Source: Escherichia coli
GTDB taxonomy: Bacteria > Pseudomonadota > Gammaproteobacteria > Enterobacterales > Enterobacteriaceae
NCBI RefSeq assembly: GCF_048403405.1
Contig: NZ_CP183129.1
Direction: 5' to 3' (one strand)
Length of the DNA: 64,000 nucleotides
Shown: piece by piece, positions 1 to 64,000 of the stretch
Layout of the letters: each line of letters begins with the position of its first letter
Position numbering within the stretch: position 1 is the stretch's first letter
Notes under the pieces: generated by a model
What the model saw: the letters and a program-made list of their open reading frames with translations, nothing else
Told to the model about the DNA's origin: nothing
The model's database searches: none
Program-made: the position numbers and the translations under genes

Positions 1-1
1 G

Positions 2-154
2 GATAATTCTGTTATTGGCGCGGGTAGTGTCGTCATAAAAGACATTCCACCAAACGTCGTGGCTGCTGGCGTTCCTTGCCGGGTTATTCGCGAAATAAAC
101 GACCGGGATAAGCACTATTATTACAAAGATTATAAAGTTGAACCTTCAGTTTAA
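2..154 (+). CDS. lacA: Galactoside O-acetyltransferase, C-terminal 50 codons (5' end outside window)
   Basis: Open frame from window edge to TAA at 152-154; translation ...[49 protein letters not shown] matches the LacA tail. Confidence 0.85.
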
Positions 155-171
155 ATTAGCACTGAAATAAA

Positions 172-201
172 TGTCGGATGCGCCATTGGGCACATCCGAC
201 A
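172..201. terminator. Imperfect hairpin between convergent lacA and cynX; part of a 56 bp repeat (see findings)
   Basis: tgtcggatg...catccgaca inverted repeat read directly; no clear U-tract. Confidence 0.45.
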
Positions 202-241
202 ATAATTCACTCTTCCATTATCTGGCGAAACAAGCGTCGCA

Positions 242-1396
242 TCATGCCTCTTTGACCCACAGCTGCGGAAAACGTGCTGGTGCAAAACGCAGGGTTATGA
301 TCATCAGCCCAACGACGCACAGCGCATGAAACGCCCAGTCCATCAAGTAATTGCCACTGATACTACGCAGCACACCAGAAAACCACGGGGCAAGCCCGGC
401 GATGATAAAACCGATCCCCTGCATAAACGCCACCAGTTTGCCAGCAATAGCGGGTTGCGCAGAGTGATCGAGCGCCAGCAGCAAACAGAGCGGAAATGCG
501 CCGCCCAGACCTAACCCACACACCATTGCCCACAATACCGGCAATTGCAGCGGCAGCCAGATAAAGCCGCAGAACCCCACCAGTTGTAACGCCAGCGCCA
601 GCATCAAAAGTTTGCGCCGATCCTGATGGCGAGCCATAGCAGGCATCAGCAATGCCCCTGCTGCTTGCCCAAGCGTCATCAATGCCAGCAAGGAACCGCT
701 GTACTGCGCGCTGGCACCAATCTCAATATAGAAAGCGGGTAACCAGGCAATCAGGCTGGCGTAACCGCCGTTAATCAGACCGAAGTAAACACCCAGCGTC
801 CAGGCGCGGGGAGTAAATACCACGCGAACCGGAGTGGTTGTTGTCTTGTGAGAAGAGGCGACCTCGCGGGCGCTTTGCCACCACCAGGCAAAGAGCGCAA
901 CAACGGCAGGCAGCGCCCACCAGGCGAGTGTTTGATACCAGGTTTCGCTATGTTGAACTAACCATGGCGTCATGGCGGCACCAAGTCCACCGCCGCCCAT
1001 CAGAGCCGCGGACCACAGCCCCATCACCAGTGGCGAGCGCTGCTGAAACCGCCGTTTAATCACCGAAGGCATCACTGCCTGAATGATGCCGATCCCCACT
1101 CCACCAAGCAGTGCGCTGCTAAGCAGCAGCGCACTTTGGGGGTAAAGCTCACGCATCAATGCTCCGACGGCAATCAGTAACAAACTGATGGCGACGCTGC
1201 GACGTTCGCTGACATGCTGATGAAGCCAGCTTCCGGCCAGCGCCAGCCCGCCCATGGTAACCACCGGCAGAGCGGTCAACAGGGCTGCCACGCTAAAGCT
1301 CATTCCACTCGCCTGACGCAATTGCGGTAGCAGTGGTCCGACGGAGGTGAGCAGTGGTCGCATATTAAGACCAATCAGCACCAGAACCAGCAGCAT
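242..1396 (-). CDS. cynX: Cyanate transporter, MFS family
   Basis: ORF track 242..1423; start moved to internal ATG (1394-1396) giving MLLVLVLIGLNMRP..., as recalled for CynX; multi-pass hydrophobic protein. Confidence 0.85.
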   Translation of the reverse strand: MLLVLVLIGLNMRPLLTSVGPLLPQLRQASGMSFSVAALLTALPVVTMGGLALAGSWLHQHVSERRSVAISLLLIAVGALMRELYPQSALLLSSALLGGVGIGIIQAVMPSVIKRRFQQRSPLVMGLWSAALMGGGGLGAAMTPWLVQHSETWYQTLAWWALPAVVALFAWWWQSAREVASSHKTTTTPVRVVFTPRAWTLGVYFGLINGGYASLIAWLPAFYIEIGASAQYSGSLLALMTLGQAAGALLMPAMARHQDRRKLLMLALALQLVGFCGFIWLPLQLPVLWAMVCGLGLGGAFPLCLLLALDHSAQPAIAGKLVAFMQGIGFIIAGLAPWFSGVLRSISGNYLMDWAFHALCVVGLMIITLRFAPARFPQLWVKEA

Positions 1397-1428
1397 CGTG
1401 AACGTCTTTTGATGGTTGCGCATGGCTG

Positions 1429-1917
<489 letters not shown>

Positions 1918-1929
1918 TTAAAAATAAGG

Positions 1930-2589
1930 TTACGCTGCGGTCGGTTGGCGTAGCGGTATGGCACAAACGCGAGGATTAGCGGCCAGTGGCACAAACTGGC
2001 GGGTTGCGCCGTCAAAAGCTGCGATGCTGCCGCTTTCAATGTCGTAGACCCAGCCGTGCAGGGCGATCCGCCCCTCTTCGAGCGCCAGGCGCACCGATGG
2101 ATGCGTTTGCAGATTAGCCAACTGAGCAATGACGTTTTCACGTACCATCGCCGCAGCTTTTGACGGTAAATCGGAATGCGGGCGCGCCTCATTAACGACG
2201 CGGGCTGAATCGGCATAACGCAGCCAGTGGGAGACGGCAGGCATATGGTCCATGCACTGACAGCTGGCAATGGCGGTCATCGCGCCACAGTTGGAATGAC
2301 CACAAATCACAATGTCAGATACCCGAAGCGCAGCGACGGCATACTCCACCGAAGCAGAAACGCCACCGGGTTCCGGCCCGTAGGAAGGGACGATATTGCC
2401 CGCGTTGCGAATAACGAACAGATCGCCAGGCTCACGTTGCGTCACCAGCTCAGGGACCAGACGGCTGTCGGAGCAGGAGATAAAAAGTGTGCGCGGGCTT
2501 TGCTGTGTCGCCAGCTGTTTAAACAAGGCTTCCCGCTTCGGAAATGCCTCGCGCTGGAATTTAAGGAATCCATCAATAATCTCTTTCAC
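1930..2589 (-). CDS. cynT: Beta-class carbonic anhydrase
   Basis: 219 aa ORF; CxDxR...HxxCG zinc-ligand pattern (SCSDSR, HSNCG); GTG start at 2587-2589. Confidence 0.9.
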
Positions 2590-2698
2590 CGTTAACCTCT
2601 GTCTGTCTCTGGAATGAGAGGCAGACTACTCGCCGATTGTCATAAGGTAAAAGTCTCATTTATGATGAGTTCTATTGGATTTATTTATAGGTTGGCGA
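2590..2698. promoter_or_regulatory. Divergent cynR / cynTSX promoter-operator region
   Basis: 109 bp between divergent LysR regulator and its target operon; the arrangement is established for CynR, but no site was mapped here. Confidence 0.45.
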
Positions 2699-3598
2699 AT
2701 GCTCTCTCGACATATCAATTATTTTCTTGCCGTGGCTGAACATGGCAGCTTTACCCGTGCCGCCAGTGCGTTGCACGTCTCCCAGCCTGCGCTTTCCCAG
2801 CAGATTCGCCAGTTAGAGGAAAGTTTGGGCGTGCCGCTGTTTGACCGTAGCGGGCGAACGATTCGTCTCACTGATGCGGGAGAAGTCTGGCGACAGTACG
2901 CCAGCCGGGCGTTACAGGAACTGGGGGCGGGTAAACGGGCGATTCATGATGTTGCCGATCTGACGCGAGGATCGCTGCGTATCGCCGTCACTCCCACCTT
3001 TACAAGCTACTTTATCGGCCCTTTAATGGCGGATTTCTATGCGCGCTACCCCGGCATCACGCTCCAGCTACAGGAAATGTCGCAGGAGAAAATCGAAGAT
3101 CTGCTTTGTCGCGACGAGCTGGACGTTGGGATTGCCTTCGCACCTGTGCATTCGCCGGAGCTGGAGGCAATTCCTTTACTGACAGAAAGTTTAGCGTTAG
3201 TCGTGGCGCAACATCATCCGCTGGCTGCCTGTGAACAGGTGGCGTTGAGTCGCTTGCATGATGAAAAACTGGTCCTGCTCAGCGCGGAATTTGCCACCAG
3301 AGAGCAAATTGACCACTACTGCGAGAAAGCGGGGCTACATCCACAGGTGGTCATTGAGGCGAACTCAATTAGCGCGGTTCTGGAGCTGATTCGCCGCACT
3401 TCCCTTTCCACATTGTTACCAGCAGCGATTGCCACACAACATGACGGGCTTAAAGCGATTTCTCTTGCCCCGCCACTACTGGAGAGAACGGCGGTTTTGT
3501 TGCGGCGGAAAAATAGCTGGCAGACTGCCGCTGCGAAGGCATTTTTGCACATGGCGTTGGAGGAATGTGCGGATGTTGGCGGAAATGAATCGCGGTAA
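2699..3598 (+). CDS. cynR: LysR-family regulator of the cyn operon
   Basis: ORF track 2675..3598 (TTG); ATG at 2699 gives [40 protein letters not shown], an N-terminal LysR HTH. Confidence 0.9.
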
Positions 3599-3612
3599 CC
3601 ACTGACACAATT

Positions 3613-3692
3613 GCCTGATGCGCTACGCTTATCAGGCCTACGAGTTCAGTGCTCTACGTAGGCCGGATAAGGCGTTCACGCCGCATCCGGCA
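3613..3692. repeat. REP/BIME element (two inverted REP units)
   Basis: gcctgatgcgctacgcttatcaggcctac and gtaggccggataaggcgttcacgccgcatccggca match the E. coli REP consensus; sits between cynR and codA 3' ends. Confidence 0.8.
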
Positions 3693-3730
3693 TAAACTAC
3701 GCTCGCTTTGTCAACACACAGCCCAGCCGA

Positions 3731-5014
3731 TCACCGTTTGTAATCGATGGCTTCTGGCTGCTCCAGATATACGGTGGTTTGTGCCGGTTGTGTGCTGGCA
3801 ATCACCTTGCCGCCACGTACCGAATAACGTACCGGAACCTGACGGCGCAGCGCATCAAACCCATTTTCAGCCGGCAGGATAATCAGGTTGGCGCTGTTTC
3901 CGGCGGCAATGCCATAATCCTGCAAATTCAACGTCCTTGCGCTGTGGTGGGTGATTAAATTCAGGCCATCGTTAATCTGCCCGTAGCCCATCAACTGGCA
4001 AACATGCAGCCCCATATGCAGCACTTGCAGCATATTCGCCGTTCCCAGCGGATACCACGGATCGAAGACATCATCGTGACCAAAGCAGACGTTAATGCCG
4101 GACTCCAGCATCTCTTTAACGCGCGTGATGCCGCGACGTTTTGGATACGTATCGAAACGTCCTTGCAGATGAATATTGACCAGCGGGTTGGCGACAAAGT
4201 TAATACCGGACATTTTCAGCAAGCGGAACAGGCGTGAGGTATACGCCCCGTTATAGGAGTGCATTGCCGTGGTGTGGCTGGCGGTGACTCGCGCGCCCAT
4301 GCCTTCACGGTGCGCCAGGGCTGCAACGGTTTCGACAAAGCGCGACTGTTCGTCATCAATCTCATCACAGTGAACGTCGATGAGACGGTCGTATTTTTGC
4401 GACAGGGCGAAGGTTTTATGCAGCGACTCCACGCCGTATTCACGGGTAAATTCAAAATGCGGAATCGCCCCCACTACGTCTGCCCCTAAGCGTAACGCCT
4501 CTTCCAGCAACGCTTCACCGTTGGGATACGACAAAATCCCTTCCTGCGGGAAGGCGACGATTTGCAGATCAATCCACGGCGCGACTTCCTGCTTCACTTC
4601 CAGCATTGCTTTCAGCGCAGTCAGCGTTGCATCCGAAACATCGACATGGGTACGCACATGCTGAATGCCGTTGGCAATCTGCCATTTCAGCGTTTGCCAG
4701 GCGCGTTGTTTCACATCGTCATGGGTTAATAACGCTTTGCGCTCGGCCCAGCGTTCAATGCCTTCAAACAGCGTGCCGGACTGATTCCAGTTCGGTTGTC
4801 CGGCGGTTTGCGTGGTGTCCAGGTGAATATGTGGCTCCACAAACGGCGGTATAACTAAACCTTGTTCGGCATCCAGGCTGTTTTCAGTTATGGGCATCAC
4901 CCCGGATTGCGCATCAATGGCGCTGATTTTTCCGTCCAGCAGATGAATCTGCCACAGCCCCTCTTTGCCGGGTAACCGGGCGTTAATAATTGTCTGTAAA
5001 GCGTTATTCGACAC
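3731..5014 (-). CDS. codA: Cytosine deaminase
   Basis: ORF track 3731..5029; GTG at 5012-5014 gives [16 protein letters not shown]..., 427 aa; amidohydrolase metal motif HIHLD. Confidence 0.9.
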
Positions 5015-6263
5015 TGTTAGCCTCCACATGCGTCATTGCAGCCGTCGTTTTGCGATTCAAAATCGGGTTAAGGATCAGATAGCTCAGCGCGCCACCTAAT
5101 ACCGCGTTGACCGGAACAATTCCCGGTAACCAGTGGCCTGCGGCAATCCCCAAGGCGACCGCCAGAATCGCCACCCAATTGACACTCATCATACGCGTGG
5201 TCGCAAAGTGCTCATAGCGGCGACGGTTCATCAGATAGTCAGCGATGATCACGCCCCCTACCGGAGGAATAGCTGCCGAAAGGAAGGTCAGCCAGCCGAC
5301 AAAATTGTTATACAACCATAATGCGCAGACCGTACCGATAATACCGTTGATTACCGAAAGGGTTTTGCTCGACATCCCGGTAATGTTGGCAAAACCTAAG
5401 CCCGACGCATAGAGCGCGTTATCGTTGGTGGTCCAGATATTCAGCCCCAGCACCACAATCGCAGGCAGCAGCAGACCCTGAGCAATCATCACATCAGAGA
5501 TATCCGCCATCCCCAGTGCCGCCGCGCCCGCTGCACCGAAAATAAACATCAACGAGTTGCCGAGGAAAAAGGCCACCATCGCCACCAGCACCGCCAGTTT
5601 GGCATTACGACCAAACCGGACAAAGTCAGCGGTGAGCGTGCCCGCACTGATAAATGACCCCACAACCAGCGCCAGCGCGACATTGAAATCTAACGGTTGT
5701 GCGGGAACGACCGCTTTTAAGGCGTCCAGGCCGCCCATGCCGTTAACGGCCAACCACACGGAATAACCGCCAAGACAGGCGATAGCCGGAACTGCAATCA
5801 CCGAAAGAACCGTCAGCGCCGAAATGCCAAAGAAGACGGTGACGGTCATCAGTAAACCGGAAACGGCAATCAGCAAATTAATATCCAGCCCAGTTGCCTT
5901 GCCCACCGGAATGGCAAACATCGCCACGCCAACGCCAAACCAGCCAACCTGGGTGCCGCCCAGCAGCAGTGAAGGCAGCCATGAGCCTTTAACACCAAAA
6001 GAGAAGCGAGCAAGAAGATGAGTGGTCAGGCCGGTTTTTGCGCCAATGTAACCAAGAAATGAAGTGTAAATACCGAGGAGAAGATTACCGATGAGGACTG
6101 CGAGGAAGAAATCATGATAGCTAAGACCGGTTCCGAGAGTGCCGCCGGTCCACATACTGGCGGAAAAGAAGGTTAATCCCAGCATGACGAACGTCAATGC
6201 CAATACCCCTTTCCGCGCCGACTGCGGGACTGGCCCCTGGCTAAAGTTGTTATCTTGCGACAC
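5004..6263 (-). CDS. codB: Cytosine permease (NCS1 family)
   Basis: 419 aa polytopic membrane protein; 11 nt overlap with codA start (operon coupling). Confidence 0.9.
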
Positions 6264-6329
6264 GAAATTCCCCCTTTTTGCTGTTTGAAACCCAAAAAAT
6301 CCGCCGCATTCTATTCATCTGAAGATAAA

Positions 6330-6345
6330 AAGCAATCGTTTTCGT
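6330..6345 (-). promoter_or_regulatory. Candidate PurR operator upstream of codBA
   Basis: Minus-strand ACGAAAACGATTGCTT matches the recalled PurR box ACGCAAACGTTTTCTT at 13 of 16 positions; about 70-80 bp upstream of codB. Confidence 0.45.
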
Positions 6346-6465
6346 GGGGAAATATATTTTTTATATGAATGAGTGCAAAAAGGTGGGGGAAAAATTATCG
6401 GTGTAAAAACAGTGGGTAGGCATAATAAGACGCGGTAAGCGTCGCATCTGGCATCGGCGCATGGT

Positions 6466-6493
6466 GTCGGATGCGCCAGACGACGCATCCGAC
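6466..6493. terminator. Perfect 10 bp stem hairpin directly after prpE stop; second copy of the 56 bp repeat
   Basis: gtcggatgcg-ccagacga-cgcatccgac read directly. Confidence 0.5.
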
Positions 6494-6499
6494 AATAAC

Positions 6500-8386
6500 C
6501 TACTCTTCCATCGCCTGGCGGATCTGATCCAACGACGCAGGATCATCAATGGTCGTCAGATCCCCAGGATCGCGTCCTTCACAAATCGCCTGGATCGTGC
6601 GGCGCAGCATTTTTCCGGATCGCGTTTTCGGCAATTGCGAGACAAACCAGACGTGCGCCGGGCGACCAAAGTTGCCAATCTGGCTGTCCACCAGCGCCAT
6701 AATCGCCTTCTCTTGCGAGTGCGCCACCTCACGGTCTTCCAGACTGTCGCTCTCTTTCGGAATAACAAACGCCACCGCCACCTGCCCTTTCAGCGCATCT
6801 TTCACCCCAACCACCGCCACTTCGGCAACGCCCGGATGACTGGAGATACTCTCTTCAATCTCGCGCGTCCCCAGCCGATGCCCGGCAACGTTAATCACAT
6901 CGTCAGTGCGCCCGAGAATAAAGTGATAACCGTCAGCATCGCGGATACCCCAGTCAAAAGTGGCGTACACCGGACGGGAAAACAGCGACCAGTACGTCTT
7001 CACAAAGCGGTCGTCGTCGCCCCAGATGGTCTGAATACACCCCGGCGGCAGCGGCCCTTCCACCACCAGCATCCCTTTCTCGTTGACGCCACACGGTTCG
7101 CCGGTGACTTCATTAAGCAACTGCACGTTATAGCCATACATCGGCACGCCGGGGCTTCCCAGACGCGTCGGCCTGTCGTCCAGACCGCGAGCAATCGCCA
7201 TAATCGGCCAGCCGGATTCGGTCTGCCAGTAGTTGTCGATGACCGGCACATCCAGCGTATTGCTCACCCAACTGGCGGTCGGCTCGTCCAGCGGCTCCCC
7301 CGCCAGATAGAGCACTTCCAGCGACGAGAGATCGTGTTTGCGAATTTCAGCGGTAGGGAATTTTTTCAGCACGCGAATGGCGGTCGGCGCTGAGAACATC
7401 CGGCTAACCTGATATTTCTCGACGATTTTCCACCACACACCGCAGTCCGGCCAGGTCGGCAATCCTTCGTAAACGATAGTCGCCATCCCCGCCAGCAGCG
7501 GCGCGTAGACGATATACGAATGCCCCACCACCCAGCCAATATCCGAAGCACAAAAGAACACACCGCCCGCTTTGCCGCCAAAAATGGTGTCCATCGAGGT
7601 CGCCAGCGCCACCGCATATCCGCCAACGTCACGCTGCACGCCTTTAGGTTTGCCGGTCGTGCCGGAGGTGTAGAGAATGCAGGAGGTTTCGTTGGATTCC
7701 AGCCACGCCACCGGTACCCGCGCGCCGATGTGTTGATGGCGCAACGACGCGAAATCGACATCCCGCCCGCTGACGCGTGCTATTTTCGCCAGCCCGCGAT
7801 CCACCAGCAAAACATGGCGTGGCTGGTGCTGCGCCTGACTTATCGCATCGTCGAGCAATTTTTTATAGGGAATGATTTTGCCACCGCGCGCTCCGGCATC
7901 AGCCGAGACAATCAGCACCGGTTTAGCATCATCAATTCGCGCCGCCACGCTGTGCGAGGCAAATCCCCCAAACACCACCGAGTGAATAGTGCCAATGCGC
8001 GCGCAAGCCAGCAGAGTAATATGTGCTTCGGCAATCATCGGCATATACACCAGCACCCGATCGCCGCGCTGCACACCCAGCGAGCGCAACATTGAGGCCA
8101 CCGCGTTCACTTCGTCATGCAGCTGACGAAAGGTAAAGGTGCGCTCTTCTTCTGTTTCCGAAGAGACGGCAATCAGCGCCAGCGCCTCTGGCTGTTTCTC
8201 CAGCCAGCGGTCGATAGCGTTGTGACACAAGTTGGTTCGGCCTTCACAAAACCAACGGGCAAACGGCGGATTGCTGTGATCGAGCGTTTGCGTAAAGGGC
8301 GTCTGCCAGTCAATACGCCGGGCCTGCTCGGCCCAGAACTGCTCCGGTTCGTTAATCGAACGCTGATAAAATTCGCTAAAAGACAT
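6500..8386 (-). CDS. prpE: Propionyl-CoA synthetase
   Basis: 628 aa; AMP-forming acyl-CoA synthetase motifs (YTSGTTGKPKG); last gene of the prp block. Confidence 0.9.
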   Translation of the reverse strand: MSFSEFYQRSINEPEQFWAEQARRIDWQTPFTQTLDHSNPPFARWFCEGRTNLCHNAIDRWLEKQPEALALIAVSSETEEERTFTFRQLHDEVNAVASMLRSLGVQRGDRVLVYMPMIAEAHITLLACARIGTIHSVVFGGFASHSVAARIDDAKPVLIVSADAGARGGKIIPYKKLLDDAISQAQHQPRHVLLVDRGLAKIARVSGRDVDFASLRHQHIGARVPVAWLESNETSCILYTSGTTGKPKGVQRDVGGYAVALATSMDTIFGGKAGGVFFCASDIGWVVGHSYIVYAPLLAGMATIVYEGLPTWPDCGVWWKIVEKYQVSRMFSAPTAIRVLKKFPTAEIRKHDLSSLEVLYLAGEPLDEPTASWVSNTLDVPVIDNYWQTESGWPIMAIARGLDDRPTRLGSPGVPMYGYNVQLLNEVTGEPCGVNEKGMLVVEGPLPPGCIQTIWGDDDRFVKTYWSLFSRPVYATFDWGIRDADGYHFILGRTDDVINVAGHRLGTREIEESISSHPGVAEVAVVGVKDALKGQVAVAFVIPKESDSLEDREVAHSQEKAIMALVDSQIGNFGRPAHVWFVSQLPKTRSGKMLRRTIQAICEGRDPGDLTTIDDPASLDQIRQAMEE

Positions 8387-8425
8387 AATGCTCTCCTGTT
8401 GAACTTACGCCTTACCGCTGTTTGC

Positions 8426-9877
8426 TTAAATGACGTACAGGTCGAGATACTCATTGACCGGCATCTGTTCCAGGCGAGCTCTGTCGAGAGAAACGTCCAG
8501 AATGCGCTGCTGTTGGCGAGTCGGGAACTGGCGCGCGAGATTGATTTTGAATTTATCGACCAGCTTCGGAATACCATCCTGACGGCGGCGAGCATGACCA
8601 ATTGGGTACTCCACCACCACTTCTTCAAATCGCGTGCCGTCGGTGAACTCAAGGGTTATGGCATTGGCGATGGCACGTTTTTCCGGGTCGTGGTAGTCAG
8701 CGGTAAATGCCGGATCTTCAAAGCAATTGATCTTCTCGCGCAGGGCGTCGATGCGTTTATCTTGCGCCACGTTGTCCTCGTAATCTGCCGCCGTTAAGCG
8801 CCCGAACAGCAGCGGGATCGCCACCATGTACTGAATGCAGTGGTCGCGGTCAGCCGGGTTATTGAGCGGCCCTTTTTTGTCGATGATGCGAATACAGGCT
8901 TCGTGGGTGCGAATGGTCACTTTTTCGATATCCGCCGCCGTTTTGCCTGCGGCCTGCATCTGTTCATAGAGCGTCATCGCCGCTTCAACTGCCGTCTGGG
9001 AGTGGAACTCCGCCGGGAAGGAGATTTTGAACAGCACATTTTCCATCACGTAAGAACCGTACGGACGCTGGAAGCGGAACGACTCACCTTTAAAGGAGAC
9101 GTCGTAGAAGCCCCATACTGGCGCGGTCAGGGCTGACGGATAACCCATTTCGCCCGTTTTCGCCATCAGTGCCAGACGTACCGCGCGGGAAGTGGCATCG
9201 CCCGCCGCCCAGGATTTACGCGTGCCGGTGTTCGGCGCATGGCGATAGGTGCGCAGCGACTGACCGTCCACCCACGCCAGCGAAACAGCGTTGAGGATTT
9301 CCTCGCGGGTCAGGCCGAGCATTTCGGCGACCACGGCGGTGGAAGCCACTTTCACTAACAGAACGTGGTCGAGGCCGACGCGGTTAAAGGAGTTTTCCAG
9401 CGCGATGCAGCCCTGAATTTCATGGGCTTTGATCATTCCGGTCAGCACCTGCTTCATGGTCAACGGCGCTTTGCCGCTAGCGACCGCGTTGCGCGAAAGC
9501 CAGTCCGCCGTTGCCAGAATGCCGCCGAGGTTGTCGGAAGGATGCCCCCACTCCGCCGCCAGCCAGGTATCGTTGAAATCGAGCCAACGGATCATCGCGC
9601 CGATGTTAAATGCCGCCTGGACGGGGTCGAGCTGGAACTGAGTTCCGGGGACGCGCACGCCGTTGGGTACGACGGTGCCAGGGACAATTGGCCCCAGCAG
9701 TTTTTTACAGGCCGGGTATTCGAGAGCTTCAAGACCGCAGCCGAGCGTGTCGAGTAGGCAGTAATGTGCGGTGTCGTAGGCCACTTTAGAGCTGATTTCG
9801 TAGTTCATCACGTAATCGACGATATCAACGATTTCACGATCAAATTCCGGGCGGATGTTGTTGATTTGAGCTGACAT
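8426..9877 (-). CDS. prpD: 2-methylcitrate dehydratase
   Basis: 483 aa MmgE/PrpD-family protein in prpBCDE order. Confidence 0.9.
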
Positions 9878-9910
9878 TGGGTACGTTTCCTTATTGTTAT
9901 TCGTAGAGGT

Positions 9911-11080
9911 TTACTGGCGCTTATCCAGCGCGACAAACTGGCGGTCTTCCGGTCCAACATAATTGGCGGAAGGACGGATAATTTTGTTGTCCTGACGTTG
10001 TTCAATGATGTGCGCCGCCCAGCCGGTGACACGGGCGATGACAAACAGTGGTGTGAACATCTCGGTGGGAACGCCCATCATGTTGTAGGAAACAGCAGAG
10101 AACCAGTCGAGATTGGGGAACATCTTTTTGCTCTCCCACATCACCGTTTCCAGGCGATCGGCGATGTTGTACATCTTCAACGAGCCGCCTTCCTGCGAGA
10201 GCTGCTTCGCCACACGTTTGATCACCTGGTGGCGCGGGTCGGCGATGGTATAAACCGGATGCCCAAAACCAATGACCACTTCTTTGTTTTCCACCCGCTT
10301 ACGGATATCAGCTTCGGCTTCGTCCGGCGTTTCGTAGCGTTGCTGGATCTCCAGCGACACTTCATTCGCCCCGCCGTGTTTCGGCCCGCGCAGTGCGCCA
10401 ATCGCGCCAATAATCGCGGAATACATATCAGAGCCGGTGCCCGCAATCACCCGGCTGGTAAAGGTGGAGGCGTTAAACTCGTGTTCGGCGTACAGCACCA
10501 GCGAAATATGCATCGCCTTTTCCCAGCTTTGCGACGGCTTTTCGCCATGCAGCAGATGCAGGAAGTGACCGCCGATGGAGTCGTCATCGGTTTCCGGCTG
10601 GATGCGTTCGCCGTTGTGGCTGTAGTGATACCAGTAGAGAAGAATCGAGCTAAGTGACGCCAGCAGTTTGTCGGCAATATCCCGCGCACCAGAGACGGTA
10701 TGACCCTCTTTTTCTGGCAGCGTGCAGCCGAGCGCGGAAACGCCGGTGCGCATAACATCCATCGGGTGTGACGCCGCCGGTAAGGCTTCCAGCACGGTAC
10801 GCACGTTAGCCGGTAAACCGCGCAGGGCTTTCAGTTTCGTTTTGTAAGCGGCGAGTTCGTCACGGGTCGGCAGTTTGCCGTGGATCAGCAGATGCGCCAC
10901 TTCTTCAAATTCGCAATGTTCCGCCAGATCAAGAATATCGTAGCCACGGTAATGCAAGTCATTGCCACTTTTACCCACGGTGCAGAGCGCCGTATTGCCC
11001 GCCGGAACGCCAGAAAGCGCCACAGATTTTTTCGGTTTAATGACATGGGTACTGTTTTGCAGGATCGTTGTGTCGCTCAT
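9911..11080 (-). CDS. prpC: 2-methylcitrate synthase
   Basis: 389 aa citrate-synthase-family protein. Confidence 0.9.
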
Positions 11081-11124
11081 ATTGTCCTCGTCATTTGTAG
11101 GGTCGAGATATTTTTCGTTGTGTT

Positions 11125-12015
11125 TTATTTCGCCTGGCTACGGGCAAACAGGTCGTCGAGCTTCTCTTCGTACTGGTAGTAGTTGATGCTTTCGTACAGC
11201 TCGTTGCGGGTCTGCATGGTGTCGATGACGCTTTTCTGCGTCCCTTCCTGACGCAGGACGTTGTAGACATGCTCAGCGGCGCGGTTCATGGCGCGGAACG
11301 CTGAAAGTGGGTACAGCGCCATTGCGACATGGGCGCTGCGTAATTCGTCGGTGGTAAACAGCGGTGTTGCGCCAAATTCGGTGATGTTGGCGAGGATCGG
11401 CACCTGCACCGCATCGGCAAACTGGCGGTACATGGCGAGTTCGGTAATCGCCTCCGGGAACAACATCTCGGCACCCGCTTCAACATAGGCCTGCGCACGC
11501 TCAATCGCCGCATCCAGCCCCTCTACCGCCAGCGCATCGGTGCGCGCCATGATCACAAAATCAGGATCGGTTTTCGCATCCACCGCCGCGCGGATCCGAT
11601 CCACCATCTCCTCTTTCGAGACGATCGCCTTATTTGGGCGATGACCGCAGCGTTTCGCACCAACCTGATCTTCAATATGCAAACCCGCCGCACCGGCTTT
11701 AATCATCGATTTCACGGTGCGGGCAACGTTAAAAGCCGAAGAACCAAAACCGATATCCGCATCCACCAGCAGCGGCAGCGAACAGACGTCAGTGATACGG
11801 CGAATATCTGTCAGCACATCATCAAGGGTAGAAATACCGAGATCCGGCAGCCCCAGCGAACCTGCCGCCACGCCACCACCGGAGAGATAAATTGCCTGAT
11901 ATCCGGCACGCTGCGCCAGCAGCGCATGGTTAGCGTTGATGGTGCCGACAATCTGCAATGGATTTTCTTTAGTCAGTGCAGCGCGAAACGCTTTACCTGG
12001 AGAGTGTAGAGACAT
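11125..12015 (-). CDS. prpB: 2-methylisocitrate lyase
   Basis: 296 aa isocitrate lyase/PEP mutase family; ATG at 12013-12015. Confidence 0.9.
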
Positions 12016-12062
12016 AGCCCATCCTTTGTTATCAACTTGTTATTTGCGTTGATAAACACAAA

Positions 12063-12078
12063 GCAAGGGGTGTGCCAC
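12063..12078 (-). promoter_or_regulatory. sigma54 (-24/-12) promoter of prpBCDE
   Basis: Minus strand reads GTGGCAC-ACCCC-TTGC (TGGCAC-N5-TTGC) about 50-65 bp upstream of prpB; divergent prpR encodes a sigma54 activator. Confidence 0.65.
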
Positions 12079-12253
12079 AATTGCCTTAATAAAATTAAAT
12101 GTTTAATTTCAATTTGTTAGCAATATAGTCATGAAGTAATCCACAAATATGCGTTTCAGTTAACGTTTCAGGCAATGTTTCACCGCGTTTCATTGCAACA
12201 ATTATGAAACAAGACTAAACCCAATATTCGGTTTCTTAACTTTGCAGTGCGCT

Positions 12254-13840
12254 ATGGCACATCCACCACGGCTGAATGACGACAAACCGGTTATCTGGAC
12301 GGTATCTGTAACGCGCCTGTTCGAGCTGTTTCGCGATATCAGCCTCGAGTTTGATCATCTGGCGAACATTACCCCTATCCAGCTTGGCTTTGAAAAAGCG
12401 GTGACCTACATCCGCAAAAAACTGGCAAACGAACGCTGTGACGCCATCATCGCTGCTGGCTCTAACGGCGCGTACCTGAAAAGCCGCCTGTCAGTGCCAG
12501 TTATTTTGATTAAACCGAGCGGCTACGATGTGTTACAGGCACTGGCAAAAGCCGGAAAACTCACCTCTTCTATCGGCGTTGTGACTTATCAGGAAACTAT
12601 TCCGGCGCTAGTGGCGTTTCAAAAAACCTTTAATTTGCGCCTCGACCAACGTAGCTACATTACCGAAGAAGACGCGCGCGGGCAGATTAACGAGCTGAAA
12701 GCTAACGGCACCGAAGCGGTGGTCGGCGCGGGGCTGATTACCGATTTGGCAGAAGAAGCCGGAATGACCGGAATTTTTATCTATTCCGCCGCCACCGTGC
12801 GCCAGGCATTCAGCGATGCGCTGGATATGACGCGCATGTCGTTACGCCATAACACTCACGATGCCACCCGCAACGCCCTGCGTACTCGTTACGTGCTGGG
12901 CGATATGCTCGGTCAATCACCACAGATGGAACAGGTACGGCAGACTATTTTGCTGTATGCCCGCTCCAGTGCGGCGGTGTTGATTGAGGGGGAAACGGGG
13001 ACGGGCAAAGAGCTGGCGGCCCAGGCGATTCATCGGGAATATTTTGCCCGCCACGATGCGCGACAGGGCAAAAAGTCGCATCCGTTTGTTGCCGTCAACT
13101 GCGGGGCGATTGCCGAATCGCTGCTGGAAGCAGAGCTGTTTGGCTATGAGGAAGGGGCGTTCACCGGCTCGCGACGTGGAGGTCGCGCCGGGCTGTTCGA
13201 AATTGCCCACGGCGGTACGCTGTTTCTGGATGAGATTGGCGAAATGCCGCTACCTTTGCAGACTCGCCTGTTACGGGTGCTGGAAGAAAAAGAGGTCACC
13301 CGCGTCGGCGGGCATCAGCCTGTTCCGGTAGATGTGCGGGTCATTAGCGCCACTCACTGCAATCTGGAAGAAGATATGCGGCAAGGGCAGTTTCGCCGTG
13401 ATCTGTTTTATCGGCTGAGTATTTTGCGTCTGCAATTGCCACCACTGCGCGAGCGGGTGACGGATATTCTGCCGCTGGCGGAAAGCTTTTTGAAAGTGTC
13501 TCTGGCGGCGCTCTCCGCCCCGTTTTCTGCCGCATTACGCCAGGGATTACAGGCAAGCGAAACCGTGCTGGTGCACTACGACTGGCCGGGCAATATTCGT
13601 GAACTGCGCAATATGATGGAGCGACTGGCGCTGTTTTTAAGTGTGGAACCGACGCCGGATTTAACGCCGCAGTTTTTGCAGCTGCTACTGCCGGAGCTGG
13701 CGCGCGAGTCAGCGAAAATTCCCTCCCCATCCTTGCTGACACCACAACAGGCACTGGAGAAATTTAATGGCGATAAAACAGCAGCGGCGAATTATTTAGG
13801 TATCAGCCGGACGACGTTCTGGCGGCGGCTGAAAAGCTGA
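12254..13840 (+). CDS. prpR: Sigma54-dependent transcriptional activator of the prp operon
   Basis: ORF track 12242..13840 (TTG); ATG at 12254 gives [15 protein letters not shown]...; AAA+ motifs GETGTGKE and GAFTG, C-terminal HTH. Confidence 0.9.
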
Positions 13841-13940
13841 ACTGCCGAATGCAGCGCGAACGCTTTATCCGGCATAAATTTCAATAGATGATGATCACCG
13901 ATAAACTTACGCATCGGGGATGTTTACATAGGATTCAGAA

Positions 13941-14216
13941 TTACTTCTTCTTATAAATATTTGCCGTGCCGTGAATCTTATTGTCAGTTTGACCAGAGGT
14001 CAGCACCAACACATCAGCCCCTTTTTCATCGGCTTTTTTGATCAAATCTTCTTTCGCATCTGCGGTCGACATTTCATTACTGGTTGAAATATCACCTATT
14101 TTTTCATATTGCGATTCAACCTTTTCAAATTCCGCTTTGGTCATTAATTCTGCGGCATAGACATTGGTAACGGCAAACGCTAATGCACCGACTAACATTT
14201 TAGAGATTATTTTCAT
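13941..14216 (-). CDS. yahO: Small secreted protein of the YahO/DUF1471 family
   Basis: 91 aa; N-terminal signal peptide [21 protein letters not shown]. Confidence 0.8.
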
Positions 14217-14362
14217 ATTACGGCTCCAGAGTTGTTATCACACTATCACCCACCCACATTATTGGGTTGATTAATAATTAGTTCAGTCAGGGCATAAACG
14301 CCAGTAACCGGAAATAAGACACTTTGTGATCTCTCTCGCACCCGATTATTTTTGGTAGAAAT

Positions 14363-15034
14363 ATGATGAAGTTACTTCACTTTTTTATGGATGAAATCAC
14401 TATGGATCCTTTGCACGCCGTTTACCTGACCGTAGGACTGTTCGTGATTACTTTTTTTAATCCGGGAGCCAATCTCTTTGTGGTAGTACAAACCAGCCTG
14501 GCTTCCGGTCGACGCGCAGGGGTGCTGACCGGGCTGGGCGTGGCGCTGGGCGATGCATTTTATTCCGGGTTGGGTTTGTTTGGTCTTGCAACGCTAATTA
14601 CGCAGTGTGAGGAGATTTTTTCGCTTATCAGAATCGTCGGCGGCGCTTATCTCTTATGGTTTGCGTGGTGCAGCATGCGCCGCCAGTCAACACCGCAAAT
14701 GAGCACACTACAACAACCGATTAACGCCCCCTGGTATGTCTTTTTTCGCCGCGGATTAATTACCGATCTCTCTAACCCGCAAACCGTTTTATTTTTTATC
14801 AGTATTTTCTCAGTAACATTAAATGCCGAAACACCAACATGGGCACGTTTAATGGCCTGGGCGGGGATTGTGCTCGCATCAATTATCTGGCGAGTCTTTC
14901 TTAGTCAGGCGTTTTCTTTGCCCGCAGTGCGTCGTGCTTATGGGCGTATGCAACGCGTTGCCAGTCGGGTTATTGGTGCAATTATTGGTGTATTCGCGCT
15001 ACGCCTGATTTACGAAGGGGTGACGCAGCGGTGA
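14363..15034 (+). CDS. yahN: LysE/RhtB-type amino-acid exporter
   Basis: 223 aa hydrophobic protein with LysE-like topology. Confidence 0.8.
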   Translation: MMKLLHFFMDEITMDPLHAVYLTVGLFVITFFNPGANLFVVVQTSLASGRRAGVLTGLGVALGDAFYSGLGLFGLATLITQCEEIFSLIRIVGGAYLLWFAWCSMRRQSTPQMSTLQQPINAPWYVFFRRGLITDLSNPQTVLFFISIFSVTLNAETPTWARLMAWAGIVLASIIWRVFLSQAFSLPAVRRAYGRMQRVASRVIGAIIGVFALRLIYEGVTQR

Positions 15035-15050
15035 GCAGATAATTTACTCT

Positions 15051-15296
15051 CTACGTAATCAACCTGATTTGCCGAATCCCGACCATCGGCGATGATAGCC
15101 CCCGTAATGCGTGGTCCTTATTTCCGATAAGTTTACTTGAGTCTTTAGCTTCCCATTTCAGCCCACTCTCCCCTGTGTGGGCTTTTTTCATTGCTCTGCC
15201 CCGTCCTGAATAGCCAAACAATGGCAATGTTTCACTTTGCAGGGATGATAATAAGGGGATCTGATTCAGAAGAGTTATGAAAAGTTGGACCGCCAT
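15051..15296 (-). CDS. yahM: Hypothetical small protein
   Basis: ORF 15051..15326 with internal ATG at 15294-15296; overlaps the yahN terminator on the opposite strand, so coding status is uncertain. Confidence 0.4.
   Translation of the reverse strand: MAVQLFITLLNQIPLLSSLQSETLPLFGYSGRGRAMKKAHTGESGLKWEAKDSSKLIGNKDHALRGLSSPMVGIRQIRLIT
15161..15188 (+). terminator. Rho-independent terminator downstream of yahN
   Basis: gcccac-tctcccctgt-gtgggc followed by tttttt. Confidence 0.65.
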
Positions 15297-15708
15297 CGAG
15301 GCCTCGAACCCCGTACCATACAACAATCCTGGTTGTCGTCTGCTCTTCCTGATGAGCTAATGGCGGTTTTTGATATGAGCCTTACAGCATATTTTCTGTC
15401 AGGCTTGAGTGCGATGCGTAAGATACAGAAAAGACCCCACACAAACATGATGGAATTATGATTTTTTTCATATGAATGTCAACCCACACATTCACAAAAC
15501 ATCTGCATGAGATCATTTTTTATACACCGTATAGCTGCGAAACCACTGCTGATGCTTTTTTAAGCGAAGCGTCGCCGATCACAACAAAATATCGGCGAAA
15601 AAGGCGGTGGAATGCCATTTGGCATACGGATATACAGATGAAATGATTACCTGCTTTGCGATTCACTCTCTGGTGGAATAACAACTCGCAGGTGGAACCC
15701 TTTCTGAA

Positions 15709-16524
15709 CTAAAGAGTGTAGCGGATTTTAACGTGCTTATTTACAGGATAATATCTGTCACCTAATTCCTGGACTCTATTAGATATCCATTGATTTAATC
15801 GCGCATCATCTCTGTATGTTTTTACGTCCAGAACAGAGAGCAATAACATCACCAGTGATTCAGGAAAAACAGGGTAGATATTTTTTAAGTGTAATAATAA
15901 TCCATGCGCAAGCGCCTGCTTAATGGGCGCGTCGGTCTCCGGGATAGACGACATTTCGCGAAGCCATTTTTCCACATGCATACACTCTTTCCCTTTAGGG
16001 AAAAGTCTCAGCAAAGGCATATGGTGTTCAAGAAGAATACATTTGCAATCTGTTCGCACTGAATCGATAAACTGCACTAATTTCTTAAGCCCGGTAAAGC
16101 GTCCAGCCTGCACATTTGCTTTAATATCAAGAAACGCATCGTCCTGGTCATATACCCAAACTGTCCCTTTTTGATTTTCAAGTATGCGAAAAACAAACTT
16201 AACCGGGTGATCAGGGTAATCCATCCAGTCATAAAACCCAGGGAAATCATTAAACTGCACATTTATGGTGAGTGCGTTATCGTCTGACCACTCACAGTCT
16301 CGTACGGCAGCCATGAGATGAATGAGTTTGTCGTCATCGACTAAATCATCACGACAATCATAAGGATAATCATAATATTGTTTAATCAAAACCTTGAATA
16401 TATCGACACAGGAAACCAGGGAGCTTTTGATATCCTCTGGTAACTGATTGTTTTTAACCGTATTAAGTATGCTTTGTTGCGTATATGGCATCAAATTATT
16501 GTGCGGAGCTTTTAATGATATCAT
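15709..16524 (-). CDS. yahL: Uncharacterized protein
   Basis: 271 aa ORF; AT-rich, no recognisable catalytic motif. Confidence 0.7.
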   Translation of the reverse strand: MISLKAPHNNLMPYTQQSILNTVKNNQLPEDIKSSLVSCVDIFKVLIKQYYDYPYDCRDDLVDDDKLIHLMAAVRDCEWSDDNALTINVQFNDFPGFYDWMDYPDHPVKFVFRILENQKGTVWVYDQDDAFLDIKANVQAGRFTGLKKLVQFIDSVRTDCKCILLEHHMPLLRLFPKGKECMHVEKWLREMSSIPETDAPIKQALAHGLLLHLKNIYPVFPESLVMLLLSVLDVKTYRDDARLNQWISNRVQELGDRYYPVNKHVKIRYTL

Positions 16525-16691
16525 CGCGATCTCTCTTAAATAAAAATAAACGTCGCAGATAATAAAGCTCTGATTAAACCAGGCACTATCAGAAATCGCT
16601 CATAACTAACGTGTGAAGTATTGTGTACTGGAGGGAGTTAATTTAACAATTTGAATTTACGTTATAGGTTTTACTGCTACTTTGATATTAT

Positions 16692-16729
16692 TTCGCTCTC
16701 CTTAACTAAAAAGTTAAGTGGAGAGCGAA
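16692..16729. other. Long inverted repeat (10 + 6 bp arms) immediately 3' of yahK
   Basis: ttcgctctcc-ttaact-aaaa-agttaa-gt-ggagagcgaa; no clear U-tract on either strand. Confidence 0.5.
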
Positions 16730-16766
16730 GTTAATATGTTAAACCACAGGGTATTTATTAATTTTT

Positions 16767-17816
16767 TCAGTCTGTTAGTGTGCGATTATCGATAACAAAA
16801 CGATATTTCACATCTCCTCGCAGCATTCGCTCATAGGCTTCATTAATTTGATCGGCCCGAATCATCTCTATATCAGCCACGATGCCATGTTCGGCGCAAA
16901 AATCGAGCATCTCCTGAGTTTCTGGAATGCCGCCAATCATAGAACCGGCTATCGCACGGCGTTTCATGATCAGGTTGAAAACTTCCGGCGATTTATGCGG
17001 TGTCGCAGGCGCACCAACCAGCGTCATGGTGCCATCACGCTTCAGCAAGGTGGTAAAATCGTCGAGATTATGTGGCGCAGCTACTGTATTCAAAATGAAA
17101 TCGAAACTCTTGAGATGAGCCGCCATCTCATCGGCATTGCGTGAGTTAACAACTTCATCGGCCCCCAGGGCTTTTGCCGCTTCGCGTTTTGACTCAGAAG
17201 TGGTAAATGCCACCACATGCGCCCCCATCGCGTGGGCCAGCTTAATCCCCATATGTCCCAGACCGCCGATGCCGACCACGCCCACTTTTTTACCCGGACC
17301 GACCTGCCAGTGACGTAGCGGCGAATACGTGGTGATCCCTGCACACAACAAAGGTGCCACCGCCGCCAGCTGCTCTTGCGGGTGACGAATACGCAGAACA
17401 TATCGCTCATGAACGACGATCTGTTGTGAGTAGCCGCCCAGAGTATGGCCCGGTTCGTCCGGCGTCGGCGAGTTATAGGTGCCGGTCATGTGATCACAGT
17501 AGTTTTCCAGCCCGTCTTCACACTCTTCGCAATGTTTACAACTGTCGACAATACAGCCGACACCGACCAGATCGCCCGGCGCATATTTTTCTACCTGATC
17601 ACCAACAGCTACCACGCGCCCTACAATTTCATGGCCCGGCACGCAGGGATAAACCGTCCCCGCCCACTCGGAACGGACCTGGTGGATATCGGAATGGCAG
17701 ACGCCACAGTAAGCGATTTCAATTTTGACATCATGCGGTCCCGGTTCACGCCGGGTGATATCCATCGATTCAAGTGGTTGTTTAGCGGAATATGCACCAA
17801 CAGCTTTGATCTTCAT
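16767..17816 (-). CDS. yahK: Zn-dependent alcohol dehydrogenase-family aldehyde reductase
   Basis: 349 aa; zinc-ADH motifs (GHEIVG; structural-zinc cysteine cluster CxxCxxC); Rossmann GVVGIGGLG. Confidence 0.85.
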   Translation of the reverse strand: MKIKAVGAYSAKQPLESMDITRREPGPHDVKIEIAYCGVCHSDIHQVRSEWAGTVYPCVPGHEIVGRVVAVGDQVEKYAPGDLVGVGCIVDSCKHCEECEDGLENYCDHMTGTYNSPTPDEPGHTLGGYSQQIVVHERYVLRIRHPQEQLAAVAPLLCAGITTYSPLRHWQVGPGKKVGVVGIGGLGHMGIKLAHAMGAHVVAFTTSESKREAAKALGADEVVNSRNADEMAAHLKSFDFILNTVAAPHNLDDFTTLLKRDGTMTLVGAPATPHKSPEVFNLIMKRRAIAGSMIGGIPETQEMLDFCAEHGIVADIEMIRADQINEAYERMLRGDVKYRFVIDNRTLTD

Positions 17817-17902
17817 TGTGTTTACTCCTGATTAGCTATGTGTATTTGGCGATGCCTGATATGTCATCGCGGCAAAACGCGTCCATTGAATATAGCCAAT
17901 AT

Positions 17903-18889
17903 TTAAACCACCCGATCCAGCCCCAACATGCCGCGAGCCTGAATGAAACAGAGCAGCAACGTTCCCCATAAGGCCATCGTCAGGTAGGGGCTTATACCGA
18001 GAATATTGAAGCCGCTTTCAATAATTTGCAGAAGAAACAGCGCCAGCACCATACCAATTATCCGCCCGCTGCCGCCGTCCGGATTAACCCCGCCGAGTAC
18101 TGCCGCGAGGATTGACACCAGCAAGTACGATTCGCCATAAGAGGCCTTAGCCGAGTTGAGTTTCGACATCATCAAAAATGCCGCTACCGCACAAAGCAAG
18201 GCGGAAATAACATACACCCATATCAGCACCCGACGAGTGTTAATACCGGAGTAAAGTGTTGCTCGTTCGTTAGAACCAATCAGATAAATGGCTTTACCGA
18301 GCGGCGTTTTCTCCAGCAATATCCACAGCCCCAGCGCCACTGCGGTAAACAACCACATCGGTAGCGGAATACCGAACCACTGTGCATGATTCAACCACAG
18401 CACCCATGAGGGATAATTGGCAATGGCGCTACCGCCTGTCACCAGAATATTTACCCCTTTGAGCAACGTCATCATCCCAAGCGTTGCAAGAATTGGCGAC
18501 ACTCGAATACCAGCAATCAATACGCCGTTACATAAACCGATTATCACCGCCGCGCCAGCGCCCGCCAGCAGCGTAGCGACAACCGTAGCAATACCCGGTG
18601 GATACTGAGTCGCCACCCACGCCATCACCAGTGAACAGGCGTTAGCAGTGGCTATAATTGACAAGTTAATGCCACCGCAAAGCATGGTCACCGCCATAGC
18701 CAACGCCAGAATGCCCAGCACGGGCATTTGCGAAGCGACGGACTGGAAATTACTTATCGACCAGAAAATCTCCGGCATAGTAATGCTGAACGCGGCAACA
18801 GTTAGCACCAGCAGGCCGATCAAGTAAAACTCAACGTTATTACGCCACGATTTTTTCATAGCAGACTCCGGTTCTGATGCTGACTCCAC
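17903..18889 (-). CDS. ABC transporter permease (sugar/CUT2-type)
   Basis: 328 aa polytopic membrane protein, second of two tandem permeases. Confidence 0.75.
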   Translation of the reverse strand: MESASEPESAMKKSWRNNVEFYLIGLLVLTVAAFSITMPEIFWSISNFQSVASQMPVLGILALAMAVTMLCGGINLSIIATANACSLVMAWVATQYPPGIATVVATLLAGAGAAVIIGLCNGVLIAGIRVSPILATLGMMTLLKGVNILVTGGSAIANYPSWVLWLNHAQWFGIPLPMWLFTAVALGLWILLEKTPLGKAIYLIGSNERATLYSGINTRRVLIWVYVISALLCAVAAFLMMSKLNSAKASYGESYLLVSILAAVLGGVNPDGGSGRIIGMVLALFLLQIIESGFNILGISPYLTMALWGTLLLCFIQARGMLGLDRVV

Positions 18890-19827
18890 GCCGTGGCGCT
18901 AATGCTGGCAACGATGATGATGCCGGTGATCAATGTTTGCCAGTAAGACGAGACTCCCAATAAATTTAGCCCGTTTTGCATCACTGCCAACAACACCACG
19001 CCGAGCAAAGTACCGGTTAACGTGCCGCGCCCGCCGAGCAAACTAGTGCCGCCAAGCACCACCGCAGCCAGTACTGTCAGCTCATAACCCAGAAGAGAAT
19101 CGGGGGCGACAGTCATCACCGTCCACGACTGCACTACACCCGCAGCACCAGACATCAATCCCATATAGCCATAGACGAAAAGTTGCAGTTTCAGCACGCT
19201 AAAGCCGATGCGACTGGCGGATTCACGGTTCCCGCCAAGGGCATAAATTTTGCGCCCTACACTGGTGAAATTCATGATAAACGCTGTTAGCAGCACCACC
19301 GTAATCATGGCGATCAGCGGCAGACCAAGGCCATAGTCATAGCCATCAGCATCGGTGTACTTGAACAACATTACCCCCTGCTCAAACCACGGCGGAAAGT
19401 CGTACAGCCACACACCTTTACTCAACCATAACAGCAGGCCATAGAAAATATTCAGCGTCGAAATGGTGATGATGATAGAAGGCACCCGTAGGCGATTAAC
19501 CAGTAAGGCGTTTATTAAGCCAAGTAAAATGCCGATGCCGCCCGCCAGGGCAAACGCGACAGCAAAGTTGCCACCAATTTTTTGCAGCAACAGCACCATG
19601 CCGTATTGCGCAATGATGGTCATTGCCGGAAACGAAATATCAATCCCACCGGAAATTAACACCACAAACAAACCACAGGCGAGAATAGTCAACATGGCAT
19701 AGTTATTGGCGAGATCGTACAAATTACCGAATGTCAGAAACTCGTCGCTGCGCCAGGCAAGGCCAACAAACAGCACCACAATCAGTAATGCCAGCCAGAA
19801 TTCATGGCGTTTTTTCAGTTCAGCCAT
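18856..19827 (-). CDS. ABC transporter permease (sugar/CUT2-type)
   Basis: 323 aa polytopic membrane protein; 8 nt overlap with ATPase gene end. Confidence 0.75.
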   Translation of the reverse strand: MAELKKRHEFWLALLIVVLFVGLAWRSDEFLTFGNLYDLANNYAMLTILACGLFVVLISGGIDISFPAMTIIAQYGMVLLLQKIGGNFAVAFALAGGIGILLGLINALLVNRLRVPSIIITISTLNIFYGLLLWLSKGVWLYDFPPWFEQGVMLFKYTDADGYDYGLGLPLIAMITVVLLTAFIMNFTSVGRKIYALGGNRESASRIGFSVLKLQLFVYGYMGLMSGAAGVVQSWTVMTVAPDSLLGYELTVLAAVVLGGTSLLGGRGTLTGTLLGVVLLAVMQNGLNLLGVSSYWQTLITGIIIVASISATAWSQHQNRSLL

Positions 19828-21319
19828 TTACCACCTCCGCAATCCTGGCCTGAGAACTGCTGTCAGGCAGGAAGCTATGGGTGATCTGACCTTTTTGCAT
19901 TACCAAAATCCGGTGGCTTTGATACCACGCTTCTTCAATTTCATCGCAGATCATCAATACCGCAATGCCATGAGCCGCCAGATCGCTGATAATGCCGTAT
20001 ATTCCTGCTTTGTTGGCGATATCAACACCGACAGTCGGGCTATCGAGAATCAACAGTCGTGGCCCAATCGCCAGCCATTTGGCGATCGATACTCGCTGCG
20101 CGTTACCCCCAGAAAGCGTATTCACCGGGAGATGTGGGTCAGAGACTTTGATGGTCAATGCCTTGATTAGCCTGTCCACCAGGTCACGCACTTTAGCTTC
20201 ACTCAGAAAGCCGAAGCGATCTTTTACCTTGTGAAAAACAGTGCTAATGATGTTGTCTTCAATAGATTGCGCCATCACCAAACCGCGCGACATGCGATCT
20301 TCCGAAACATAACCAATACCGTGGCGGATGGCGTCCTGGTTACTATGCAGTGTAACCGGCTGACCGTTGATGAGGATCTCACCAGCATCCGGTCGGGTCA
20401 TACCAAACAGACTCAGACATAATTCCGTGCGCCCCGCACCAAGCAGGCCAACAATCGACACCACTTCGCCCGCTTCCACCCGCAAGTTAATATTTTGATA
20501 TTCCCCATGACGACTTAAATTACGCACCTCTAGCACTGGGATGCTGGATTTTCCCTGCCACAACTCTCGCACCTGATATTCAAACTCCTGGCCGGTCATC
20601 AGGAAACCGAGTTGTTTTGTGGTCATCTCTGCAGCCGGAAAGGTCCCGACCAGCTCACCATCTTTCAACACTGAAATACGGTCGGAAACTTCCATCACCT
20701 CTTCCAGACGATGACTGACGAAGACCACGCAGATCCCGCGTTCCCGCAATTGATGCACCACCTGTAATAACCCTTGCACTTCCTGATGGGTCAGCGAAGC
20801 GGTTGGTTCATCCATCACGATCAACCGTGCGTCCTGCGCCAGTGCACGGCAAATTGCCACCAGCTGACAGCGGGCAATTGAAAGCTCAGAAACGAGCGTA
20901 TCCAGTGGCAATGTGACGTTAATACTGGTCATTGCCGCCTGCGCCACCTCACGCAGACGACGGCGGTTAACAAACAGACCGTGGTGATAGTGATTCACGG
21001 CGATATTCTCCCAGACACTCAGGTTAGGAAATAAAGAGAGGTCCTGATAAATCACCTGAATCCCCTGCGCCACCGAAGCGGCGGGTGTCAGCTTTGACCA
21101 GTTTTTCCCACCAAGCGTAATTTCCGCCCCCTCATCCGGGCGATAAACACCGGACATAATTTTAATCAACGTCGATTTACCACAGCCGTTTTGCCCGGCA
21201 AGGCAGTGCACTTCACCCGACATAAAGTCGAGAGAAACATCGCGCAGCGCTCGCGTGGCATGAAACGTTTTGTTGATATGACGAAGGGAAAGGAAGGTTT
21301 CCATAGCATCCCCTGGCAA
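19820..21319 (-). CDS. ABC transporter ATP-binding protein, duplicated ABC domains
   Basis: 499 aa; Walker A GQNGCGKST, signature LSGG in the second half; two-domain architecture typical of RbsA/LsrA-like ATPases. Confidence 0.8.
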   Translation of the reverse strand: MPGDAMETFLSLRHINKTFHATRALRDVSLDFMSGEVHCLAGQNGCGKSTLIKIMSGVYRPDEGAEITLGGKNWSKLTPAASVAQGIQVIYQDLSLFPNLSVWENIAVNHYHHGLFVNRRRLREVAQAAMTSINVTLPLDTLVSELSIARCQLVAICRALAQDARLIVMDEPTASLTHQEVQGLLQVVHQLRERGICVVFVSHRLEEVMEVSDRISVLKDGELVGTFPAAEMTTKQLGFLMTGQEFEYQVRELWQGKSSIPVLEVRNLSRHGEYQNINLRVEAGEVVSIVGLLGAGRTELCLSLFGMTRPDAGEILINGQPVTLHSNQDAIRHGIGYVSEDRMSRGLVMAQSIEDNIISTVFHKVKDRFGFLSEAKVRDLVDRLIKALTIKVSDPHLPVNTLSGGNAQRVSIAKWLAIGPRLLILDSPTVGVDIANKAGIYGIISDLAAHGIAVLMICDEIEEAWYQSHRILVMQKGQITHSFLPDSSSQARIAEVVNG

Positions 21320-21352
21320 TAAGAATCGGGGCTTTCGCCCCGAAGAAATGGA

Positions 21353-22339
21353 TTAATAAAGTGAGTCGATATTGTCTTTGTTGACCAGTAATACCTTATG
21401 GAAACGGATAATTCGCTTATCCATATCTACATCGGCCTTACCGAGATTCTCCATTTCTAATCCAGGTTTGATCTCTTCACCCTTCAGCAACGTGCTGGCG
21501 ACGGCCGCGAGTGCGTAACCTGCAGAGGCCGGATCGTAAGTAATCCCTTCGGTGATATCACCACTTTTAATCAGTGATGCCGCCTGTGAAGGGATCATCA
21601 TGCCATAGACTGCGACTTTATTTTTCGCCCGTTTCTCTTTCACTGCACGTCCCGCGCCAATCGGACCGTTTGAACCAAAGGAGACAACCGCTTTCAAGTC
21701 AGGATAGGTTTTCATCAGGTCCAGTGTGGTACGACGTGAGTCATCCACACTCTCGGCAACCGGCATGCGGCGGGTAACTTCATGCATATCCGGGTAATGC
21801 TCTTTCTGGTATTTCACCAGCAAGTCAGCCCATAAGTTATGCTGCGGCACGGTCAAACTACCCACGTAAATCACATAGCCGCCCTTGCCACCCATGCGTT
21901 TCGCCATATGCTCAACATATTCAGCGGCAAATTTTTCGTTATCAATGATTTCGATATCCCAGTTAGCACTTGGCTGACCGGGAGATTCGTTGGTCAGAAC
22001 CACAATCCCGGCATCTCGCGCTTTTTTGAATACCGGTTCCAGCACGTTGGCATCGTTTGGCACGATAGTAATTGCATTAACCTTACGGGCGATTAAATCC
22101 TCAATAATTTTAACCTGTTGCGGAGCATCAGTACTTGAAGGTCCCACCTGTGAGGCATTAACACCAAAGGCTTTACCCGCCTCGACCACACCTTCGCCCA
22201 TGCGATTAAACCACGGCATACCATCGACTTTAGAGATATTCACCACGACTTTTTCCGCTGCCTGGAGCGGCGCAGAAATTAGCGCAGCGCCTAATAACAG
22301 CGAAGACACCATATTGATAACAAAACGTTTATTCATCAT
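21353..22339 (-). CDS. Periplasmic substrate-binding protein, LsrB/RhaS-like
   Basis: 328 aa with Sec signal peptide; C-terminal ...KTYPDLKAVVSFGSNGP...VLLVNKDNIDSLY resembles LsrB ...KAYPDLDAIIAPDANAL...VIFNKDNIDKYDF as I recall it. Confidence 0.7.
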   Translation of the reverse strand: MMNKRFVINMVSSLLLGAALISAPLQAAEKVVVNISKVDGMPWFNRMGEGVVEAGKAFGVNASQVGPSSTDAPQQVKIIEDLIARKVNAITIVPNDANVLEPVFKKARDAGIVVLTNESPGQPSANWDIEIIDNEKFAAEYVEHMAKRMGGKGGYVIYVGSLTVPQHNLWADLLVKYQKEHYPDMHEVTRRMPVAESVDDSRRTTLDLMKTYPDLKAVVSFGSNGPIGAGRAVKEKRAKNKVAVYGMMIPSQAASLIKSGDITEGITYDPASAGYALAAVASTLLKGEEIKPGLEMENLGKADVDMDKRIIRFHKVLLVNKDNIDSLY

Positions 22340-22589
22340 TTCAGCCTCATTGCAGGGTAGTCAGGAAGTGTTCGCCCAAATTAGCGCGCTGGAGAGAATA
22401 AGAATTTTCGAATATTTTTATGCAGAATAAACAGCCCTATTTCAGGCAGCTATTAAAAATTTGGTTATAAATATGGACAAAACGGGCAGCAATAATAAGT
22501 GTGACATTCATCACGTAAAAAATAGCAAAATAAACAAAATTAGCGATATTTTATGTTTGTGAGCTTATTTCGCGTAGAAAAATAGTTAT

Positions 22590-23033
22590 CTACACAACGT
22601 CAATAAGGGCATATTCTTCAAAGATAACGTCCATTTCGGGTGAATAGCATCCTTCTGCCTGGAAAAAACGACGGTGTTCATTACGCCAATATTCAAGACT
22701 GAGGTCACCTTCACCTTCCTTACGGGCAAGCTCCGCGGTGACATCAGAAAAGCGCAGTAAATGCAGGCCAATCACTCTGATAACACAGACAGGCTCACCA
22801 CGGCTATTTTCTACAATCTTATACTCACCAATCATCGGAAATGCGTTGTCTTCAATACATCCCGCCAGCGAACCACAGGAAGCTGTTTTAACACCTGTCG
22901 CAATCAACGTTGCGAGGTGATCGGCCAACGCTGCTGAATCGCCAAAAGTACAAAAGGAAGCATGGGGATATTTTTGTGAGATTTTTTCTTTTATGGTCAT
23001 GAGAATATTTTCGCGATTACGGAAAAAAATCAC
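22590..23033 (-). CDS. Small hypothetical protein, possibly ASCH/PUA-like
   Basis: 147 aa ORF (likely shorter, from MTIKEK...); G-V-K-T motif faintly ASCH-like; weak support. Confidence 0.35.
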   Translation of the reverse strand: MIFFRNRENILMTIKEKISQKYPHASFCTFGDSAALADHLATLIATGVKTASCGSLAGCIEDNAFPMIGEYKIVENSRGEPVCVIRVIGLHLLRFSDVTAELARKEGEGDLSLEYWRNEHRRFFQAEGCYSPEMDVIFEEYALIDVV

Positions 23034-23297
23034 ATCTTAATTACTGTTGATAACCATCAGCAAGAGGATCATTGGTTTTTCTATGTTTAATCTTTTTTAT
23101 CCGAAGCCGGTCACATTTATGGCTTGATAAATACCTTTGTTAAAACTCACTTTTGTGTATTTCTCTCAAATAATCCCCTGGAAATTATGCCGGGAGATTA
23201 TAAAGTTCAGGATCATTCATTAGCAAACCATTGCTGCCCCACTCCCTGGGGCTTTAAATCTCTTACGATTCACCATTGCAGGCGTTTCAAATGCGTA

Positions 23298-24680
23298 TCA
23301 ACCTGCCACACTCCCCCACACCAGTTGCCCTTTATGGAACGTCGCCGTTCTCGGCGAGATACGCGCCACCGCCTCGGCGGAACAGGAGGCGTCCACCAGC
23401 ACAAAGCTGGCGTCATCCTGCGCTTTGGGCCAGACGCGCTCGCCTTTTTCATTGAGCGGCAATACATCGCCAGTGGCTAAAAACAGCGAACGGGAGAGGT
23501 TCTGTTCGTTAGGGCGAATATAGAGCTGCGCGTACAGATTGGCTTTTTCCAGCATGTCGCCCAGGCCGTAAGGCGACCAGTGGTCGATAACGCTGTCGGT
23601 GCCAGTCATCACTTTTACGCCTTTGTCGTGCAACTGTTTGAGCGGCATATGCAACGTGCCAATCGGCACCGTCGAGGCGATAGAAATTTGCTGCGCCGCC
23701 ATCCGGTGCGCCAGTTCATCTACCTGTTGCTCATTGAGCGTTGCCAGCGCAAAGGCGTGGCTGATGGTCAGCTTGCCCTTCAGTTGCGGCGTTTTCTCTA
23801 CCGTTTCAACCATATAATTGATGGCTGCCACGCCTGCCGGAGTGGTTTCGTGCAGGTGAATATCGACGCCTTTGTCGTAGTCCAGCGCAATCTGGAACAT
23901 GGTGTCGAGGGATTTTTCCATCGCGCCATCAACACTGGTTGGGTCCAGCCCGCCGACGTAATGCGCCCCTGCCTGCATCGCTTCGCGCATTAAGGGTTCC
24001 GATTTCGACAGCAGCAAACCGTGCTGCGGGAAGGCGACAATTTCACACTCGAAGCCCGCCTGACGTCGCGCCAGCACCGCCTGCAAATTTTGCAGATTTT
24101 TCAGGCCGGAAACCGGTTCGATATTGCAGTGGCTGCGGGCAATGGTAGTGCCTTTCGACTGCAATAAATCGATCAGTTTTTCCGCTCGTTCCTGCGAGTA
24201 CGGTTGCAGCTCCGGCAGCATTTTCTGCTCGAGTTTGATCATGTCCTGGATGGTGGTGCCTGCCGGACGATTGAGCGAGCGCCACGGCCCGCCGTAAAAG
24301 GTTTTGTCGAGATGAATATGCATGTCGCGGGTAGTGGGCAGCATCAGCTTACCGCCAGCGTCATAGTGCGGCAGCGTGGCGTCCGGATGCTGCTTGTTCT
24401 CGCGCAGGGCAACAATTTTGCCGTTCTGAATCTCTACGGTCTGGTGCGCCGTGCGGGTCTGTACTGCCACACCGTTTTCGTAGTCAAAACCGGTTTCCAG
24501 CAGCACGTTGTCGAGATAGTAGTGCGGGTCAGTGATTTTCATGGTGTTATTCGCGTCGCAATGGATTGTGCCAGAGACTGCCGCATGGGCGAGCGGCACA
24601 GAGGTACCAAACAGCGCGGCGGCGGTGACCATCTTACCGCTCTGGCTCAGAAACTCACGGCGGCTATTGCTTTCTTTCAT
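23298..24680 (-). CDS. yahJ: Amidohydrolase-superfamily deaminase with twin-arginine signal peptide
   Basis: 460 aa; N-terminus SRREFLSQSGKMVTAAALFGTSVPLAHA-AV is a Tat signal; metal-binding HIHLD motif. Confidence 0.85.
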   Translation of the reverse strand: MKESNSRREFLSQSGKMVTAAALFGTSVPLAHAAVSGTIHCDANNTMKITDPHYYLDNVLLETGFDYENGVAVQTRTAHQTVEIQNGKIVALRENKQHPDATLPHYDAGGKLMLPTTRDMHIHLDKTFYGGPWRSLNRPAGTTIQDMIKLEQKMLPELQPYSQERAEKLIDLLQSKGTTIARSHCNIEPVSGLKNLQNLQAVLARRQAGFECEIVAFPQHGLLLSKSEPLMREAMQAGAHYVGGLDPTSVDGAMEKSLDTMFQIALDYDKGVDIHLHETTPAGVAAINYMVETVEKTPQLKGKLTISHAFALATLNEQQVDELAHRMAAQQISIASTVPIGTLHMPLKQLHDKGVKVMTGTDSVIDHWSPYGLGDMLEKANLYAQLYIRPNEQNLSRSLFLATGDVLPLNEKGERVWPKAQDDASFVLVDASCSAEAVARISPRTATFHKGQLVWGSVAG

Positions 24681-24689
24681 CTTACGTCC

Positions 24690-25640
24690 TTACGTTTTAA
24701 TAATATGGGTGCCCGTTTCACCGCGCAGCGCCGCAGGCAGGCATTCCGGCGTGGTGATAATCACTTCTTTGCCGCCCTGTTCCAGGAACGTCAGGCTGGC
24801 GATGATTTTTGGCAACATGCTGCCAGGCGGAAAATGCCCTTCCTGCATATAGCGGGTCATGGTGGCAATATCCACCCGATCCAGCGCCTGCTGCTGCGGT
24901 TTGCCAAAGTGAATACACACTTTTTCGACGCCAGTGGTGATCACCAGAATGTCGGCGTGAATTTCACGGGCCAATAGCGCGGTAGAGAGATCTTTGTCGA
25001 TAACCGCGTCCACGCTTTGGTAATCCCCCGCTTCACTGCACACCACCGGAATTCCGCCACCGCCCGCGCCAATCACCACAAAGCCTTGTTGGATCAGCGC
25101 CTTAATGGCAGGTGCTTCTACAATACGTTGCGGTTCCGGCGAGGCGACCACGCGGCGATAGCCCCGTCCGGCATCTTCAACAAAACGCCAGTCAGGGTTT
25201 GCCTTTTGTAATTCGTCACGCTGGCTTTCACTAAAGAATGCGCCGATGGGCTTGGTGGGATGGGCAAACCCCGGATCGTTTTTATCCACTTCCACCTGAG
25301 TCACCACGGTGACGGCTTTTTTCTCACCGTGACGCGCCAGTCGGTTATTCAGCGCCTGTTGGATCAGATAGCCAATGCCGCCTTGCGTATCCGCCACACA
25401 GTTCGCCAGCGGCGTTAAGGGCAGCCCTTCGCGCTCGTGGGCTATCTCCGCGCGGCGTAAATCCAGACCGACCTGCGGCCCGTTGCCGTGGGTCAGCACA
25501 ATGTCGTAATCGGAAGCCAGCATTTCCAGCACCGTATCGGCCACGGCTTTCACCGCCTCCGCCTGATGCTCAATCGACTGGCTGGCGTTATCTTTGATAA
25601 TGCTGTTGCCACCAATGGCAACGACCACAAGTTCTTTCAT
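24690..25640 (-). CDS. yahI: Carbamate kinase
   Basis: ORF track extends to 25814; ATG at 25638-25640 gives MKELVVVAIGGNS..., 316 aa; 9 bp upstream of yahJ. Confidence 0.85.
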   Translation of the reverse strand: MKELVVVAIGGNSIIKDNASQSIEHQAEAVKAVADTVLEMLASDYDIVLTHGNGPQVGLDLRRAEIAHEREGLPLTPLANCVADTQGGIGYLIQQALNNRLARHGEKKAVTVVTQVEVDKNDPGFAHPTKPIGAFFSESQRDELQKANPDWRFVEDAGRGYRRVVASPEPQRIVEAPAIKALIQQGFVVIGAGGGGIPVVCSEAGDYQSVDAVIDKDLSTALLAREIHADILVITTGVEKVCIHFGKPQQQALDRVDIATMTRYMQEGHFPPGSMLPKIIASLTFLEQGGKEVIITTPECLPAALRGETGTHIIKT

Positions 25641-25734
25641 GTTGTTATGTCCGCTACAGAGGGTGATGGGGTTATGAGAGTGAGGTTGCCCCTCTCCCCA
25701 GAAGGGAGAAGGGATCGTAAGGTGCGTTTGCAGG

Positions 25735-27153
25735 TCAGACGCCGTAACGTTCGCACCAGCCAAGAATGGCTTTCTCGAAGCAGGCGAATGGTGGATGCAC
25801 AATGCCCGCGCCAATCATGCCGACGCCCGCATCTTTATGGGCGATGGCGGTGTTGATCACCGGCAGAATGCCGCTGCTGCCCACGCGGGTGATGTCGATT
25901 GCCGACGGCACGCCCATAAAACCGAGCAGCGGAATGGTGACGTTGGGGTTTTCACCGAGAGTGATTTCACGCATCTGGCGGGAGAAATCGATAGCCTCTT
26001 CCACCGTGCCGCCCACCAGCGCGACGATCGCGGGCGCGGTCGCCATAGCAAATCCGCCAATGCCGTAGGTTTCGGTGATGGCGCTGTCGCCGATATCCAG
26101 CCCCGAATCTTCCGGCTTATAACCGGCAAACATCGGGCCGATCACCTGCTGCGCCGGACCGGTAAACCATTGCCCCGGTAATCCGCTGACCCGCAGACCG
26201 AACTCGACGCCGTTACGCGCCATCGTGGTCACCACGGTGCTGTATTCGATGCCGTGCGCCGCATCCATCGCCGCTTTACACATCGCCATCCACGTCGGGC
26301 CGGAGAAGTAGTCGCTGCTGGCGACAAACTCAAACACTTCGCGCTGTTGTTCAATGGAATAACCTGCCTGAATAATCCCTGGCGTCAGCGCCTGAATCAG
26401 CAGCGTCGTCCCGGCGTTATTGCGGTTATGGCATTCATCGCCCATATGCAGCGCTTGCGCCAGCATTAAGCGCAGATCGATTTCGCCGATAATTTTCATC
26501 GCGTCGCGCAGCATGGGCCCCTGCACATCGCGCATCCAGTTGAGGCGGTCAATCACGCTCTGGTCGTTAGCGCCCATACGCAAAATCTTCGCCATCTGCT
26601 CGCTCATATTGGTGTAAGCGATGTTGCCGTAGGTTTTGTTTTTTACGATGTGCATAAACATCGAGGCCGAGGTAACACCCGCCATCGATCCCACGCAGTC
26701 ATGTTCGTGGCACGGCGAGAAGGTGATCTCCCCGGAGGCCGCCAGGTCAGCCGCCTCGTCGAGATCTTTCGCCAGCCCTTCGAACACCAGCGCCCCGGTG
26801 ACCGCGCCTTTCATTGCGCCGCACATTTTTTCCCAGGTCACTGGCGGCCCGGCGTGAAGAATGGTTTTCGGCGTCATTCCCGGCACCACGTTAATCGCCT
26901 GATCAAAACCAATCAGCACCGGATGCGACTGGATAATGCGCTCCAGCGCCTGCTGGTTAGCGGCGGCGATTTTGTCTGCCAGCGGCGAATCGGCAATGTT
27001 ATCCAGCGCCTGCACCACCTGCATATTGCCCTGCCCCGGCGGCGTCCAGTCGAGTTGGGTCACTTCTACATGCTGCTTTTTCAGATCATCGCTAAACATG
27101 GCGATGCCGACGTTAATAACGTTCAACGGTTGGCTAAACAGTGACGGGCTCAT
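25735..27153 (-). CDS. yahG: DUF1116-family protein (YlbE-like)
   Basis: 472 aa; ATG overlaps yahF stop by 1 nt (ATGA); strong SD GGGGAGGAAG upstream. Confidence 0.8.
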   Translation of the reverse strand: MSPSLFSQPLNVINVGIAMFSDDLKKQHVEVTQLDWTPPGQGNMQVVQALDNIADSPLADKIAAANQQALERIIQSHPVLIGFDQAINVVPGMTPKTILHAGPPVTWEKMCGAMKGAVTGALVFEGLAKDLDEAADLAASGEITFSPCHEHDCVGSMAGVTSASMFMHIVKNKTYGNIAYTNMSEQMAKILRMGANDQSVIDRLNWMRDVQGPMLRDAMKIIGEIDLRLMLAQALHMGDECHNRNNAGTTLLIQALTPGIIQAGYSIEQQREVFEFVASSDYFSGPTWMAMCKAAMDAAHGIEYSTVVTTMARNGVEFGLRVSGLPGQWFTGPAQQVIGPMFAGYKPEDSGLDIGDSAITETYGIGGFAMATAPAIVALVGGTVEEAIDFSRQMREITLGENPNVTIPLLGFMGVPSAIDITRVGSSGILPVINTAIAHKDAGVGMIGAGIVHPPFACFEKAILGWCERYGV

Positions 27154-28700
27154 CAGGCTTCCTCCCCTTTGCAGATAAATTCACGCGCCAGCAATCCGGT
27201 ATTGGTGCTGCTGCTGGCCAGAATCACTCCGGCATCAAGCAGCATCTGGCTTTGTTGTTCTAATGATGGCGTATCAAGATCGGTACCCAGCACATAGGCG
27301 AGAATGATCAACTCACGTCCTTCGGCAGCGGCGATCGCTTTCGCCTCTTTGATCGCCTCGATGGTGGAACCGACCGGATCTTCATGCGATCCAAACCCGA
27401 GCACAAAATCCATCACGATCACCGCCACTTCTGGATCGCGCGCCTCTTCGATCAAGCGGCTGATACGGTTGGTGGGGTCAATCATTGGATGCGGCTTGCC
27501 GTTGGTGAAGTCGTCATCGCCAAAGTCGAGGAAGGTGTGTTTGATGCTGCGGTTGATATCTTGCAGGCGGAATTCAGGATCGGGCTGAATGTTGCTGTAG
27601 ACATCGCCATGTTTTTCCATCACCGCAAACATGGTTTCGTCACACAGCGTGCCGCCGCAGAACAGGCCACGAATGTATTTCTGCTGCGGTTGCAGACGCG
27701 CACGCACATCCGCAATCAACGGCTGGTTCAGGGTATGCAGATCGAGATGTTCCTGTTTCACGCCGGAGAGCATTACCGCTTTCAGCGCCGCTTCTTTGCT
27801 GCCGCGAGCAAACTGTAGCCCCTGCTCATCCACCGGCGTTTCAACGCGACCGAGGAAGCAGACCACCACCGGCTTGCGGCAGGCACGTGCGCGTTCCAGC
27901 ACTTTACGGGCCACCGCAGGCGCAGGCGGTTTGGAGATAAGCACAATGATTTCAGTTTGCGGATCGTTTTCCAGCATCCCGATGGCGTCGAGCATCATCA
28001 GGCCGCCGATTTTCTCGCTCAGGTCGCGCCCGCCGGTGCCAATCAGTTGCGAAACGCCGCCGCCAAATTCATGAATGCGGACGCTCAGCTCCTGGCTGCC
28101 GGTGCCGGATGCACCAACAATACCGATGTTGCCGCGACGCACGGCGTTACCAAAGCAGAGCGCCGCGCCGTTGATAATCGCCGTACCGCAGTCTGGCCCC
28201 ATCATCAGCAGCCCTTTTTCGTGGGCCAACTGTTTGAGCGCCAGTTCATCTTCAACTGAGACGTTATCGGAAAACAGCATCACGTTAAGATCGTTTTGCA
28301 GCGCCTGACGCGCTTCGCGAGCGGCAAACAGACCGTTGACCGAAATCACCGCCAGGTTACTTTCCGGGATATGCTTTTTGGCGCTGGCAATAGTGGCATA
28401 GCGTGCTTCATGTGAACCAGTTTGAGCTTTGGTGTTGAACAGTTCTTCAATCTCCACCAGCAACTGCTCGTTGTCCGCCCCCGATTTACCATTGATGACA
28501 ATCATCAGGTCGCCGTTTTTCGCCTGTTCCAGCTCCGGCGTCAGCAGTCCTAAATTTTTCAGCACACCTTTGTTCATTTCGGTCGCCATCGCCACAAATG
28601 CCTGCTCGACGCCGTCGAGTTTATTTGCACGCGTGGAGATAGACATCAGCGAGACAGAATCAAAATAGGTATTCGGTTTAATGACTATTTTAACTGACAT
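27153..28700 (-). CDS. yahF: FdrA-like protein with acyl-CoA synthetase (NDP-forming) / succinyl-CoA-synthetase-like CoA-binding fold
   Basis: 515 aa; glycine-rich nucleotide/CoA loops (GIVGASGTGSQ, GGGVSQLIGTGGRD). Confidence 0.8.
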   Translation of the reverse strand: MSVKIVIKPNTYFDSVSLMSISTRANKLDGVEQAFVAMATEMNKGVLKNLGLLTPELEQAKNGDLMIVINGKSGADNEQLLVEIEELFNTKAQTGSHEARYATIASAKKHIPESNLAVISVNGLFAAREARQALQNDLNVMLFSDNVSVEDELALKQLAHEKGLLMMGPDCGTAIINGAALCFGNAVRRGNIGIVGASGTGSQELSVRIHEFGGGVSQLIGTGGRDLSEKIGGLMMLDAIGMLENDPQTEIIVLISKPPAPAVARKVLERARACRKPVVVCFLGRVETPVDEQGLQFARGSKEAALKAVMLSGVKQEHLDLHTLNQPLIADVRARLQPQQKYIRGLFCGGTLCDETMFAVMEKHGDVYSNIQPDPEFRLQDINRSIKHTFLDFGDDDFTNGKPHPMIDPTNRISRLIEEARDPEVAVIVMDFVLGFGSHEDPVGSTIEAIKEAKAIAAAEGRELIILAYVLGTDLDTPSLEQQSQMLLDAGVILASSSTNTGLLAREFICKGEEA

Positions 28701-29553
28701 AATTCCCTCCGTAGGTTTGGCTCAGCGCACAACCATCGGCCATGCCATACAGCATGTCGCAGCCGGAACTGGAGCCAATATGTTTAATTTTTTCTATTGC
28801 CTGAGTTGCGTTCCCAGGGATGTCATAAATAATGTTGTGAATAAAACGATGAATATTTTCCCGGCAGCGTTGTTGTAATGCGGCTTCCAGCGTTATGGCA
28901 CTTAATAACGTGGTATTATTTCTGCCGCGTTGCAGACCGAGATAAAATTCCTCTTTGTATTTTTCCGCCGGATGTCCGGAAATAAATAAAATAAGCGCCA
29001 GACCTGTTAAATAATCGTCGGCTGATGGCGTAAGGCCAATCCCTAAGCCCATCATACTGGCGACTGCTGAGGCGATATTTTGTTTATCGTTTACGGCCTG
29101 AATAACTGCCCGTCGTTTACTATGTAATTCTTTATTTAACGCCTGATAAAACGGATTATCGCCGCAATAATTAAACAGGGTTTCATTTTCCCCCAGGTGC
29201 TGATGAATAATGTCATGCCACTGTTGCCAGGCGATAAGGTGAAAATTCACAGCGGTCATTTGCAAGGTTGGGGACAGCCAACGCCGACAACGACTCATCT
29301 CTATATGAAGATGTTGACCAACCGTAATGCCTTGATCGTCAAACTGAACCTTATCACCATGCCGGAACAGACCATCAAAGTGAGTGAGTGCCAACCGACA
29401 ACTGTTTGGCGCATTGTCGTACTCTTCACAAAGCAGCGTCAGCAACTGCTGGCGGGCCGGAAGTGCGATATTTACCGCTCTGGCAAAGACCTGTTCAACC
29501 TGTCCTTGCCCCCGCTGCGCCAGAAAATCAGCATCCGCAGTTAGCGCCCACAC
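28690..29553 (-). CDS. yahE: DUF2877-family protein (YlbF-like)
   Basis: 287 aa; 11 nt overlap with yahF. Confidence 0.75.
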   Translation of the reverse strand: MWALTADADFLAQRGQGQVEQVFARAVNIALPARQQLLTLLCEEYDNAPNSCRLALTHFDGLFRHGDKVQFDDQGITVGQHLHIEMSRCRRWLSPTLQMTAVNFHLIAWQQWHDIIHQHLGENETLFNYCGDNPFYQALNKELHSKRRAVIQAVNDKQNIASAVASMMGLGIGLTPSADDYLTGLALILFISGHPAEKYKEEFYLGLQRGRNNTTLLSAITLEAALQQRCRENIHRFIHNIIYDIPGNATQAIEKIKHIGSSSGCDMLYGMADGCALSQTYGGNYVS

Positions 29554-29592
29554 ACACCGTCTTTCTGGTGTGTTGATAGCAAGCCTCCCGGT

Positions 29593-30198
29593 TTATGCAC
29601 CTGCGGCAATCAGTAACTGCGCAATCTCTTCAAAGCCTCGTTCCCGCGCCAGTTCCAGCGGCGTTTTGCCATATTTATCCGTCATGTGCGGGCTGGCACC
29701 GTGTTCAAGCAATAACTGGACAATCGCCTGCTGTTTAATCCCGCCATCATTAAGCACAATTGCTTCCAGTAGCGGCGTCCAGCCAACATGGTTGGTCTGG
29801 TTAACGTTAATCTCCGTATGCGCCAAAAGCTCTTTTACAATACTTAAATGGCCTTTTTCACAGGCAGGCGTCAGGCCGACACCGCCAAAACGGGTGACGC
29901 AATTAAGATCAGGTTTAGCCGGTAAAATAATCCGTAACAGGGTTAAATCGCCGGTCAGGCAGCTAATTAAAAAAGGATTTGAACATATTTGATCTTGCTT
30001 ATTAATATCCGCTCCGGCATCAATTAATGCCTGAACGCAAGCATATTGCTGATATAAACTTGCCAGCGTAATTGCCGTTTTCCCCTGACGATCGCAGGTA
30101 TTAATATCGACACCCAGCGCAAGGCAGGTTTTTACTTTATCGATATCACCCTGTTGCGCAGCCAATAAATAGTCGGCAGGTAGATTTTTTATAGTCAT
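29593..30198 (-). CDS. yahD: Ankyrin-repeat protein
   Basis: 201 aa with tandem ankyrin-like repeats (G-TPL--A...LL--GA). Confidence 0.8.
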   Translation of the reverse strand: MTIKNLPADYLLAAQQGDIDKVKTCLALGVDINTCDRQGKTAITLASLYQQYACVQALIDAGADINKQDQICSNPFLISCLTGDLTLLRIILPAKPDLNCVTRFGGVGLTPACEKGHLSIVKELLAHTEINVNQTNHVGWTPLLEAIVLNDGGIKQQAIVQLLLEHGASPHMTDKYGKTPLELARERGFEEIAQLLIAAGA

Positions 30199-30455
30199 TC
30201 ACATTCCCCTGGTTTTTGTGGCTGTTTTCGATGAATTGAGAATAGCAACGATAATCTGATAAAAGAACCCGCTTAAATTTAATTCGCCGTATTTCGCCTT
30301 TTTGTTGAATGATGTTCAACAATCTTTTCGCAGTGTGCGGTAGTGCAATATTTGTTTCTTTGACCCGATACCCTTTCACTCAATCAGGTTTTATTTCTCT
30401 ATAGTCTGCACATGTAAGAGTAGCTTTTGTCCATGTCTAACCAGAGGGGAACAAG

Positions 30456-30953
30456 ATGAACGGACTCACGGCAACGGGTGTCACCGTCGGTATTTGTGCA
30501 GGGCTTTGGCAGTTAGTGTCTTCACATGTCGGGCTCTCTCAGGGATGGGAATTATTAGGAACCATTGGCTTCGTCGCCTTTTGCAGTTTTTATGCCGCAG
30601 GCGGCGGTAAATCGGGGTTTATCAGAAGTCTGGCGGTTAATTATTCCGGGATGGTGTGGGCATTTTTCGCCGCGCTGGCTGCCGGTTGGCTGGCCTCGGT
30701 GAGTGGGATTTCTGGGTTCTGGGCGAGCGTGATTACTACCGTGCCTTTCTCAGCGGTAGTGGTCTGGCAAGGACGTTTCGGTTTATTGTCTTTTATTCCC
30801 GGAGGCTTTCTCGGCATGACGCTATTTTTTGCCAGCGGGATGAACTGGACGGTGACATTACTGGGTTTTCTGGCGGGTAACTGCGTGGGGATAATTTCAG
30901 AATATGGCGGACAAAAATTAAGCGAAGCGACGACTAAACGCGACGGGTATTAA
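30456..30953 (+). CDS. yahC: Small inner-membrane protein
   Basis: 165 aa, 4-5 predicted transmembrane helices. Confidence 0.7.
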   Translation: MNGLTATGVTVGICAGLWQLVSSHVGLSQGWELLGTIGFVAFCSFYAAGGGKSGFIRSLAVNYSGMVWAFFAALAAGWLASVSGISGFWASVITTVPFSAVVVWQGRFGLLSFIPGGFLGMTLFFASGMNWTVTLLGFLAGNCVGIISEYGGQKLSEATTKRDGY

Positions 30954-31044
30954 AAGTTATTCAAAAATGATTATCTATCTTTAACCGATACCTCTACAGT
31001 CATGGCTGGAGAAATTCATATTCGATAATGGCGGGAATGGTTTA

Positions 31045-31977
31045 ATGAACTCAATTTTTACCGAAGAGAATCTGTTGGCATTTACTACCGCTGCGCGTTT
31101 TGGCAGTTTCAGTAAAGCCGCAGAAGAGTTGGGTTTAACCACTTCCGCCATTAGCTACACCATCAAGCGAATGGAAACAGGGCTGGATGTGGTGCTGTTC
31201 ACTCGCAGTACCCGAAGCATTGAGTTAACGGAGTCCGGGCGTTATTTTTTCCGCAAAGCTACCGACCTGCTGAATGATTTTCACGCCATCAAACGCAGCA
31301 TCGATACTATTTCGCAGGGTATAGAAGCACGGGTGCGCATTTGTATTAACCAACTGCTTTATACGCCCAAACACACCGCACGCTTATTACAGGTACTTAA
31401 AAAGCAGTTTCCAACCTGCCAGATTACCGTGACGACCGAAGTGTATAACGGCGTCTGGGATGCGATTATTAATAATCAGGCGAATATTGCTATCGGCGCA
31501 CCCGACACACTGCTGGACGGCGGCGGCATTGATTACACGGAGATTGGCGCAATTCGCTGGGCTTTTGCTATCGCCCCGGATCACCCATTAGCCTTTGTGC
31601 CGGAGCCGATCGCCGAAAGCCAGCTGCGTCTTTACCCCAATATCATGGTGGAGGACACCGCGCATACGATTAATAAAAAAGTGGGCTGGTTGCTGCATGG
31701 GCAAGAGTCGATTCTGGTGCCAGATTTCAACACCAAATGTCAGTGCCAGATTTTAGGTGAAGGGATTGGTTTTTTGCCGGATTACATGGTCCGTGAGGCG
31801 ATGGCGCAATCCCTGCTGGTTACCCGACAAATCCATAATCCGCGCCAGGATTCACGCATGTTACTCGCAACTCAGCATTCTGCTACGGGTCAGGTGACGC
31901 AGTGGATTAAAAAACAATTTTCGCCAAATGGCATATTAACGGGGATCTATCAGGATTTACTGCATCGGGAGAATTAA
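31045..31977 (+). CDS. yahB: LysR-family transcriptional regulator
   Basis: 310 aa; N-terminal HTH ...FTTAARFGSFSKAAEELGLTTSAISYTIKRMETGL. Confidence 0.85.
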   Translation: MNSIFTEENLLAFTTAARFGSFSKAAEELGLTTSAISYTIKRMETGLDVVLFTRSTRSIELTESGRYFFRKATDLLNDFHAIKRSIDTISQGIEARVRICINQLLYTPKHTARLLQVLKKQFPTCQITVTTEVYNGVWDAIINNQANIAIGAPDTLLDGGGIDYTEIGAIRWAFAIAPDHPLAFVPEPIAESQLRLYPNIMVEDTAHTINKKVGWLLHGQESILVPDFNTKCQCQILGEGIGFLPDYMVREAMAQSLLVTRQIHNPRQDSRMLLATQHSATGQVTQWIKKQFSPNGILTGIYQDLLHREN

Positions 31978-32018
31978 TCGCTGCCAACCTCCCGATGCGC
32001 TGTGAATAGCGGTTTACA

Positions 32019-33107
32019 TCAACCACCTGCTTTCATTACCCATTCAGAGATAAATTTATTACCCGGTACTGGCGGAGAGTACAAATAGCCCTGCAAAAAG
32101 TGAACGCCTTTGCCGATCATTAAATCCGCCTGCTCCTGGGTTTCTACCCCTTCCGCCACGATACTCAGACCAGGCTTACGCGCCAGTTCGACAATATTGT
32201 CCACAATATGACCGGATATTTCGTCCACGCTCGCCATTTGCACAAATGACTTATCGATCTTAATAAAATCGACCGGGAACGCCTGCAAGTAACGATAGGT
32301 CGCATAACCCGTACCAAAGTCATCCAGCGCAAAGGTAATGTTGTGCTGATGAAGGCTGTCAAATATCGCTCTGGCTTCTGGCGTTACCGGAATAGGGTTA
32401 CGTTCCGTTAGCTCGAGAACCAGTTTGATTTTATCGTTTCCTAATTTCTTGACCAGGTTCAGGCATTCTTTTTCAAATCCCGCGGCCAAAAAACAACCCG
32501 CCGAGACGTTGATGCCAATATGGAAATTATCCGGCAGCAAATGTTTTACCGGCATCAGAATATCCGCAGTCTGTTTCATCAACTGGCGAGTCATTATGAC
32601 GATAAGACCAGATGACTCCGCCAGAGGAATAAACTGATCCGGTGGGATAATTCCCGTTTGTGGATGTTCCCAGCGGACAAGCACCTCACAGCCCGTCAGT
32701 ACCCCAGTCTGCGCGCAGAAAACCGGTTGGATCCACGGTTTAAATTCATGGTTTTCCAACGCCAGACTGATGGCTTCAGGCGTGACGATATGGTGATAGT
32801 GATTATCATTAATATATTTGTGACTATTATTACCCGTGGCGGATATGATCTCCGGATTGTACTGAAAGAAAATATCCCGCCAGAAAGTAATATCGCTCTG
32901 AATCCCCAGTTTCTCAAAGAGCTGTTTCTTTTGATGTGAAATGGTCTTTGCACTGCGATTTCTGTACTGTGATATTTCTGTTACAGACATTCCCTGCATC
33001 AGCAGCTTGAGTAGCAGTCGTTCTTTCTCGGATACGCTACCAGGCAATGACAAATGAACCGTTGTACCGAACTCTTGCAGAAAAACACGAAAATCACATG
33101 AATTCAT
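32019..33107 (-). CDS. pdeL: c-di-GMP phosphodiesterase with LuxR-type HTH and EAL domain
   Basis: ORF track 32019..33113; start at second ATG gives MNSCDFRVFLQEF..., 362 aa; EAL-domain motifs (ELTE, DDFGTGYA). Confidence 0.85.
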   Translation of the reverse strand: MNSCDFRVFLQEFGTTVHLSLPGSVSEKERLLLKLLMQGMSVTEISQYRNRSAKTISHQKKQLFEKLGIQSDITFWRDIFFQYNPEIISATGNNSHKYINDNHYHHIVTPEAISLALENHEFKPWIQPVFCAQTGVLTGCEVLVRWEHPQTGIIPPDQFIPLAESSGLIVIMTRQLMKQTADILMPVKHLLPDNFHIGINVSAGCFLAAGFEKECLNLVKKLGNDKIKLVLELTERNPIPVTPEARAIFDSLHQHNITFALDDFGTGYATYRYLQAFPVDFIKIDKSFVQMASVDEISGHIVDNIVELARKPGLSIVAEGVETQEQADLMIGKGVHFLQGYLYSPPVPGNKFISEWVMKAGG

Positions 33108-33940
33108 GAACACACCTTTTATCTTTTATCGCTGTTCAGTATGAGTGATTACCTGTGGATTCCTGAGCACACATAAGGGGTAACCATAAACATCAGCGAT
33201 GCCATACGCATAACATCCCACATCACTATCAAAAAGATTATCTTTACCTCTGATGCTCGCTCAAAAACAGTTACGCTAAATACCTTAAAAAGGTAATCAC
33301 AAGTCAAACTCAGGAGATAATCACGCAAGAATGCAATATTAAAATTCAGATACTCATTTTTGGTAATAAAGAAGTAGTTGGACTATTTCAATATTTATAA
33401 TTTCCCACTACGTATTGACGCCCATTCATGAGTAAAGGCGCATTATATGAATTTAACAATCCAGATCAACTGAAAATACCTCAACCTCATAAACACATAG
33501 CGTCAACATTCAATGACATAATGAGTAAAGATGTTGGTTATGCATACACGTCATTACTCTATGCCTATCCCTTAACAACCTGCTTTTTAAGGCTGAATCC
33601 ATTCAGCAATAGATAACCAACATTATAACAATGACAATAAAAACAATATTTAAAACAATCAATAAAATATCAGACACAGACAATTAAACCTTAAACAACA
33701 AACAGTTACATTGATTTTAGTTGATTTGCGCTACGCGTTTCCCATGAATAAAGCGTCATTTCAAATTAGCACCAATATTTACATTAAATAAGACTAAGCT
33801 TATTGAACATTCACAACAGTCCAAGCGTAGGTTTTGGGCTTCAATAGTTCTTTTCTTTTTTATTATCTGTTGCCTGGCAATCATCAATCGATACTAAGGG
33901 CTTAACTGTACACAGATATAACGTATCAAGAGGTAAGAGA
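33108..33940. promoter_or_regulatory. Unusually long AT-rich intergenic region upstream of pdeL
   Basis: About 830 bp with no credible ORF, strongly AT-biased; typical of nucleoid-protein-bound regulatory DNA. Confidence 0.4.
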
Positions 33941-33970
33941 AACCGCGCCATATGCAGACATGGCGCGGTT
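33941..33970 (-). terminator. Rho-independent terminator of betT (bidirectional hairpin)
   Basis: Perfect 11 bp stem aaccgcgccat / atggcgcggtt, loop atgcagac, T-rich flank on the betT strand; 15 bp after betT stop. Confidence 0.7.
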
Positions 33971-33984
33971 TTATGCAATAACAA

Positions 33985-36018
33985 TCACGCGTCCGGGAAC
34001 ATCACGCTATGGCCCGGCGCTTCACGATGGAGATGGATAAAGTTAAGGTGTCGCTCGTACTGGTCGAGAATATCGGTGATCACCTGCTCTTTGCTGTAGT
34101 CCATCAGGTCGTTGCCCTGGCTGCCTTCTAACAGGAAGGTTTCCAGCCGGTAGTAGGTCGATTTCCCGCTACGTGCGCGGTAGGTAAAGCCCGGCACCGA
34201 ATATTGCTGCGGCCAAATCTGATAGACAAAGTTTTGCTCTTCGCCCATATGCACCAACAAATCCAGATGCCCCAACTGTTGCCCCTCTTCCGGCGGCAGG
34301 CTTTTTAGCTCCACGTACGCGCCGCGCAACCGCAGCTCCTGCGCCACTTCTTCCATTGCCGGGTAACAGACCGTCTCCATCATCTGTTTAGTGTAACGCG
34401 TGCCCGGATAATTCATCAGGCGCGAGAGACGTTTTTTCCAGCTCAGGCGATCCTGAAGCCCCAGCGGTCGCGGCGCGGTATCACGGTTGGCACTTTCACG
34501 GCGGTAATCTTCTACCTTCAGAGATTTATACAACCCCGCCATCACGAAGAAAATCACAAAGCTGAACGGCAGCCCCATGATTACCGTGGTGTTTTGCAGC
34601 GCGGATATCCCGTTGGTCATCAGCATGCCGAGCGTCAGCAGGCCAATCGCCACCGACCAGAAGACGCGCAGCCAGCCGGGGGCGTCGCTGTTGATATCTT
34701 TAAGCTGCGAGGTGAAATTCCCCAGCACCAGCGCCCCGGAGTCCGCCGAGGTCACATAAAACAGCAGGCCAGTAATGGTGGCGACGGAGGCGCTAAAGGT
34801 AAACGCCGGATACTGCGCCAGCAGGCTGTAGAAGCCGCGCTCCGGATGGACCATCGCTTCCTCGGCAAATGCCGCGCCGCCGTGGATGATTTCATACAGC
34901 GCGCTATTGCCGAACACCGAGAGCCATAACAGCGTGAAGGTAAACGGAATAATCAACGTGCCCAGCACGAACTGGCGAATGGTACGCCCGCGCGAGATAC
35001 GCGCCAGAAACAGGCCGACAAACGGCGACCATGCCACCCACCATGCCCAGAAGAAGAGCGTCCAGTTATTCATCCACTCAACCGGACGGTCGAAGGCAAA
35101 ACTGTTGAGCGTCATGCCCATAAAGCGATTCACATAGTCGCCAACGTTCAGCACCAGCGCATTAAGCAGGAACGAGGTGTCACCCATAAACAGCACGAAA
35201 AGGATCAATCCCAGCGCCAGCGCAACGTTAAGTTCCGATAACACACGAATGCCCTTATCGACACCGGAGGTGACAGAGATCGTGGCGATGATCACCGACA
35301 AGGCGATCAGTGCCGCTTTCGCCGCCATTGAATCGGGAATATCAAACAGTACGCTCAAGCCATAGTTAAGCTGCACCACACCGATACCGAGCGTAGTGGC
35401 AATACCGAAGATGGTGCCGATTACCGCTGCAATATCCACTGAATGACCAATCGGCCCGTTAATCCGTTTACCGAAGATCGGGTACAGCGCCGAGCGGATG
35501 GTGAGCGGCAAATTATAACGATAGCTAAAGTATCCGAGCGCCATGCCCATCAGCGCATACATCGACCAGCCGGTTAAGCCGTAGTGAAACAGCGTCCAGA
35601 CCATCGCCTGACGCGCGGCCTCAATCGTCTGACCCGCGCCTTCCGGCGGCTGCATATACTGCGTTACCGGTTCGGCTACGGAGAAGAACATCAGGTCGAT
35701 ACCGATCCCGGCAGCAAACAGCATCGCCGCCCAGCTCAGCAGGCTGAATTCCGGTTTGGATTGTTCTGGCCCGAGCTTCACCGAACCAAAACGCGAACAA
35801 GCAATACAGACCACAAAGACAATATAGAGCGTTGCCGCCAGCAGATAGTACCAACCGAAGGTTTTAGAAACCCAGTCCAGCGTGCGGCCAATCCACAGGG
35901 CCGAGAAGTCGCGAAACAGGATCGTTGTCAGGGAAAACAACAAAATCAGTCCGGCGGAAGTGTAAAACACCACCGGATTGATTTTGTCCTTTTCCCTGCT
36001 GTGTGAAAGGTCTGTCAT
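33985..36018 (-). CDS. betT: Choline transporter (BCCT family)
   Basis: 677 aa polytopic membrane protein, recognised BetT. Confidence 0.9.
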   Translation of the reverse strand: MTDLSHSREKDKINPVVFYTSAGLILLFSLTTILFRDFSALWIGRTLDWVSKTFGWYYLLAATLYIVFVVCIACSRFGSVKLGPEQSKPEFSLLSWAAMLFAAGIGIDLMFFSVAEPVTQYMQPPEGAGQTIEAARQAMVWTLFHYGLTGWSMYALMGMALGYFSYRYNLPLTIRSALYPIFGKRINGPIGHSVDIAAVIGTIFGIATTLGIGVVQLNYGLSVLFDIPDSMAAKAALIALSVIIATISVTSGVDKGIRVLSELNVALALGLILFVLFMGDTSFLLNALVLNVGDYVNRFMGMTLNSFAFDRPVEWMNNWTLFFWAWWVAWSPFVGLFLARISRGRTIRQFVLGTLIIPFTFTLLWLSVFGNSALYEIIHGGAAFAEEAMVHPERGFYSLLAQYPAFTFSASVATITGLLFYVTSADSGALVLGNFTSQLKDINSDAPGWLRVFWSVAIGLLTLGMLMTNGISALQNTTVIMGLPFSFVIFFVMAGLYKSLKVEDYRRESANRDTAPRPLGLQDRLSWKKRLSRLMNYPGTRYTKQMMETVCYPAMEEVAQELRLRGAYVELKSLPPEEGQQLGHLDLLVHMGEEQNFVYQIWPQQYSVPGFTYRARSGKSTYYRLETFLLEGSQGNDLMDYSKEQVITDILDQYERHLNFIHLHREAPGHSVMFPDA

Positions 36019-36146
36019 CCAGTATCCCCACTGTTATTGTTACCATTTAAAATCAAATTCGTAACAATTAAGACACATTTTATATTGAACGTCCAATCAA
36101 TAACCGCTTTAATAGATAAACAACGCTGATGAATGGAGTGGCGAAA
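36019..36146. promoter_or_regulatory. Divergent betT / betIBA promoter-operator region
   Basis: 128 bp between divergent genes; BetI operator is expected here from established knowledge, not mapped. Confidence 0.45.
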
Positions 36147-36734
36147 ATGCCCAAATTGGGGATGCAGTCGATCCGGCGCAGACAACTGATCGACGCCACG
36201 CTGGAAGCAATAAATGAAGTGGGCATGCACGATGCAACGATCGCGCAGATCGCCCGCCGTGCAGGCGTTTCTACGGGGATCATCAGCCACTATTTCAGGG
36301 ACAAAAATGGTCTGTTGGAAGCAACCATGCGCGATATCACCAGTCAGCTGCGTGACGCGGTTTTGAATCGATTACATGCACTTCCGCAGGGCAGTGCAGA
36401 GCAGCGATTACAGGCGATTGTTGACGGGAATTTCGATGAATCGCAGGTCAGTAATGCTGCGATGAAAGCCTGGTTGGCGTTTTGGGCCAGCAGTATGCAT
36501 CAGCCGATGCTTTACCGTTTGCAGCAGGTGAGCAGCCGCCGCTTGTTGTCGAATCTGGTGAGCGAATTTCACCGCGAGTTACCGCGCCAACAGGCACAGG
36601 AAGCGGGCTACGGCCTTGCCGCGCTGATTGACGGATTATGGCTGCGCGCGGCACTGAGCGGCAAACCGCTGGATAAACCTCTCGCACACTCGCTGACCCG
36701 TCACTTTATTACTCAGCATTTACCCACCGATTAA
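36147..36734 (+). CDS. betI: TetR-family repressor of the bet regulon
   Basis: ORF track 36129..36734; second ATG gives [26 protein letters not shown]..., 195 aa. Confidence 0.9.
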
Positions 36735-36747
36735 CCGAGGAGACGTG

Positions 36748-38220
36748 ATGTCCCGAATGGCAGAACAGCAGCTTTATATACATGGTGGTTATACCTCCGC
36801 CACCAGCGGTCGCACCTTCGAGACCATTAACCCGGCCAACGGTAACGTGCTGGCGACCGTGCAGGCCGCCGGGCGTGAGGATGTCGATCGCGCCGTGAAG
36901 AGTGCCCAACAGGGGCAAAAAATCTGGGCGGCGATGACCGCTATGGAACGCTCGCGTATTCTGCATCGAGCCGTTGATATTCTGCGTGAACGCAATGACG
37001 AACTCGCAAAACTGGAAACCCTCGACACCGGAAAAGCGTATTCGGAAACCTCAACCGTCGATATCGTTACCGGCGCGGACGTGCTCGAGTACTACGCCGG
37101 GCTGATCCCGTCGCTGGAAGGCAGCCAGATCCCATTGCGTGAGACGTCATTTGTCTATACCCGCCGCGAACCGCTGGGCGTAGTGGCAGGGGTTGGCGCA
37201 TGGAACTACCCGATCCAGATTGCCCTGTGGAAATCCGCCCCGGCGCTGGCGGCAGGCAATGCAATGATGTTCAAACCGAGTGAAGTCACCCCGCTTACCG
37301 CGTTAAAGCTGGCTGAAATTTACAGCGAAGCGGGCCTGCCGGACGGCGTATTTAACGTGCTGCCGGGCGTAGGTGCGGAAACCGGGCAGTATCTGACCGA
37401 GCATCCGGGCATTGCCAAAGTGTCATTTACCGGCGGTGTCGCCAGCGGCAAAAAAGTGATGGCTAACTCGGCGGCTTCCTCCCTGAAAGAAGTGACCATG
37501 GAGCTGGGCGGTAAATCACCGCTGATCGTTTTCGACGATGCGGATCTCGATCTCGCCGCTGATATCGCCATGATGGCGAACTTCTTCAGCTCCGGTCAGG
37601 TGTGTACCAACGGCACCCGCGTGTTTATTCCGGCGAAATGCAAAGCCGCATTTGAACAAAAGATTCTGGCTCGCGTTGAGCGCATTCGCGCGGGCGACGT
37701 TTTCGATCCGCAAACTAACTTTGGCCCGCTGGTCAGCTTCCCGCATCGCGATAACGTGCTGCGTTACATCGCCAAAGGCAAAGAGGAAGGCGCGCGCGTA
37801 CTGTGCGGCGGCGATGTACTGAAAGGCGATGGCTTCGATAACGGCGCATGGGTTGCACCGACCGTGTTCACCGATTGCCGCGACGAAATGACCATCGTGC
37901 GCGAAGAGATCTTCGGTCCGGTGATGTCGCTTCTCACTTATGAATCTGAGGACGAAGTGATTCGCCGCGCCAATGATACCGACTACGGCCTGGCGGCGGG
38001 CATCGTGACGGCGGACCTGAACCGCGCGCATCGCGTCATTCATCAGCTGGAAGCGGGTATTTGCTGGATCAACACCTGGGGCGAATCCCCTGCTGAGATG
38101 CCCGTTGGCGGCTACAAACACTCCGGCATTGGTCGCGAGAACGGCGTGATGACGCTCCAGAGTTACACCCAGGTGAAGTCCATCCAGGTTGAGATGGCTA
38201 AATTCCAGTCCATATTCTAA
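36748..38220 (+). CDS. betB: Betaine aldehyde dehydrogenase
   Basis: 490 aa from ATG 36748 (SD gaggag 6 nt upstream); aldehyde dehydrogenase family. Confidence 0.9.
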
Positions 38221-38233
38221 CCAGGAGGTTTAT

Positions 38234-39922
38234 TTGCAATTTGACTACATCATTATTGGTGCCGGCTCAGCCGGCAACGTTCTCGCTACCCGTCTGACTG
38301 AAGATCCGAACACAACCGTGCTGCTGCTTGAAGCAGGCGGCCCGGACTATCGCTTTGACTTCCGCACCCAGATGCCCGCCGCGCTGGCGTTCCCGTTACA
38401 GGGTAAACGCTATAACTGGGCCTATGAGACGGAACCGGAACCGTTTATGAACAACCGTCGCATGGAGTGCGGACGCGGTAAGGGGCTTGGCGGGTCATCA
38501 CTGATCAACGGCATGTGTTACATCCGTGGTAACGCGCTGGATCTCGACAACTGGGCGCAAGAACCTGGCCTGGAGAACTGGAGTTATCTCGACTGCCTGC
38601 CCTACTACCGCAAGGCCGAGACTCGCGACGTGGGCGAGAACGACTACCACGGCGGTGATGGCCCGGTGAGCGTCACCACCTCCAAACCCGGCGTCAATCC
38701 GCTGTTTGAAGCGATGATTGAAGCGGGCGTGCAGGCGGGCTACCCGCGCACGGACGATCTCAACGGCTATCAGCAGGAAGGTTTTGGCCCGATGGATCGC
38801 ACCGTCACGCCGCATGGCCGTCGCGCCAGCACCGCGCGTGGCTATCTCGATCAGGCCAAATCGCGCCCTAACCTGACCATTCGAACTCACGCCATGACCG
38901 ATCACATCATTTTTGACGGCAAACGCGCGGTGGGCGTCGAGTGGCTGGAAGGCGACAGCACCATTCCGACCCGCGCGGCGGCGAATAAAGAGGTGCTGTT
39001 ATGTGCAGGCGCGATTGCCTCACCGCAGATCCTGCAACGTTCCGGCGTGGGTAGCGCTGAACTGCTGGCGGAGTTTGATATTCCGCTAGTGCATGATTTA
39101 CCCGGCGTCGGCGAAAATCTTCAGGATCACCTGGAGATGTATCTGCAATATGAGTGCAAAGAACCGGTTTCCCTCTACCCTGCCCTGCAGTGGTGGAATC
39201 AGCCGAAAATCGGTGCGGAGTGGCTGTTTGGCGGCACCGGCGTTGGTGCCAGCAACCACTTTGAAGCAGGCGGATTTATTCGCAGCCGTGAGGAATTTAC
39301 GTGGCCGAATATTCAGTACCATTTCCTGCCAGTGGCGATTAACTATAACGGCTCGAACGCAGTGAAAGAGCACGGCTTCCAGTGCCACGTCGGATCGATG
39401 CGCTCGCCAAGCCGTGGGCATGTGCGGATTAAATCCCGCGACCCGCACCAGCATCCGGGAATTCTGTTTAACTACATGTCGCACGAGCAGGACTGGCAGG
39501 AGTTCCGCGACGCAATTCGCATCACCCGGGAGATCATGCATCAACCGGCGCTGGATCAGTATCGTGGCCGCGAAATCAGCCCCGGTGTCGAATGCCAGAC
39601 GGATGAGCAGCTCGATGAGTTCGTGCGTAACCACGCCGAAACCGCCTTCCACCCGTGCGGTACCTGCAAAATGGGTTATGACGAGATGGCAGTGGTTGAC
39701 GCCGAAGGCCGCGTACACGGGCTGGAAGGCCTGCGCGTGGTGGATGCGTCAATTATGCCGCAGATTATCACCGGCAATTTGAACGCCACGACGATTATGA
39801 TTGGCGAGAAAATGGCGGATATGATTCGCGGGAAGGATGCGTTGCCGAGGAGCACGGCGGGATATTATGTGGCAAATGGGATGCCGGTGAGAGCGAAAAA
39901 AATGAGTCGTGATTTGAACTGA
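38234..39922 (+). CDS. betA: Choline dehydrogenase (GMC oxidoreductase)
   Basis: ORF track 38189..39922; TTG at 38234 with SD aggagg gives [15 protein letters not shown] (FAD-binding GxGxxG); C-terminus appears 6 aa longer than I recall for K-12. Confidence 0.85.
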
Positions 39923-40115
39923 CTCAGGAACCTATCAGATTGAGAGTTACCGTTCTACTATGAGGACCGAATCCTTATATAAAACACTGAGGTAACTCTC
40001 ATGCTTCATATCCAGTATTCATGATGCTGGTTTTTTGCTGATATTTAACCCGAACACTCCTGATACAGCCTATTAATTCATTTATCTGCGGCAGATTTTA
40101 TTTTCTGGATATATT

Positions 40116-40784
40116 ATGAGTGAACAAATCAAACAGGATATCGATCTGATTGAGATTTTATTTTATCTGAAGAAAAAGATTCGTATTATCCTTTTTATTA
40201 TAACTATCTGTATGGCAATGGTGCTGTTGTTTCTGTATATCAATAAAGATAATATAAAAGTGAGTTACAGCCTAAAAATAAACCAGACAACACCAGGCAT
40301 ACTTGTTAGCTGTGATAGCAATAATAACTTTGCCTGTCAGACCACAATGACTGAAGATGTTATTCAGCGAATTACTACATTTTTTCAGACCAGCCCAGAT
40401 GTCAAGAACAGAGAAATAAAGCTGGAATGGTCAGGAGATAAGAGAGATTTACCAACTGCTGAAGCGGAAATATCTCGCGTGCAGGCGTCTATTATCAAAT
40501 GGTATGCGTCAGAATATCATAATGGCAGGCAAGTTCTCGATGAGATACAAACACCTTCAGCAATTAACAGTGAGCTTTATACAAAAATGATATACCTGAC
40601 CAGGAACTGGTCATTGTATCCGAACGGTGATGGCTGTGTAACTATAAGCTCACCAGAAATAAAAAATAAATACCCTGATGCCATTTGCCTGGCTCTGGGA
40701 TTTTTTATAAGCATTGTAATTTCTGTAATGTTTTGCCTTGTCAAAAAAATGGTAGATGGATACCAACAAAACTCTGGGCAGTAA
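40116..40784 (+). CDS. ykgH: Uncharacterized membrane protein
   Basis: 222 aa, AT-rich codon usage, N-terminal and C-terminal hydrophobic segments. Confidence 0.7.
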   Translation: MSEQIKQDIDLIEILFYLKKKIRIILFIITICMAMVLLFLYINKDNIKVSYSLKINQTTPGILVSCDSNNNFACQTTMTEDVIQRITTFFQTSPDVKNREIKLEWSGDKRDLPTAEAEISRVQASIIKWYASEYHNGRQVLDEIQTPSAINSELYTKMIYLTRNWSLYPNGDGCVTISSPEIKNKYPDAICLALGFFISIVISVMFCLVKKMVDGYQQNSGQ

Positions 40785-41026
40785 TAAACAGCATTCTGAC
40801 AGAGAGTGCCTGTATAAAACTATAGTAACAATGACCGGGAAGGGAGCCCGTCTTCAGGAATGGATTCCTGTCTTTTTCACTGTAAATATCCTGGCATTAT
40901 TAATGTCAGGATATTTACAGAAGAGCAGCATAACCATGACGGAACGGGGTTAAGTCAGGTTGTCCTTAACGCTATTCACAACCTCGTATGCCGCCTTCAG
41001 GTTTATGTCCAGACTTCATATCTCTC

Positions 41027-41722
41027 TCAGCAATCCTCAATAATCAGATACACCGCTTTCACCGGGCCATGAACCCCGACGACTTTGATAAGCTCAATAT
41101 CCGCCGTTGAACTAGGGCCGCTAATGATGTTAATGCAGGACGGCATTCGTTCACCGGCCTGCGCTTTCTGATGCAATTTTTCTGCGAGTTGCGCTACACG
41201 CGGCAGGATAGTGCTTTTACGCAGGATAAAAAGAGAAGATTCCGGGAGCAGGCTCAATGAACGCCCGCGCCCGGCGGCGGAAAAAAGAACCACGCCTCCC
41301 GATTCGGTTAAACCATATTCAGCATACACTACGCCAACTTTAGCCTGCTCTGCCTGCGAGATATTCTCGGCACCTTTCGCCGGATCCCAAACAACGGCAT
41401 TGCATTCCTGCTGCAAACGTTCGCTAATCCCCAATTCCTCCAGCCTCGTGTCACCGCTAATCACGATCGACTGATCTCCCAGCTCTTTACACAGACGTAT
41501 TGCAGCTTCTGCGGCCTGCGCCTCGCTGGTCAGTTCACAGCGCGTCAACATAACATCGCTGGCAAACTGGATAAACGCGTCACAACGCTGCTGTTGGTTA
41601 AGTTGGGTAAGCCGCTCGTTAGCATAGTTGTTAAGCGGCGCATCTTCTGCTTGCGGTTCAAGTCGCAGCGGGCGACCCAGTGCCTGAGCAACGTTATTCA
41701 AAAATTCGCTCCGATTATCCAT
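41027..41722 (-). CDS. ykgG: LutC-like lactate utilization protein
   Basis: ORF track 41027..41875; internal ATG at 41720-41722 gives MDNRSEFLNNVAQALGR..., 231 aa; 8 nt overlap with ykgF. Confidence 0.8.
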   Translation of the reverse strand: MDNRSEFLNNVAQALGRPLRLEPQAEDAPLNNYANERLTQLNQQQRCDAFIQFASDVMLTRCELTSEAQAAEAAIRLCKELGDQSIVISGDTRLEELGISERLQQECNAVVWDPAKGAENISQAEQAKVGVVYAEYGLTESGGVVLFSAAGRGRSLSLLPESSLFILRKSTILPRVAQLAEKLHQKAQAGERMPSCINIISGPSSTADIELIKVVGVHGPVKAVYLIIEDC

Positions 41723-43142
41723 TCTTTTTCTCCTGCGCCTGATGTTTCTTAAACCAACTACGGAAACTCTCTCCGTCAGCTTCAGGAAGATCGCGTGCTT
41801 CCATCCAGTCGCTAATCGCGCCAAATTTGAGTGGTGTTTTGCCGCCATTGATAAACCAGCTTGCCGCATGAGCACCGGCCATCATCCCGACTTTCCACAA
41901 TCCTGGATGACTATTGGCATAAGCGAACATTTTTATCGCCCGTTGCTCTGCTTTTGCGGTGATCCCTTTTTCAGCCATCACCCGACGATGACGCAAAATC
42001 AGTTTTGACAGCGGAATACGCACCGGACACACGCTGTCACAAGCAGTGCATAAAGAGCAGGCGTAGGGTAAATCTTTAAAATCTTTATAGCCGCCAAGTA
42101 GCGGAGAAATCACCGCACCAATTGGCCCTGGATAAATAGAGCCATATCCATGACCGCCAATATGGCGATATGCCGGACAAGTATTCATACAAGCCCCGCA
42201 GCGAATACAGCGCAGCACATCCCGAAATTCAGAGGCCAGCACCTCAGAACGCCCGTTATCGACAATAACCAGATGAAACTCTTCAGGACCATCAACGTGC
42301 CCCGCTTCGCGCGGTCCTGTCAGCCAGGTGTTGTATCCCGTCAAACGTGCACCAACGGCACTGCGCGCCAGCATGGTGATCAATACATCTACCTCGGCAA
42401 ACGTGGGGGCAATACGCTCCATTCCCATCACTGCAATATGCGTTTTAGGCAGCGTGGTACACATTCGCGCATTACCTTCATTGGTCACCAGGCATACCGA
42501 ACCGGTCTCTGCCACCGCGAAATTACAGCCGGTAATACCTATTTCAGCACTGAGGAAATCTTCGCGGATTTTTTGCCGGATGAATAAGGTCATTGCTTCA
42601 GGCGTTTCCGACCCCTCATAGCCCAGACGTTCGTGTAGCACCCGACGGATCTGATGGCGATCTTTATGAATTGCCGGGACCACAACATGAGAGGGCGGAT
42701 CTTGATCCAGCTGGAGAATGTATTCACCCAGATCGGTTTCAATCACCTGAATGCCAGCATCCTGCAACACATGATTGACACCAATCTCTTCGGTCACCAT
42801 CGATTTAGATTTCACCACCTTCCGGGCATTTTTGCGTTGGGCAACCTGTAAAATGTAGCGAGTGGCGTCTTCTTTAGTTTTTGCAAAATAGACGTGACCG
42901 CCGTTTTGCGTCACTTTTTCTGAGAGCTGGTACAGATAAGCGTCGAGATTACTCAGAACATGATCACGTATCTGGGCGGCCCGATCGCGCCACTCCTCCC
43001 AGTGCCCCAATTCATCGACCATTTTTTGCCGATTTGCCCCGATACGCTGCTGCGCGTTTGCCACCGCTTTGCGCATGATCGGATCTTCAATTTGCTGACG
43101 GATGCGTGTCTTAAAATCTGTATTACTGGTTTTGATCGACAT
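41715..43142 (-). CDS. ykgF: LutB-like iron-sulfur oxidoreductase
   Basis: 475 aa with 4Fe-4S ferredoxin cysteine clusters (CIRCGACMNTCP, CSLCTACDSVCP). Confidence 0.85.
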   Translation of the reverse strand: MSIKTSNTDFKTRIRQQIEDPIMRKAVANAQQRIGANRQKMVDELGHWEEWRDRAAQIRDHVLSNLDAYLYQLSEKVTQNGGHVYFAKTKEDATRYILQVAQRKNARKVVKSKSMVTEEIGVNHVLQDAGIQVIETDLGEYILQLDQDPPSHVVVPAIHKDRHQIRRVLHERLGYEGSETPEAMTLFIRQKIREDFLSAEIGITGCNFAVAETGSVCLVTNEGNARMCTTLPKTHIAVMGMERIAPTFAEVDVLITMLARSAVGARLTGYNTWLTGPREAGHVDGPEEFHLVIVDNGRSEVLASEFRDVLRCIRCGACMNTCPAYRHIGGHGYGSIYPGPIGAVISPLLGGYKDFKDLPYACSLCTACDSVCPVRIPLSKLILRHRRVMAEKGITAKAEQRAIKMFAYANSHPGLWKVGMMAGAHAASWFINGGKTPLKFGAISDWMEARDLPEADGESFRSWFKKHQAQEKKNG

Positions 43143-43152
43143 CTTTATATCC

Positions 43153-43872
43153 TCAGCGGCTCATCAGCACTTCAGCAATATGCATTACTTTGACTTTCTG
43201 CCCTTCCCGTTGTAATCGCCCACTGATGTTCAGCAGGCAACTCACGTCAGCACCAATTAAATACTCAGGGCGGACTTCCATCAGGTGCGCAACCTTTTCT
43301 TTCACCATCTCGCCGGATATTTCGGCCATTTTGACCGAGAACGTGCCGCCAAATCCGCAGCAGGTATCCTGTTCAGCAAAGGTCAACAGCTCCAGTCCAC
43401 GCACATTTTTCAGCAGCATAAGTGGCTCGTCCTTCACCCCCAGCTTACGGGCCAGGCTACAAGATGGGTGATACACCGCTCTCCCTTGCAAACTGGCACC
43501 TACATCGACTACCCCTAATGTATTAACAATAAAAGAGGTGAGATCCTGCATACGCGCGGCAACCTTTTCGGCTCGTGATGCCCATTCAGGCTCATCCGCC
43601 AGATACGTTGGGTAACTTTTTACGGCATAGGTACAGGAGCCAGCCGGTGAAATAATGGGATCGTCGTTATCCTCCAGTGCGGCGATCAGATTTTTCATCC
43701 CTGGAATCGCTTCTTTGATATAACCACTATTGATCGCAGGCTGACCGCAGCATCCCTGTTTCTCCGGGAAATTTACGCGACAGCCGAGTTTTTCCAGTAG
43801 CAGCACGGAGTCTCGTGCCATTCTTGATTTCAGGGCGTCACCAATACAGGTGACAAAGAAATTGACATTCAC
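43153..43872 (-). CDS. ykgE: LutA-like cysteine-rich (CCG-domain) oxidoreductase subunit
   Basis: 239 aa, Cys-rich, first gene of ykgEFG. Confidence 0.85.
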   Translation of the reverse strand: MNVNFFVTCIGDALKSRMARDSVLLLEKLGCRVNFPEKQGCCGQPAINSGYIKEAIPGMKNLIAALEDNDDPIISPAGSCTYAVKSYPTYLADEPEWASRAEKVAARMQDLTSFIVNTLGVVDVGASLQGRAVYHPSCSLARKLGVKDEPLMLLKNVRGLELLTFAEQDTCCGFGGTFSVKMAEISGEMVKEKVAHLMEVRPEYLIGADVSCLLNISGRLQREGQKVKVMHIAEVLMSR

Positions 43873-44398
43873 AACTAATACTCCATTACTTCATGCCCAT
43901 TTATGCCCGATGGTTCCCCCCTTCCGGGGGATCAATCATCAATAAATATGGCGTTCTTTTTTAATTGGCTAGCAACATACCACCCCTCATTTGTATGACA
44001 AATGATAATCTTTCATCCAAACTTCAAATGCAATAACTAATTTTATTTCTTTCGGCATCGCTCACATTTTATGGGGAAATCGACGTTCATTTTTGGCATA
44101 AGAAATCCATTTAAAAATGGCTACATCCCTTATACCTATTCAGAGCTACTTATTCAGGGGTTATTGAGATATACACTGATGGTGTACAAAAAATCACCAA
44201 CAATAATCACGTATCAAGTAATAGTCGGCATTTTATTTAATTGAAGCAATTTAGTTTGCATTTTTATTTAAAAACTGAGCTAGAGTCCATCAGAAAAAAA
44301 TATATAAAGCCCAAACCACCGTTGGAAATAGAAATAGTTGAAAGGCTCACAACTCCCGGAATGCGGATTATCTTTGACCTGATTTCTGGCGGTTTTAT

Positions 44399-45253
44399 TC
44401 AGGGTGCAAGCTGTCTGACCCTTTCCCGATATTCTCCCGGAGTACAACCAAACTCGCGGACAAACGCCTTGTGAAAAGATGATTCACTGGCATAGCCTAC
44501 TGACTCAGCGATCACCACAACAGGGAGCATTTCCCGGGAAAACATCTGGGCCGCTATTTGTAGACGCAACTTTGTTAATACAGCTAGCGGCGTGGTTCCG
44601 GAAACATCACGGAAAAGCTGGGCAAAACTTGCCCGGGACATGTGGGCGATGCTGGCCAGCGATTCGACGGTCCAGGCGTGTCCTGGCATTTCCAGCATTT
44701 GCTGTATTACCGCACCAAGACGTGGATGCAGAAGCAAACTGAGAATGTTTTTCTCTGTATTAACCTGTGCAATCCACTCACGCACCGCGAGGGTAAAGAA
44801 TGTAGCGCAGATCTGGCTACACAGAGCATCCACTCCCGGCATTGCCGATCTGGATTCCTGTTGTAAAAACGGGATCGCCTCCCTCAGCCAGTTATATTCC
44901 ACGCTATGGTTCACTGGTGCTACAAACAGCGTTTCCGGCAAAGACGTTAAAAAATAACGCGCCGAATGTTGCAGCCGAAGAGTGCCACAGACAATACAGG
45001 TCGATTCATTATCGACATGACTCAGGCGATGAGCTGAATTTTGTGGTAGCAGGACCACATTTCCCGGGCGTAATGTAAAAATCTCTCCCGTCGGCATTTC
45101 CAGCTTCGCCGCTCCTTGCGTTAACGCATGCCAACGAATAACCGACAATTCCCCGGCACCATGTGGAAGTTGCCAGTCACTTCCTAACACGCAATTCTTA
45201 TCGATCGTTCCTTGTGGAGCGTTAAGCATCAACAAACGGCTAAGAGCATCCAT
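44399..45253 (-). CDS. rclR: AraC-family redox-sensing activator of the rcl operon
   Basis: ORF track 44399..45304 (TTG); ATG at 45251-45253 gives MDALSRLLMLNAPQG..., 284 aa; C-terminal AraC HTH. Confidence 0.85.
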   Translation of the reverse strand: MDALSRLLMLNAPQGTIDKNCVLGSDWQLPHGAGELSVIRWHALTQGAAKLEMPTGEIFTLRPGNVVLLPQNSAHRLSHVDNESTCIVCGTLRLQHSARYFLTSLPETLFVAPVNHSVEYNWLREAIPFLQQESRSAMPGVDALCSQICATFFTLAVREWIAQVNTEKNILSLLLHPRLGAVIQQMLEMPGHAWTVESLASIAHMSRASFAQLFRDVSGTTPLAVLTKLRLQIAAQMFSREMLPVVVIAESVGYASESSFHKAFVREFGCTPGEYRERVRQLAP

Positions 45254-45479
45254 ATCAGACTCCTGAGTAGTTTTTTGATTACAAACACCAACTATCTTAG
45301 TCAATAATTAATCTAATACCATCAAATAGTTAATCATGATTTTTGTTTTGTGATTCTGATTAAGAAAAAGAAAATACCAGACGATAAGACAAAATATCAA
45401 GCGTTGTGAAGAAATGTTATTTGCTCTTTTGCGTCTATAGTCATGATGTCAAATGAACGCGTTTCGACAGGAAATCATC

Positions 45480-46805
45480 ATGAATAAATATCAGGCAGTT
45501 ATTATTGGTTTTGGCAAGGCTGGAAAAACATTAGCCGTCACGCTGGCAAAAGCAGGTTGGCGTGTGGCTCTCATCGAACAATCAAATGCAATGTATGGCG
45601 GGACCTGTATTAATATCGGCTGTATCCCAACCAAAACATTGGTTCATGACGCACAGCAGCACACAGATTTTGTCCGTGCCATACAGCGTAAAAATGAAGT
45701 GGTTAATTTTTTACGTAATAAGAATTTTCATAATCTTGCGGATATGCCCAATATCGACGTGATCGACGGCCAGGCGGAGTTTATCAATAATCATAGCCTG
45801 CGTGTTCATCGGCCTGAGGGAAATCTGGAAATTCATGGCGAGAAAATTTTTATTAATACCGGTGCACAAACCGTGGTTCCGCCAATTCCTGGAATTACCA
45901 CCACGCCAGGAGTATATGACAGCACCGGATTACTTAATCTAAAAGAATTGCCTGGGCATTTAGGTATTTTAGGCGGCGGATATATTGGCGTTGAGTTCGC
46001 CTCTATGTTCGCTAATTTTGGCAGCAAGGTAACCATTTTAGAAGCAGCTTCGCTGTTTTTGCCTCGGGAAGATCGGGATATTGCTGATAATATCGCGACG
46101 ATTTTACGCGATCAGGGCGTCGATATTATCCTCAATGCCCATGTGGAGCGAATCAGTCACCATGAAAATCAAGTGCAAGTGCATAGCGAGCACGCCCAAC
46201 TGGCGGTGGATGCACTGTTAATAGCTTCCGGTCGTCAACCGGCTACCGCTTCGTTACATCCAGAAAATGCCGGTATCGCAGTCAACGAGCGCGGGGCAAT
46301 TGTCGTTGACAAGCGATTACATACCACCGCAGACAATATTTGGGCGATGGGAGATGTTACCGGCGGGCTGCAATTTACTTATATTTCACTGGATGATTAC
46401 CGCATTGTACGTGATGAGTTACTGGGTGAAGGCAAACGTAGTACTGATGATCGGAAAAATGTGCCTTATTCCGTATTTATGACACCGCCCCTGTCCAGGG
46501 TTGGTATGACAGAAGAACAAGCCAGAGAGAGTGGTGCTGATATTCAGGTGGTGACATTGCCTGTAGCTGCAATTCCGCGCGCCAGAGTGATGAACGATAC
46601 CCGTGGGGTATTAAAAGCGATTGTTGATAATAAAACCCAACGTATATTAGGGGCATCACTGCTGTGTGTTGACTCCCACGAGATGATTAATATAGTGAAA
46701 ATGGTGATGGATGCCGGGCTGCCTTATAGCATATTACGCGATCAGATATTTACTCATCCGTCGATGAGCGAATCACTCAATGATCTATTTTCATTAGTCA
46801 AATAA
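45480..46805 (+). CDS. rclA: Flavoprotein disulfide reductase (reactive-chlorine resistance)
   Basis: ATG 45480 gives MNKYQAVIIGFGKAGK (FAD fold), redox-active CINIGC motif; 441 aa. Confidence 0.85.
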   Translation: MNKYQAVIIGFGKAGKTLAVTLAKAGWRVALIEQSNAMYGGTCINIGCIPTKTLVHDAQQHTDFVRAIQRKNEVVNFLRNKNFHNLADMPNIDVIDGQAEFINNHSLRVHRPEGNLEIHGEKIFINTGAQTVVPPIPGITTTPGVYDSTGLLNLKELPGHLGILGGGYIGVEFASMFANFGSKVTILEAASLFLPREDRDIADNIATILRDQGVDIILNAHVERISHHENQVQVHSEHAQLAVDALLIASGRQPATASLHPENAGIAVNERGAIVVDKRLHTTADNIWAMGDVTGGLQFTYISLDDYRIVRDELLGEGKRSTDDRKNVPYSVFMTPPLSRVGMTEEQARESGADIQVVTLPVAAIPRARVMNDTRGVLKAIVDNKTQRILGASLLCVDSHEMINIVKMVMDAGLPYSILRDQIFTHPSMSESLNDLFSLVK

Positions 46806-46913
46806 ACTCAAAATCAGACGCCAGAACAAATATTCTGGCGTCTCAGAGAAAAGAATCTTATTAATTCTCTGTTACTCTATAACTTCTTAATCACTTCATT
46901 GATGGTATTTTAT

Positions 46914-47150
46914 ATGTTTAAAAAATCTGTTTTATTTGCAACACTATTATCTGGCGTTATGGCATTTTCCACCAATGCAGATGATAAAATAATTCTGAAA
47001 CATATCAGCGTCTCGTCAGTATCAGCATCACCGACAGTTCTGGAGGATGCCATTGCTGATATAGCCAGAAAATATAATGCTTCATCCTGGAAAGTCACAT
47101 CGATGCGAATTGATAATAATTCAACCGCAACAGCAGTATTGTATAAATAA
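46914..47150 (+). CDS. rclB: Small periplasmic protein (DUF1471)
   Basis: 78 aa with signal peptide MFKKSVLFATLLSGVMAFSTNA. Confidence 0.8.
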   Translation: MFKKSVLFATLLSGVMAFSTNADDKIILKHISVSSVSASPTVLEDAIADIARKYNASSWKVTSMRIDNNSTATAVLYK

Positions 47151-47161
47151 GGATGTTCACA

Positions 47162-47755
47162 ATGGAAAAATACCTTCACCTGTTAAGTCGGGGAGATAAA
47201 ATTGGCCTGACATTGATTCGTCTGAGTATTGCGATTGTTTTTATGTGGATTGGGTTATTAAAGTTTGTCCCTTACGAGGCAGACAGCATTACACCATTCG
47301 TCGCAAACAGTCCACTAATGTCGTTCTTTTATGAACACCCGGAAGACTATAAACAGTATCTGACTCACGAAGGCGAATACAAACCAGAAGCAAGGGCATG
47401 GCAATCGGCCAATAATACCTATGGTTTTTCCAACGGTCTTGGCGTCGTGGAGGTGATTATTGCTCTGCTGGTTTTGGCTAATCCTGTCAATCGCTGGTTA
47501 GGTTTATTGGGAGGGCTGATGGCATTTACCACACCGTTGGTAACACTCTCATTTTTAATCACCACCCCGGAGGCATGGGTACCCGCATTGGGTGACGCTC
47601 ATCATGGTTTCCCTTATTTATCTGGTGCTGGTCGCCTGGTATTGAAAGATACTCTGATGCTGGCAGGTGCTGTCATGATAATGGCAGATTCGGCGCGGGA
47701 AATTCTTAAACAACGCAGTAATGAATCCAGTTCAACGTTAAAAACTGAATATTGA
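47162..47755 (+). CDS. rclC: DoxX-like inner-membrane protein
   Basis: 197 aa, four hydrophobic segments; 12 bp after rclB. Confidence 0.8.
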   Translation: MEKYLHLLSRGDKIGLTLIRLSIAIVFMWIGLLKFVPYEADSITPFVANSPLMSFFYEHPEDYKQYLTHEGEYKPEARAWQSANNTYGFSNGLGVVEVIIALLVLANPVNRWLGLLGGLMAFTTPLVTLSFLITTPEAWVPALGDAHHGFPYLSGAGRLVLKDTLMLAGAVMIMADSAREILKQRSNESSSTLKTEY

Positions 47756-47788
47756 TAATCCGAACACTGTCTGTTGTTCACTTTTTCA

Positions 47789-47826
47789 GGCGTCAGGCCC
47801 CCTTTCTGATGATGAAGCCTGACGCC
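47789..47826. other. 10 bp inverted repeat between convergent rclC and the aldo-keto reductase gene
   Basis: ggcgtcaggc...gcctgacgcc with 18 nt loop; no canonical U-tract. Confidence 0.4.
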
Positions 47827-47914
47827 ATATTACCGGAGATATGACAGAGTGAAGATCAATATCACTCCCCTGTTAAAAGATCCTTGTCGTCTCAGGTAAA
47901 ATACATGATTAATA

Positions 47915-48784
47915 TCAATCATGTATTTTTACAGCAAGACAACCACGAACAAATTCAGGATTAAAATGTTTTACCGACTCCCCAACATAACCCAAATCAA
48001 GCGAACTAATTTGTGCCATTTCTTTCTCTGTCAGTGAGAAATCCCAGATAGCAAAATTTTCTTCGATACGCTGTTGATGTGTCGATTTCGGAATAACGAC
48101 CACTCCCCGTTGAATATTCCAACGCAGAATGACTTGAGAAATCGATTTTTGATGGGCATCTGCAATACTCTGAAGCAGATTATTTTCAAAGGGTTTATGT
48201 CGTCCACCACCTAACGGAGCCCATGCTTCAGGCTGCACGTTATAATACTTCATGGTTGCCAGCGCCTCTGGTTGGGCAAAATAGGGATGCAACTCGACCT
48301 GGTTGACCATCGGTTTAACTCTTACCGTTTCACAAAAGTTCGCCAGAACATGAGGATAGAAATTGGAAACCCCAATTGCTTTTAATTTGCCCTCTTCATA
48401 GGCATCTTCGAGTGCACGCCACGCACTGAAATAATCGCGCATAGCCTGGTGCAATAAATAGAGGTCGAAGTATTCTAGTCCCGATTTTTTTAATGATGCT
48501 TCAATACCTGCTTTTGCCGTATCCTGATTCAACATATCCTGCACCCACAATTTAGACGTTATAAATAACTCATCTCGGGTACATAAACCTTCAGATATGG
48601 CTTCACGAACGGCTTCACCGACGGCATCTTCATTACCGTATACCGCTGCAGTGTCGATGAGTCGATAACCCGTGCGGATAGCATTCAACACTGACTGTTT
48701 GCACACGTCTTTATCGGTAACCTGAAAAACACCAAATCCCATCATCGGCATTTTCAGATTGTTACTTAATACGTAAAATTCCAC
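47915..48784 (-). CDS. Aldo-keto reductase, DkgA-like
   Basis: ORF track 47915..48799; I favour GTG at 48782-48784 because a GGAGGG SD lies 7 nt upstream and the N-terminus then aligns with the paralog at 54828; AKR motifs (LIDTAAVYGNE, IGVSNF). Confidence 0.8.
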   Translation of the reverse strand: MEFYVLSNNLKMPMMGFGVFQVTDKDVCKQSVLNAIRTGYRLIDTAAVYGNEDAVGEAVREAISEGLCTRDELFITSKLWVQDMLNQDTAKAGIEASLKKSGLEYFDLYLLHQAMRDYFSAWRALEDAYEEGKLKAIGVSNFYPHVLANFCETVRVKPMVNQVELHPYFAQPEALATMKYYNVQPEAWAPLGGGRHKPFENNLLQSIADAHQKSISQVILRWNIQRGVVVIPKSTHQQRIEENFAIWDFSLTEKEMAQISSLDLGYVGESVKHFNPEFVRGCLAVKIHD

Positions 48785-49031
48785 TGTCAGTCCCTCCATT
48801 AGGTATGAACAATGAGTCTACGTTAAAACGTAACCTCAAATTAGTATGTGGATTTTGATATCACTTATGCAAAAAATTCATTAATAATGTAGGACTGAAA
48901 CCTCTCTATTTTTGGGGCAATGAAGCAGACGCTATCAGTGCTTTTGCCTTGGGACTTGCTGTTTTTGATACACTTAAGGCCCAGGACATAACGAAAATGT
49001 GCGATATGACAAAGAATTAACGGAGAATGTG

Positions 49032-49889
49032 ATGATCAGGCAGAAGATTCTACAGCAGCTCCTGGAGTGGATTGAGTGCAATCTTGAGCACCCTATTTCA
49101 ATCGAAGATATCGCACAGAAATCTGGCTACAGCAGACGCAACATCCAGCTTCTGTTCCGAAATTTCATGCATGTGCCTTTGGGAGAATACATTCGCAAAC
49201 GAAGGCTTTGTCGTGCCGCCATTCTTGTCCGACTCACCGCGAAATCTATGCTTGATATTGCACTCTCTTTACATTTTGACTCACAGCAGTCATTCAGCCG
49301 CGAATTTAAAAAGTTATTCGGCTGCTCTCCCCGTGAATACCGCCACCGTGATTATTGGGATCTCGCAAATATCTTCCCTTCTTTTTTAATACGTCAACAG
49401 CAAAAGACGGAGTGTAGATTAGTCAACTTTCCTGAGACACCTATTTTTGGCAATTCATTTAAATATGATATTGAAGTATCGAATAAATCACCGGATGAAG
49501 AAGTCAAACTGCGACGTCATCATTTAGCCAGATGTATGAAGAATTTTAAGACGGATATCTATTTCGTCTCCACATTCGAACCGTCAACAAAATCGGTCGA
49601 TTTGCTCACAGTTGAAACTTTTTCCGGTACGGTATGCAAACAAACCGATTCAGAGATGTCGAAAGAGTGGACAATTAACCGAGGACTGTATGCCTCTTTC
49701 CGCTATGAAGGTGAGTGGGAGCACTACCCTGAATGGGCGCGAAACCTCTATCTGATGGAATTACCTGCCAGGGGGTTAGCCAGAGTGAACGGCAGTGATA
49801 TTGAGCGATTTTATTACAATGAAAACTTCGTCGAAATTGATAGCAATAACATTGTTTGCGAAATTTTTATCCCCGTTCGCCCGGTTTAG
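49032..49889 (+). CDS. ykgA: AraC/XylS-family regulator with C-terminal GyrI-like effector domain (intact)
   Basis: ATG 49032 with GGAG SD 6 nt upstream; N-terminal HTH (IEDIAQKSGYSRRNIQLLF), C-terminal Rob-like domain. Confidence 0.8.
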   Translation: MIRQKILQQLLEWIECNLEHPISIEDIAQKSGYSRRNIQLLFRNFMHVPLGEYIRKRRLCRAAILVRLTAKSMLDIALSLHFDSQQSFSREFKKLFGCSPREYRHRDYWDLANIFPSFLIRQQQKTECRLVNFPETPIFGNSFKYDIEVSNKSPDEEVKLRRHHLARCMKNFKTDIYFVSTFEPSTKSVDLLTVETFSGTVCKQTDSEMSKEWTINRGLYASFRYEGEWEHYPEWARNLYLMELPARGLARVNGSDIERFYYNENFVEIDSNNIVCEIFIPVRPV

Positions 49890-49943
49890 CTGTAGCGATG
49901 TTTACATGAATTTATAACGAGACTACTGTCAGGCAATTCAATA

Positions 49944-49976
49944 AATAATGGCGTTGAAGATGTCAACGCCATTATT
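49944..49976. terminator. Bidirectional rho-independent terminator between convergent ykgA and fdeC
   Basis: Perfect 14 bp stem aataatggcgttga / tcaacgccattatt, 5 nt loop, T-rich flanks on both strands. Confidence 0.75.
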
Positions 49977-50009
49977 GTTTATTAGAATGTTACTTTCATA
50001 TTCTTAATA

Positions 50010-53000
50010 TTACTTCATCGCCTCCTCGCCCTTTGCCGTATCGGCATCCACCGCGGTTATGGTCACCGTCACTGGCTTCATTTCGTACCCGCCATAGGTC
50101 AGGGCGTTAAATGTGAACGTATAGACACCAGGCTTGCTGGTACTAAATGTACGCGTGATTTTTCCGCTCACGAAATGGTCATTTTTCGACGGCAGGAATT
50201 GATAATCCTTCTCCGTCACTCCTTCCGGAGCCTCAATGTCGACCCACACATTCCCCCCAACAGGGTTATTTGCCGAGAACAGGGTAACCTCCAGCTTCGC
50301 AGTCGATTTCCCATCCGCCACCAGCGATTGCACATCAGATGATGCGGTGAGCTCCGCGTTTTTATCATCCGCGACGAATTTAGATTCGGCAGTTTTCGTT
50401 GATACCTGACCGTTGGTCTGACTCACTTGCGCCTTGAGTGTGTATGTCGCCGCAACAGTAGTGGTAGCGGTGAAAATAGCCTGCCCTTGCTCATTCGTTG
50501 TCGCAGTGCCATTCGGTTCCAGGTTTAACGAAGCCGGGCTGGCAGTCAGCGTCACGTCGCTATCTTTCAACAGGTTGTTATTGGCATCAGTCACCGTAAC
50601 TTTATACGTCTGTTTGGCTTTGCCGTCCGCCAGTGCATAGATGCCAATCACCTCAATACTGGAAACGGTTGCGGTAGCCTTATCGGCTACAAACGTTATA
50701 GTCTGCGCATCTGAAGGCTGGTCATTTCCTGCCGACGCCGTGATCTCATAGGTTCCGGCAGTCACGGAAACCACCTGCAACTCTGCTTTCCCCTCATCGT
50801 TGGCTTTCACCCAGACATTATCGCCAGTAAGCGGCTTGACACCCCGGGGCAGATTAAAGGTCACCAGAGTGCCTGGAACAGGGTTACCGTTTTTATCCTC
50901 AACGGTCGCCGTCAGCGTAAAGGCATCTTTGCCGTTTGCCACTTTTTGAACGGCGGTGTCTACCTGCAGGTTTGCCTGACCGGTGCTGGCATCCGCGTTG
51001 AATTTCACCGTGACCGTCTTCTGAGAGTTTTTCACCGCGGCCGCGATTTCAAGTTCCCCTGCAACGGTTGATATCAACTCAATATCCGCTTTACCTGCCG
51101 CATTGGTTGTTACTGTATTCCCCGTCTTGCTAGTCACACCCTGCGGTAAAGTCAGCGTAACTTCTTGCCCCTGCAACGGGTTACCATAGCTGTCCACGAC
51201 GGTCAGGGTTACCTGGTTAGCAGACTGTCCATTTGCCAGTTGGTTATTCACCTTCACCGCCATATCACTGATCACTGCCCGGGAAGCGTCGCCTGCAACA
51301 TTCAGCACCAGTGGCTGAGCAACGGCATTTTGGCCGTTCACTCGCGGCATCACAGACAACTGACCCGCGGCAGATCCCAGCGTTAAGGTCGCCACGTAGA
51401 CCCCATTACCTTTCTCTGTCCAGTTTCCTGCTGAAGGACGCTCACTCCCCGTGCTGGCGGCACCGCTAAACACTGGTGCATCTGGCTTCAGCCCGGTGAC
51501 CGAGTTCCCATACGCATCCTTCACGGTGAAGGTGAGTTCCGTCGTCGTTTTGACGGTCGGAGCCTTATTGTCCGCAACAAGCGTAGAGTTCGCTGATGAC
51601 ATCTCTCCGGCGATGACCGTCAACTGTGCGGCTTCGGTGGCTGCTGGCTGGCCGTTGAAGAGCGGCATGACGCGAAGCTCGCCCGTCTTTCCGCCTGTAG
51701 TCAACGTAGCAACATAGGAACCGTCACCTTTTTCGGTCCAACTGGAAACGGTCGCCCCTTCAGAGGCGGTCCCCGTCAAACTTGCCGACAACGAAAGACC
51801 ACTGATAGCGTTGCCATGTGCATCTTTCGCCACCAACGTCACGGTTGTGCTTTCGCCGGCTTTTACGTGATCTTCCGCGACAGAGACTTTCGACTGGTTT
51901 GAAGATAACGCATCAGCCACCACGGTTACTTTTGCCGCATTTGCTGCCGCATCCTGTCCATTTAGCTTCGGCATAACTTCTAATTCACCCGCCGTAGAGC
52001 CGAGAGTAATCTGCGCAGTCCACGTCCCATCACCATTATTTGTCCAGCCAGATGCCGTAGAACCAACAGCAGCGGCACCCGCTAATGACGGCGCTTCCGG
52101 CGTGAGGCTGGTCACAGGGTTGTCATTGGCATCTTTTGTCGACCAGATTGCCGTAAGCGTACCGCCGACCACCGGTTTATCAGGATTCAGGGTGATGGAC
52201 GAATGTGCTGCATCAAGCGGCCCGGCAACAAACTTCAGCGTTTGTTGTAATGTGCCCAGCTGATACTGCTCGCTGAAGGCGCGCAAAACAACGTTTCCGG
52301 CACGGGTCGAAGAAACCGTGGCGCTGTAAACCCCTGGTTTTATTTCCGAAATGGCACCAACGGTAACACCATTAGTGTCTTGCGGAACAAGTCGCAGGCG
52401 GCTGGCTTCTCCCGTCACCGGATTACCCTCGGAGTCCACCGCAGTCAGCGTCAGCGTGTAGGCTTGCTGACCATCAGCAACCACGTCACCTGACGGCTCG
52501 TTAGCGCTCAGGGTGGAGTTTGCCACATCCATCATCGTGGCCCGCAGTTCTGCAGTGACGGTTTTGCTCATGCCATCAACGCTAACAGTAATCGTTGCCT
52601 CACCTGACTGCGTTCCGGTCGTAAAGACAGACTGATACACCCCTGCTTCAGTTTCGGTGAACTCACCCAGTGTTGGCTTTGCCTGTGATTTAGTGGCCTT
52701 CAGGGAACGAGTCACAATATTTCCAGCCGGTTTGAAGGTTAGTTCAGTCTTGATCTGCTCCTTCATGCCCGTGACTGGCTGGCCCTCGGCGTCGCGCAGA
52801 GACAGCACCAGCGGCTTTTGCTCATTACCGTTAGCAAGCATTTGAATACGGCTCTGACCGTCAAGCGTTAACGCCGTGCGATCGGCGCTCATACCAGCTC
52901 CGGTAATAACCACTTCTGTCTGCACACGTTTCGAGGCATTACCTTTGTTATCGTAGGCAACTGCTGAAATCGCATAATAATTGTCTTTGCCTGGACGGTA

Positions 53001-54263
53001 AGCCGGGAGCGTTACTTGCCACTGACTACCCTGACCGGTAATTTTGCCACCTTCAGCCAGTAATGACGGCGCTTCCCATTGCACATTTTTCAGTCCGTGA
53101 GTTGCTTTGCTGACCACAAGCCCCAGGGAAAGTGTCTGACCGCCCTTGCCTTCAATACGCTCAGGCAGAGCAATACGAATCACTTCAGATTTGCGGTACT
53201 CAAGAACGATGTTGTTATTACGCTCAACCAGGTCATAGCGGCTGCCTGCCAGCATTCGACGCTCGCGAATGCTGTCTGTATCGAGTTGTTTTTCCAGAGG
53301 TTCGCCAATCCGATAATTAACTTCCAGGCCAAAGCGAGTGTCATTCTCACCACTCTTGCCCTGCTTATGCCCGGCACTCAGGGTCAGAAGAGGCACTGGC
53401 GTGTAATTCACTTCAGCGGTAATCGCATGTGGATCTTTCTGGCGTTTATCTTTACCAAACAGCCCGACTTCATCGCCATAATACTGTTCATACATCAGGC
53501 TTGCGCCAAGCTGCGGCCAGGCAGGTAAATAGCCCTCAGCACGAATATCCCAGCCATTCGCCGGGCGTTCCTGATAATCCTCAACATCCGGTGATTTTTT
53601 CCAGCCAGAAGCCCGGATATAACCATTGGCGCTCAGTTTCAAATAATCACGCCAGTATTCCGCACCAACACCAATGCGGGTATGACTACGGGATAAATCA
53701 TGATCGATAAAAGTATTCACCCCCGCCATCCAGTCATTTCCTGAAAAATGACGCCAGCCAAAACCAATATTTGACTGAGTACGATCGTCGGTACGATGTA
53801 TTGCCCCCTGAGTGAACAACATATTTGTCGGCGTATCATAAATAGGATAAAGCATTTCCAGCGAAGAATCCTTCAGCGAGAAATCTTTATCGACATTCAG
53901 TTTGACGCGCGCTGTACCATATTTTCCGAGCCACTCCTGTATTTCCTGGTTAGCTTTAGCGGTGGCTATTCCGGTAATAAAATTACGTGTCGCATCGCTA
54001 TCTGGCTGACTGCTTAAAAATGTCCCGGCATTTGCGGCAAACGACGCGACATTTTTCTCCACGTTATTATCACCAGTTACCGTAGTATTTCCCATGCTCA
54101 ACCGTGGCTGAACCGCATGCTGCGCACGTGCCGCCATTACTGGGGTAAAGGTGACAGCGAGTGGAAAAAGAACCTGAACAGAGATATTTGCCCACGCCAC
54201 GCAGCGGGCCAGAACTGAATAACGAAATCGTGGTTGTTTATGACCTGTTTTATAACGTGACAT
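50010..54263 (-). CDS. fdeC: Intimin/invasin-family inverse autotransporter adhesin with multiple Big (Ig-like) domains, intact
   Basis: 1417 aa; N-terminal signal and beta-barrel-like region followed by many approx. 100 aa Ig-like repeats (recurring ...TAVDSEGNPV.../...TVTDANGNP...-type segments). Confidence 0.85.
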   Translation of the reverse strand: MSRYKTGHKQPRFRYSVLARCVAWANISVQVLFPLAVTFTPVMAARAQHAVQPRLSMGNTTVTGDNNVEKNVASFAANAGTFLSSQPDSDATRNFITGIATAKANQEIQEWLGKYGTARVKLNVDKDFSLKDSSLEMLYPIYDTPTNMLFTQGAIHRTDDRTQSNIGFGWRHFSGNDWMAGVNTFIDHDLSRSHTRIGVGAEYWRDYLKLSANGYIRASGWKKSPDVEDYQERPANGWDIRAEGYLPAWPQLGASLMYEQYYGDEVGLFGKDKRQKDPHAITAEVNYTPVPLLTLSAGHKQGKSGENDTRFGLEVNYRIGEPLEKQLDTDSIRERRMLAGSRYDLVERNNNIVLEYRKSEVIRIALPERIEGKGGQTLSLGLVVSKATHGLKNVQWEAPSLLAEGGKITGQGSQWQVTLPAYRPGKDNYYAISAVAYDNKGNASKRVQTEVVITGAGMSADRTALTLDGQSRIQMLANGNEQKPLVLSLRDAEGQPVTGMKEQIKTELTFKPAGNIVTRSLKATKSQAKPTLGEFTETEAGVYQSVFTTGTQSGEATITVSVDGMSKTVTAELRATMMDVANSTLSANEPSGDVVADGQQAYTLTLTAVDSEGNPVTGEASRLRLVPQDTNGVTVGAISEIKPGVYSATVSSTRAGNVVLRAFSEQYQLGTLQQTLKFVAGPLDAAHSSITLNPDKPVVGGTLTAIWSTKDANDNPVTSLTPEAPSLAGAAAVGSTASGWTNNGDGTWTAQITLGSTAGELEVMPKLNGQDAAANAAKVTVVADALSSNQSKVSVAEDHVKAGESTTVTLVAKDAHGNAISGLSLSASLTGTASEGATVSSWTEKGDGSYVATLTTGGKTGELRVMPLFNGQPAATEAAQLTVIAGEMSSANSTLVADNKAPTVKTTTELTFTVKDAYGNSVTGLKPDAPVFSGAASTGSERPSAGNWTEKGNGVYVATLTLGSAAGQLSVMPRVNGQNAVAQPLVLNVAGDASRAVISDMAVKVNNQLANGQSANQVTLTVVDSYGNPLQGQEVTLTLPQGVTSKTGNTVTTNAAGKADIELISTVAGELEIAAAVKNSQKTVTVKFNADASTGQANLQVDTAVQKVANGKDAFTLTATVEDKNGNPVPGTLVTFNLPRGVKPLTGDNVWVKANDEGKAELQVVSVTAGTYEITASAGNDQPSDAQTITFVADKATATVSSIEVIGIYALADGKAKQTYKVTVTDANNNLLKDSDVTLTASPASLNLEPNGTATTNEQGQAIFTATTTVAATYTLKAQVSQTNGQVSTKTAESKFVADDKNAELTASSDVQSLVADGKSTAKLEVTLFSANNPVGGNVWVDIEAPEGVTEKDYQFLPSKNDHFVSGKITRTFSTSKPGVYTFTFNALTYGGYEMKPVTVTITAVDADTAKGEEAMK

Positions 54264-54539
54264 TGAGATAATTTCCTGATGAACGAATTAACGAACATAG
54301 GCAGACACAAATAGTGGCGTCTGCTTGTCAGAAAAACCGGGAAATCCCCGATTTCCTTTTCCGCAGAAAAGGAAATACCTTTATGTAAGAAAGTACACCG
54401 CCACCTAATATATCCAGTGTCTGTAGCCACTCATCAGGTGGTTGGGCGCGGGATTATATTTTTATTTATGGGTAAAAATTTAGCTTTTTGTGCAAGTTAT
54501 TAAATAGATACCTAAGTTATATTTTTACTCTGCGGACAG

Positions 54540-54568
54540 TGAATAATTCATTATTCAGAGTGAATAAT
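54540..54568. promoter_or_regulatory. Perfect palindrome TGAATAAT-tc-ATTATTCA plus a third TGAATAAT half-site
   Basis: Read directly in the divergent fdeC / AKR intergenic region; binding factor unknown. Confidence 0.4.
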
Positions 54569-54812
54569 AATGGCCTGCCTTTAATTAACAACTATTGGAA
54601 ATACGTCGAAGTAGGTATATACGCCAGGATAAACCGATATATTTTTTATGGATATTCATTTTCCTTTATCGGACTGTAAATTGCGGGGATATCGAACTTG
54701 CACTACTCATCGCAACACTCAAACAGATTTATGAATTTCGTTCATAACCCCTGACAAATCCTGCCGTCTAATCGAGCTCTTCTCTTTACGTTATGCTTCT
54801 CATGAACGATAA

Positions 54813-57679
<2,867 letters not shown>

Positions 57680-57819
57680 CTATTATTTTAACCACATTAT
57701 TAGTAACAATGATAATCTGGCTGTATCGAAAATAATTCTAAACTTTCAGGAGATTTATTATGAATAAACGTATCCTCACGATTGCGCCATTCTTCTTACC
57801 GATATTCTGACACACATCA

Positions 57820-58746
57820 TTAACTTTCTATTTTTACTCTTTTCTCCACCATAAAATCAATAAAAGCACGAACTTTAGAGGGCATTCTCACCCGTGATGA
57901 AACATATATATAAAATCCAGGAAATGAAACGGCCCAATCCTCAAGAATCGGCTGTAACTTGCCCGCATTGATATGTTCAGCGATTGCAAAATCCAGATGT
58001 TGAATGATACCCGTTCCATTCAGCGCCATTCGTATCATGCTTTCGTCATCATTAGAAATATACTTACCTGAAACCTCTATTTCGAACTCTTCATTACCCC
58101 CCACAACATTAGAAAACTCCCATGCAGAGAGTGCACCGCTACTTTTATGCCGCAACCGAAGGCAATTATGGTTACTCAGTTCCTGAGGCGTTTCAGGAAT
58201 ACCGTGTTCTTTTAAATAATCTGGCGATGCCACAGTAACCAGTTTAATAAGCGGAGAAACAGGAACGGCAGTCATATGCTCATCCAGTCCTTGCTCAAGA
58301 CGTATGCCCACATCACAGCCGTCCGCAATAATGTTAGATAAACCGTCATCCATAATGAGTTCTATCTTTGTTTTGGGGTAACGAGTAAGAAACTCGCCAA
58401 TATGAGGCTCAACAAGCATCCGTGCTGCAACACGGGAGGAATTTATTCTCAACAGGCCTGTAGGTTCAAGTTGGGTATCACCAACATCTTTCAAAGCATC
58501 ATCAATTTGCCCCAAAGCCGACACCAGCACTTCATACAGACGCTGTCCTTCCTCAGTAAGCGACATATTGCGGGTCGTACGGTATATCAGCTTGGTGTTA
58601 AGACGTTCCTCAAGAGATTTTAAATTCTGGGACAATGCGGCCCGTGTAATACCCATTTCAGAAGCGGCTCTGGAAAAACTGCCGGCACGAACAATAAGCG
58701 CAAACCAGGCAAGAGAAGGCAAAATTGAAGGCTCTATTTTCATCAT
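57820..58746 (-). CDS. LysR-family transcriptional regulator, divergent from hydrolase/OYE genes
   Basis: ORF track 57820..58809; ATG at 58744-58746 gives MMKIEPSILPSLAWFALIVRAGSFSRAASEMGITRAALSQNLKSLE. Confidence 0.8.
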   Translation of the reverse strand: MMKIEPSILPSLAWFALIVRAGSFSRAASEMGITRAALSQNLKSLEERLNTKLIYRTTRNMSLTEEGQRLYEVLVSALGQIDDALKDVGDTQLEPTGLLRINSSRVAARMLVEPHIGEFLTRYPKTKIELIMDDGLSNIIADGCDVGIRLEQGLDEHMTAVPVSPLIKLVTVASPDYLKEHGIPETPQELSNHNCLRLRHKSSGALSAWEFSNVVGGNEEFEIEVSGKYISNDDESMIRMALNGTGIIQHLDFAIAEHINAGKLQPILEDWAVSFPGFYIYVSSRVRMPSKVRAFIDFMVEKRVKIES

Positions 58747-58902
58747 TGTAAACCTTAACTTAACACTGTGATAGATATTAGACCATTGATGATAACCAAT
58801 ACAAGTCATACTATTACGCCGTTCTCGATATGAACACGAATGCCAGTTGCGGATAATAGAAATGATATTTAAATCTGTTTAGGCAAATCCCCGGAGCTTG
58901 AA

Positions 58903-59823
58903 ATGAAAACTGTTTCGATAAAACATACTTACTGGGATATAGCTGCTGATATCTATTTCCCTGACGATTTTAATAGTGAAAAAAAGTATCCTGCCATTAT
59001 CAGCGCCCATCCAATTGGAAGCTGCAAAGAACAGACATCGGGCAGTGTGTATGGTGCCGCCCTGGCAAAAGCTGGCTTTATCGTCATTGCTTTTGATGCC
59101 AGTTTTCAGGGAAGCAGCGGTGGAGAACCGCGTTATCTGGAAGATCCAACAATGCGAGTAAAAGACTTCAGCATTGTCGTTGATTACCTTACCACCTTAC
59201 CTTACGTTGATGCCGGGCGTATTGGTGTACTGGGTATTTGTGGTGGAGGTGGATATGCCATTAATGCCGCAATGACAGAACGTCGAATTAAAGCTATTGG
59301 TACTGTCACGGGTGCAAACTACGGGCGTCTTATGCGTGAGGGATTTACAGCGTTTAATCCTATCGGAGCACTCGAAGCGATGGCGCAACAAAGAACAGAC
59401 GAAGCTAACGGCGCAAAACTTCGCGTAGATGATTTACTCCCCTCTTCTCCGGATGCAGCTCTTGAAGCGGGATTAACAGAAATAGACCTTTTTGAAGCCA
59501 CAGAATATTATCGTTCGCCACGAGGCTGTGCACCTAATGGGGTAAATCGTTCGCTATTCTCACATCAGACTGTTGCCGTGGGTTGGGATGCATTTCATCT
59601 TGCAGAAGTCCTGTTAACTCAACCAATAATGGTTGTGGTGGGCGATAGAGTGGGCGCATTTGGTGCCTACCGTGACGGCTGCGAAATTATTGGCCGCGCT
59701 GCCTCAAAACATAAAGAGCTGGTCGTGGTTGAAGGTTATTCACATTACGACCTGTATGATAAGCCAGAACCTGTGAAACAGGCACTCGAAAAATTAATTC
59801 CTTTTTATAAAACACATTTGTAA
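58903..59823 (+). CDS. Alpha/beta hydrolase, dienelactone-hydrolase-like with Cys nucleophile
   Basis: 306 aa; nucleophile elbow GICGGGGY with Cys in place of the usual Ser, as in dienelactone hydrolases. Confidence 0.7.
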   Translation: MKTVSIKHTYWDIAADIYFPDDFNSEKKYPAIISAHPIGSCKEQTSGSVYGAALAKAGFIVIAFDASFQGSSGGEPRYLEDPTMRVKDFSIVVDYLTTLPYVDAGRIGVLGICGGGGYAINAAMTERRIKAIGTVTGANYGRLMREGFTAFNPIGALEAMAQQRTDEANGAKLRVDDLLPSSPDAALEAGLTEIDLFEATEYYRSPRGCAPNGVNRSLFSHQTVAVGWDAFHLAEVLLTQPIMVVVGDRVGAFGAYRDGCEIIGRAASKHKELVVVEGYSHYDLYDKPEPVKQALEKLIPFYKTHL

Positions 59824-59831
59824 TAATCTTA

Positions 59832-59865
59832 CAGGGAGATTCCTTATCTCCCTGACATTTATCCT
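59832..59865 (+). terminator. Rho-independent terminator after the hydrolase gene
   Basis: cagggagat-tcctt-atctccctg followed by a T-rich tract. Confidence 0.6.
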
Positions 59866-59995
59866 TTATTGACTACACAACAATAATAAAATTACTCAAA
59901 AAGAATTCTATTAAAGGAAAAAAGCATCAAAAAGTAGCAACTCAACTTATTAAGATTATACGCATTAAAATCAGATAAACATTTGAGGTATTGTT

Positions 59996-61138
59996 ATGAC
60001 AAATAAACACCCATCATTGTTTTCTCCTTTTATGCTGACAGAAAAAATAAAGCTACGTAATCGTATCGTTATGGCCCCTATGACGACCTGGTCAGCGAAT
60101 CCTGATGGAACCATCTCTGAGCAAGAACTCGAATTTTATAAACGCCGCTCACAAAATGTTGGTTTAGTAATAACAGGATGTACCTATGTCACGCCAAGCG
60201 GCATTGGGTTTACTCATGAATTTGCCGCGTATGACGACCGTTTCATTAACAGCCTTGAAAAGTTAGCAGCGGCAGCCAAAAGTGGCGGTGCTCCGGCTAT
60301 TTTGCAGATTTTCCACGCCGGTAATAAAGCCATCCCGGAGCTTGTGCCAAATAACGATGTTATTAGTGCCAGCGCATCAAGCGTAAAATCTGGTGACTTT
60401 ATGAAGAGAGTGGTACAAAGCAGGGAAATGACTGAAAACGAAATTCAGGAAACCATTAGAGCATTCGGAGATGTCACAAAAAGGGCGATTAAAGCAGGTT
60501 TTGATGGCGTTGAACTTCATGGTGCGCACGGATTCCTTCTGCAGAATTTCTTCTCCCCTCTATTTAACCAGCGTAATGACCGATGGGGAGGAGATCTTGA
60601 AGGACGTATGCGCTTCCCGCTGGCCGTATTACAGGAAGTAAAAAATGTAGTCTATGAATATGCGACAAAGCGCTTTGCTATCGGTTACAGAATATCTCCT
60701 GAAGAATCTGTAACAGGGGGGCTGCGGATAGAGGATACTTATAAACTCCTTGATCGACTCATTTCATCCGGTATTTCGTATATACATACCTCGCTGGTCA
60801 GTATTAACGATAGCTACCCTGTTGAGTCGCCAAATGGCCCCCGAACTATTGAATTGATTTTAAATCATATTGCAGGCAGAGTGCCGGTAATCGCTGCAGG
60901 TAAAATACGCACACCGTCTCAGGCTCAAGAAGCAATTTCCGCTGGCCTGCCACTTGTTGCGATCGGTAAAGGGCTGGTGATAAATCCAGAATGGGTGACT
61001 TTAGCTGAATCAGGTAGAAGCCATGAAATTCAAACAACCCTTAATCCACAACTTGTTCCTGAATTAACCATTCCGGATAAACTATGGGATCAAATTCAGG
61101 CATCGAAAGGAACTGGCTGGTTTCCGTTAATGGATTAA
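59996..61138 (+). CDS. NADH:flavin oxidoreductase, Old Yellow Enzyme family
   Basis: 380 aa; OYE active-site signature ELHGAHGFLLQNFFSP and TIM-barrel FMN motifs. Confidence 0.85.
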   Translation: MTNKHPSLFSPFMLTEKIKLRNRIVMAPMTTWSANPDGTISEQELEFYKRRSQNVGLVITGCTYVTPSGIGFTHEFAAYDDRFINSLEKLAAAAKSGGAPAILQIFHAGNKAIPELVPNNDVISASASSVKSGDFMKRVVQSREMTENEIQETIRAFGDVTKRAIKAGFDGVELHGAHGFLLQNFFSPLFNQRNDRWGGDLEGRMRFPLAVLQEVKNVVYEYATKRFAIGYRISPEESVTGGLRIEDTYKLLDRLISSGISYIHTSLVSINDSYPVESPNGPRTIELILNHIAGRVPVIAAGKIRTPSQAQEAISAGLPLVAIGKGLVINPEWVTLAESGRSHEIQTTLNPQLVPELTIPDKLWDQIQASKGTGWFPLMD

Positions 61139-61568
61139 ATATCTATTACTCTCCCGAGAGTAAAACTATTAAACCAATGAGTAACCGATACAGCCTCGCA
61201 AATTCTTTCAGATAATTAACTCGTCACTGCGGCACGTTCTCTCGTAAGGCGTGCCTGCTGTGTAATCCAGTATGTATCCGGCATAGTTGACGGTTTAATA
61301 GAACTCAATTCCTCTCCCAGGTCACCAACAACGATATCTTGTATAACACCCCAGGAGATACGACATTATGATGAGATGCGATATGCTCCTCAGCGCCAAT
61401 CAACGCCCGGGCTGGGCCAGTTTTGAGATCAGACTCATTCCCGGACTGACTTCAGGCGACATATATCAATGACGTTGGGGCAATAAAAGATAGCCGATGT
61501 AATACATCTATTCAAATTTGTGATACATGTCAAAAAATTGGTTGACCAAACTCGTTATTTATATAAGG

Positions 61569-61593
61569 GCACTTACGAAGTGCACTCTTTTTT
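61569..61593 (+). terminator. Small terminator-like hairpin with T6 tract just upstream of ykgR
   Basis: gcactt-acg-aagtgc-actc-tttttt. Confidence 0.45.
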
Positions 61594-61610
61594 AAAGCGA
61601 GGAAGTACCA

Positions 61611-61712
61611 ATGAAAGAGAATAAAGTACAACAAATCAGTCATAAACTGATTAATATCGTTGTTTTTGTCGCAATTGTAGAATACGCCTATTTATTTCTC
61701 CATTTCTATTAA
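61611..61712 (+). CDS. ykgR: Small hydrophobic protein (33 aa)
   Basis: ATG 61611 with SD gaggaag; MKENKVQQISHKLINIVVFVAIVEYAYLFLHFY; not in the supplied ORF track (too short), found by hand. Confidence 0.6.
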   Translation: MKENKVQQISHKLINIVVFVAIVEYAYLFLHFY

Positions 61713-62037
61713 TAACGGCAATAAACTGTTCACTTCAGTGATATTAAAAAATATGCATCCTCTCCCTTTTTTGTAAGTAATTATTATATCCGTGGGAGAG
61801 GAATACACGCTGTCCGGCAATCAAACTGCGATAAATCATCGGCCAGTAAAATGGAGATAGCCTCCATTCTCGAAAAATTCATACTCTCAGCGAAACCATC
61901 ACTCATCAAGGCGTTTATGGGAGCGTCGCCAATGGCTGCTAACAATGCCAGACTTCCCCGTTACCGAAATTCCACATACCACAAATGGTCACAGGGATTG
62001 GGTGTTGAAATGATCCGGATGAGCATGTATCTTTATG

Positions 62038-62055
62038 GTTATGTTATAACATAAC
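62038..62055. promoter_or_regulatory. Zur box (zinc uptake regulator operator) upstream of ykgM
   Basis: Perfect palindrome GTTATGTTATAACATAAC, 12 bp before ykgM; matches the known Zur consensus core. Confidence 0.75.
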
Positions 62056-62066
62056 AGGTAAAAATG

Positions 62067-62330
62067 ATGAAGCCCAATATCCATCCTGAGTATCGTACTG
62101 TGGTGTTCCATGACACCAGTGTTGATGAGTACTTTAAAATCGGCTCGACTATCAAAACAGACCGTGAGATTGAGCTGGATGGCGTAACGTATCCGTACGT
62201 GACAATTGATGTCTCTTCTAAATCGCACCCGTTCTATACAGGGAAGCTGAGAACAGTGGCATCAGAAGGAAATGTTGCACGATTCACCCAACGTTTTGGT
62301 CGTTTTGTTAGCACGAAAAAGGGGGCATGA
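62067..62330 (+). CDS. ykgM: Ribosomal protein L31 paralog (type B, zinc-independent)
   Basis: 87 aa [23 protein letters not shown]..., lacking the CxxC zinc ribbon. Confidence 0.9.
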
Positions 62331-62470
62331 TGAAAGTCCTTAACTCTCTGCGTACCGCAAAAGAACGCCATCCAGACTGTCAGATTGTGAAGCGAAAAGG
62401 ACGGCTATATGTGATTTGTAAATCTAATCCACGTTTTAAGGCCGTTCAGGGTCGTAAGAAAAAACGTTGA
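62330..62470 (+). CDS. ykgO: Ribosomal protein L36 paralog (zinc-independent)
   Basis: 46 aa [46 protein letters not shown]; ATGA overlap with ykgM stop; not in ORF track, found by hand. Confidence 0.85.
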
Positions 62471-62527
62471 TTCAAAATTCGACGAATTAACGATATTTGT
62501 CTGATTAATAATCAGACCGGATTAATG

Positions 62528-62558
62528 TTGGTGTATTTATTACACCAGCATTAATTTT
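62528..62558 (+). terminator. Terminator-like hairpin downstream of ykgMO
   Basis: ttggtgta-tttat-tacaccag followed by cattaatttt. Confidence 0.5.
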
Positions 62559-62876
62559 CCTGGGGATGTATCTTCCTGTTCATTTAAGGTCAACTGCCTG
62601 ACGTTTCTCTCCGAATATTCCATTATATTAATGTTGACTTGTTGACCAGGTGCGCCCTGTATGCTGGCATCAACTCTCTTTTAGACTGAACACGCCACTC
62701 AGTTTCCTCCCTTTGCGACGCAGCCTGCATTTACACTCAAACGGTTAAGATGATAAATGTGGTAAATCTGTTGGTACTGACATAAAAACGTTTACGCCAC
62801 AGGAACGGCCTGATCCACCGGTAACCCCATCGCCGACGTTCGAGTGCCAGTTAGAGTAACGCGCACAGATGACTGA

Positions 62877-63101
62877 ATGCAGTGCCCTGGCAAAGAGGCC
62901 ATCGTTCCTGTGACAACTGGCAGTCTTCGTTTAACTTCACTTAATTTGGCTCTTAGGGGGCTTACCGGACAGATGACGTACTTACACCTGTTTAATTTTT
63001 CATCACTTATTGGGATGAACACCCATAACCATTTTGTGCGGCATGTTAATCCATTAAAACACCTTACTGATTGGCAAATCATCTTTAATTATGACTCATG
63101 A
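62877..63101 (+). CDS. Small hypothetical ORF at the position of ykgL; strand ambiguous (overlapping 96 aa ORF on minus strand at 62792..63082)
   Basis: 74 aa ORF; I cannot confirm which strand corresponds to annotated ykgL. Confidence 0.25.
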   Translation: MQCPGKEAIVPVTTGSLRLTSLNLALRGLTGQMTYLHLFNFSSLIGMNTHNHFVRHVNPLKHLTDWQIIFNYDS

Positions 63102-63484
63102 TAGTTTTATATTCTATTTCTTATCATTTAAACTTGTTTTTTTACTAGTCCATTACACAACACATTAAGACTATTCCTAACACCTCAGGGCAAAGTTCCT
63201 GGCTAATATAAAATGCAAGTAAGAATTGAACGTTATATTGCCAATAACCTTATGAAACTGAATGTCTTTTTCTTCTTATCAAAAAAGCAATATTTTCATT
63301 TTTTGTAAATATTGACTTAACCATGGAATTCCTTTTCTGTTCACATATTGACACTCATCAGGAAAAAAACATAAATTTAAACCTAATCGAAATAATTAAA
63401 ACTTAATCTCGTTTAATCTATATTGATATGTGCTACGTATCTTATTTACTTCCGATTTACTAAAGAAACTGAATGTACCTGTAA

Positions 63485-64000
<516 letters not shown>

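Follow-up and report, generated by a model that had tools for sequence, protein, structure and literature searches.

A predicted ArcA operator in the leader of the sigma54-dependent prpBCDE operon of Escherichia coli

The multi-repeat operators for phosphorylated ArcA (ArcA-P) at icdA, lpdA, sdhC, mdh and fadE are built up by TGTTA-type repeats placed 11 bp apart together with a weaker extra repeat, and they overlap the start of operons for oxidative, respiration-dependent pathways (PMC3798270). The leader of prpBCDE in E. coli carries similar repeats, which would overlap the predicted start, and with 16 bits its predicted box lies within the range of ChIP-bound ArcA boxes. It shares the class with three direct repeats and a 12-bp spacing with lpdA and putP, and this class (12 bp centre to centre) is present among the ChIP-bound sites. 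Sequences resembling the prp box are also ChIP-bound elsewhere, for example in gadE where the box TTGTTATCAGCTTGTAAA is nearly identical (PMC3798270). Unlike the bound operators, the prp box is predicted and has no ChIP peak. The prp target is also an enhancer-dependent sigma54 promoter, whereas the characterised cases of occlusion by ArcA concern sigma70 promoters, and the core box is found at +9 to +26 instead of over the -35/-10 elements. ArcA boxes are listed for astC, with four repeats, and argT, with three (PMC3798270). Both operons have sigma54-dependent promoters; astC also has a sigmaS promoter. By analogy, these suggest that ArcA control can be layered on sigma54/bEBP regulons.

Compared with canonical sigma54 architecture, as in glnAp2 and nifH, the prp promoter has the same -24/-12 element, a divergent bEBP gene, an IHF-like site at about -60 and enhancer repeats (GTTTCAT/ATGAAAC) approximately 100-160 bp upstream. 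What it has in addition is a conserved operator-like element between +1 and the Shine-Dalgarno (SD) sequence. Stem-loops of the ompA type at the 5' terminus stabilise E. coli mRNAs, and a start of transcription at 12053 could place a short prp hairpin at the extreme 5' end. In contrast to the ompA type, half of the prp stem is removed by the predicted +1, and the weak, AU-rich stem around a loop of 11 nt has no covariation and is limited to three genera.

The sigma54 promoter and the palindrome at the predicted start

The locus was analysed in a 64-kb stretch of E. coli DNA, here called the window. The divergent region between prpR and prpB is 100% identical to several E. coli chromosomes in which prpR, prpB and prpC are annotated. 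It contains the following features:

12187-12210, no strand assigned: PrpR enhancer-type inverted repeat GTTTCAT-N10-ATGAAAC, from a repeat search (published consensus CGTTTCATGAAACG)
12063-12077, minus strand: sigma54 -24/-12 core promoter of prpBCDE, TGGCACACCCCTTGC, with the second G as -24 and the C of GC as -12
12051, minus strand: predicted +1 of prpBCDE, 12 nt past the C of GC (plausible range 12053-12050)
12048-12055, minus strand: left arm of the palindrome, TTATCAAC, which reads GTTGATAA on the plus strand; candidate third ArcA repeat
12037-12047, minus strand: palindrome spacer, GCAAATAACAA, 11 nt between the arms
12029-12036, minus strand: right arm of the palindrome, GTTGATAA, within the predicted ArcA box (end of the first direct repeat, DR1, and spacer between DR1 and DR2)
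12022-12026, minus strand: SD sequence AAGGA of prpB, from sequence reading and alignment; the A at 12026 that opens it doubles as base 1 of the ArcA box
12013-12015, minus strand: ATG start codon of prpB

Direct reading of the minus strand gives TGGCAC at 12077-12072, ACCCC as N5 and TTGC at 12066-12063, that is, the GG and GC doublets with the spacing TGGCAC-N5-TTGC. The exact motif has a single match in the window. When one mismatch is allowed there are 6 matches versus 6.35 expected in the 64 kb, so the significance of the motif lies in its context and not in the count. The motif has an adjacent bEBP gene, the divergent prpR, as well as upstream enhancer repeats, and it is kept 5' of prpB across the 80 loci compared. 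An E. coli sigma54 ChIP-seq peak (OS01) sits on GTGGCACACCCCTTGCT upstream of prpB, 17-fold above threshold (Bonocora et al. 2015), and the Salmonella orthologue of prpB is bound by sigma54 in ChIP-chip. According to the papers citing Palacios & Escalante-Semerena (2000), the dependence of prpBCDE on PrpR, sigma54 and IHF is established. The sigma54 promoter claimed in an earlier note on this DNA is thus borne out by the exact motif, the in vivo binding and the known dependence; the motif itself is as described there, but its extent had been given as 12063-12078, one base too many. Bonocora et al. (2015) predicted a start 36 bp upstream of the prpB start codon; this corresponds to 12051, the same position as the canonical +1. 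EcoCyc flags the promoter as 'Predicted'. Neither a sigma70 promoter nor a terminator was found in the region.

Further GAAAC repeats accompany the inverted repeat at 12187-12210. PrpR binding in the E. coli leader was rejected because the leader has no GTTTCAT/ATGAAAC unit. Leaders in Xenorhabdus and Photorhabdus do carry a unit of this type, and the second repeat in these two genera, ATGAAAC, is also a PrpR half-site.

The same note described an 8-bp palindrome spanning the predicted transcript start, and this holds, with 12051 falling inside the left arm (12055-12048). The repeat search returned TTATCAAC-N11-GTTGATAA at 12055-12029 with arms that are 100% complementary. Locally the palindrome exceeds chance: when the 47-nt leader was shuffled 5000 times with dinucleotides preserved, 28 shuffles contained a perfect 8-bp inverted repeat with a loop of 3-15 nt. 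Such inverted repeats are common in the window as a whole (56 observed vs 15 expected). In the left arm only ATCAAC (12053-12048) is conserved, and the right arm is invariant in 17 of 18 leaders from Escherichia, Citrobacter and Kluyvera and in all nine E. coli alleles sampled. The distance between the arms is 10, 11 or 12 nt among these close relatives. The palindrome is missing from Salmonella and Morganellaceae, though the direct repeats are kept there. The two arms match because TTATCAAC, the stretch that runs from the end of DR1 through the spacer towards DR2, is the third repeat (GTTGATAA) in reverse complement.

ArcA-type direct repeats in E. coli and other Enterobacterales

An 18-bp position weight matrix (PWM) was built from 115 published ChIP-derived ArcA boxes (Park et al. 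2013), and a single-repeat PWM from the sites in Table S4 of the same study. The training boxes score 9.6-21.5 bits (median 15.7), with a mean of roughly 15 for bound boxes. The elements predicted in the prpB leader are:

12026-12043, plus strand: predicted 18-bp ArcA box, TTGTTATCAACTTGTTAT, with two TGTTA direct repeats, 11 bp centre to centre
12026-12035, plus strand: direct repeat DR1, TTGTTATCAA, 9.6 bits with the single-repeat PWM
12037-12046, plus strand: direct repeat DR2, TTGTTATTTG, 8.1 bits, 11 bp from DR1
12049-12058, plus strand: candidate direct repeat DR3, TTGATAAACA, 5.4 bits, 12 bp from DR2

The predicted box consists of the right arm and the loop of the palindrome, is antisense to prpB and lies at +9 to +26 from the predicted +1. 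DR3 spans -7 to +3 of the promoter and is the left arm. The cores of the repeats are TTGTTA at 12026 and 12037 and a weaker TTGATA at 12049, which together extend from approximately -7 to +26; in Photorhabdus and Morganella the repeats begin at about -8. GTTGAT and TGATAA occur as repeat variants in ChIP-bound ArcA sites (PMC3798270).

With 16.0 bits the predicted box scores above the mean of bound boxes and has their repeat architecture. Of approximately 128,000 window positions just one scores higher; the betT box, which is verified by ChIP and also in the window, has 14.4 bits with the same PWM. Only two positions reach at least 15 bits and seven at least 12 bits. The best match, 12195-12212 on the minus strand with 16.2 bits, overlaps the PrpR enhancer-type inverted repeat. 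Among 2000 dinucleotide shuffles of the leader (47 nt), four scored 16.0 bits or more, and when the intergenic region was shuffled 2000 times two boxes of at least 15 bits turned up once. The box is thus beyond what local composition gives.

The comparison of orthologous loci comprised 63 Enterobacterales and 17 Betaproteobacteria; Yersiniaceae, Erwiniaceae and Hafniaceae were outside this set. A leader box of at least 12 bits is found in 56 of the 63 Enterobacterales prpB loci, situated about 29 nt before the ATG and with a sequence that differs from that in E. coli. At a threshold of at least 10 bits there are 59 boxes, 58 of them on the antisense strand and 50 starting between -27 and -32 from the ATG. 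The leader box is among the top four of the approximately 5.9-kb locus in 59 Enterobacterales loci and ranks first in 35. There are 25 distinct box sequences in which G3, T5, T13 and G14 are invariant. In shuffles made for each lineage the score was reached in 0-13 of 2000 for Enterobacteriaceae and in 1-87 of 2000 for Morganellaceae. The 17 betaproteobacterial loci have the same type of sigma54 promoter and a best score of 5.4 bits; these taxa are not known to have ArcA. Conservation in Enterobacterales and absence in Betaproteobacteria is the distribution expected of an ArcA site, with Shimwellia as an exception.

The architecture of the repeats is recognisable also where the palindrome is not. 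Photorhabdus, Xenorhabdus and Morganella have three repeats with an exact 11/11-bp spacing, from just past the -12 element to the SD, and the Salmonella-type leaders have boxes of 16.8-19.3 bits in the same position. The distance between DR2 and DR3 is 12 bp in E. coli, 11 bp in E. albertii and 10 bp in Citrobacter. When the 18-mer of the LT2 -24/-12 element was used as a metagenome probe the matches were mostly unrelated, with a PrpB start in 4 of 120 loci. Across the loci the distance from the -12 element to the ATG varies from 41 to 89 nt, while the distance between box and ATG is fixed (-27 to -32). Because the box tracks the ATG and not the -12 element, the core box of the long-leader Xenorhabdus is located well downstream of +1, a position that fits promoter occlusion less well. 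ArcA also offers no explanation for the invariance of the spacer TCAAC within the E. coli clade. The architecture and statistical strength of the repeats, together with a position and orientation that are conserved across Enterobacterales while the sequence turns over, are direct observations.

Alternative explanations

Two matches to the IHF consensus are relevant when the alternatives are weighed:

12030-12042, plus strand: perfect match to the IHF core WATCAANNNNTTR (TATCAACTTGTTA), overlapping the ArcA box
12107-12119, plus strand: IHF-like site with one mismatch, TTTCAATTTGTTA, at -68 to -56, the usual position of the bend between enhancer and promoter

In the prpB mRNA the arms could pair into a stem-loop at the 5' terminus, stabilising the transcript or adjusting its translation, but we consider such an RNA element very unlikely. 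The 27-nt palindrome alone folds at -6.2 kcal/mol (z -8.1) and a 6-bp version of the stem from A12053 at -3.9 kcal/mol, and 12053 is exactly where the conservation of the left arm sets in. A loop varying from 10 to 12 nt would be tolerable in RNA, the C-to-U variant in E. coli N1193 preserves a G-U pair, and the fixed distance between the element and the SD is also compatible with a role in RNA. However, a transcript from the predicted +1 (12051) includes just 4 nt of the left arm and hence a stem of at most 4 bp. The leader folds no better than shuffles from 12051 (z +0.6), has no hairpin from 12050, and gives z-scores between -1.3 and +1.4 when folded from four possible 5' ends. Among 18 relatives no pair has changed on both sides (6 bp are conserved), the two outermost pairs are broken in 10 and 12 of the 18, and the changes in two of them (L017 and L071) are uncompensated. 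Salmonella and Morganellaceae manage without the palindrome, and Pseudocitrobacter and Shimwellia have palindromes of their own with left arms at about -8 to -1, upstream of +1. An Rfam search of the leader gave no match. An RNA hairpin or riboregulator was rejected as the main explanation on the basis of folding, Rfam and the pair counts in the 18 relatives. The hairpin in the 5' leader that the earlier note offered as one of two readings is accordingly disfavoured, with the predicted +1 inside the left arm, no covariation and no Rfam match, and the palindrome is probably not an RNA hairpin. To the same degree improbable is an unstructured motif, in which the UAACA(A) repeats 5' of the SD act as an A/C-rich translation enhancer or as an Hfq/sRNA site and the match to the ArcA PWM is a by-product. 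The proximal TAACA unit does keep a fixed distance to the SD and the ATG in nearly all Enterobacterales at any leader length, and with constant orientation. A generic A/U-rich enhancer would, however, not yield TGTTA with an 11-nt period at 12-20 bits, in the top 0-4% of composition-matched shuffles, and since just seven positions in the window reach at least 12 bits ordinary leaders score lower. We know of no sRNA partner for the UAACA(A) motif.

At the DNA level, the palindrome as operator of some dimeric repressor, or of another regulator in the OmpR/PhoB family such as PhoP, appears highly improbable. In its favour, the inverted repeat has no mismatch and is locally non-random, ATCAAC/GTTGAT does not vary in a clade with variable flanks, and Shimwellia and Pseudocitrobacter have different palindromes in the same place. 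On the other hand, a spacing of 10, 11 or 12 nt shifts both distance and helical phase, which dimeric operators seldom tolerate, and a palindromic dimer operator was rejected because of this variable spacing. The sole candidate regulator beside the operon is PrpR, whose site GTTTCATGAAAC differs, and we take TGTTAT to be closer to ArcA (TGTTAA) than to PhoP (TGTTTA). Binding of IHF at 12030-12042 (+10 to +22), modulating PprpB or competing with ArcA at the overlapping box, is unlikely. The core WATCAANNNNTTR is matched perfectly and IHF is genetically required for the expression of prpBCDE according to the literature. The ATCAA of the IHF core would account for the invariant spacer between DR1 and DR2 in Escherichia, Citrobacter and Kluyvera, and competition by IHF could account for the missing ArcA ChIP signal. 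The consensus is weak on its own, with 4 matches in the window versus 3.2 expected, and the 5' flank of the core on the plus strand, CCCATCCTTTGT, differs from the A/T-rich tracts that strong IHF sites typically have. The core is downstream of +1 and not between enhancer and promoter, where one-mismatch IHF-like sites already exist at the canonical -56 to -79; Kluyvera and two of three scanned Citrobacter loci have a site equivalent to that in E. coli at -79 to -66. The perfect core is conserved in Escherichia, Citrobacter and Kluyvera only. S. diarizonae, Pseudocitrobacter, Photorhabdus and Providencia keep the direct repeats without the match, and in Morganella it is reduced to one mismatch on the opposite strand with the direct repeats kept. 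IHF was therefore rejected as the main explanation, being neither enriched in the window nor conserved outside one clade, and stays a minor alternative.

ArcA-P as a predicted repressor of PprpB

The palindrome is rather probably part of a predicted ArcA-P operator that would repress PprpB from a position just downstream of, and overlapping, the predicted +1. The other reading in the earlier note, a second operator, pointed in the right direction. The conserved unit is, however, not palindromic but a set of ArcA-type direct repeats on the opposite strand, and the spacing of the arms varies between 10 and 12 nt. It was also said there that the element had not been assigned, which is nearly true; an ArcA box of at least 15 bits was predicted in the intergenic region upstream of prpR by Park et al. 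(2013), without coordinates or validation (PMC3798270).

A reduced quinone pool, in the absence of oxygen or nitrate, would lead ArcB to phosphorylate ArcA, and ArcA-P would then be expected to oligomerise on the direct repeats in the leader. This might block open-complex formation or promoter escape of the sigma54 holoenzyme, and the block would hold even with PrpR and 2-methylcitrate present. With ArcA-P acting in this way at PprpB, the respiration-dependent 2-methylcitrate cycle would therefore be left uninduced in fermentative conditions.

Most repressing ArcA sites overlap the region bound by RNA polymerase, ArcA often constitutes a second layer that blocks anaerobic induction, and prpR is up 2.9-fold in an arcA mutant (Park et al. 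2013; PMC3798270). The PrpR regulon has been reported as up in an fnr arcA double mutant. The genes listed for the arcA mutant do not include prpBCDE itself, and those cultures were uninduced. The peak and filtered-peak tables of Park et al. (2013), from anaerobic glucose cultures, have no ArcA peak near prp (approximately 347.5-348.0 kb), and the authors mention that the prp site was possibly missed by ChIP (PMC3798270). The prp genes are absent from the ArcA targets in the available part of Federowicz 2014 (ArcA/Fnr ChIP-exo) and are not listed in the Salmonella ArcA regulon study and its supplement, and a comparative-genomics paper on ArcA, Fnr and NarP has nothing about prp. Because the published ArcA ChIP lists are negative here, the prp site is termed predicted and not an established member of the regulon. 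In anaerobic Salmonella, propionate alone induces prpR, while prpB and prpC also need nitrate (Shelton et al. 2022). This nitrate effect could instead reflect the supply of the co-activator 2-methylcitrate.

Taken together, it is an evenly balanced proposition that ArcA-P, bound between +1 and the ribosome-binding site, directly shuts off a sigma54 promoter of the enhancer-dependent kind, that this is conserved in Enterobacteriaceae and Morganellaceae, that it is the missing link to the anaerobic nitrate need of prpBCDE in Salmonella and presumably in E. coli, and that biosensors and pPro vectors based on PprpB are redox-sensitive in the anaerobic gut. In addition, IHF might compete with ArcA-P for the same 20 bp through the overlapping perfect core. 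PprpB and PrpR are used in pPro expression vectors and in propionate biosensors for the anaerobic intestine. If the prediction is true, the ArcA operator in the leader would lower the output of these constructs in the anaerobic gut and could be removed by mutating two G residues.

The importance for ArcA or sigma54 biology in general is modest, and the overall picture would not change. If true, however, the site would clearly exemplify the repression of a sigma54 promoter by a response regulator that binds downstream of the start. It would also provide a mutable cis-element behind the need for both nitrate and propionate in the expression of prpB and prpC in anaerobic Salmonella, an observation that bears on propionate-mediated colonisation resistance in the gut, and the 2-methylcitrate (propionate) pathway would join the direct ArcA regulon.

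Promoter and palindrome upstream of prpB

The sigma54 promoter and the palindrome both lie in the divergent prpR-prpB intergenic region of E. coli, where the minus strand reads ...TTGTGGCACACCCCTTGCTTTGTGTTTATCAACGCAAATAACAAGTTGATAACAAAGGATGGGCTATG. The assignment of this promoter to sigma54 in the earlier note is correct and was previously documented by a sigma54 ChIP-seq peak, OS01, on GTGGCACACCCCTTGCT (Bonocora et al. 2015). The Salmonella orthologue is sigma54-bound in ChIP-chip, and the dependence of prpBCDE on PrpR, 2-methylcitrate, sigma54, IHF and CRP is established in the literature. The motif is present as described, but the range first assigned to it was one base too long. The start predicted by Bonocora et al. 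(2015) lies 36 bp ahead of prpB, at 12051 in the window; the authors remark that in EcoCyc the promoter has the status of predicted, not of mapped.

Elements of the prpB promoter and leader
12077..12063, minus strand: TGGCAC-N5-TTGC, sole exact match within the window
12055..12048, minus strand: left arm TTATCAAC of a perfect inverted repeat with an 11-nt spacer
12036..12029, minus strand: right arm GTTGATAA of the same repeat
12015, minus strand: ATG of prpB

The 8-bp palindrome is also borne out: its arms are perfect, and shuffling the 47-nt leader with its composition kept gave a comparable inverted repeat in only 28 of 5000 cases. It does span the predicted transcript start, since 12051 falls inside the left arm.

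Other repeats occur nearby. An imperfect 17-nt inverted repeat (12013-12029 versus 12058-12074, 76% complementary) pairs the Shine-Dalgarno sequence and start codon, ACAAAGGATGGGCTATG, with the -12 region, CACACCCCTTGCTTTGT; the ribosome-binding site would be masked by it only if a read-through transcript began upstream of the sigma54 promoter. A perfect 8-bp inverted repeat of A/T only, AAATTAAA-N2-TTTAATTT (12092-12109), is part of an A/T-rich tract between an IHF-like site and the -24 element and probably reflects a bendable spacer. On the plus strand, a tandem 12-nt direct repeat, CGTTTCAGTTAA / CGTTTCAGGCAA (12152-12175), carries GAAACG units on the prpB-sense strand that are probably additional PrpR enhancer half-sites.

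ArcA-type direct repeats in the leader

Direct repeats T(A/T)(A/T)CA, about 11 bp apart, recur in the prpB leaders of Enterobacterales directly before the Shine-Dalgarno sequence. Their opposite strand reads TGTTA, the ArcA-P direct-repeat element of Park et al. 2013 (PMC3798270). A position weight matrix (PWM) trained on the 115 ArcA boxes in Table S3 of that study places its top two of about 128,000 positions in the window within the prpR-prpB intergenic region. The third, at betT, is ChIP-bound in the same table and serves as an internal positive control.

Matches to the ArcA matrix and single repeats (DR1, DR2 and third unit, antisense to prpB)
12195-12212, minus strand: best match TTGTTTCATAATTGTTGC, 16.2 bits, on the PrpR enhancer
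12026-12043, plus strand: second match TTGTTATCAACTTGTTAT, 16.0 bits, palindrome right arm plus loop
36061-36078, minus strand: third-best match, betT box ATGTGTCTTAATTGTTAC, 14.4 bits
12026, plus strand: DR1, 9.6 bits with the single-repeat matrix
12037, plus strand: DR2, 8.1 bits with the single-repeat matrix
12049, plus strand: third unit TTGATAAACA, 5.4 bits with the single-repeat matrix, 12 bp past DR2, identical with the left arm

Dinucleotide shuffling of the leader reached its score of 16.0 bits in only 4 of 2000 trials. The third unit follows DR2 at 11 bp in E. albertii and at 10 bp in Citrobacter; Table S4 of Park et al. includes a ChIP-bound class with the third repeat at 12 bp, others at 10 bp, and repeat variants such as GTTGAT and TGATAA. 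The origin of the palindrome lies in these repeats: the end of DR1 and the DR1-DR2 spacer together form the reverse complement of the third repeat. The best explanation for the palindrome, with somewhat better than even confidence, is that it belongs to a predicted and conserved ArcA-P operator spanning -7..+26 of PprpB, the prpBCDE promoter.

The best match in the window, 12195-12212, sits on the PrpR enhancer inverted repeat GTTTCAT-N10-ATGAAAC (12187-12210), near prpR, and a comparable match is kept at about -144..-197 in Enterobacteriaceae, Shimwellia included. ArcA may truly bind here, in competition with PrpR or as a repressor of prpR, given the 2.9-fold derepression of prpR in an arcA mutant (Park et al. 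2013, PMC3798270), or the match may only reflect the likeness of a PrpR half-site to an ArcA repeat variant. GTTTCAT/ATGAAAC also occurs 30-50 nt before the prpB ATG in Xenorhabdus and Photorhabdus (e.g. L027, L038) and in Janthinobacterium (e.g. L044), where it may mark a PrpR half-site on the downstream side of the promoter. In Xenorhabdus and Photorhabdus the motif is at the same time the second ArcA-type repeat; in Janthinobacterium a conserved small hairpin, TTCGGGACC(A/G)TCCGAA, follows it.

Conservation and variation of the leader box

Eighty prpB loci were retrieved, 63 from Enterobacterales and 17 from Betaproteobacteria. In 56 of the 63 Enterobacterales loci the leader contains a box scoring 12 bits or higher. 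Lowering the threshold to 10 bits gives 59 boxes, of which 58 lie on the antisense strand and 50 have their start at -27..-32 relative to the ATG. Ranked within its own ~5.9-kb locus, the leader box comes among the top four in 59 loci and at the top in 35. There are 25 distinct sequences of the box, in which the spacer varies and G3, T5, T13 and G14 never change. Per-lineage shuffle tests gave 0-13 of 2000 in Enterobacteriaceae and 1-87 of 2000 in Morganellaceae. The Betaproteobacteria loci have a sigma54 promoter of the same kind and box scores of at most 5.4 bits; these taxa are not known to have ArcA. Three repeats with exact 11/11-bp spacing extend from just past the -12 element to the Shine-Dalgarno sequence in Photorhabdus, Xenorhabdus and Morganella. 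In four metagenome contigs the published LT2 -24/-12 18-mer precedes a PrpB start, and their boxes, at the same position, score 18.2-19.3 bits. Position and orientation kept under sequence turnover, in regulator-bearing taxa only, are what is usually seen for functional sites of a transcription factor.

Shimwellia is a clear exception, with no ArcA box in the leader and a different palindrome at that position, the 7-bp TATTGCG-N14-CGCAATA (L070, about 2440-2500). Pseudocitrobacter (L022, about 2440-2500) has a 9-bp inverted repeat, TTTGTTGTT-N19-AACAACAAA, made from inverted ArcA-repeat-like units. Both have their left arm ahead of the predicted +1, at about -8..-1.

In nine E. coli alleles, the right arm and the two core repeats are invariant. 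In N1193 (L082) the left arm changes from ATCAAC to ATTAAC, so that on the antisense strand GTTGAT gives way to GTTAAT, which is closer to a preferred ArcA repeat; in a common loop variant DR2 reads TTGTTAC, likewise a preferred form, instead of TTGTTAT. Position 12057 is G in the window and C in seven of eight other sampled E. coli alleles, and N1193 has a 1-nt deletion there plus a loop change. The prpR-prpB-prpC segment (11000-14000) has no match in about 200 of 5426 complete E. coli genomes, and nine of 5240 matches are plasmid-borne.

Alternative explanations and the regulation of prp

An RNA hairpin in the 5' leader, which the earlier note had suggested, would depend on the position of the start site. 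The 27-nt palindrome in isolation has a folding energy of -6.2 kcal/mol; a start at 12053 leaves a 6-bp stem (-3.9 kcal/mol), the predicted start at 12051 only 4 bp and a start at 12050 no hairpin, and none of the leader-context folds from these starts beat shuffles. An Rfam search gave no family match. Comparison of 18 distinct leaders of Escherichia, Citrobacter and Kluyvera shows no compensatory change: the outer two pairs are broken in 10 and 12 leaders, and the inner 6 bp have two changes, both uncompensated. The palindrome is missing from Salmonella, Photorhabdus, Xenorhabdus, Morganella and Providencia leaders. Folding, Rfam and the leader comparison thus give the hairpin no positive support, and it is a minor alternative.

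Some features count against ArcA. The leader is 41 to 89 nt long depending on the locus, so the position of the box is fixed relative to the start codon and not to the promoter, and the third repeat is weak. Nor does ArcA explain the TCAAC spacer, invariant in the E. coli clade, which may derive from an overlapping IHF core, from opposite-strand DR-like units or, if +1 is 12053, from a short 5' hairpin. The perfect IHF core, TATCAACTTGTTA, overlaps the ArcA box, but it is confined to Escherichia, Citrobacter and Kluyvera, and the canonical -56..-79 position is taken by one-mismatch IHF-like sites. An IHF site in the leader is a minor alternative, as are an RNA sequence motif in the leader and an unknown dimeric regulator at the palindrome.

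The predicted ArcA operator at prp is foreshadowed in the literature by a single sentence only, in which Park et al. 2013 (PMC3798270) mention that the intergenic region upstream of prpR, where the operon lacks a ChIP peak, has an ArcA box scoring 15 bits or higher. The sentence could mean either intergenic box because coordinates are not given. It also counts against ArcA that their tables, filtered peaks included, contain no ArcA ChIP peak near prp, and that neither an ArcA ChIP-exo study nor a Salmonella ArcA regulon study has prp entries. ArcA sites that repress were found for the most part to overlap the region bound by RNAP (Park et al. 2013, PMC3798270). In anaerobic Salmonella, prpR is induced by propionate alone while prpB and prpC need nitrate too (Shelton et al. 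2022, where ArcA is unmentioned). This nitrate requirement would be explained by an ArcA operator at PprpB, and also by a limited supply of 2-methylcitrate. The prpB-leader operator would be a new, still-predicted member of a well-known class, and would matter in practice for the anaerobic use of PprpB-based sensors.

Follow-up and report, generated by a model that had tools for sequence, protein, structure and literature searches.

Dar and Sorek (2018) described Rho-dependent transcripts that have precise steady-state 3' ends directly after stable stem-loops lacking a U-tract. In these transcripts, termination occurs farther downstream, PNPase and RNase II trim the RNA back to the stem, and rut sites are found just beyond it, and by energy the stem-loops themselves cannot be told apart from those of intrinsic terminators (Dar and Sorek, 2018). 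Two other described systems place a stable structure at the end of a message: canonical intrinsic terminators, where a stem-loop past the stop codon is followed just afterwards by the transcript end, and REP/BIME elements, which are extragenic palindromes able to block 3'-5' exonucleases at the message end and which form a multi-copy consensus family.

We compared these systems with a bulged stem-loop in the 3' UTR of yahK, located within a 64,000-nt stretch of E. coli DNA (contig NZ_CP183129.1; hereafter the window) at positions 16692–16729 on the minus strand, equivalent to 343971–344008 in MG1655. yahK (16767–17816, minus strand) encodes a 349-aa NADPH-dependent aldehyde reductase, and the hairpin starts 37 nt after its stop codon. 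The next gene, yahL (15709–16524, minus strand), has its start codon 168 bp downstream of the hairpin. The gap between the two genes spans 16525–16766 and measures 242 bp at 32% GC, in line with the AT-rich gap of that length in the first-pass annotation, which had been made from the sequence alone. The MG1655 record has no feature annotated in this intergenic region.

In the yahK sense, the hairpin RNA reads UUCGCUCUCC-AC-UUAACU-UUUU-AGUUAA-GGAGAGCGAA, comprising the outer 5' arm (16729–16720), the AC bulge (16719–16718), the inner 5' arm (16717–16712), the UUUU loop (16711–16708), the inner 3' arm (16707–16702), and the outer 3' arm (16701–16692). On the plus strand, this corresponds to TTCGCTCTCC (16692–16701), TTAACT (16702–16707), the loop AAAA (16708–16711), AGTTAA (16712–16717), the bulge GT (16718–16719), and GGAGAGCGAA (16720–16729). 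The sequence, a repeat finder that returned the same arms, and the predicted fold all agree on an inverted repeat of 10 bp plus 6 bp with a 2-nt bulge and a 4-nt loop, as first described, and 8 of the 16 stem pairs are G-C. When the flanks are included in the fold, AUAUUA (16732–16737, minus strand) is predicted to pair with UAAUAU at 16690–16685, extending the stem by a weak 6-bp A-U helix of which it is the 5' half.

The yahK-sense hairpin RNA has a minimum free energy of -20.4 kcal/mol (z = -5.9), and none of 200 shuffled sequences was as stable; the plus-strand RNA folds at -20.0 kcal/mol. We also shuffled the entire 242-nt gap 400 times with dinucleotide content preserved and scanned the results in 40-nt windows, and none reached the best observed value in the gap (-21.3 kcal/mol, compared to -18.8 kcal/mol for the best shuffle). 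The hairpin is therefore real and non-random, yet its structure is neither extreme nor unusually elaborate. On the plus strand alone, twelve 40-nt windows within the 64 kb fold at or below -20.4 kcal/mol. The stem-loops of the Dar and Sorek class are energetically like intrinsic terminators, so the earlier comparison, in which the hairpin came out as more elaborate than a typical terminator, does not settle the matter, although the arms and loop on which it was based are as described.

On the sense strand, the stem is followed by AUAAUAUC, where 3 of 8 nt are U, and on the opposite strand by GUUAAUAU. A U-rich tract of 7-8 nt is absent after the stem, there is no T-run on either strand, and a terminator consensus scan of 16300–17000 found nothing, which bears out the earlier remark that the hairpin lacks a T-run in both directions. 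Its weighted T score is 0.82, compared to 2.6-4.7 for the terminators that follow yahK orthologues of other genera. A canonical intrinsic terminator was rejected on account of the missing U run, despite the 8 G-C pairs in the 16-bp stem. Such terminators do occur at this position after the yahK orthologues of Enterobacter sp., S. bongori, and others, and the E. coli hairpin resembles them in lying past the stop codon with the transcript end just after it but differs in having no U-tract, in having RNA ends at +3 to +5, and in being part of a Rho-sensitive region.

Small open reading frames around the stem were also considered. On the sense strand, AAGGAG in the 3' arm has no following start codon, and a small ORF there was rejected. 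On the plus strand, a 19-aa ORF, MLNHRVFINFFSLLVCDYR (16736–16795), is antisense to the region around the yahK stop codon; its ATG lies 12 nt downstream of the GGAG in the hairpin arm, and its codon 6 reads V, M, or I across the hairpin alleles. We did not retain it as a gene, as it overlaps the end of yahK and has no independent support.

The hairpin and the first ~60 bases downstream of it are identical in K-12 MG1655 and the window. In the Term-seq data of Adams et al. (2021, eLife 10:e62438; supplementary files 1 and 3, where the printed flanks include the entire hairpin), an RNA 3' end is called at MG1655 344013(+), or window position 16687, in LB at OD 2.0, which is 5 nt from the stem, and another at 344011(+), or 16689, in a third condition (M63 per the caption), which is 3 nt from the stem. 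A second, independent map (TRS; Nat Commun 2023, PMC10687069, supplementary file 4) places a terminus at 344007–344015, with its peak at 344012 (16688), and labels it 'Primary yahK'. The mapped steady-state 3' ends from the two sources thus occupy 16685–16693 on the minus strand, with those called by Term-seq and the TRS peak falling within the 3' half of the predicted A-U extension. We found no 3' end called at the hairpin in the LB OD 0.4 sheet of Adams et al. (2021), which is why this end carries neither a position-specific Rho score nor an intrinsic-terminator score. yahK is absent from the TERMITe and SMRT-Cappable-seq supplements.

These data establish that the hairpin marks the mapped 3' end of yahK mRNA in K-12. 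Adams et al. (2021) class their ends here as "orphan", only because their distance from the yahK stop codon exceeds 50 nt. Less probably, the ends could belong to a short transcript that begins within the 3' end of yahK instead of to the full yahK message. The first-pass annotation had proposed 3' end mapping as a check and had suggested a stabilising 3' RNA structure as one possible role; the two K-12 maps, which end the transcript 3-5 nt after the stem, answer the former, and together with the Rho-dependent flag on the region they support the latter.

That flag comes from a Rho termination region whose peak lies at MG1655 344049(+) (window 16651), 41 nt past the hairpin (Adams et al., 2021, supplementary file 2). 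Downstream/upstream reads rise from 24/32 without bicyclomycin to 225/83 with the drug, giving a Rho score of 3.61 (p = 1.8e-5) that was calculated over 800-nt windows at low read counts (Adams et al., 2021). Bicyclomycin could also raise the yahL signal by relieving the repression of a promoter in the AT-rich region of yahL, as opposed to causing read-through from yahK. The 78 nt past the hairpin (16676–16599, minus strand) are mildly enriched in C, with 17 C against 8 G (C/G = 2.1), and contain the Rho peak at 16651. On composition, this C-rich, G-poor stretch is a candidate Rho loading region, and its placement agrees with the rut sites reported just downstream of protective stem-loops.

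Since the structure, the 3' ends, the Rho data, and the excess of C over G all match the class of Dar and Sorek (2018), we read the hairpin as an ordinary protective stem-loop at the 3' terminus of a Rho-terminated yahK mRNA, left behind after exonuclease trimming, and give this reading a probability of roughly 0.72. RNA polymerase would pass the yahK stop codon and then the hairpin without terminating, because no U-tract follows the stem. Rho would load on the untranslated C-rich, G-poor RNA directly downstream and end transcription farther on, within the gap or early in yahL. Processive 3'-5' exonucleases (PNPase, RNase II) would then shorten the tail and come to a halt at the stable stem, producing a defined end 3-5 nt beyond the last base pair and shielding yahK mRNA from 3' decay. 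This model has four established parts, namely the structure, the lack of a U-tract, the 3' ends mapped in vivo, and the bicyclomycin-sensitive region. By analogy with the described class, the yahK ends probably arise by exonuclease trimming, and the hairpin probably stabilises the yahK message. The locus resembles the class in having a stable, U-tract-less hairpin with a precise RNA 3' end directly after it, a stem energy within the intrinsic-terminator range, bicyclomycin-sensitive read-through downstream, and more C than G just beyond. It differs in that dependence on pnp and rnb is an extrapolation here and that the Rho evidence is a regional score from few reads.

A genome-wide search for similar repeats had been suggested along with the hairpin, and it revealed a single-copy element and not a repeat family. 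We found the hairpin in 5,087 of 5,426 complete E. coli genomes (~94%), at a median of one place per genome, with second places reported only where the perfect palindrome matches both strands. No similar sequence was detected elsewhere in the 5,426 genomes, and the 64-kb window holds no further copy at up to 3 mismatches. A search of 15500–18000 against Rfam (E <= 10) returned only a chance snoRNA match that lies elsewhere, leaving the hairpin without a family. A dispersed repeat or mobile-element end (REP/BIME, MITEs) was rejected given the lack of other copies in the window and in the 5,426 genomes. Like REP/BIME elements, the yahK hairpin is an extragenic palindrome of a kind able to block 3'-5' exonucleases at a message end, but it is single-copy and unrelated to them in sequence. 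A REP-like hairpin is present elsewhere in the window, at 3653–3692. The first-pass annotation had named two observations that would count against it, a lack of other copies in the genome and transcripts that read through without processing or termination; the former is what we found, while the latter is contradicted by the defined 3' end, which leaves the finding unrefuted.

Among E. coli strains, 2-nt indels (TC or CA) in the 5' arm of the hairpin (window 16718–16729) distinguish three alleles, each of which folds stably. Allele A, carried by the window and K-12, has the bulged stem (about 3,950 records, -20.4 kcal/mol); allele B occurs in B2 strains, NC101 and Nissle 1917 among them, and has the 5' arm TTCGCTCCAC and a 2x2 internal loop (547 records, -18.7 kcal/mol); and allele C is a perfect 16-bp stem without a bulge (roughly 540 records, -25.8 kcal/mol). 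Across five aligned strains that represent all three alleles, the 3' arm is invariant, while substitutions, single-base indels, and an 11-bp deletion are seen elsewhere in the gap. Judged from these alignments, the allele pattern is compatible with selection on structure, with the changes being 2-nt indels in one arm and no compensatory substitutions.

The downstream gene is less constant. At a coverage of at least 80%, yahL is present in 4,014 of the 5,426 complete E. coli genomes, compared to 5,087 for the hairpin. Lineages with the B and C alleles lack yahL and keep the hairpin beside yahK, and in the B2-type strains NC101 and AVS0285, the junction lies 6 nt upstream of where yahL would start. 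Since the hairpin is kept beside yahK where yahL is absent, the element appears to be tied to yahK and not to yahL. Outside E. coli, a YahK scan of genome contigs together with three contig look-ups found no homologous hairpin; the closest yahK genes (<=91% identity) sit in unrelated contexts and are followed by unrelated hairpin-plus-T-run terminators.

Other rearrangements are visible around the locus. In strain SCAID WND1-2022 (L086, about 2528), an IS1-family element abuts the hairpin loop, and the yahK side is deleted through hyxB. In PSS-08-1 (L003, 4036–4128), an IS3-family element has taken the place of the gap, starting 36 nt upstream of yahL and extending through yahK. Each of these insertions is a single event seen in one strain. 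Upstream of yahK, ABC-transporter permease genes precede it in this strain (window 17903–18889 and upstream, minus strand), K-12 has yahJ and a 376-bp gap, and NC101 retains only a 75-nt gene remnant. Since the upstream context differs among the three, the yahJ-yahK junction appears to be another indel hotspot. On the far side of yahL, MG1655 has the newly annotated xtpA (b4845, 60 aa; 345252–345434), which lies between yahL and yahM and overlaps the start of yahM; the corresponding position in the window holds a 57-aa ORF (15275–15448, minus strand). Near xtpA, published MG1655 data place an orphan 3' end at 345390 and, within yahM, a strong Rho region at 345585.

Several other explanations of the hairpin have to be weighed. 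It is unlikely, though conceivable, that the hairpin acts directly as a weak intrinsic terminator of a non-canonical kind and releases some polymerases, with or without Rho back-up downstream, perhaps aided by NusA or NusG and the A/U-rich tail. A stable hairpin is rightly placed for this, RNA 3' ends are found just beyond it, the tail (AUAAUAU) is A/U-rich, and yahK orthologues in other genera have hairpin-plus-T-run terminators at the equivalent place. Intrinsic release usually occurs 7-9 nt after the stem, whereas the yahK ends are at +3 to +5. Of the 3 U in the first 8 nt none touches the stem, the weighted T score is the low 0.82 given above, the d'Aubenton-Carafa d-score is about -50, the consensus scan was empty, and read-through in the region is sensitive to bicyclomycin. 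Dar and Sorek (2018) do allow that some U-poor stem-loops may act as inefficient intrinsic terminators backed by Rho. We find it improbable that the hairpin is a neutral relic, an indel scar or mobile element end that blocks exonucleases as any stable hairpin would. Its confinement to E. coli, the position of the gap beside a variably present yahL, the slippage-type 2-nt indels without compensatory changes, and the IS elements that struck the gap in individual strains would all fit such an origin. However, the hairpin is single-copy, with no similar sequence in 5,426 genomes and no Rfam family, and so has no visible mobile-element parent; it is also present in 5,087 of these genomes, with a 3' arm that is invariant in the five aligned strains while the gap otherwise varies. 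This reading concerns the origin of the hairpin, and whatever that origin, it is the hairpin that sets the end of the mRNA in vivo.

The remaining two explanations give the locus a regulatory role, and both receive little credence from us. We consider it very improbable that the hairpin and the Rho site form a regulated gate, in which weak Rho activity or a melted or occupied stem would let yahK transcription read into yahL-xtpA-yahM, an AT-rich and variably present block, and in which the trimmed 3' UTR fragment might also persist as a regulatory RNA or as a ligand of a 3'-end-binding protein such as ProQ. The bicyclomycin-induced rise in downstream reads is the sole observation in its favor, and none of the literature matches listed links yahK to Hfq, ProQ, or RIL-seq. 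More doubtful still is a DNA operator for a dimeric regulator, for example of yahL, with the RNA 3' end being incidental. The palindrome is long and near-perfect and lies in the promoter-distal part of the yahL upstream region, and genomic SELEX has given signals near yahK/yahL for minor sigma factors and CRP. However, the SELEX entries name yahL or the coordinate 343660 and not the hairpin (343971–344008), and the method is of low resolution. A CRP site at the palindrome was looked for and rejected, as the nearest resemblance is a TGTGA half-site about 90 nt away, and there is no promoter-like site nearby. The 3' arm is unchanged in the B and C lineages that lack yahL, and the alleles shift the spacing of the outer half-sites by 2 bp, which an operator tolerates poorly but an RNA stem does tolerate. 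The suggestion in the first-pass annotation that the structure may be a protein-binding site thus finds no motif or binding data that point to the palindrome, the SELEX entries being gene-level or elsewhere.

Together, these findings leave the hairpin as a genuine feature whose properties are best explained by a known mechanism, that of the protective 3' stem-loop on a Rho-terminated message. The mechanism class has been known since 2018, and the raw evidence for yahK was already in published supplementary tables. What can now be assigned to yahK is a defined 3' end together with a likely mode of termination, and the Term-seq peak classed as "orphan", whose listing by position puts it upstream of yahL, makes more sense as the end of the yahK mRNA. 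The distribution of the neighboring gene has a practical side, in that yahL was put forward for qPCR testing of water as a signature gene conserved in E. coli/Shigella (2024, PMC11057252), and such a marker would miss about a quarter of complete E. coli genomes. The three natural alleles, with a bulged, an internal-loop, and a perfect stem, make up a handy series for relating stem stability to 3' end position and mRNA half-life. Otherwise, the finding adds little beyond annotation, and it provides one more case of the rule by which U-less stem-loops form the ends of Rho-terminated messages in E. coli.

Follow-up and report, generated by a model that had tools for sequence, protein, structure and literature searches.

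A mosaic of four gene units in Escherichia coli, including a putative carbamoyl phosphate-forming pathway related to AllFGH and AllK

Eleven open reading frames lie on the minus strand between positions 16767 and 29553 of a 64,000-nucleotide stretch of Escherichia coli DNA (GCF_048403405.1, NZ_CP183129.1; hereafter the window), and their arrangement raises the question of whether they constitute, as proposed in a first-pass annotation, a single co-transcribed pathway for the ATP-yielding breakdown of a carbamoyl or ureido compound. All eleven were recovered, in agreement with the RefSeq annotation of an identical E. coli chromosome (Table 1), and the identities originally given to their products (DUF2877, FdrA-like, DUF1116, carbamate kinase, two-domain ABC ATPase) were confirmed by Pfam and NCBIfam profiles; yahD, located on the same strand 39 bp upstream of yahE, was absent from that first list, as were the divergent yahC and yahB, which are part of the yah unit. 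Four mutually independent units on one strand make up the interval, namely yahD-E-F-G-I-J (with the divergent yahC and yahB), the ASCH gene, the four-gene Aau importer and yahK; judging from its relatives, only the first of these would be a carbamoyl pathway akin to the oxalurate-to-ATP enzyme system, a reading towards which we lean slightly.

Table 1. Features of the yah region and adjacent genes, in window coordinates
Feature	Position	Strand	Assignment	Basis or remark
yahK	16767..17816	-	NADPH-dependent aldehyde reductase	RefSeq product name; 99% identical to K-12 YahK
Z0418, Z0419	18856-19827 + 17903-18859	-	Aau permeases	NCBIfam ribose/arabinose-type permeases, all sub-cut-off; PMC11127945
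Z0416-7	19820..21319	-	Aau ATPase, two ABC domains	Likely start TTG at 21319
aauA	21353..22339	-	Periplasmic D-ribulose/L-arabinose binding protein	325/327 identical to PDB 9I1M (AauA)
ASCH gene	22590..23000	-	ASCH-domain protein (small ORF of the first-pass annotation)	Pfam ASCH 8.4e-22; PDB 1T62, 3S9X matches
yahJ	23298..24680	-	Tat-exported periplasmic amidohydrolase, AtzC/cytosine-deaminase branch	NCBIfam PRK06846 715 bits, cut-off 447
yahI	24690..25640	-	Carbamate kinase	NCBIfam NF009007 645 bits, cut-off 266; 38% identity to AllK
yahG-yahI spacer	25641..25734	-	Permease-gene site in most other genera	94 bp in window
yahG	25735..27153	-	AllG-like subunit, most conserved member	Pfam AllG (formerly DUF1116) 7.7e-89; 45% identity to AllG, E 3e-119
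yahF	27153..28700	-	AllF/FdrA-like subunit, succinyl-CoA-synthetase-alpha-like fold	38% identity to AllF, E 6e-102
yahE	28690..29553	-	AllH-like subunit	Pfam AllH (formerly DUF2877) 3.6e-28; 25% identity to AllH, E 1e-10
yahD	29593..30198	-	Ankyrin-repeat protein, first gene of conserved operon	In 64/65 loci
Inverted repeat TTGTTGAAcatcaTTCAACAA	30302..30322	-	Candidate YahB operator, with T-N11-A	~125 bp upstream of yahD start
yahC	30456..30953	+	Small polytopic membrane protein (DUF1097 by annotation)	RefSeq annotation
yahB	31045..31977	+	LysR-type regulator, divergent from yah operon	Best NCBIfam AllS 7.7e-80, PunR 8.6e-71, both sub-cut-off

The gene junctions, described at first as uniformly tight, are so only in part. 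On recomputing, yahE and yahF overlap by 11 nt, yahF and yahG have 1 nt in common (ATGA) with GGGGAGGA upstream, yahI and yahJ are separated by 9 bp, and the Aau ATPase gene overlaps the first permease gene by 8 nt and this the second by 4 nt; wider are the junctions yahG-yahI (94 bp), permease-yahK (86 bp), yahJ-ASCH (297 bp, 37% GC) and ASCH-aauA (253 bp, 34% GC), the last two being the AT-rich gaps that enclose the ASCH gene. Promoter and terminator scans of the region returned sites no more numerous than in shuffled sequence, so that transcript boundaries are not derivable from sequence; of the promoter-like matches in this region the best lies at 23226-23197, upstream of the ASCH gene, and, with the exception of a hairpin after aauA, a strong terminator was not found between yahJ and yahK.

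The transporter genes (17903-22339) correspond, with no difference of substance, to the Aau system of EHEC (Z0415-Z0419; PMC11127945, PMC12307932; PDB 9I1M), in the same order of binding protein, one two-domain ATPase and two permeases. Aau is an ABC importer with its own AraC-dependent, L-arabinose-induced promoter, and has been treated as a horizontally acquired island (PMC11127945, PMC12307932). All six ligand residues of AauA (K36, W42, E117, H166, E195, S222, window numbering) are kept, the published Kd values being 2 uM for D-ribulose and 598 uM for L-arabinose (PMC12307932); the importer prefers D-ribulose and supplies pentose metabolism. Residue 5 of the 499-aa ATPase ORF aligns to position 3 of AraG and of other CUT2 ATPases; with the RefSeq start (21223), about 10 residues would precede the Walker A motif. 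K-12 carries 70 nt of the ASCH gene and 72 nt of the last Aau permease gene, and its state is therefore a deletion of the ASCH+Aau module, which is present in 2213 of 5426 complete E. coli genomes (41%); the yah core, scored as six genes at a coverage of at least 80%, is present in 4998 of them. Neither Aau, nor the ASCH gene, nor yahK was found beside the yah genes in any of 65 loci of other genera with both flanks present, the yahK-yah linkage being confined to Escherichia. Aau-like operons of other organisms are free-standing or adjoin araC-araB-araA, and those of Atlantibacter and Providencia have no ASCH gene beside them; the ASCH gene is a unit apart from both yah and Aau, and yahK, encoding an aldehyde reductase by annotation, is separate from the yah unit.

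The suspected kinship of YahF, YahG, YahE and YahI with the module of the allantoin region was borne out: pairwise and Pfam/NCBIfam profile searches of YahE, YahF and YahG against the FdrA/YlbE/YlbF families detected homology, and the four proteins are homologues of AllF, AllG, AllH and AllK (identities in Table 1). The oxamate carbamoyltransferase activity that had been linked to this module is now demonstrated, AllFGH being the oxamic transcarbamylase that feeds AllK in a carbamoyl-phosphate-forming, ATP-yielding pair (PMC11326118, PMC9843812). YahF contains CoA_binding and Ligase_CoA domains, scores 491 bits with the NCBIfam FdrA model (cut-off 433) and matches E. coli FdrA (PDB 3DMY) at 1.4e-82; YahG matches PDB 3CLQ at 2e-195, and its identity, 86-99% throughout Enterobacterales and Aeromonas, is still 71-79% in Bacilli, Janthinobacterium (β-proteobacteria) and Bosea (α-proteobacteria). 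All six yah genes are under purifying selection, permease-less lineages included (dN/dS 0.02-0.26): yahG 0.02-0.05, yahI 0.06-0.07 against Kluyvera and Citrobacter and 0.016 against E. albertii, yahF 0.07-0.08, yahD 0.10-0.14, and yahE, the fastest-evolving, 0.16-0.26. An HMM search detected no AllH-like ORF in 28 of 91 loci; of these 28, about 24 are full-length loci, from Enterobacter, Leclercia, Lelliottia, Silvania and Aeromonas cavernicola. AllFGH needs its AllH subunit, and the lack of a counterpart at these loci is a counter-point to our preferred explanation.

The gene order yahB / yahD-E-F-G-(permease)-I-J is kept in 80 genomes, and the gene set extends to Brevibacillus, Neobacillus, Janthinobacterium, Bosea and Pasteurella at 55-81% identity, the All paralogues being at 36-47%; in the tree, the Yah proteins form a clade apart from the All proteins. 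Yah is a separate, ancient and widely conserved orthogroup, accompanied by an ankyrin protein, usually a 516-aa permease, and a deaminase (YahJ or GuaD-like), and IncF plasmids carry a minimal, mobile version made up of LysR, Ank, H, F, G, the permease and carbamate kinase. The early impression of an undescribed system still holds for the yah unit, the literature searched having yielded no paper that characterises yahDEFGIJ. No conserved ring-opening enzyme was found beside the yah cluster; a heterocyclic substrate would leave the source of the terminal carbamoyl group unexplained, which is a further counter-point.

Upstream, yahB accompanies the cluster in 62 of 65 loci, its product showing 70% identity to the Janthinobacterium protein and 85% to that of the IncF plasmids. 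AllS activates allFGHK (PMC12535856), and YahB, by sequence a paralogue of AllS and PunR, is likely the activator of yahD-J. The inverted repeat was found in 78 of 78 loci (up to 4 substitutions allowed, mostly 0-2 found), with conserved arms and a variable spacer, mostly at about -120 to -135 and in a minority at -140 to -300. The YahD proteins of Brevibacillus and Janthinobacterium show 55-68% identity, while Neobacillus, Bosea and Photobacterium have a longer version of Ank-TPR type; allFGHK has no ankyrin counterpart, and YahD is a possible fourth component of the YahE/F/G enzyme.

The position between yahG and yahI is occupied by the 516-aa permease gene in 53 of 65 loci, all of them without yahC; the remaining 12 have yahC and no permease, and loci with both or with neither number 0. 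This complementary pattern, maybe the outcome of a single evolutionary event, suggests that YahC may replace the permease in the cluster variant of Escherichia, Kluyvera and Klebsiella; no homology between the two was detected. In the K-12 spacer a 378 bp REP replaces 51 bp, and REP23 ('yahH') occupies the spacer in both K-12 and EHEC (PMC11551758, PMC4765031). The structural model of the permease, of moderate confidence (pLDDT 63), matches UraA, SVCT1, BicA and SLC26Dg, and neither a Pfam or NCBIfam match nor hhalign similarity to E. coli YbbY was obtained; the predicted UraA fold defines a class covering both nucleobase and anion carriers. That E. coli does without the dedicated permease is itself a counter-point to the pathway proposed below.

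The description of YahJ as a Tat-signal amidohydrolase proved correct: its N-terminal SRREFL twin-arginine signal is kept among orthologues, those of Pasteurella and Shinella included, and its signal peptide appears on a Tat substrate list (PMC7549933). The protein scores far under the cut-off of the cytosine-deaminase NCBIfam models and matches AtzC-like 6NBO (2.9e-44), 2QT3 (5e-30) and CodA (1e-15 to 3e-19). A GuaD-like enzyme (PDB 1WKQ, 6.6e-31) stands in its place in the clusters of Bacilli, a non-orthologous displacement of the deaminase, and in Shinella a Tat-signal YahJ orthologue is paired with the permease alone.

The account that we prefer, with somewhat more conviction than doubt, joins the mosaic of four units to a deaminase, carbamoyl phosphate and ATP pathway encoded by the yah unit. 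Once exported by Tat, YahJ would deaminate an exogenous amino or imino nitrogen compound in the periplasm, a step that in Bacilli would fall to the cytoplasmic GuaD-like enzyme; the resulting ureido compound would enter through the UraA-fold permease in most genera, and YahC may handle uptake in the permease-less ones. YahE/F/G, probably with YahD, would then move the terminal carbamoyl group onto phosphate, as AllFGH does with oxalurate, and YahI would convert carbamoyl phosphate and ADP into ATP, NH3 and CO2; YahB probably switches on the operon through the inverted repeat. This chemistry is read from All relatives at 25-45% identity, and the substrate probably differs from the endogenous oxalurate on which AllFGH acts; indeed, a delta-allFGH K-12 strain yields 0 mM oxamate, accumulating behind the pathway block although yahB and yahEFG are intact (PMC11326118, Tables 1-3), and oxalurate is therefore either non-inducing for yah or unused by the yah enzymes.

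Oxalurate might nevertheless reach these enzymes from outside the cell, and the yah core would then be a second oxamic transcarbamylase, with the chemistry and substrate of AllFGHK, acting on exogenous oxalurate or on parabanate or an imino precursor from which YahJ would produce oxalurate. In the tree, an AllG-family protein of Enterococcus faecalis (PDB 3CLQ) takes a basal position in the Yah clade; its identity is 70% with YahG and 48% with AllG, and that of its AllF-like partner 54% with YahF and 38% with AllF. According to works cited in PMC11326118, an oxalurate pathway can be induced in Streptococcus faecalis ATCC 11700 that comprises oxamate transcarbamylase and a carbamate kinase of its own, and parabanic acid induces oxamate transcarbamylase in a Streptococcus. 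A dedicated permease would also suit an imported anionic ureide, its fold class including organic-anion carriers. We regard this as unlikely, in view of the delta-allFGH phenotype, of the retention of both systems, at 36-47% identity, in E. coli, Citrobacter and others, and of the composition of the E. faecalis cluster, known from genes alone, which has no ankyrin gene, 516-aa permease or adjacent carbamate kinase. The RefSeq name of YahF, acyl-CoA synthetase, would imply instead a cluster for activating or cleaving an acyl-CoA, with the carbamate kinase present by coincidence; the two CoA-related domains and the likeness to succinyl-CoA synthetase alpha agree with the name, but AllF, with an equal domain set, acts as a carbamoyltransferase subunit together with AllG and AllH (PMC11326118), the likeness is limited to residues ~100-290, and a carbamate kinase gene accompanies F and G in most contexts examined, including all three E. 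coli paralogous clusters (exceptions are the loci examined in Photobacterium and E. faecalis), which makes this reading very improbable.

Little credence is given, likewise, to a synthetic direction, in which YahI would make carbamoyl phosphate and YahDEFG would carbamoylate an amide or amine brought into the cell, as detoxification or as a route to a ureido metabolite: AllFGH is reversible, and was assayed as oxamate plus carbamoyl phosphate giving oxalurate (PMC11326118), but the linked importer and deaminase genes, like the regulators of AllS-like or PucR type, suit catabolism, and the carbamate kinases of such clusters are normally catabolic (PMC9843812). That the E. coli operon is a decaying relic, as the loss of the permease and the REP elements in the gap might indicate, is equally hard to reconcile with the prevalence of the core and the dN/dS values given above, with EHEC ribosome footprints across the yahG-yahI region (PMC4765031) and with the mildly reduced fitness of a delta-yahJ ExPEC mutant (competitive index 0.70; PMC7549933), and is considered a slim prospect. 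As to the eleven-gene operon with which the question began, where the ABC transporter would import a nitrogen-rich substrate and YahK reduce an aldehyde product, the common strand, the overlapping junctions and the scarcity of terminators from yahJ to yahK are in its favour; the transporter, however, is the published Aau, with a sugar ligand in its crystal structure and a promoter of its own, which separates its transcription from that of the enzyme genes, it is unlinked to yah in all 65 loci of other genera and missing from 59% of the yah-retaining E. coli genomes, and two gaps of more than 250 bp interrupt the series, so that this model is scarcely credible.

The pathway preferred here, with its deaminase, transcarbamylase-like core and carbamate kinase, resembles several known systems to different degrees. 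With AllFGH/AllK of E. coli it has in common the homologous F, G and H subunits, the Pfam domains AllG, AllH and CoA_binding/Ligase_CoA, an adjacent carbamate kinase and an AllS-related LysR regulator; it differs in being only 25-45% identical and a deep clade apart, in gene order (D-E-F-G-I instead of F-G-H-K), in the added ankyrin protein, in the H-like subunit missing from some Yah lineages, and in its neighbours, a permease and a deaminase rather than allantoin enzymes. The chromosomal yahEFG, moreover, is no substitute for allFGH in allantoin fermentation (PMC11326118). The E. faecalis AllH-AllF-AllG cluster, nearer to Yah than to All in both G and F, has a PucR-type regulator, as in Bacilli, and a different, 393-aa membrane protein; this cluster is known from its genes and the S. 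faecalis oxalurate pathway from biochemistry. A third cluster, on the tkt1 island of APEC O1 (PMC3349570), has the same FdrA/DUF1116/DUF2877 and carbamate kinase core and a LysR regulator, but is 42-48% identical to both Yah and All, forms a branch of its own, and has as companions a cysteine hydrolase, an 'allophanate hydrolase-related' protein and a cytosine-type permease, with neither an ankyrin protein nor YahJ.

Among solved structures, YahJ lies closest to AtzC (N-isopropylammelide isopropylaminohydrolase) and CodA, with which it has in common the amidohydrolase fold and similarity over the catalytic domain; it differs in its Tat signal, in additional N-terminal sequence and in its membership of PRK06846, a subfamily without a name. 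In overall logic, a parallel would be with the arginine and agmatine deiminase pathways, in which removal of an amino or imino nitrogen gives a ureido compound and then carbamoyl phosphate and ATP, with a dedicated carrier; the carbamate kinase is, however, the only homologous part, since the deiminase pathways employ a guanidino-modifying enzyme and a transferase of the ATCase/OTCase fold, while Yah has a Tat-exported enzyme of the amidohydrolase superfamily and a transferase of the three-subunit AllFGH type.

The eleven minus-strand open reading frames between 16767 and 29553 lie in a segment of the E. coli chromosome which is 100% identical to several complete genomes, and RefSeq annotates the same eleven genes; their coordinates, the junction figures (all correct on recomputation) and the family assignments (by profile searches) agree with the first-pass annotation. 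Its central proposal, that the eleven genes constitute one pathway, fails, since five of them are the Aau importer and an unrelated ASCH-domain gene, and a sixth codes for a known reductase; the carbamoyl-pathway candidate is sound for the yah core, a paralogue of the oxalurate system, but not for all eleven genes. As judged from sequence comparison, the real unit is a six-gene operon, yahD-E-F-G-I-J, plus its regulator; yahD, as well as yahC and the LysR gene yahB, both divergent from the operon, had been omitted, and the AT-rich gaps (34-37% GC) between yahJ and the ASCH gene (297 bp) and between the latter and the binding-protein gene (253 bp) had gone unmentioned.

Genes of the region, with dN/dS of E. 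coli genes compared with those of Kluyvera and Citrobacter
Gene	Position	Strand	Remark	dN/dS
yahD	29593-30198	same as yahE	39 bp upstream of yahE	0.10-0.14
yahE	28690-29553	minus		0.16-0.26
yahF	27153-28700	minus		0.07-0.08
yahG	25735-27153	minus		0.02-0.05
yahI	24690-25640	minus		about 0.06-0.07
yahJ	23298-24680	minus		about 0.06
ASCH-domain gene	22590-23000	minus
periplasmic binding protein	21353-22336	minus
two-domain ABC ATPase	19820-21319	minus
permease (first)	18856-19827	minus
permease (second)	17903-18859	minus
yahK	16767-17816	minus

The boundaries of the unit emerge from a scan with YahG, limited to one genome per species, which yielded 80 loci in Enterobacterales and Aeromonas with YahG identities of 86-99%; once all window proteins were mapped on these loci, the constant core consisted of the divergent yahB, of yahD-E-F-G and then of yahI-J. 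Adjacency was counted over the 65 loci for which both flanks were available: yahD occurs in 64, yahB in 62, yahI in 61 and yahJ in 60, and neither the binding protein nor the ASCH gene nor yahK adjoins yah in any of the 65 loci of other genera. The yah core is found, at a coverage of at least 80%, in 4998 of 5426 complete E. coli genomes (92%), and identity within the operon is 55-81% from Bacilli to proteobacteria. The operon is under purifying selection; a dN/dS of 0.80 for yahF against E. albertii was discarded as an alignment artefact of a truncated contig. Ribosome footprints in EHEC span the yahG-yahI gap, and an operon yahDEFGIJ has been suggested on that occasion (PMC4765031); in mice, the competitive index of a delta-yahJ mutant of ExPEC was 0.70 (PMC7549933). 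Neither a functional study of yahDEFGIJ nor an assay of YahEFG was found in the literature, and YahE had no match among solved structures.

About 125 bp before yahD, at 30322-30302, lies a 21-bp inverted repeat, TTGTTGAA-N5-TTCAACAA, whose arms are conserved and whose spacer is variable in all of the 78 loci examined; it includes the T-N11-A motif of LysR regulators and is a candidate operator for YahB. The best family matches of YahB are AllS and PunR, AllS being the activator of allFGHK (PMC12535856). A consensus scan of 16400-30600 returned 11 promoter-like and 15 terminator-like sites, compared with 14.5 and 16.1 expected from shuffles, and therefore provides no evidence on transcript boundaries; the scan drew attention only to a promoter-like site upstream of the ASCH gene matching 10 of 12 positions and to the hairpin behind aauA described below. 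A GC-rich hairpin (GCCCCAgggagTGGGGC, 23236-23252, minus strand) is located 46 nt past the yahJ stop, with K-12 homology breaking right after it; because no T run follows, it is not a clear terminator. Matches to sigma-54 promoter patterns in the window are not above chance; outside the interval, the one perfect consensus (TGGCAC-N5-TTGCT, 12062-12077, minus strand) is seen upstream of prpB, and the gene for the enhancer-binding protein PrpR adjoins it.

The binding protein, the ATPase and the two permeases are the known Aau system, independent of yah. Indeed, 325 of the 327 residues of the binding protein are identical to AauA from enterohaemorrhagic E. coli (PDB 9I1M), and the six residues listed as contacting D-ribulose (PMC12307932), namely K36, W42, E117, H166, E195 and S222, are all kept; AauA has a Kd of 2 uM towards D-ribulose and of 598 uM towards L-arabinose (PMC12307932). 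In NCBIfam the ATPase is of the AraG/RbsA-like two-domain CUT2 type (aligned residues 5-492), and the two permeases downstream of it are RbsC/AraH-like. Aau (Z0415-Z0419) is driven by its own promoter, which in reporter experiments requires AraC and responds to L-arabinose as the sole inducing signal (PMC11127945); transporter and enzyme genes, said at first to be co-transcribed, are, on that published evidence, transcribed independently, the outcome which the first-pass annotation had itself named as contradicting its reading. One AraC half-site with 2 mismatches occurs at 22472-22488, such matches being not above chance in the window. In other genera Aau-like operons have no connection with yah; they are found without the ASCH gene in Atlantibacter, as four genes alone, and in Providencia stuartii, where the operon adjoins araC, araB and araA; this arabinose linkage fits the published AraC control. 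The Providencia operon (CP099526.1) is flanked on its other side by a pair of genes for a cytosine permease and an amidohydrolase. A nucleoside-type substrate for yah, considered from the ASCH gene and the ribose-like transporter, was rejected because neither is linked to yah elsewhere and the ligand of the transporter is known; a false lead which would have misdirected substrate screens is thus removed.

The ASCH and Aau genes form a module present in 2213 of the 5426 complete E. coli genomes, and the literature treats Aau as an island gained by horizontal transfer. Devoid of the module, K-12 and some 2800 further complete E. coli genomes still contain two short remnants between yahJ and yahK, namely the final 72 nt of the gene for the second Aau permease (window 17903-17974) and a 70-nt stretch across the 3' end of the ASCH gene (22568-22637), located in the K-12 locus at 12594-12663 and from 12727 onward; the K-12 arrangement is therefore a deletion and not the ancestral state. 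In RefSeq the Aau ATPase begins at 21223, a start that would place Walker A about 10 residues from the N terminus; the reading frame opened by a TTG at 21319 aligns with AraG, RbsA and XylG from its fifth residue onward, so that the RefSeq start is probably too short. The EDL933 annotation splits this gene into two open reading frames (Z0416-7). Only 33 bp separate aauA from the ATPase gene, and a GC-rich hairpin of 7 bp located there (TCGGGGCgaaaGCCCCGA; 21326-21343, minus strand), with a T-rich tail behind it, may act as an intra-operon attenuator giving an excess of binding protein.

The profile and sequence comparisons proposed for YahE, YahF and YahG detect homology to AllH, AllF/FdrA and AllG, respectively. 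YahF is 38% identical to AllF (E 6e-102), carries the CoA_binding and Ligase_CoA Pfam domains and scores 491 bits with NF004760 (cut-off 433); YahG is 45% identical to AllG (E 3e-119; PF06545, 7.7e-89); YahE is 25% identical to AllH (E 1e-10; PF11392, 3.6e-28); and YahI, 38% identical to AllK, scores 645 bits with NF009007 (cut-off 266). The AllG/AllH relationship itself is not new, since current RefSeq and Pfam names already reflect it. In 2024 AllFGH was shown to be the oxamic transcarbamylase, converting oxalurate and phosphate to oxamate and carbamoyl phosphate, from which AllK makes ATP (PMC11326118, PMC9843812); the yah paralogues are not mentioned in PMC11326118. The F and G subunits of Brevibacillus, Neobacillus, Janthinobacterium and Bosea are 61-79% identical to Yah as against 36-47% to All, and the same gene set as yah occurs in Pasteurella; because clusters of distant taxa are far closer to Yah than to All, the yah genes are a distinct, ancient orthogroup and no recent duplicate. 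A distance tree of G subunits resolves three deep groups, namely AllG, the tkt1-island cluster of APEC O1 and the Yah clade, at whose base stands the Enterococcus faecalis protein of PDB 3CLQ; Yah and All fall in separate clades, and orthology with AllF/G/H proper was not found. The tkt1-island cluster (NC_008563.1, 4320779-4327992) is a third set of FdrA, DUF1116, DUF2877 and carbamate kinase genes, accompanied by a cysteine hydrolase, an 'allophanate hydrolase-related' protein and a cytosine-type permease, a context resembling the biuret/triuret gene neighbourhoods reported for nitrifier genomes (PMC12625717).

In 53 of the 65 loci the space between yahG and yahI is occupied by the gene for a 516-residue protein with some twelve transmembrane helices; the other 12 (Escherichia, Pseudocitrobacter, Kluyvera, Citrobacter amalonaticus, Klebsiella and Raoultella) carry yahC, and no locus among the 65 has both genes or neither. 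As the genera with yahC are related, this complementarity may reflect a single replacement event. YahI is encoded 94 bp downstream of yahG in the window, and that spacer holds 51 bp (25678-25728) in place of the 378-bp REP23 cluster of EHEC and K-12 (9751-10128 of the K-12 locus), once annotated as yahH (PMC11551758, PMC4765031), a region for which translation has been reported in EHEC (PMC4765031). Profile searches of the 516-residue permease in Pfam and NCBIfam gave no match, and hhalign gave a 0.4% probability with E. coli YbbY and a negative result with YahC, which is therefore not a permease fragment. Databases name the protein a xanthine or AzgA-type permease, PF00860 matching one of 120 relatives; the 'xanthine permease' names are thus without profile support, and by sequence profile the protein does not belong to the NCS2/NAT or AzgA nucleobase permeases. 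The fold search alone gave information: an AlphaFold (AF2) model of moderate confidence (pLDDT 63, pTM 0.64) has the 7+7 TM UraA-type fold and matches SVCT1, UraA, UapA, AZG2, BicA and SLC26Dg (probability 1.0, TM 0.45-0.58). The UraA fold is common to nucleobase carriers (UraA, UapA, SVCT1, AZG2) and anion carriers (BicA, SLC26Dg); the fold class is thereby established at the level of the predicted model, and it does not fix the substrate class.

A permease is the usual companion of the Yah-type enzyme, and an ankyrin-repeat protein, either short (YahD-like) or fused to TPR in Neobacillus, Bosea and Photobacterium, is encoded at every Yah-type locus examined except the basal one of E. faecalis; carbamate kinase is found in most contexts examined, the Photobacterium and E. 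faecalis loci being those where it was not seen, and regulators are YahB-like LysR or PucR-type. A deaminase is common and comes in two unrelated kinds, a Tat-signal YahJ type (gamma-proteobacteria, Shinella) and a GuaD-like enzyme of 150 residues in Bacilli (PDB 1WKQ, 6.6e-31). Shinella encodes a YahJ orthologue (47% identity, Tat signal) two genes away from the permease and without transferase genes, which suggests that YahJ-type deaminase and permease act in sequence. A minimal module, with genes for a LysR regulator, the ankyrin protein, the H, F and G subunits, the permease and a carbamate kinase but for no deaminase, is found on about 70 conjugative IncF plasmids from E. coli and Klebsiella, the proteins being 53-94% identical to chromosomal Yah proteins or their orthologues; in pEC21Z014-165K (NZ_CP101275.1), for example, a PAS-domain chemoreceptor gene and a Tn3-family transposase adjoin the module. 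Some E. coli therefore possess two copies of the system. The set in Janthinobacterium is equally minimal, and neither module contains an extra enzyme. Transferase, permease and kinase therefore look self-sufficient, with the deaminase as a probable feeder step. In about 24 related genomes an HMM search found no AllH-like gene at the locus; yahE is missing between yahD and yahF in L036-L059, L063 and L082 (Enterobacter, Leclercia, Lelliottia, Silvania, Serratia sp. DD3 and Aeromonas cavernicola), all other cluster genes being 80-90% identical. AllFGH activity requires AllH; the YahE-like subunit is either dispensable in the Yah type or supplied from elsewhere.

YahJ starts with a twin-arginine signal (MKESNSRREFLSQSGKMVTAAALFGTSVPLAHA), listed among Tat substrates (PMC7549933). 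It falls far below the cytosine-deaminase models (NF005759, 69.6 against a cut-off of 403; NF006685, 82 against 483) and fits PRK06846 rather than these; its nearest solved relatives are AtzC-type enzymes, cytosine deaminase being more distant. The Bacillus-type partner deaminase resembles guanine deaminase, and together the two families point to amino-substituted heterocycles or amidines, and no further.

The analysis establishes homology, gene linkage, the export signal, purifying selection and the independence of Aau; by analogy with AllFGH, YahE, YahF and YahG would form carbamoyl phosphate from a ureide and phosphate, and we infer the following chemistry for the pathway. A compound with an amino or imino group would be deaminated, in the periplasm in Enterobacterales; the product, whose terminal carbamoyl group is attached to a good leaving group, would then be imported, YahE/F/G, probably with YahD, would transfer the carbamoyl group to phosphate, and YahI would make ATP. 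The main difficulty for this scheme is that the loci compared contain no ring-opening enzyme conserved with the yah cluster, so that either the substrate is linear or the complex does more than is known for AllFGH. The substrate may be oxalurate itself: the E. faecalis cluster is Yah-like, and works cited in PMC11326118 describe biochemically an oxalurate pathway of that organism with its own carbamate kinase. However, a delta-allFGH strain of K-12 produces no oxamate even with yahB and yahEFG intact (PMC11326118), and many species keep both the All and the Yah systems. A substrate other than oxalurate, amino- or imino-substituted and purine/pyrimidine-derived or of guanidino type, is part of a wider reading which we advance tentatively, as possible though somewhat improbable in its entirety: YahDEFG and YahI, together with the permease of UraA fold and a deaminase acting in the periplasm (YahJ) or the cytoplasm (GuaD-like), would make up a widespread, partly plasmid-borne ATP-yielding pathway, whose carbamoyltransferase would have four components including an ankyrin-repeat subunit. 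Candidate substrates include a product of oxidised guanine, an ammelide/biuret-type and a creatinine-type compound.

The yah operon ranks among the densest uncharacterised ('y-ome') clusters (PMC11551758), and of the three carbamate kinase paralogues of E. coli K-12 only AllK has an assigned pathway in the literature surveyed. The problem is now trimmed to a defined six-gene operon and its regulator, widely kept, under purifying selection and mobile on IncF plasmids, with handles in the periplasmic deaminase, the candidate operator and the species with the complete, permease-containing variant, among them the Citrobacter freundii group, Enterobacter and Providencia. The boundaries of the unit, the ancient Yah orthogroup, the ankyrin component, the lost permease complementary to yahC, the two kinds of deaminase, the plasmid-borne copies and the candidate operator are new here; once identified, the substrate would count as a new source of nitrogen and energy for bacteria of the gut and the urinary tract and would extend the newly recognised AllFGH enzyme class past oxalurate.

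Compared with known systems, yah has all the parts of an AllFGH-type carbamoyltransferase with its carbamate kinase, namely F-, G- and H-like subunits and a kinase encoded in the same operon. The arginine and agmatine deiminase pathways follow the same logic as that proposed for yah, but with unrelated parts: their guanidino-modifying deiminase and their ATCase/OTCase-fold transcarbamylase are both absent from the yah cluster, where YahJ belongs to the Amidohydro_1/3 family and no OTCase-fold protein is encoded, and the likeness is functional only. If true, the four-component reading would place another kind of deiminase-type energy pathway, the third, next to those of arginine and agmatine.

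Follow-up and report, generated by a model that had tools for sequence, protein, structure and literature searches.

Gene content and identity of the yahK–yahJ interval

The window analysed here is a 64,000-nucleotide stretch of Escherichia coli contig NZ_CP183129.1 (assembly GCF_048403405.1). On its minus strand, positions 17903–23033 hold four intact genes for an ABC importer and one gene for an ASCH-domain protein, all lying in the gap between yahK and yahJ (Table 1). The two flanking genes are separated by 5,481 bp in the window and by 376 bp in K-12 MG1655, in agreement with the few hundred base pairs that a sequence-only reading of the same DNA had given for K-12. That reading had described a block of about 5 kb with a complete CUT2-type transporter and an ASCH-like open reading frame; every element was found where it had been placed, on the minus strand, and matches to NCBIfam and Pfam models confirm both the transporter and the ASCH assignment.

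Table 1. Positions of genes, predicted regulatory elements and K-12-type deletions in the window
Feature	Position	Strand	Details and basis
yahK	16767–17816		flank
aauD	17903–18859	−	second permease, 318 aa from ATG 18859; ORF extends to GTG 18889; RefSeq CDS WP_000750345.1
Deletion 1	17975–22567		missing from K-12-type genomes; BLAST and sequence comparison
aauC	18856–19827	−	first permease, 323 aa; ORF and NCBIfam
aauB	19820–21304	−	duplicated-domain ATPase, 494 aa from ATG; ORF extends to TTG 21319
Hairpin	21326–21343	−	G+C-rich, TCGGGGC-GAAA-GCCCCGA, then T-rich tail; between aauA and aauB; terminator-like scan
aauA	21353–22339	−	periplasmic D-ribulose/L-arabinose binding protein, 328 aa with signal peptide
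RBS of aauA	22345–22348	−	GAGG
Predicted −10 of aau	22424–22429	−	TATTCT; spacing from I2 as at araBAD
Predicted AraC operator	22451–22488	−	I1 TGCCCGTTTTGTCCATA (22488–22472) and I2 TAACCAAATTTTTAATA (22467–22451)
Predicted CRP core	22501–22514	−	GTGA-TGAATG-TCAC, directly upstream of I1; putative function
ASCH-domain gene	22590–23000 or 22590–23033	−	136 aa from ATG 23000 (RefSeq start); 147 aa from GTG 23033
Deletion 2	22638–23234		missing from K-12-type genomes; most of ASCH gene and its upstream region
Promoter-like element	23197–23226	−	TTGCTA-18-TATAAT upstream of ASCH gene; consensus scan, 10/12 matches, such matches being no commoner than in shuffles
yahJ	23298–24680		flank

The transporter has the architecture of the CUT2 family (TC 3.A.1.2), comprising a two-NBD ATPase of ~500 residues, two permeases of ~320 residues and a receptor with the ribose-binding-protein fold. 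Compared with NCBIfam families, AauB can be aligned over its full length with AraG, YtfR, XylG and RbsA (E ~1e-112 to 1e-127), the permeases AauC and AauD match RbsC, AraH and LsrD, with the aauD product below all equivalog cut-offs, and the binding protein matches RhaS, LsrB, AlsB and RbsB. None of the four transporter ORFs is shortened relative to its orthologues, so none is a pseudogene in this strain; pseudogenes would have refuted the sequence-only reading.

The block is not new. It has been named and characterised as O-island 17 (OI-17), Z0415-9, or Aau, as defined by Cottam et al. in 2024 (PMC11127945) and 2025 (PMC12307932), a fact that the sequence-only reading had missed. We are highly confident that it represents the AraC-controlled Aau locus (AauABCD; Z0415–Z0419 of EHEC EDL933) together with an adjacent, unrelated ASCH-domain gene. 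The four-gene operon, with its binding protein, ATPase and two permeases between yahK and yahJ, shares locus, position and gene order with Aau of EHEC O157:H7 (PMC11127945, PMC12307932; PDB: 9I1M), and nucleotide identity to O157:H7 strain TT12B is ~98% for the block and 97.6% for the upstream region. AauA is identical to EHEC AauA (PDB: 9I1M) at 326 of 328 residues over its full length (E = 1e-213), the two differences being D200 and E297 here for V and Q there. All six D-ribulose contacts listed in PMC12307932 (K37, W43, E118, H167, E196 and S223) are present, and they are invariant in 76 aligned homologues. Aau was described in O157:H7, whereas the host strain here belongs to a non-O157 type isolated from human faeces and is 100% identical to TUM14771. 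Nothing in the sequence runs counter to the identification, near-identity suggests a shared function in this strain, and because all four genes are intact the system should work there. New in the present analysis are the loss in K-12 documented by its scar, a divergent Escherichia locus, the araBAD-like operator, the linkage to araC and an intact ATPase allele.

This last allele is a 494-residue aauB frame with no internal stop and with CAG at codon 87, which encodes the Q-loop glutamine. In contrast, the aauB gene of O157:H7 TT12B has an amber codon (TAG) at this position, and TUV93-0 is reported to carry the same amber SNP (PMC11127945). RefSeq starts the aauB CDS of this strain at 21223 (467 aa), so conserved N-terminal residues are dropped from the annotated protein. 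Between aauA and aauB, the spacer with its hairpin is 100% conserved in both O157:H7 and the divergent Escherichia locus. The hairpin may act as a partial terminator or as an mRNA stabiliser, giving an excess of binding protein.

Presence and absence across E. coli

The block is carried by 2,205 of 5,426 complete genomes (~40%), while a shared scar is found in 2,805 and a third allele in 60. Across the species, the locus is polymorphic for presence and absence, the K-12-type absence being a deletion scar. The sequence-only reading had taken the block to be absent from K-12 at this position; the transporter genes are indeed not there, and only remnants are seen, namely 72 bp of aauD (bases 17903–17974, annotated by RefSeq as a partial pseudogene) and 48 bp of the ASCH gene (22590–22637). 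Both are 3′ ends of their genes. Judged by sequence comparison, K-12 lost the block by a deletion that left these visible remnants, so that the choice posed earlier between a gain here and a loss in K-12 resolves to loss. Two segments are missing (Table 1). The left junction of the first is exact, at 17974/17975, and its right end lies between ~22483 and 22567; in its place K-12 has 63 bp of filler with no significant similarity to the window. The junctions are identical in K-12, CH4811 and calf strain B1, and the scar shared by the 2,805 genomes spans both of them. Further evidence comes from a divergent Escherichia locus (L035, in a genome labelled E. coli), where aau lies beside yahK with 91–93% identity and yahK and yahL show 83–88%, the divergence of aau resembling that of its flanks.

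An alternative explanation is a recent horizontal gain in the lineage of this strain, with K-12 representing the ancestral empty site. This would fit the cataloguing of the block as an O-island, termed ‘horizontally acquired’ in PMC11127945, as well as its patchy distribution across Enterobacterales, where the context outside Escherichia differs in every genus, and the absence of any other Escherichia species, beyond that one genome labelled E. coli, from the best 80 loci considered in the species-level scan. However, we regard a recent gain as improbable. The K-12 site is not empty, the scar is identical across diverse strains, and a divergent Escherichia lineage carries aau at the matching site with matching divergence. 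In addition, the ORFs of the window and the annotated neighbourhood show no integrase, IS element or tRNA at the block, and its composition is not unusual, with a G+C content of 0.48–0.53 versus 0.49–0.57 for the flanking genes. Of the hallmarks of a horizontal island (mobility genes, a tRNA/att boundary, deviant base composition, and an undisturbed empty site in strains without it), none is seen. An older gain may have taken place before the diversification of E. coli. Ancestral presence is argued from one divergent Escherichia genome, and E. coli may instead have gained the block within its own lineage, with a single deletion allele arising afterwards.

The ASCH gene is a transcription unit separate from aau. 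Its product matches Pfam PF04266 (E = 8.4e-22, residues 27–133), with PDB relatives 1T62 and 3S9X, and falls into no NCBIfam or PADLOC family; YqfB (N4-acetylcytidine amidohydrolase, ASCH subgroup), used as an approximate query, gave no BLASTP alignment to it at E ≤ 100. We consider it very unlikely that the gene works together with the transporter, for instance by processing an imported nucleoside-like substrate jointly with the YahJ amidohydrolase. The gene is oriented as aau, is placed between aau and yahJ, and tracks aau across E. coli (2,213 versus 2,205 genomes), but this co-occurrence arises because both genes sit inside one scar allele. Against a shared function, the ASCH gene adjoins aau in no non-Escherichia locus among those mapped, a 250-bp regulatory region containing aau’s own promoter separates it from aauA, and its product shows neither the family assignments nor the YqfB similarity sought above. 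The divergent Escherichia locus retains only the last ~100 bp of the gene.

Ligand of the binding protein

The sequence-only reading had judged the binding protein to be LsrB/RhaS-like with probably another substrate, and had proposed a thermal-shift or ITC screen of pentoses, furanosyl compounds and nucleoside-like ligands. AauA indeed scores below the cut-offs of both families and keeps one of the six LsrB ligand residues. The proposed screen was already published for AauA (PMC12307932), and the ligand is a pentose in furanose form, alpha-D-ribulofuranose, held as D-ribulose in the crystal structure (PMC12307932). By ITC, the Kd is 2 µM for D-ribulose versus 598 µM for L-arabinose, and the thermal shift is 16 °C with D-ribulose versus ~2 °C with D-ribose and L-arabinose (PMC12307932). 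The aauA promoter is switched on by L-arabinose via AraC, as shown experimentally in EHEC, and L-arabinose is the only sugar that induces it, xylose and ribose having no such effect (PMC11127945). D-ribulose use depends on AraB, the L-ribulokinase (PMC11127945, PMC12307932), and in published work the growth benefit from D-ribulose is restricted to conditions where L-arabinose is also present. For the relative importance of L-arabinose and D-ribulose uptake in vivo, the published studies remain the reference.

These properties suggest the following scheme. As the literature shows, L-arabinose activates AraC and turns on the aauA promoter, with AraC probably working through the araBAD-like CRP/I1–I2 operator predicted here (22451–22514). 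Periplasmic AauA, with its published affinities, catches alpha-D-ribulofuranose (Kd ~2 µM) and, weakly, L-arabinose (~0.6 mM). By family analogy, import of the sugar would fall to the permeases AauC and AauD together with AauB, the two-domain ATPase. AraB phosphorylates D-ribulose for entry into the pentose phosphate pathway, as also shown in the literature.

The product name given by RefSeq, ‘autoinducer 2 ABC transporter substrate-binding protein’, points to a different role, that of an Lsr-type autoinducer-2 (AI-2) importer. The LsrACDB and RhaSTPQ importers do share the CUT2 architecture, their binding proteins lie on one branch of the periplasmic binding proteins, and AauA is distantly similar to LsrB structures (E ~1e-21 to 1e-24). 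Unlike LsrB and RhaS, however, AauA falls short of the curated family cut-offs, and an AI-2 importer is extremely unlikely: the LsrB equivalog NF011937 gives 111 bits versus a cut-off of 384, and phmmer against LsrB structures gives 80–88 bits. The LsrB criteria of Pereira et al., as summarised in PMC3386761, combine six AI-2 residues with >63% identity; the LsrB contacts K35, D116, D166, Q167, P220 and A222 correspond to K37, E118, Q166, H167, F221 and S223 in AauA. Neither the yahK–yahJ interval nor its annotated surroundings contain lsrK, lsrR, lsrF or lsrG, and the ligand bound in the crystal is D-ribulose. With the curated model, the residue signature and the lsr linkage all lacking, the AI-2 receptor assignment is effectively refuted. 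There is equally little to be said for a rhamnose (RhaSTPQ-type) or other classical pentose/hexose CUT2 importer (ribose, allose, xylose), since RhaS (TIGR02637), although no other NCBIfam model matches AauA better (E = 8e-40), reaches only 136.9 bits versus a cut-off of 342.25, the other equivalogs are all far below their cut-offs, and the published thermal shifts and L-arabinose-only induction point elsewhere.

Predicted operator and related cassettes

The predicted layout of the aau promoter resembles that of the araBAD and araFGH promoters of the AraC regulon, with a CRP site, two 17-bp half-sites in direct repeat 21 bp apart, I2 by the −35 and a weak −10. The predicted half-sites I1 and I2 are direct repeats in this 21-bp register and, unlike the araBAD/araFGH consensus, deviate from a simple consensus by two and three mismatches, respectively. 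The pair is unique on both strands of the window (0.13 expected), and only two CRP cores of this type occur there. The −10 hexamer of araBAD is TACTGT. At aau, transcription would start near 22417.

Phylogenetic footprinting supports this prediction. The TCCATA box at 22472–22477 and a TAGC/TAAC box 4 bp downstream are kept across six genera, and the I1–I2 signature is found in 10 of 11 close and 34 of 48 mid-distance Aau-type loci (44/59 in total), compared with none of 20 Rbl-like loci and 2.9% of random segments. Close relatives share the CRP core upstream of the cassette; in Aeromonas and two Symbiopectobacterium loci its left half differs by one base. In the −10 region, E. coli, Klebsiella and Franconibacter have a conserved TTTAyTCT block, of which Symbiopectobacterium shows a looser version.

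Among the 79 related loci that we clustered and mapped, the four-gene cassette is conserved in 73. Aau-type cassettes adjoin araC in 26 of the 79, mostly in other genera (AraC called by NCBIfam NF007860, 419 bits versus a cut-off of 208), and AraB is adjacent in nine. A homologous four-gene CUT2 cassette forms the Rbl D-ribulose locus of Citrobacter rodentium (PMC12307932) and a kinase-linked clade found in C. amalonaticus, Pluralibacter, Cedecea, Serratia and Pantoea; this clade is probably of the C. rodentium Rbl type. Rbl-like binding proteins are ~60% identical to AauA, with all six D-ribulose contacts invariant and with L instead of Q at residue 166. Unlike aau, the Rbl-like loci lack the I1–I2 signature and include an FGGY pentulose kinase of their own (TIGR01315, 695 bits) and, downstream, a SIS-domain isomerase. 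Given the shared AraC operator and the frequent araC neighbour in other Gammaproteobacteria, AraC control of aau is more likely to have come with the cassette than to have arisen afresh in E. coli.

On balance, we lean towards the view that OI-17 is an old part of the Escherichia chromosome, derived from an ancestral araC-linked D-ribulose/arabinose cassette together with its operator, and that the K-12-type absence is a single ancient double-deletion allele segregating across the species. If this is true, OI-17 would be no acquired pathogenicity island, and the inherited operator would account for the control of an ‘island without a regulator’ by core AraC.

The Aau transporter block between yahK and yahJ

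The spacer between yahK and yahJ measures 5,481 bp in the window and 376 bp in K-12 MG1655, so that the short K-12 spacer stated in the sequence-only reading was right. The transporter block which that reading placed between the two genes is confirmed, comprising a binding protein, an ATPase with two nucleotide-binding domains, two permeases and a small ORF. An E. coli human faecal isolate, TUM14771, is 100% identical to the window over 8.2 kb.

Features of the yahK–yahJ region, in window coordinates unless another record is named
Feature	Coordinates	Strand	Remark
yahK	16767-17816		left flank of block
aauD	17903-18859	minus	permease
aauC	18856-19827	minus	permease
aauB	19820-21304	minus	ATPase with two nucleotide-binding domains
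aauA	21353-22339	minus	periplasmic binding protein
ASCH gene	22590-23000	minus	small ORF; to 23033 from upstream GTG
yahJ	23298-24680		right flank of block
Predicted CRP core	22514-22501	coding strand	GTGA-N6-TCAC, upstream of aauA
Predicted AraC half-site I1	22488-22472	coding strand	TGCCCGTTTTGTCCATA, upstream of aauA
Predicted AraC half-site I2	22467-22451	coding strand	TAACCAAATTTTTAATA, upstream of aauA
Predicted hexamer	22429-22424	coding strand	TATTCT, upstream of aauA
RBS, then aauA ATG	ATG at 22339	coding strand	
Third allele	2089-2736 of L005 (strain CB6837)		replaces window 17901-23305

Of the 328 residues of the binding protein, 326 are identical to those in PDB 9I1M. This entry is AauA of enterohaemorrhagic E. 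coli (EHEC), crystallised with alpha-D-ribulose (PMC12307932), and its ligand contacts K37, W43, E118, H167, E196 and S223 are all present in the AauA of the window. The O157:H7 locus has the same gene order and position. The block is therefore real but already known, as Z0415-Z0419 on O-island 17, where Aau stands for accessory L-arabinose uptake (PMC11127945); the system has been named, structurally solved and functionally characterised. Its promoter is induced by L-arabinose only and requires AraC (PMC11127945); the Kd of AauA is 1.98 µM for D-ribulose and 598 µM for L-arabinose (PMC12307932). D-Ribulose is imported only once L-arabinose has turned the system on, the imported sugar is phosphorylated by AraB, and Aau raises fitness in the mouse gut (PMC11127945, PMC12307932). 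In published work, EHEC gains a colonisation advantage as Aau scavenges D-ribulose in the presence of L-arabinose.

RefSeq names AauA "autoinducer 2 ABC transporter substrate-binding protein" (6354-7337 in TUM14771), and all carrier genomes listed bear this name in their annotation. The doubt expressed earlier over an AI-2 substrate was justified. AauA scores 111 bits against the NCBIfam LsrB model (cut-off 384), and the LsrB AI-2 contacts K35, D116, D166, Q167, P220 and A222, a type of criterion summarised in PMC3386761, align to K, E, Q, H, F and S, with one of six identical. Genes for an Lsr kinase, repressor or processing enzymes are absent from the block and its annotated neighbourhood. 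AauA is not an AI-2 binding protein, and its RefSeq name is misleading. A rhamnose reading was likewise rejected (NCBIfam RhaS model, 137 bits against a cut-off of 342).

The four transporter ORFs all run to full length, which answers the concern that they might be pseudogenes. Codon 87 of aauB, encoding the Q-loop glutamine of the first nucleotide-binding domain, is CAG in the window and TAG (amber) in O157:H7 TT12B, at a position corresponding to window ~21044-21046; RefSeq flags the TT12B gene as a pseudogene. Strain TUV93-0 has the same premature stop, at nucleotide 259, and strain ZAP193 was used for that reason (PMC11127945). RefSeq starts aauB of the present strain at an internal ATG (window 21223; 467 aa, WP_230139589.1). 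The ATG at 21304 yields 494 aa and regains N-terminal residues beginning METFLSLRHINKTF, which are kept in Franconibacter and other orthologues. A scan for terminator-like sites returned a hairpin between aauA and aauB (21343-21326) that may attenuate expression downstream. The 86-bp gap from the aauD stop to the start of yahK, on the same strand (17817-17902), contained no such site, making arabinose-induced read-through from aauD into this aldehyde reductase gene conceivable. An Rfam search of window 16500-24800 found no RNA elements.

Loss of the block in K-12 and its distribution

The sequence-only reading had proposed that either this strain gained the block or K-12 lost it. K-12 is not an empty site: it retains the last 72 bp of aauD (window 17903-17974), a partial pseudogene in RefSeq, as well as window 22568-22637, which includes the 3'-terminal 48 bp of the ASCH gene. 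The 376-bp scar, left by one deletion beginning at 17974/17975 and a second spanning 22638-23234, is common with the same junctions to K-12, CH4811 (whose flanks share 95.8% identity with the window) and calf isolate B1. From these remnants and the common scar it is clear that the K-12-type absence is a secondary loss through one deletion allele, a view that differs from the label "horizontally acquired" used for the locus (PMC11127945). The right end of the first deletion is only bracketed, at ~22483-22567, because the sole collinear match of the 63-bp K-12 filler (13 bp, 22496-22508) scores 21, within the shuffled null (95th percentile, 24). Neither an integrase nor an IS element or tRNA lies in the block, whose G+C content (0.48-0.53) resembles that of the flanks.

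Among 5,426 complete genomes, the whole block is present in 2,205, the ASCH-specific segment in 2,213 and the scar spanning both junctions in 2,805. A third allele, found in 60 at an identity of at least 99%, consists of unrelated DNA, ~960 bp long, that holds a 215-aa ORF carrying a signal peptide (WP_000670937.1). This protein has no NCBIfam or PADLOC match, and an anti-phage defence role was rejected on the PADLOC result. The 8.2-kb query has 5,139 matching places, ten of them in records with a plasmid label. A 4.7-kb contig in a "Bacteroidales bacterium" MAG (SFEK01000152.1) shares 99% identity with E. coli aauABCD and almost certainly represents a piece of E. coli DNA binned in error. With phylogroups taken from the published carriage analysis (PMC12307932, PMC11127945), one deletion allele removed the locus from K-12, A and B2-type genomes, as opposed to pathogens having gained it.

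An intact aauABCD also lies beside yahK in "E. coli" SCPM-O-B-8794 (L035), at 83-93% nucleotide identity to the window (aau genes 91-93%, yahK 88%, yahL 83%). Its sequence identity points to another Escherichia lineage despite the label, and the values fit a long residence of aau at the yahK site. The E. coli lineage may nevertheless have gained aau long ago, since the best 80 loci of a species-level scan include no other Escherichia species besides L035.

Further variation surrounds the block. In L035 (1-8000) the ASCH gene is cut after ~100 bp, and in place of the yahJ-side region stands sequence that matches window 31919-33609, pointing to a separate deletion there of roughly 9 kb. The yahI-yahG gap (window ~25640-25735) is 94 bp in TUM14771 and 421 bp in locus L002; ~330 bp with yahH, present there in K-12 and O157:H7, is apparently missing from this strain and would be a further small indel polymorphism. 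Calf strain B1, which has the scar allele, carries a yahK flagged with an internal stop (L006, 768-1817) and an IS1 element adjoining a truncated yahL, suggesting that the neighbourhood of yahK is decaying in some lineages.

The small ORF encodes an ASCH domain (Pfam, E = 8e-22). The solved structures closest to it, 1T62 and 3S9X, are both uncharacterised proteins, and it falls into no NCBIfam or PADLOC family. We rejected a YqfB-like amidohydrolase reading (no detectable similarity to the YqfB sequence used) and an anti-phage defence role (no PADLOC match). The gene sits upstream of the aau promoter region and, among the loci mapped, accompanies aau in Escherichia only; we treat it as independent of aau and as happening to fall within the same scar allele.

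Predicted aau operator and related cassettes

AraC and CRP sites of the aau promoter are not mapped in PMC11127945 or PMC12307932. The predicted half-sites I1 and I2 form a direct repeat, 21 bp apart. The 64-kb window contains a single registered pair of this kind, where 0.13 would be expected, and two CRP cores, of which this is one. A loose AraC consensus gave 363 matches across the window against 410 expected; as this is not above chance it was uninformative, and only the paired, registered search told anything.

We aligned the upstream regions from E. coli, Klebsiella, Franconibacter, Mangrovibacter, Symbiopectobacterium and Aeromonas. Conserved blocks comprise the CRP core, a TCCATA box, a TAGC/TAAC box 4 bp later and the ribosome-binding-site/start-codon region; a -10-like block is also conserved, loosely so outside E. 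coli, Klebsiella and Franconibacter. Counted as present at a score of 3 or less, the predicted I1-I2 signature occurs in 10 of 11 close and 34 of 48 mid-distance Aau-type loci, with I1 perfect in Pasteurellaceae, in none of 20 loci of the ~60%-identity kinase-linked clade, and in 2.9% of random 405-bp segments.

Within the best 80 loci, the four genes of aauABCD stay together in Enterobacterales, Pasteurellaceae, Vibrio and a single Aeromonas genome, and lie beside yahK in Escherichia only. Across the 79 loci mapped, a genuine araC adjoins the cassette in 26 (NCBIfam 419 bits, cut-off 208) and araB lies nearby in nine; the order in Pasteurellaceae is araC-aauABCD followed by an FGGY kinase. 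The sister clade (~60% identity; Citrobacter amalonaticus, Pluralibacter, Cedecea, Serratia and Pantoea) differs from Aau in that genes for an FGGY pentulose kinase and a SIS-domain isomerase follow the cassette, and we infer that it is the published Rbl type. Neither clade varies at any of the six D-ribulose contacts; residue 166 tells the clades apart (Q in Aau-type, L in Rbl-like). Given this comparative context, AraC control of E. coli aau is most simply explained as having come down with the cassette.

The initial observation is thus confirmed and its interpretation supported. The locus is biologically important, but that importance was already established, and nothing categorical is added here. 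The present analysis keeps some value through the predicted operator, the linkage to araC and the correction from gain to loss, together with a warning that the autoinducer-2 label in RefSeq is wrong for AauA. What is new is the comparative context and the regulatory map, a predicted but concrete set of AraC and CRP operators open to test. Aau-type cassettes would belong to the AraC regulon across Gammaproteobacteria, and they are often linked physically to araC.

Follow-up and report, generated by a model that had tools for sequence, protein, structure and literature searches.

The yahJ gene of this Escherichia coli strain very probably codes for a mononuclear-metal amidohydrolase that is made as a precursor and is destined for the periplasm; it would be exported by the twin-arginine (Tat) pathway and would belong to the yahDEFG-I-J cluster, not to the ABC transport system encoded next to it. 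In the 64,000-nucleotide stretch of DNA analysed here (the window), the yahJ ORF occupies positions 23298 to 24680 on the minus strand, from an ATG start codon to a TGA stop codon, and encodes 460 amino acid residues. The strand had been left unstated in the sequence-only reading of this DNA. The yahJ region is 100% identical to that of E. coli strain TUM14771, where the RefSeq label is "yahJ: amidohydrolase family protein". The NCBIfam model NF005312 matched YahJ with 715.3 bits (cut-off 447) and covered residues 49 to 459. The gene is the same as K-12 yahJ (b0324), with about 95.5% identity at the DNA level. The first 35 residues of the two proteins are identical, and the first allelic difference is at residue 36 (S versus A). 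In yahJ, the two strains have only allelic differences, while the present strain keeps a downstream block of ASCH-domain and ABC transporter genes.

A Shine-Dalgarno sequence, AAGGA (24687 to 24691, minus strand), lies 6 nucleotides 5′ of the yahJ start codon and overlaps with the stop codon of the yahI gene (24690 to 24692), which suggests that yahI and yahJ may be translationally coupled. A cytoplasmic YahJ isoform starting from Met47, around the start of the NF005312 model, was also considered and seems unlikely, there being no Shine-Dalgarno sequence 5′ of that codon.

Tat signals share the consensus S/T-R-R-x-F-L-K, found close to the N-terminus where the n-region gives way to the h-region. 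As shown by translation and by orthologue conservation, YahJ has the motif S6-R7-R8-E9-F10-L11 (24648 to 24665, minus strand), which conforms to S-R-R-x-F-L, while the seventh position (+5) is S, not K. The N-terminus is MKESNSRREFLSQSGKMVTAAALFGTSVPLAHA-AVSG, exactly as quoted in the sequence-only reading. The h-region (M17 to L30) has no charge and is only moderately hydrophobic, and it is followed by A31-H32-A33 (24582 to 24590, minus strand), an AxA-type signal peptidase I site with a predicted cut before A34. Thus, the signal peptide is predicted to consist of residues 1 to 33 (MKESNSRREFLSQSGKMVTAAALFGTSVPLAHA; 24582 to 24680, minus strand), in agreement with the sequence read, a published TatP result (PMC7549933), the TIGR01409 alignment, and the range of E. 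coli Tat signals. The highest Kyte-Doolittle mean over any 12 residues is 1.64 in YahJ; in a set of 24 E. coli Tat signals the median is 1.74, and the Sec signal of the adjacent binding protein reaches 2.28. The length (33 residues), the position of the arginine pair (7-8), and the hydrophobicity of the YahJ signal are all within the range of the 24 Tat signals. The Tat-signal HMM TIGR01409 gave 14.9 bits, below its cut-off of 16.7 bits, with YahJ residues 6 to 33 aligned to positions 2 to 29 of the 29 model positions. As the model is short and the score falls only slightly below the cut-off, this shortfall is not taken as disqualifying. A loose RR pattern matched 10 of the 1590 candidate ORF starts in the window, and yahJ alone combines S-R-R-x-F-L with an uncharged stretch after it and a genuine gene start. 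The RR motif of yahJ is thus judged not to be there by chance. Possible anchoring of YahJ as a lipoprotein or in the membrane was rejected, since position +1 lacks the Cys of a lipobox and the orthologues conserve the AxA site; YahJ is therefore predicted to be soluble.

Is the signal conserved among homologues? It was found that the RR motif is present in all 80 species-level homologues (58-98% identity) and in 92 of 93 close orthologues, the remaining one having RH. The mean column conservation of the motif is 0.87, the best in the first 50 residues. The AxA column, with the variants AYA, AHA, and AIA, has a value of 0.77. The lowest conservation in YahJ (0.37) is found in the variable linker of residues 34 to 50 (24531 to 24581, minus strand), which lies between the cleavage site and the catalytic domain. 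The family model NF005312 begins at residue 49 and excludes the signal, and most family representatives at 46% identity or below start directly at the domain, having no signal peptide. By this comparison, the Tat signal is a clade-specific addition to an otherwise signal-less family. Moreover, a Priestia homologue (P0123; 51% identical) is followed after 30 nucleotides by tatA and then by tatC in an apparent operon, an arrangement which provides independent genomic support for Tat export. In Caulobacter, the yahJ homologue lies directly 3′ of a TonB-dependent receptor gene.

Tat export of YahJ is already on record. K-12 YahJ is included in an E. coli Tat-substrate list (PMC3027627), and it also appears in a Tat-substrate table in which TatP gives the same 33-residue signal (PMC7549933). 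The YahJ signal peptide (ssYahJ) is described in a passage of PMC6788121, which cites Tullman-Ercek 2007 and Fisher 2008, as exporting reporters to the periplasm and serving as a secretion tag. The sequence-only reading had claimed a Tat signal with an S-R-R-x-F-L motif, a hydrophobic core, and an AxA site. This claim agrees with the sequence anatomy, with the invariant arginine pair, and with the published lists. Its prediction of a periplasmic destination is supported by the TatP result, by the Priestia tatA-tatC genes, and, as far as that passage goes, by the reporter export. The signal-peptide prediction it proposed as a check had been published with the same outcome. Hence the observation is correct but not new, having been published and tested in the laboratory at the level of the signal peptide. 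In the literature examined, no direct localisation of the native full-length YahJ was found. As a finding, the export of YahJ brings nothing beyond what is published, and the signal peptide is in biotechnological use already; what the comparative data do narrow is the possible role of the yah cluster.

The amidohydrolase catalytic domain corresponds to residues 51 to 460 (23301 to 24530, minus strand), as delimited by alignments, the AtzC structure 6nbo, and Pfam. The Pfam matches are Amidohydro_3 (1.1e-13) and Amidohydro_1. In an alignment of 14 diverse homologues, signal-less relatives included, no substitution occurs at H121-x-H123, Q219-H220, H275, H277, H308, and D362. E278 is invariant in the 93 close orthologues, while T, D, and N each replace it in one member of the 14-sequence alignment. 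All catalytic residues are intact in the present YahJ and align with those of AtzC. They fit the pattern of this branch, in which an HxH follows strand 1, an HxHE supplies His and Glu, another His comes later, and an Asp follows strand 8. Their metal-binding and catalytic roles are presumably those of the CodA counterparts, by analogy with which they were assigned. The closest solved relatives are AtzC (6nbo; E 2.9e-44) and then the cytosine deaminase CodA (about 1e-15), and YahJ is, by alignment, an amidohydrolase of the cytosine-deaminase/AtzC branch. Assignment as a cytosine deaminase was rejected, with scores of 69.6 bits for NF005759 (cut-off 403), 102.8 bits for NF005748 (cut-off 438), and 82.2 bits for NF006685 (cut-off 483). 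From the E-values and these equivalog scores far below the cut-offs, YahJ appears to be neither AtzC nor CodA.

I found that yahJ is the last gene of a cluster in the order yahD-E-F-G-I-J, all on the minus strand, and that this same-strand neighbourhood is conserved in 35-43 of 80 species. Immediately upstream in the same operon is yahI (24690 to 25640), a member of the carbamate-kinase family (NF009007, 645 bits) whose product is 38% identical to K-12 YbcF. Further upstream are yahG (25735 to 27153), yahF (27153 to 28700), and yahE (28690 to 29553), paralogues of AllG, AllF, and AllH with 45% identity to K-12 YlbE, 38% to FdrA, and 25% to YlbF, respectively. The Pfam families AllG, AllF, and AllH match the orthologues of YahG, YahF, and YahE, and AllFGH has been identified as oxamate transcarbamylase (OXTCase) (PMC11326118). 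The yahD gene (29593 to 30198) encodes, by annotation and profile search, an ankyrin-repeat protein of 201 residues with no signal peptide. Among the 80 species, yahI accompanies yahJ in 37, yahE/F/G in 30-35, and an operon-encoded nucleobase-type permease in 29. The cluster persists even around a homologue only 36% identical to YahJ, beside a PucR-type regulator gene. In a subclade of 58-65% identity (e.g., Photorhabdus and Bosea), yahJ occurs alone, and no informative partner genes were found. The operon permease is kept in Citrobacter, Enterobacter, Providencia, and Serratia and is absent from the present strain and from K-12. This 516-residue membrane protein had no significant sequence match in Pfam, NCBIfam, or PDB, and its label of "xanthine / AGZA-family permease" comes from source-database names alone.

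A basic residue in the c-region or in the early mature part, called "Sec avoidance", is typical of Tat signals but not obligatory. No K or R occurs in YahJ between G15-K16 and residue 48. The lack of such a residue is consistent with the promiscuity reported for ssYahJ, which is described in a passage of PMC6788121, citing Tullman-Ercek 2007, as being recognised by both Tat and Sec. The sequence-only reading had held that export independent of Tat would speak against it; according to that passage, such export occurs in part, for reporter fusions only, and the periplasmic destination is unchanged. It is therefore conceivable that YahJ is periplasmic but is exported mainly by Sec in an unfolded state, acquires its metal in the periplasm, and tolerates the arginine pair without requiring it; the TIGR01409 score below the cut-off also points that way. 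I consider this unlikely. The promiscuity described there is that of reporter fusions and not of the native enzyme in its folded state, and the arginine pair is invariant in the 80 homologues while the flanking residues vary. The hydrophobicity of the core is what is usual for Tat signals, below that of the adjacent Sec signal, and the Gram-positive homologue has its own tatA-tatC directly downstream.

It had also been proposed in the sequence-only reading that YahJ converts its substrate outside the cytoplasm and that a binding protein then takes up the product for import through the adjacent ABC transporter. The block in question (17903 to 23000, minus strand), as annotated, consists of an ASCH-domain gene (22590 to 23000), a sugar-type binding protein gene (21353 to 22336), an ATPase gene (19820 to 21223), and two permease genes (18856 to 19827 and 17903 to 18859). 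The block adjoins yahJ on the same strand here and in 2211 E. coli genomes, and the ASCH-domain protein encoded in between is of a family that includes N4-acylcytosine/acetylcytidine amidohydrolases, activities that would be loosely compatible with nucleobase chemistry. Even so, such coupling is very unlikely. Only 2211 of 5426 complete E. coli genomes carry the block, more than half of those with yahJ lack it, and K-12 has deletion scars of the block while retaining yahJ. In the 80 other species, neither the binding protein nor the ASCH gene has an orthologue within 10 kb of yahJ. The binding protein is nearest to rhamnose/AI-2 sugar binders, below every curated cut-off. A gap of 297 nucleotides with a promoter-like site (23226 to 23197) separates yahJ from the block. 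In the promoter/terminator scan of positions 21300 to 25900, the site counts were no higher than in shuffled sequence, so this site is only a hint of separate transcription. The claimed coupling is thus not supported; the block appears to be strain-variable and outside the yahJ system, and the ABC importer need no longer be considered a partner. Another view is that yahJ is decaying or cryptic in E. coli, the signal being an evolutionary leftover of a protein idle in this strain. The operon permease is missing here and in K-12, several alleles have in-frame deletions removing catalytic residues, rare yahI-yahJ read-through fusions exist, and the cluster is still counted among dense blocks of uncharacterised E. 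coli genes (PMC11551758). This view is nevertheless extremely unlikely, given that a yahJ match covering at least 80% occurs in 5035 of the 5426 genomes, that the present copy has all its catalytic residues, and that a yahJ deletion strain was modestly out-competed in mice (competitive index 0.70, p = 0.02; PMC7549933).

In the preferred reading of YahJ as a Tat-exported enzyme of the yah cluster, the precursor would fold in the cytoplasm, probably binding its metal there. TatABC would recognise the S-R-R-E-F-L motif, as the reporter work described in the literature passage indicates for the signal peptide and as may hold for the native enzyme. The exported precursor would then be cut by signal peptidase I after A31-H32-A33, releasing a soluble enzyme starting from A34. 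Judging from the neighbourhood and the paralogy, the most likely role of YahJ would be to hydrolyse or deaminate, in the periplasm, a nitrogen-heterocyclic (nucleobase-like) compound of exogenous origin. The product may then be imported; the operon of other genera encodes an AzgA-like permease for which loss in the present strain is presumed. The breakdown might be completed in the cytoplasm by YahEFG, acting as an AllFGH-like carbamoyltransferase, and by the carbamate kinase YahI, with a yield of ATP, ammonia, and CO2. Since the permease is absent from this strain and K-12, no carrier is assigned to this import in E. coli. As a general scheme, extracellular conversion with subsequent uptake is still plausible, with the nucleobase-type permease as the conserved candidate importer. 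The permease-keeping Citrobacter, Enterobacter, Providencia, and Serratia may be better than K-12 for finding the YahJ substrate.

Of all the neighbours of yahJ, yahD is conserved most widely, in 43 of the 80 species. In minimal yahD-yahJ pairs, the two genes are 14-68 nucleotides apart or overlap. In four alphaproteobacterial loci, the yahD homologues beside yahJ have their own Sec-type or lipoprotein signal. The Enterobacterales YahD has no signal of its own and would thus need hitch-hiking to reach the periplasm. It is tentatively speculated, as a rather doubtful possibility, that YahD is a periplasmic partner of YahJ carried by the Tat signal of YahJ in Enterobacterales, the pair performing an extracytoplasmic first step of nucleobase-like breakdown which yields ATP via the AllFGH-like carbamoyltransferase and the carbamate kinase. 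An AlphaFold2 prediction of a fused YahJ(34-460)-(GGGGS)x6-YahD chain, made from a shallow alignment with 15 paired orthologue rows and no between-domain error matrix, gave a pTM of 0.48 and a mean pLDDT of 70, with large parts of YahJ below 50, and leaves the hitch-hiking idea neither stronger nor weaker. The YahD-YahJ pairing is a new, testable candidate for Tat hitch-hiking.

How does YahJ compare with known systems? In AtzC (N-isopropylammelide isopropylaminohydrolase; 6nbo and 2qt3) and CodA (1k6w), the HxH, HxHE, SH, and D motifs align with those of YahJ, and the substrates are amino- or alkylamino-substituted nitrogen heterocycles. With chains of 402-431 residues, the solved structures match YahJ only in its catalytic domain, from about residue 77, and the 33-residue Tat signal and the 17-residue linker are what YahJ has beyond them. 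A precedent for a metal-dependent, Tat-targeted member of the amidohydrolase superfamily is reportedly the organophosphate hydrolase (phosphotriesterase) of Brevundimonas diminuta, said to have been described by Gorla et al. in 2009 (J Bacteriol 191:6292, listed among the references of PMC9371700). YahJ differs from it in subfamily and chemistry and has an AxA site and no lipobox. In Bacillus, the tatAd-tatCd genes are found with phoD and form a TatA-TatC pair dedicated to that substrate. The Priestia yahJ homologue followed by tatA and tatC resembles this arrangement, while in E. coli the general TatABC system would serve YahJ. The closest parallel to the cluster is the AllFGH and carbamate kinase system of the anaerobic allantoin pathway in E. 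coli, of which YahF, YahG, YahE, and YahI are paralogues at the identities given above. These conserved partners point to the breakdown of nucleobase-like or ureido compounds with a periplasmic first step. The all cluster has neither a Tat-exported amidohydrolase nor an ankyrin protein, whereas the yah cluster has both.

The yahJ ORF occupies positions 23298-24680 on the minus strand (460 codons), a strand that the sequence-only reading left unstated; translation of the plus strand over this interval is full of stops. A Shine-Dalgarno sequence, AAGGA, lies 6 nt 5′ of the yahJ ATG and overlaps the yahI stop codon. E. coli strain TUM14771 matches the 14.5 kb around yahJ at 100% identity, and RefSeq there names the same ORF yahJ, 'amidohydrolase family protein'. 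Upstream of yahJ, on its strand, are yahD, yahE, fdrA-like yahF, yahG, and yahI in that order; downstream are an ASCH-domain gene, four genes of an ABC transporter, and yahK. The TAA stop of yahI is in frame with the yahJ ATG and 9 nt apart from it (24680-24692). Rare database proteins of 779-780 residues (P0001, P0003, and P0005) join YahI to YahJ by read-through, and two of them have a tyrosine in place of the yahI stop. The Tat signal would be internal in these fusions, which may be genuine alleles or artefacts of sequencing.

The sequence-only reading had assigned YahJ a Tat signal peptide and a periplasmic destination, and the N-terminus that it quoted is an exact match to the minus-strand translation, MKESNSRREFLSQSGKMVTAAALFGTSVPLAHAAVSGTIHC... 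A charged n-region (MKESNSRRE) includes the first part of S6-R7-R8-E9-F10-L11, which fits the Tat consensus. It is followed by a stretch (M17-L30) having no charges and only moderate hydrophobicity, and by a signal-peptidase I site, A31-H32-A33. Among the 24 Tat signals of E. coli in the table of PMC7549933, it would be ordinary in length (33), in the position of the twin arginines (7-8), and in core hydrophobicity (1.64; median of the set, 1.74). The binding protein encoded nearby has a Sec signal of higher hydrophobicity (2.28). A loose RR pattern matches 10 of the 1590 candidate starts in the window, and yahJ, one of the ten, is the sole genuine gene start there with an S-R-R-x-F-L-type motif. 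The TIGR01409 profile aligns end to end with residues 6-33 at 14.9 bits, a near miss below the cut-off of 16.7.

Is the signal maintained? Among 93 close orthologues, column conservation is 87% for the RR motif, 50% for the n-terminal residues, and 37% for the post-cleavage linker. RR-x-F-L/I is kept in all of 80 loci from different species of gamma- and alpha-proteobacteria (58-98% identity). The family model NF005312 begins only at residue 49, and most family representatives of 46% identity or less start at the catalytic domain without a signal. Taken together, these observations show that the signal is a clade-specific addition under maintenance, and its evolutionary conservation is the strongest evidence that it is real. 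In orthologues, a methionine is frequent 7-9 residues ahead of a conserved HYYLDNV motif, about where the signal-less family members begin. The methionine here is Met47 (24540-24542), which has no Shine-Dalgarno sequence 5′ of its codon; this residue may be a vestige of the start used by the ancestor. A homologue with an RR signal was found in Priestia (Bacillaceae; 51% identity). In Priestia sp. GCA_004348885.1 (L011 8001-10438), tatA (60 residues, with an FGPSKLPEIG motif) lies 30 nt after this gene and tatC (248 residues) comes next, which looks like a Tat translocase dedicated to one substrate. The homologue gene forms a divergent pair with a Xan_ur_permease gene. A Caulobacter homologue lies directly 3′ of a TonB-dependent receptor gene. 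Both contexts fit an extracytoplasmic enzyme.

YahJ (b0324) is among the predicted Tat substrates in PMC3027627, an entry taken from Dilks et al. 2003, and TatP predicted the identical 33-residue signal in PMC7549933. In the latter study, a yahJ deletion mutant of an extra-intestinal pathogenic strain showed a mild competitive disadvantage in mice (index 0.70, p = 0.02). In PMC6788121, the YahJ signal peptide (ssYahJ) is used to tag proteins for secretion in E. coli and Vibrio natriegens. Since residues 1-35 are the same here and in K-12, the published ssYahJ experiments are valid for the present allele. PMC6788121 describes ssYahJ as Tat/Sec-promiscuous; this is consistent with the c-region, in which sequence inspection found no basic residue. 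I found no published report on the localisation of native full-length YahJ. The sequence observation is confirmed, and the assignment of a Tat signal and a periplasmic destination is sound by anatomy, by the conservation of the RR motif, and by prior publications, but neither is new; the novelty is limited to the comparisons across genomes and the observations on YahD described below.

YahJ scores 715 bits against NF005312 (cut-off 447) and far under the cut-offs of cytosine-deaminase models. It has the Pfam domains Amidohydro_3 and Amidohydro_1, and the closest solved structures are AtzC (6nbo, E 2.9e-44) and cytosine deaminases. All 14 sequences of an alignment including signal-less relatives share H121-x-H123, Q219-H220, H275, H277, H308, and D362, and with these catalytic residues present the active site looks intact. 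E278 is invariant across the 93 close orthologues and variable in the 14-sequence set. It had been remarked that such amidohydrolases are usually cytoplasmic, which is true for the family, as most distant representatives lack a signal. In other E. coli YahJ sequences (P0011, P0014, P0015, P0034, and P0040), in-frame internal deletions remove residues 140-166, 200-235, 207-235, 265-310, and 291-350. The larger ones take out the catalytic motifs AFPQHG, HLHE, and SH, a hint that the enzyme has lost its function in some lineages.

The proposal that the adjacent ABC importer takes up the product of YahJ was not supported. Of 5426 complete E. coli genomes, 5035 carry yahJ (match over 80% or more of the gene) and 2211 carry the ASCH and ABC transporter genes (17903-23000, minus strand) as a block. 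K-12 lacks this block, of which two remnants persist (L002 11570-11727): 70 bp from the 3′ end of the ASCH gene and the terminal ~70 bp of the distal permease gene, whose counterparts here are 22568-22637 and the permease end up to 17974. E. coli had the block ancestrally, and K-12-like lineages lost it by a deletion that spared yahJ. In the 80 other species, neither the binding protein nor the ASCH gene has an orthologue at a distance of 10 kb or less from yahJ. The binding protein is of a sugar type, scoring best against the rhamnose binder (137 bits, cut-off 342) and the AI-2 binder (111 bits, cut-off 384), and a 297-nt gap holding a promoter-like site separates yahJ from the annotated ASCH start. 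The importer beside yahJ is incidental. A GC-rich hairpin (TCGGGGCGAAAGCCCCGA; 21326-21343, minus strand) between the binding-protein and ATPase genes may be an intra-operon attenuator; terminator-like matches in this region showed no excess over shuffled sequence.

Across the 80 species, no gene is found beside yahJ more often than the ankyrin-repeat gene yahD (29593-30198, minus strand; 43 species). Enterobacterial YahD has no signal peptide. Four alpha-proteobacterial homologues adjoining yahJ have one, Sec-like in L010 (2937-3611), L068, and L069, and with a lipobox (LTGC) in L074; a further homologue lies at L005 9367-10008. Minimal yahD-yahJ pairs, 14-68 nt apart or overlapping, occur in Erwinia, Cedecea, and some Enterobacter species. 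These signals and pairs suggest that YahD works with YahJ as its periplasmic partner, and enterobacterial YahD may leave the cytoplasm together with YahJ, using the signal of the latter, by Tat hitch-hiking. A fused-chain AlphaFold2 model of YahJ and YahD from a shallow alignment gave a pTM of 0.48, which weighs neither way on hitch-hiking.

Other recurrent neighbours are the LysR regulator gene yahB (39/80), yahI (carbamate kinase, 37/80), yahF and yahG (35/80), yahE (30/80), and a gene for a polytopic 516-residue membrane protein (511-517 across species; 29/80). The last lies between yahG and yahI in Serratia, Aeromonas, Citrobacter, Enterobacter, and Providencia (for example, L003 6942-8492, L006 7300-8847, and L014 228-1763). 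Only the source databases name it a xanthine or AGZA-family permease; comparison with Pfam, NCBIfam, and PDB gave nothing significant. It is missing from the window, where the yahG-yahI gap is 94 nt (25641-25734), and from K-12, which has yahH at this position. The yah cluster including the permease is also found around a Tat-bearing homologue of only 36% identity, adjoined there by a PucR-type regulator gene, and the permease is 71% identical between clusters in which the YahJ proteins share only ~36% identity with the query.

In the proposed mechanism, the YahJ precursor would fold and take up metal in the cytoplasm and be exported by Tat, as reporters have demonstrated for the signal; organophosphate hydrolase is a precedent for an amidohydrolase-fold enzyme using this route (Gorla 2009, cited in PMC9371700). 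After cleavage behind AHA33, periplasmic YahJ would hydrolyse or deaminate an exogenous nucleobase-like compound, as homology and the neighbours suggest, and the product would be imported, in other genera by the operon permease. YahEFG and YahI may then split a ureido intermediate into carbamoyl phosphate and yield ATP, ammonia, and CO2, as expected from paralogy. The AllFGH subunits of oxamate transcarbamylase are FdrA, YlbE, and YlbF (PMC11326118), and the carbamate kinase of that system is YbcF (PMC9843812). The identities are 38% for YahF-FdrA, 45% for YahG-YlbE, 25% for YahE-YlbF, and 38% for YahI-YbcF. The yahI, yahG, yahF, and yahE genes (24690-29553) are a complete paralogous set of AllF, AllG, AllH, and the carbamate kinase, implying a second, putatively ATP-yielding carbamoyltransferase system.
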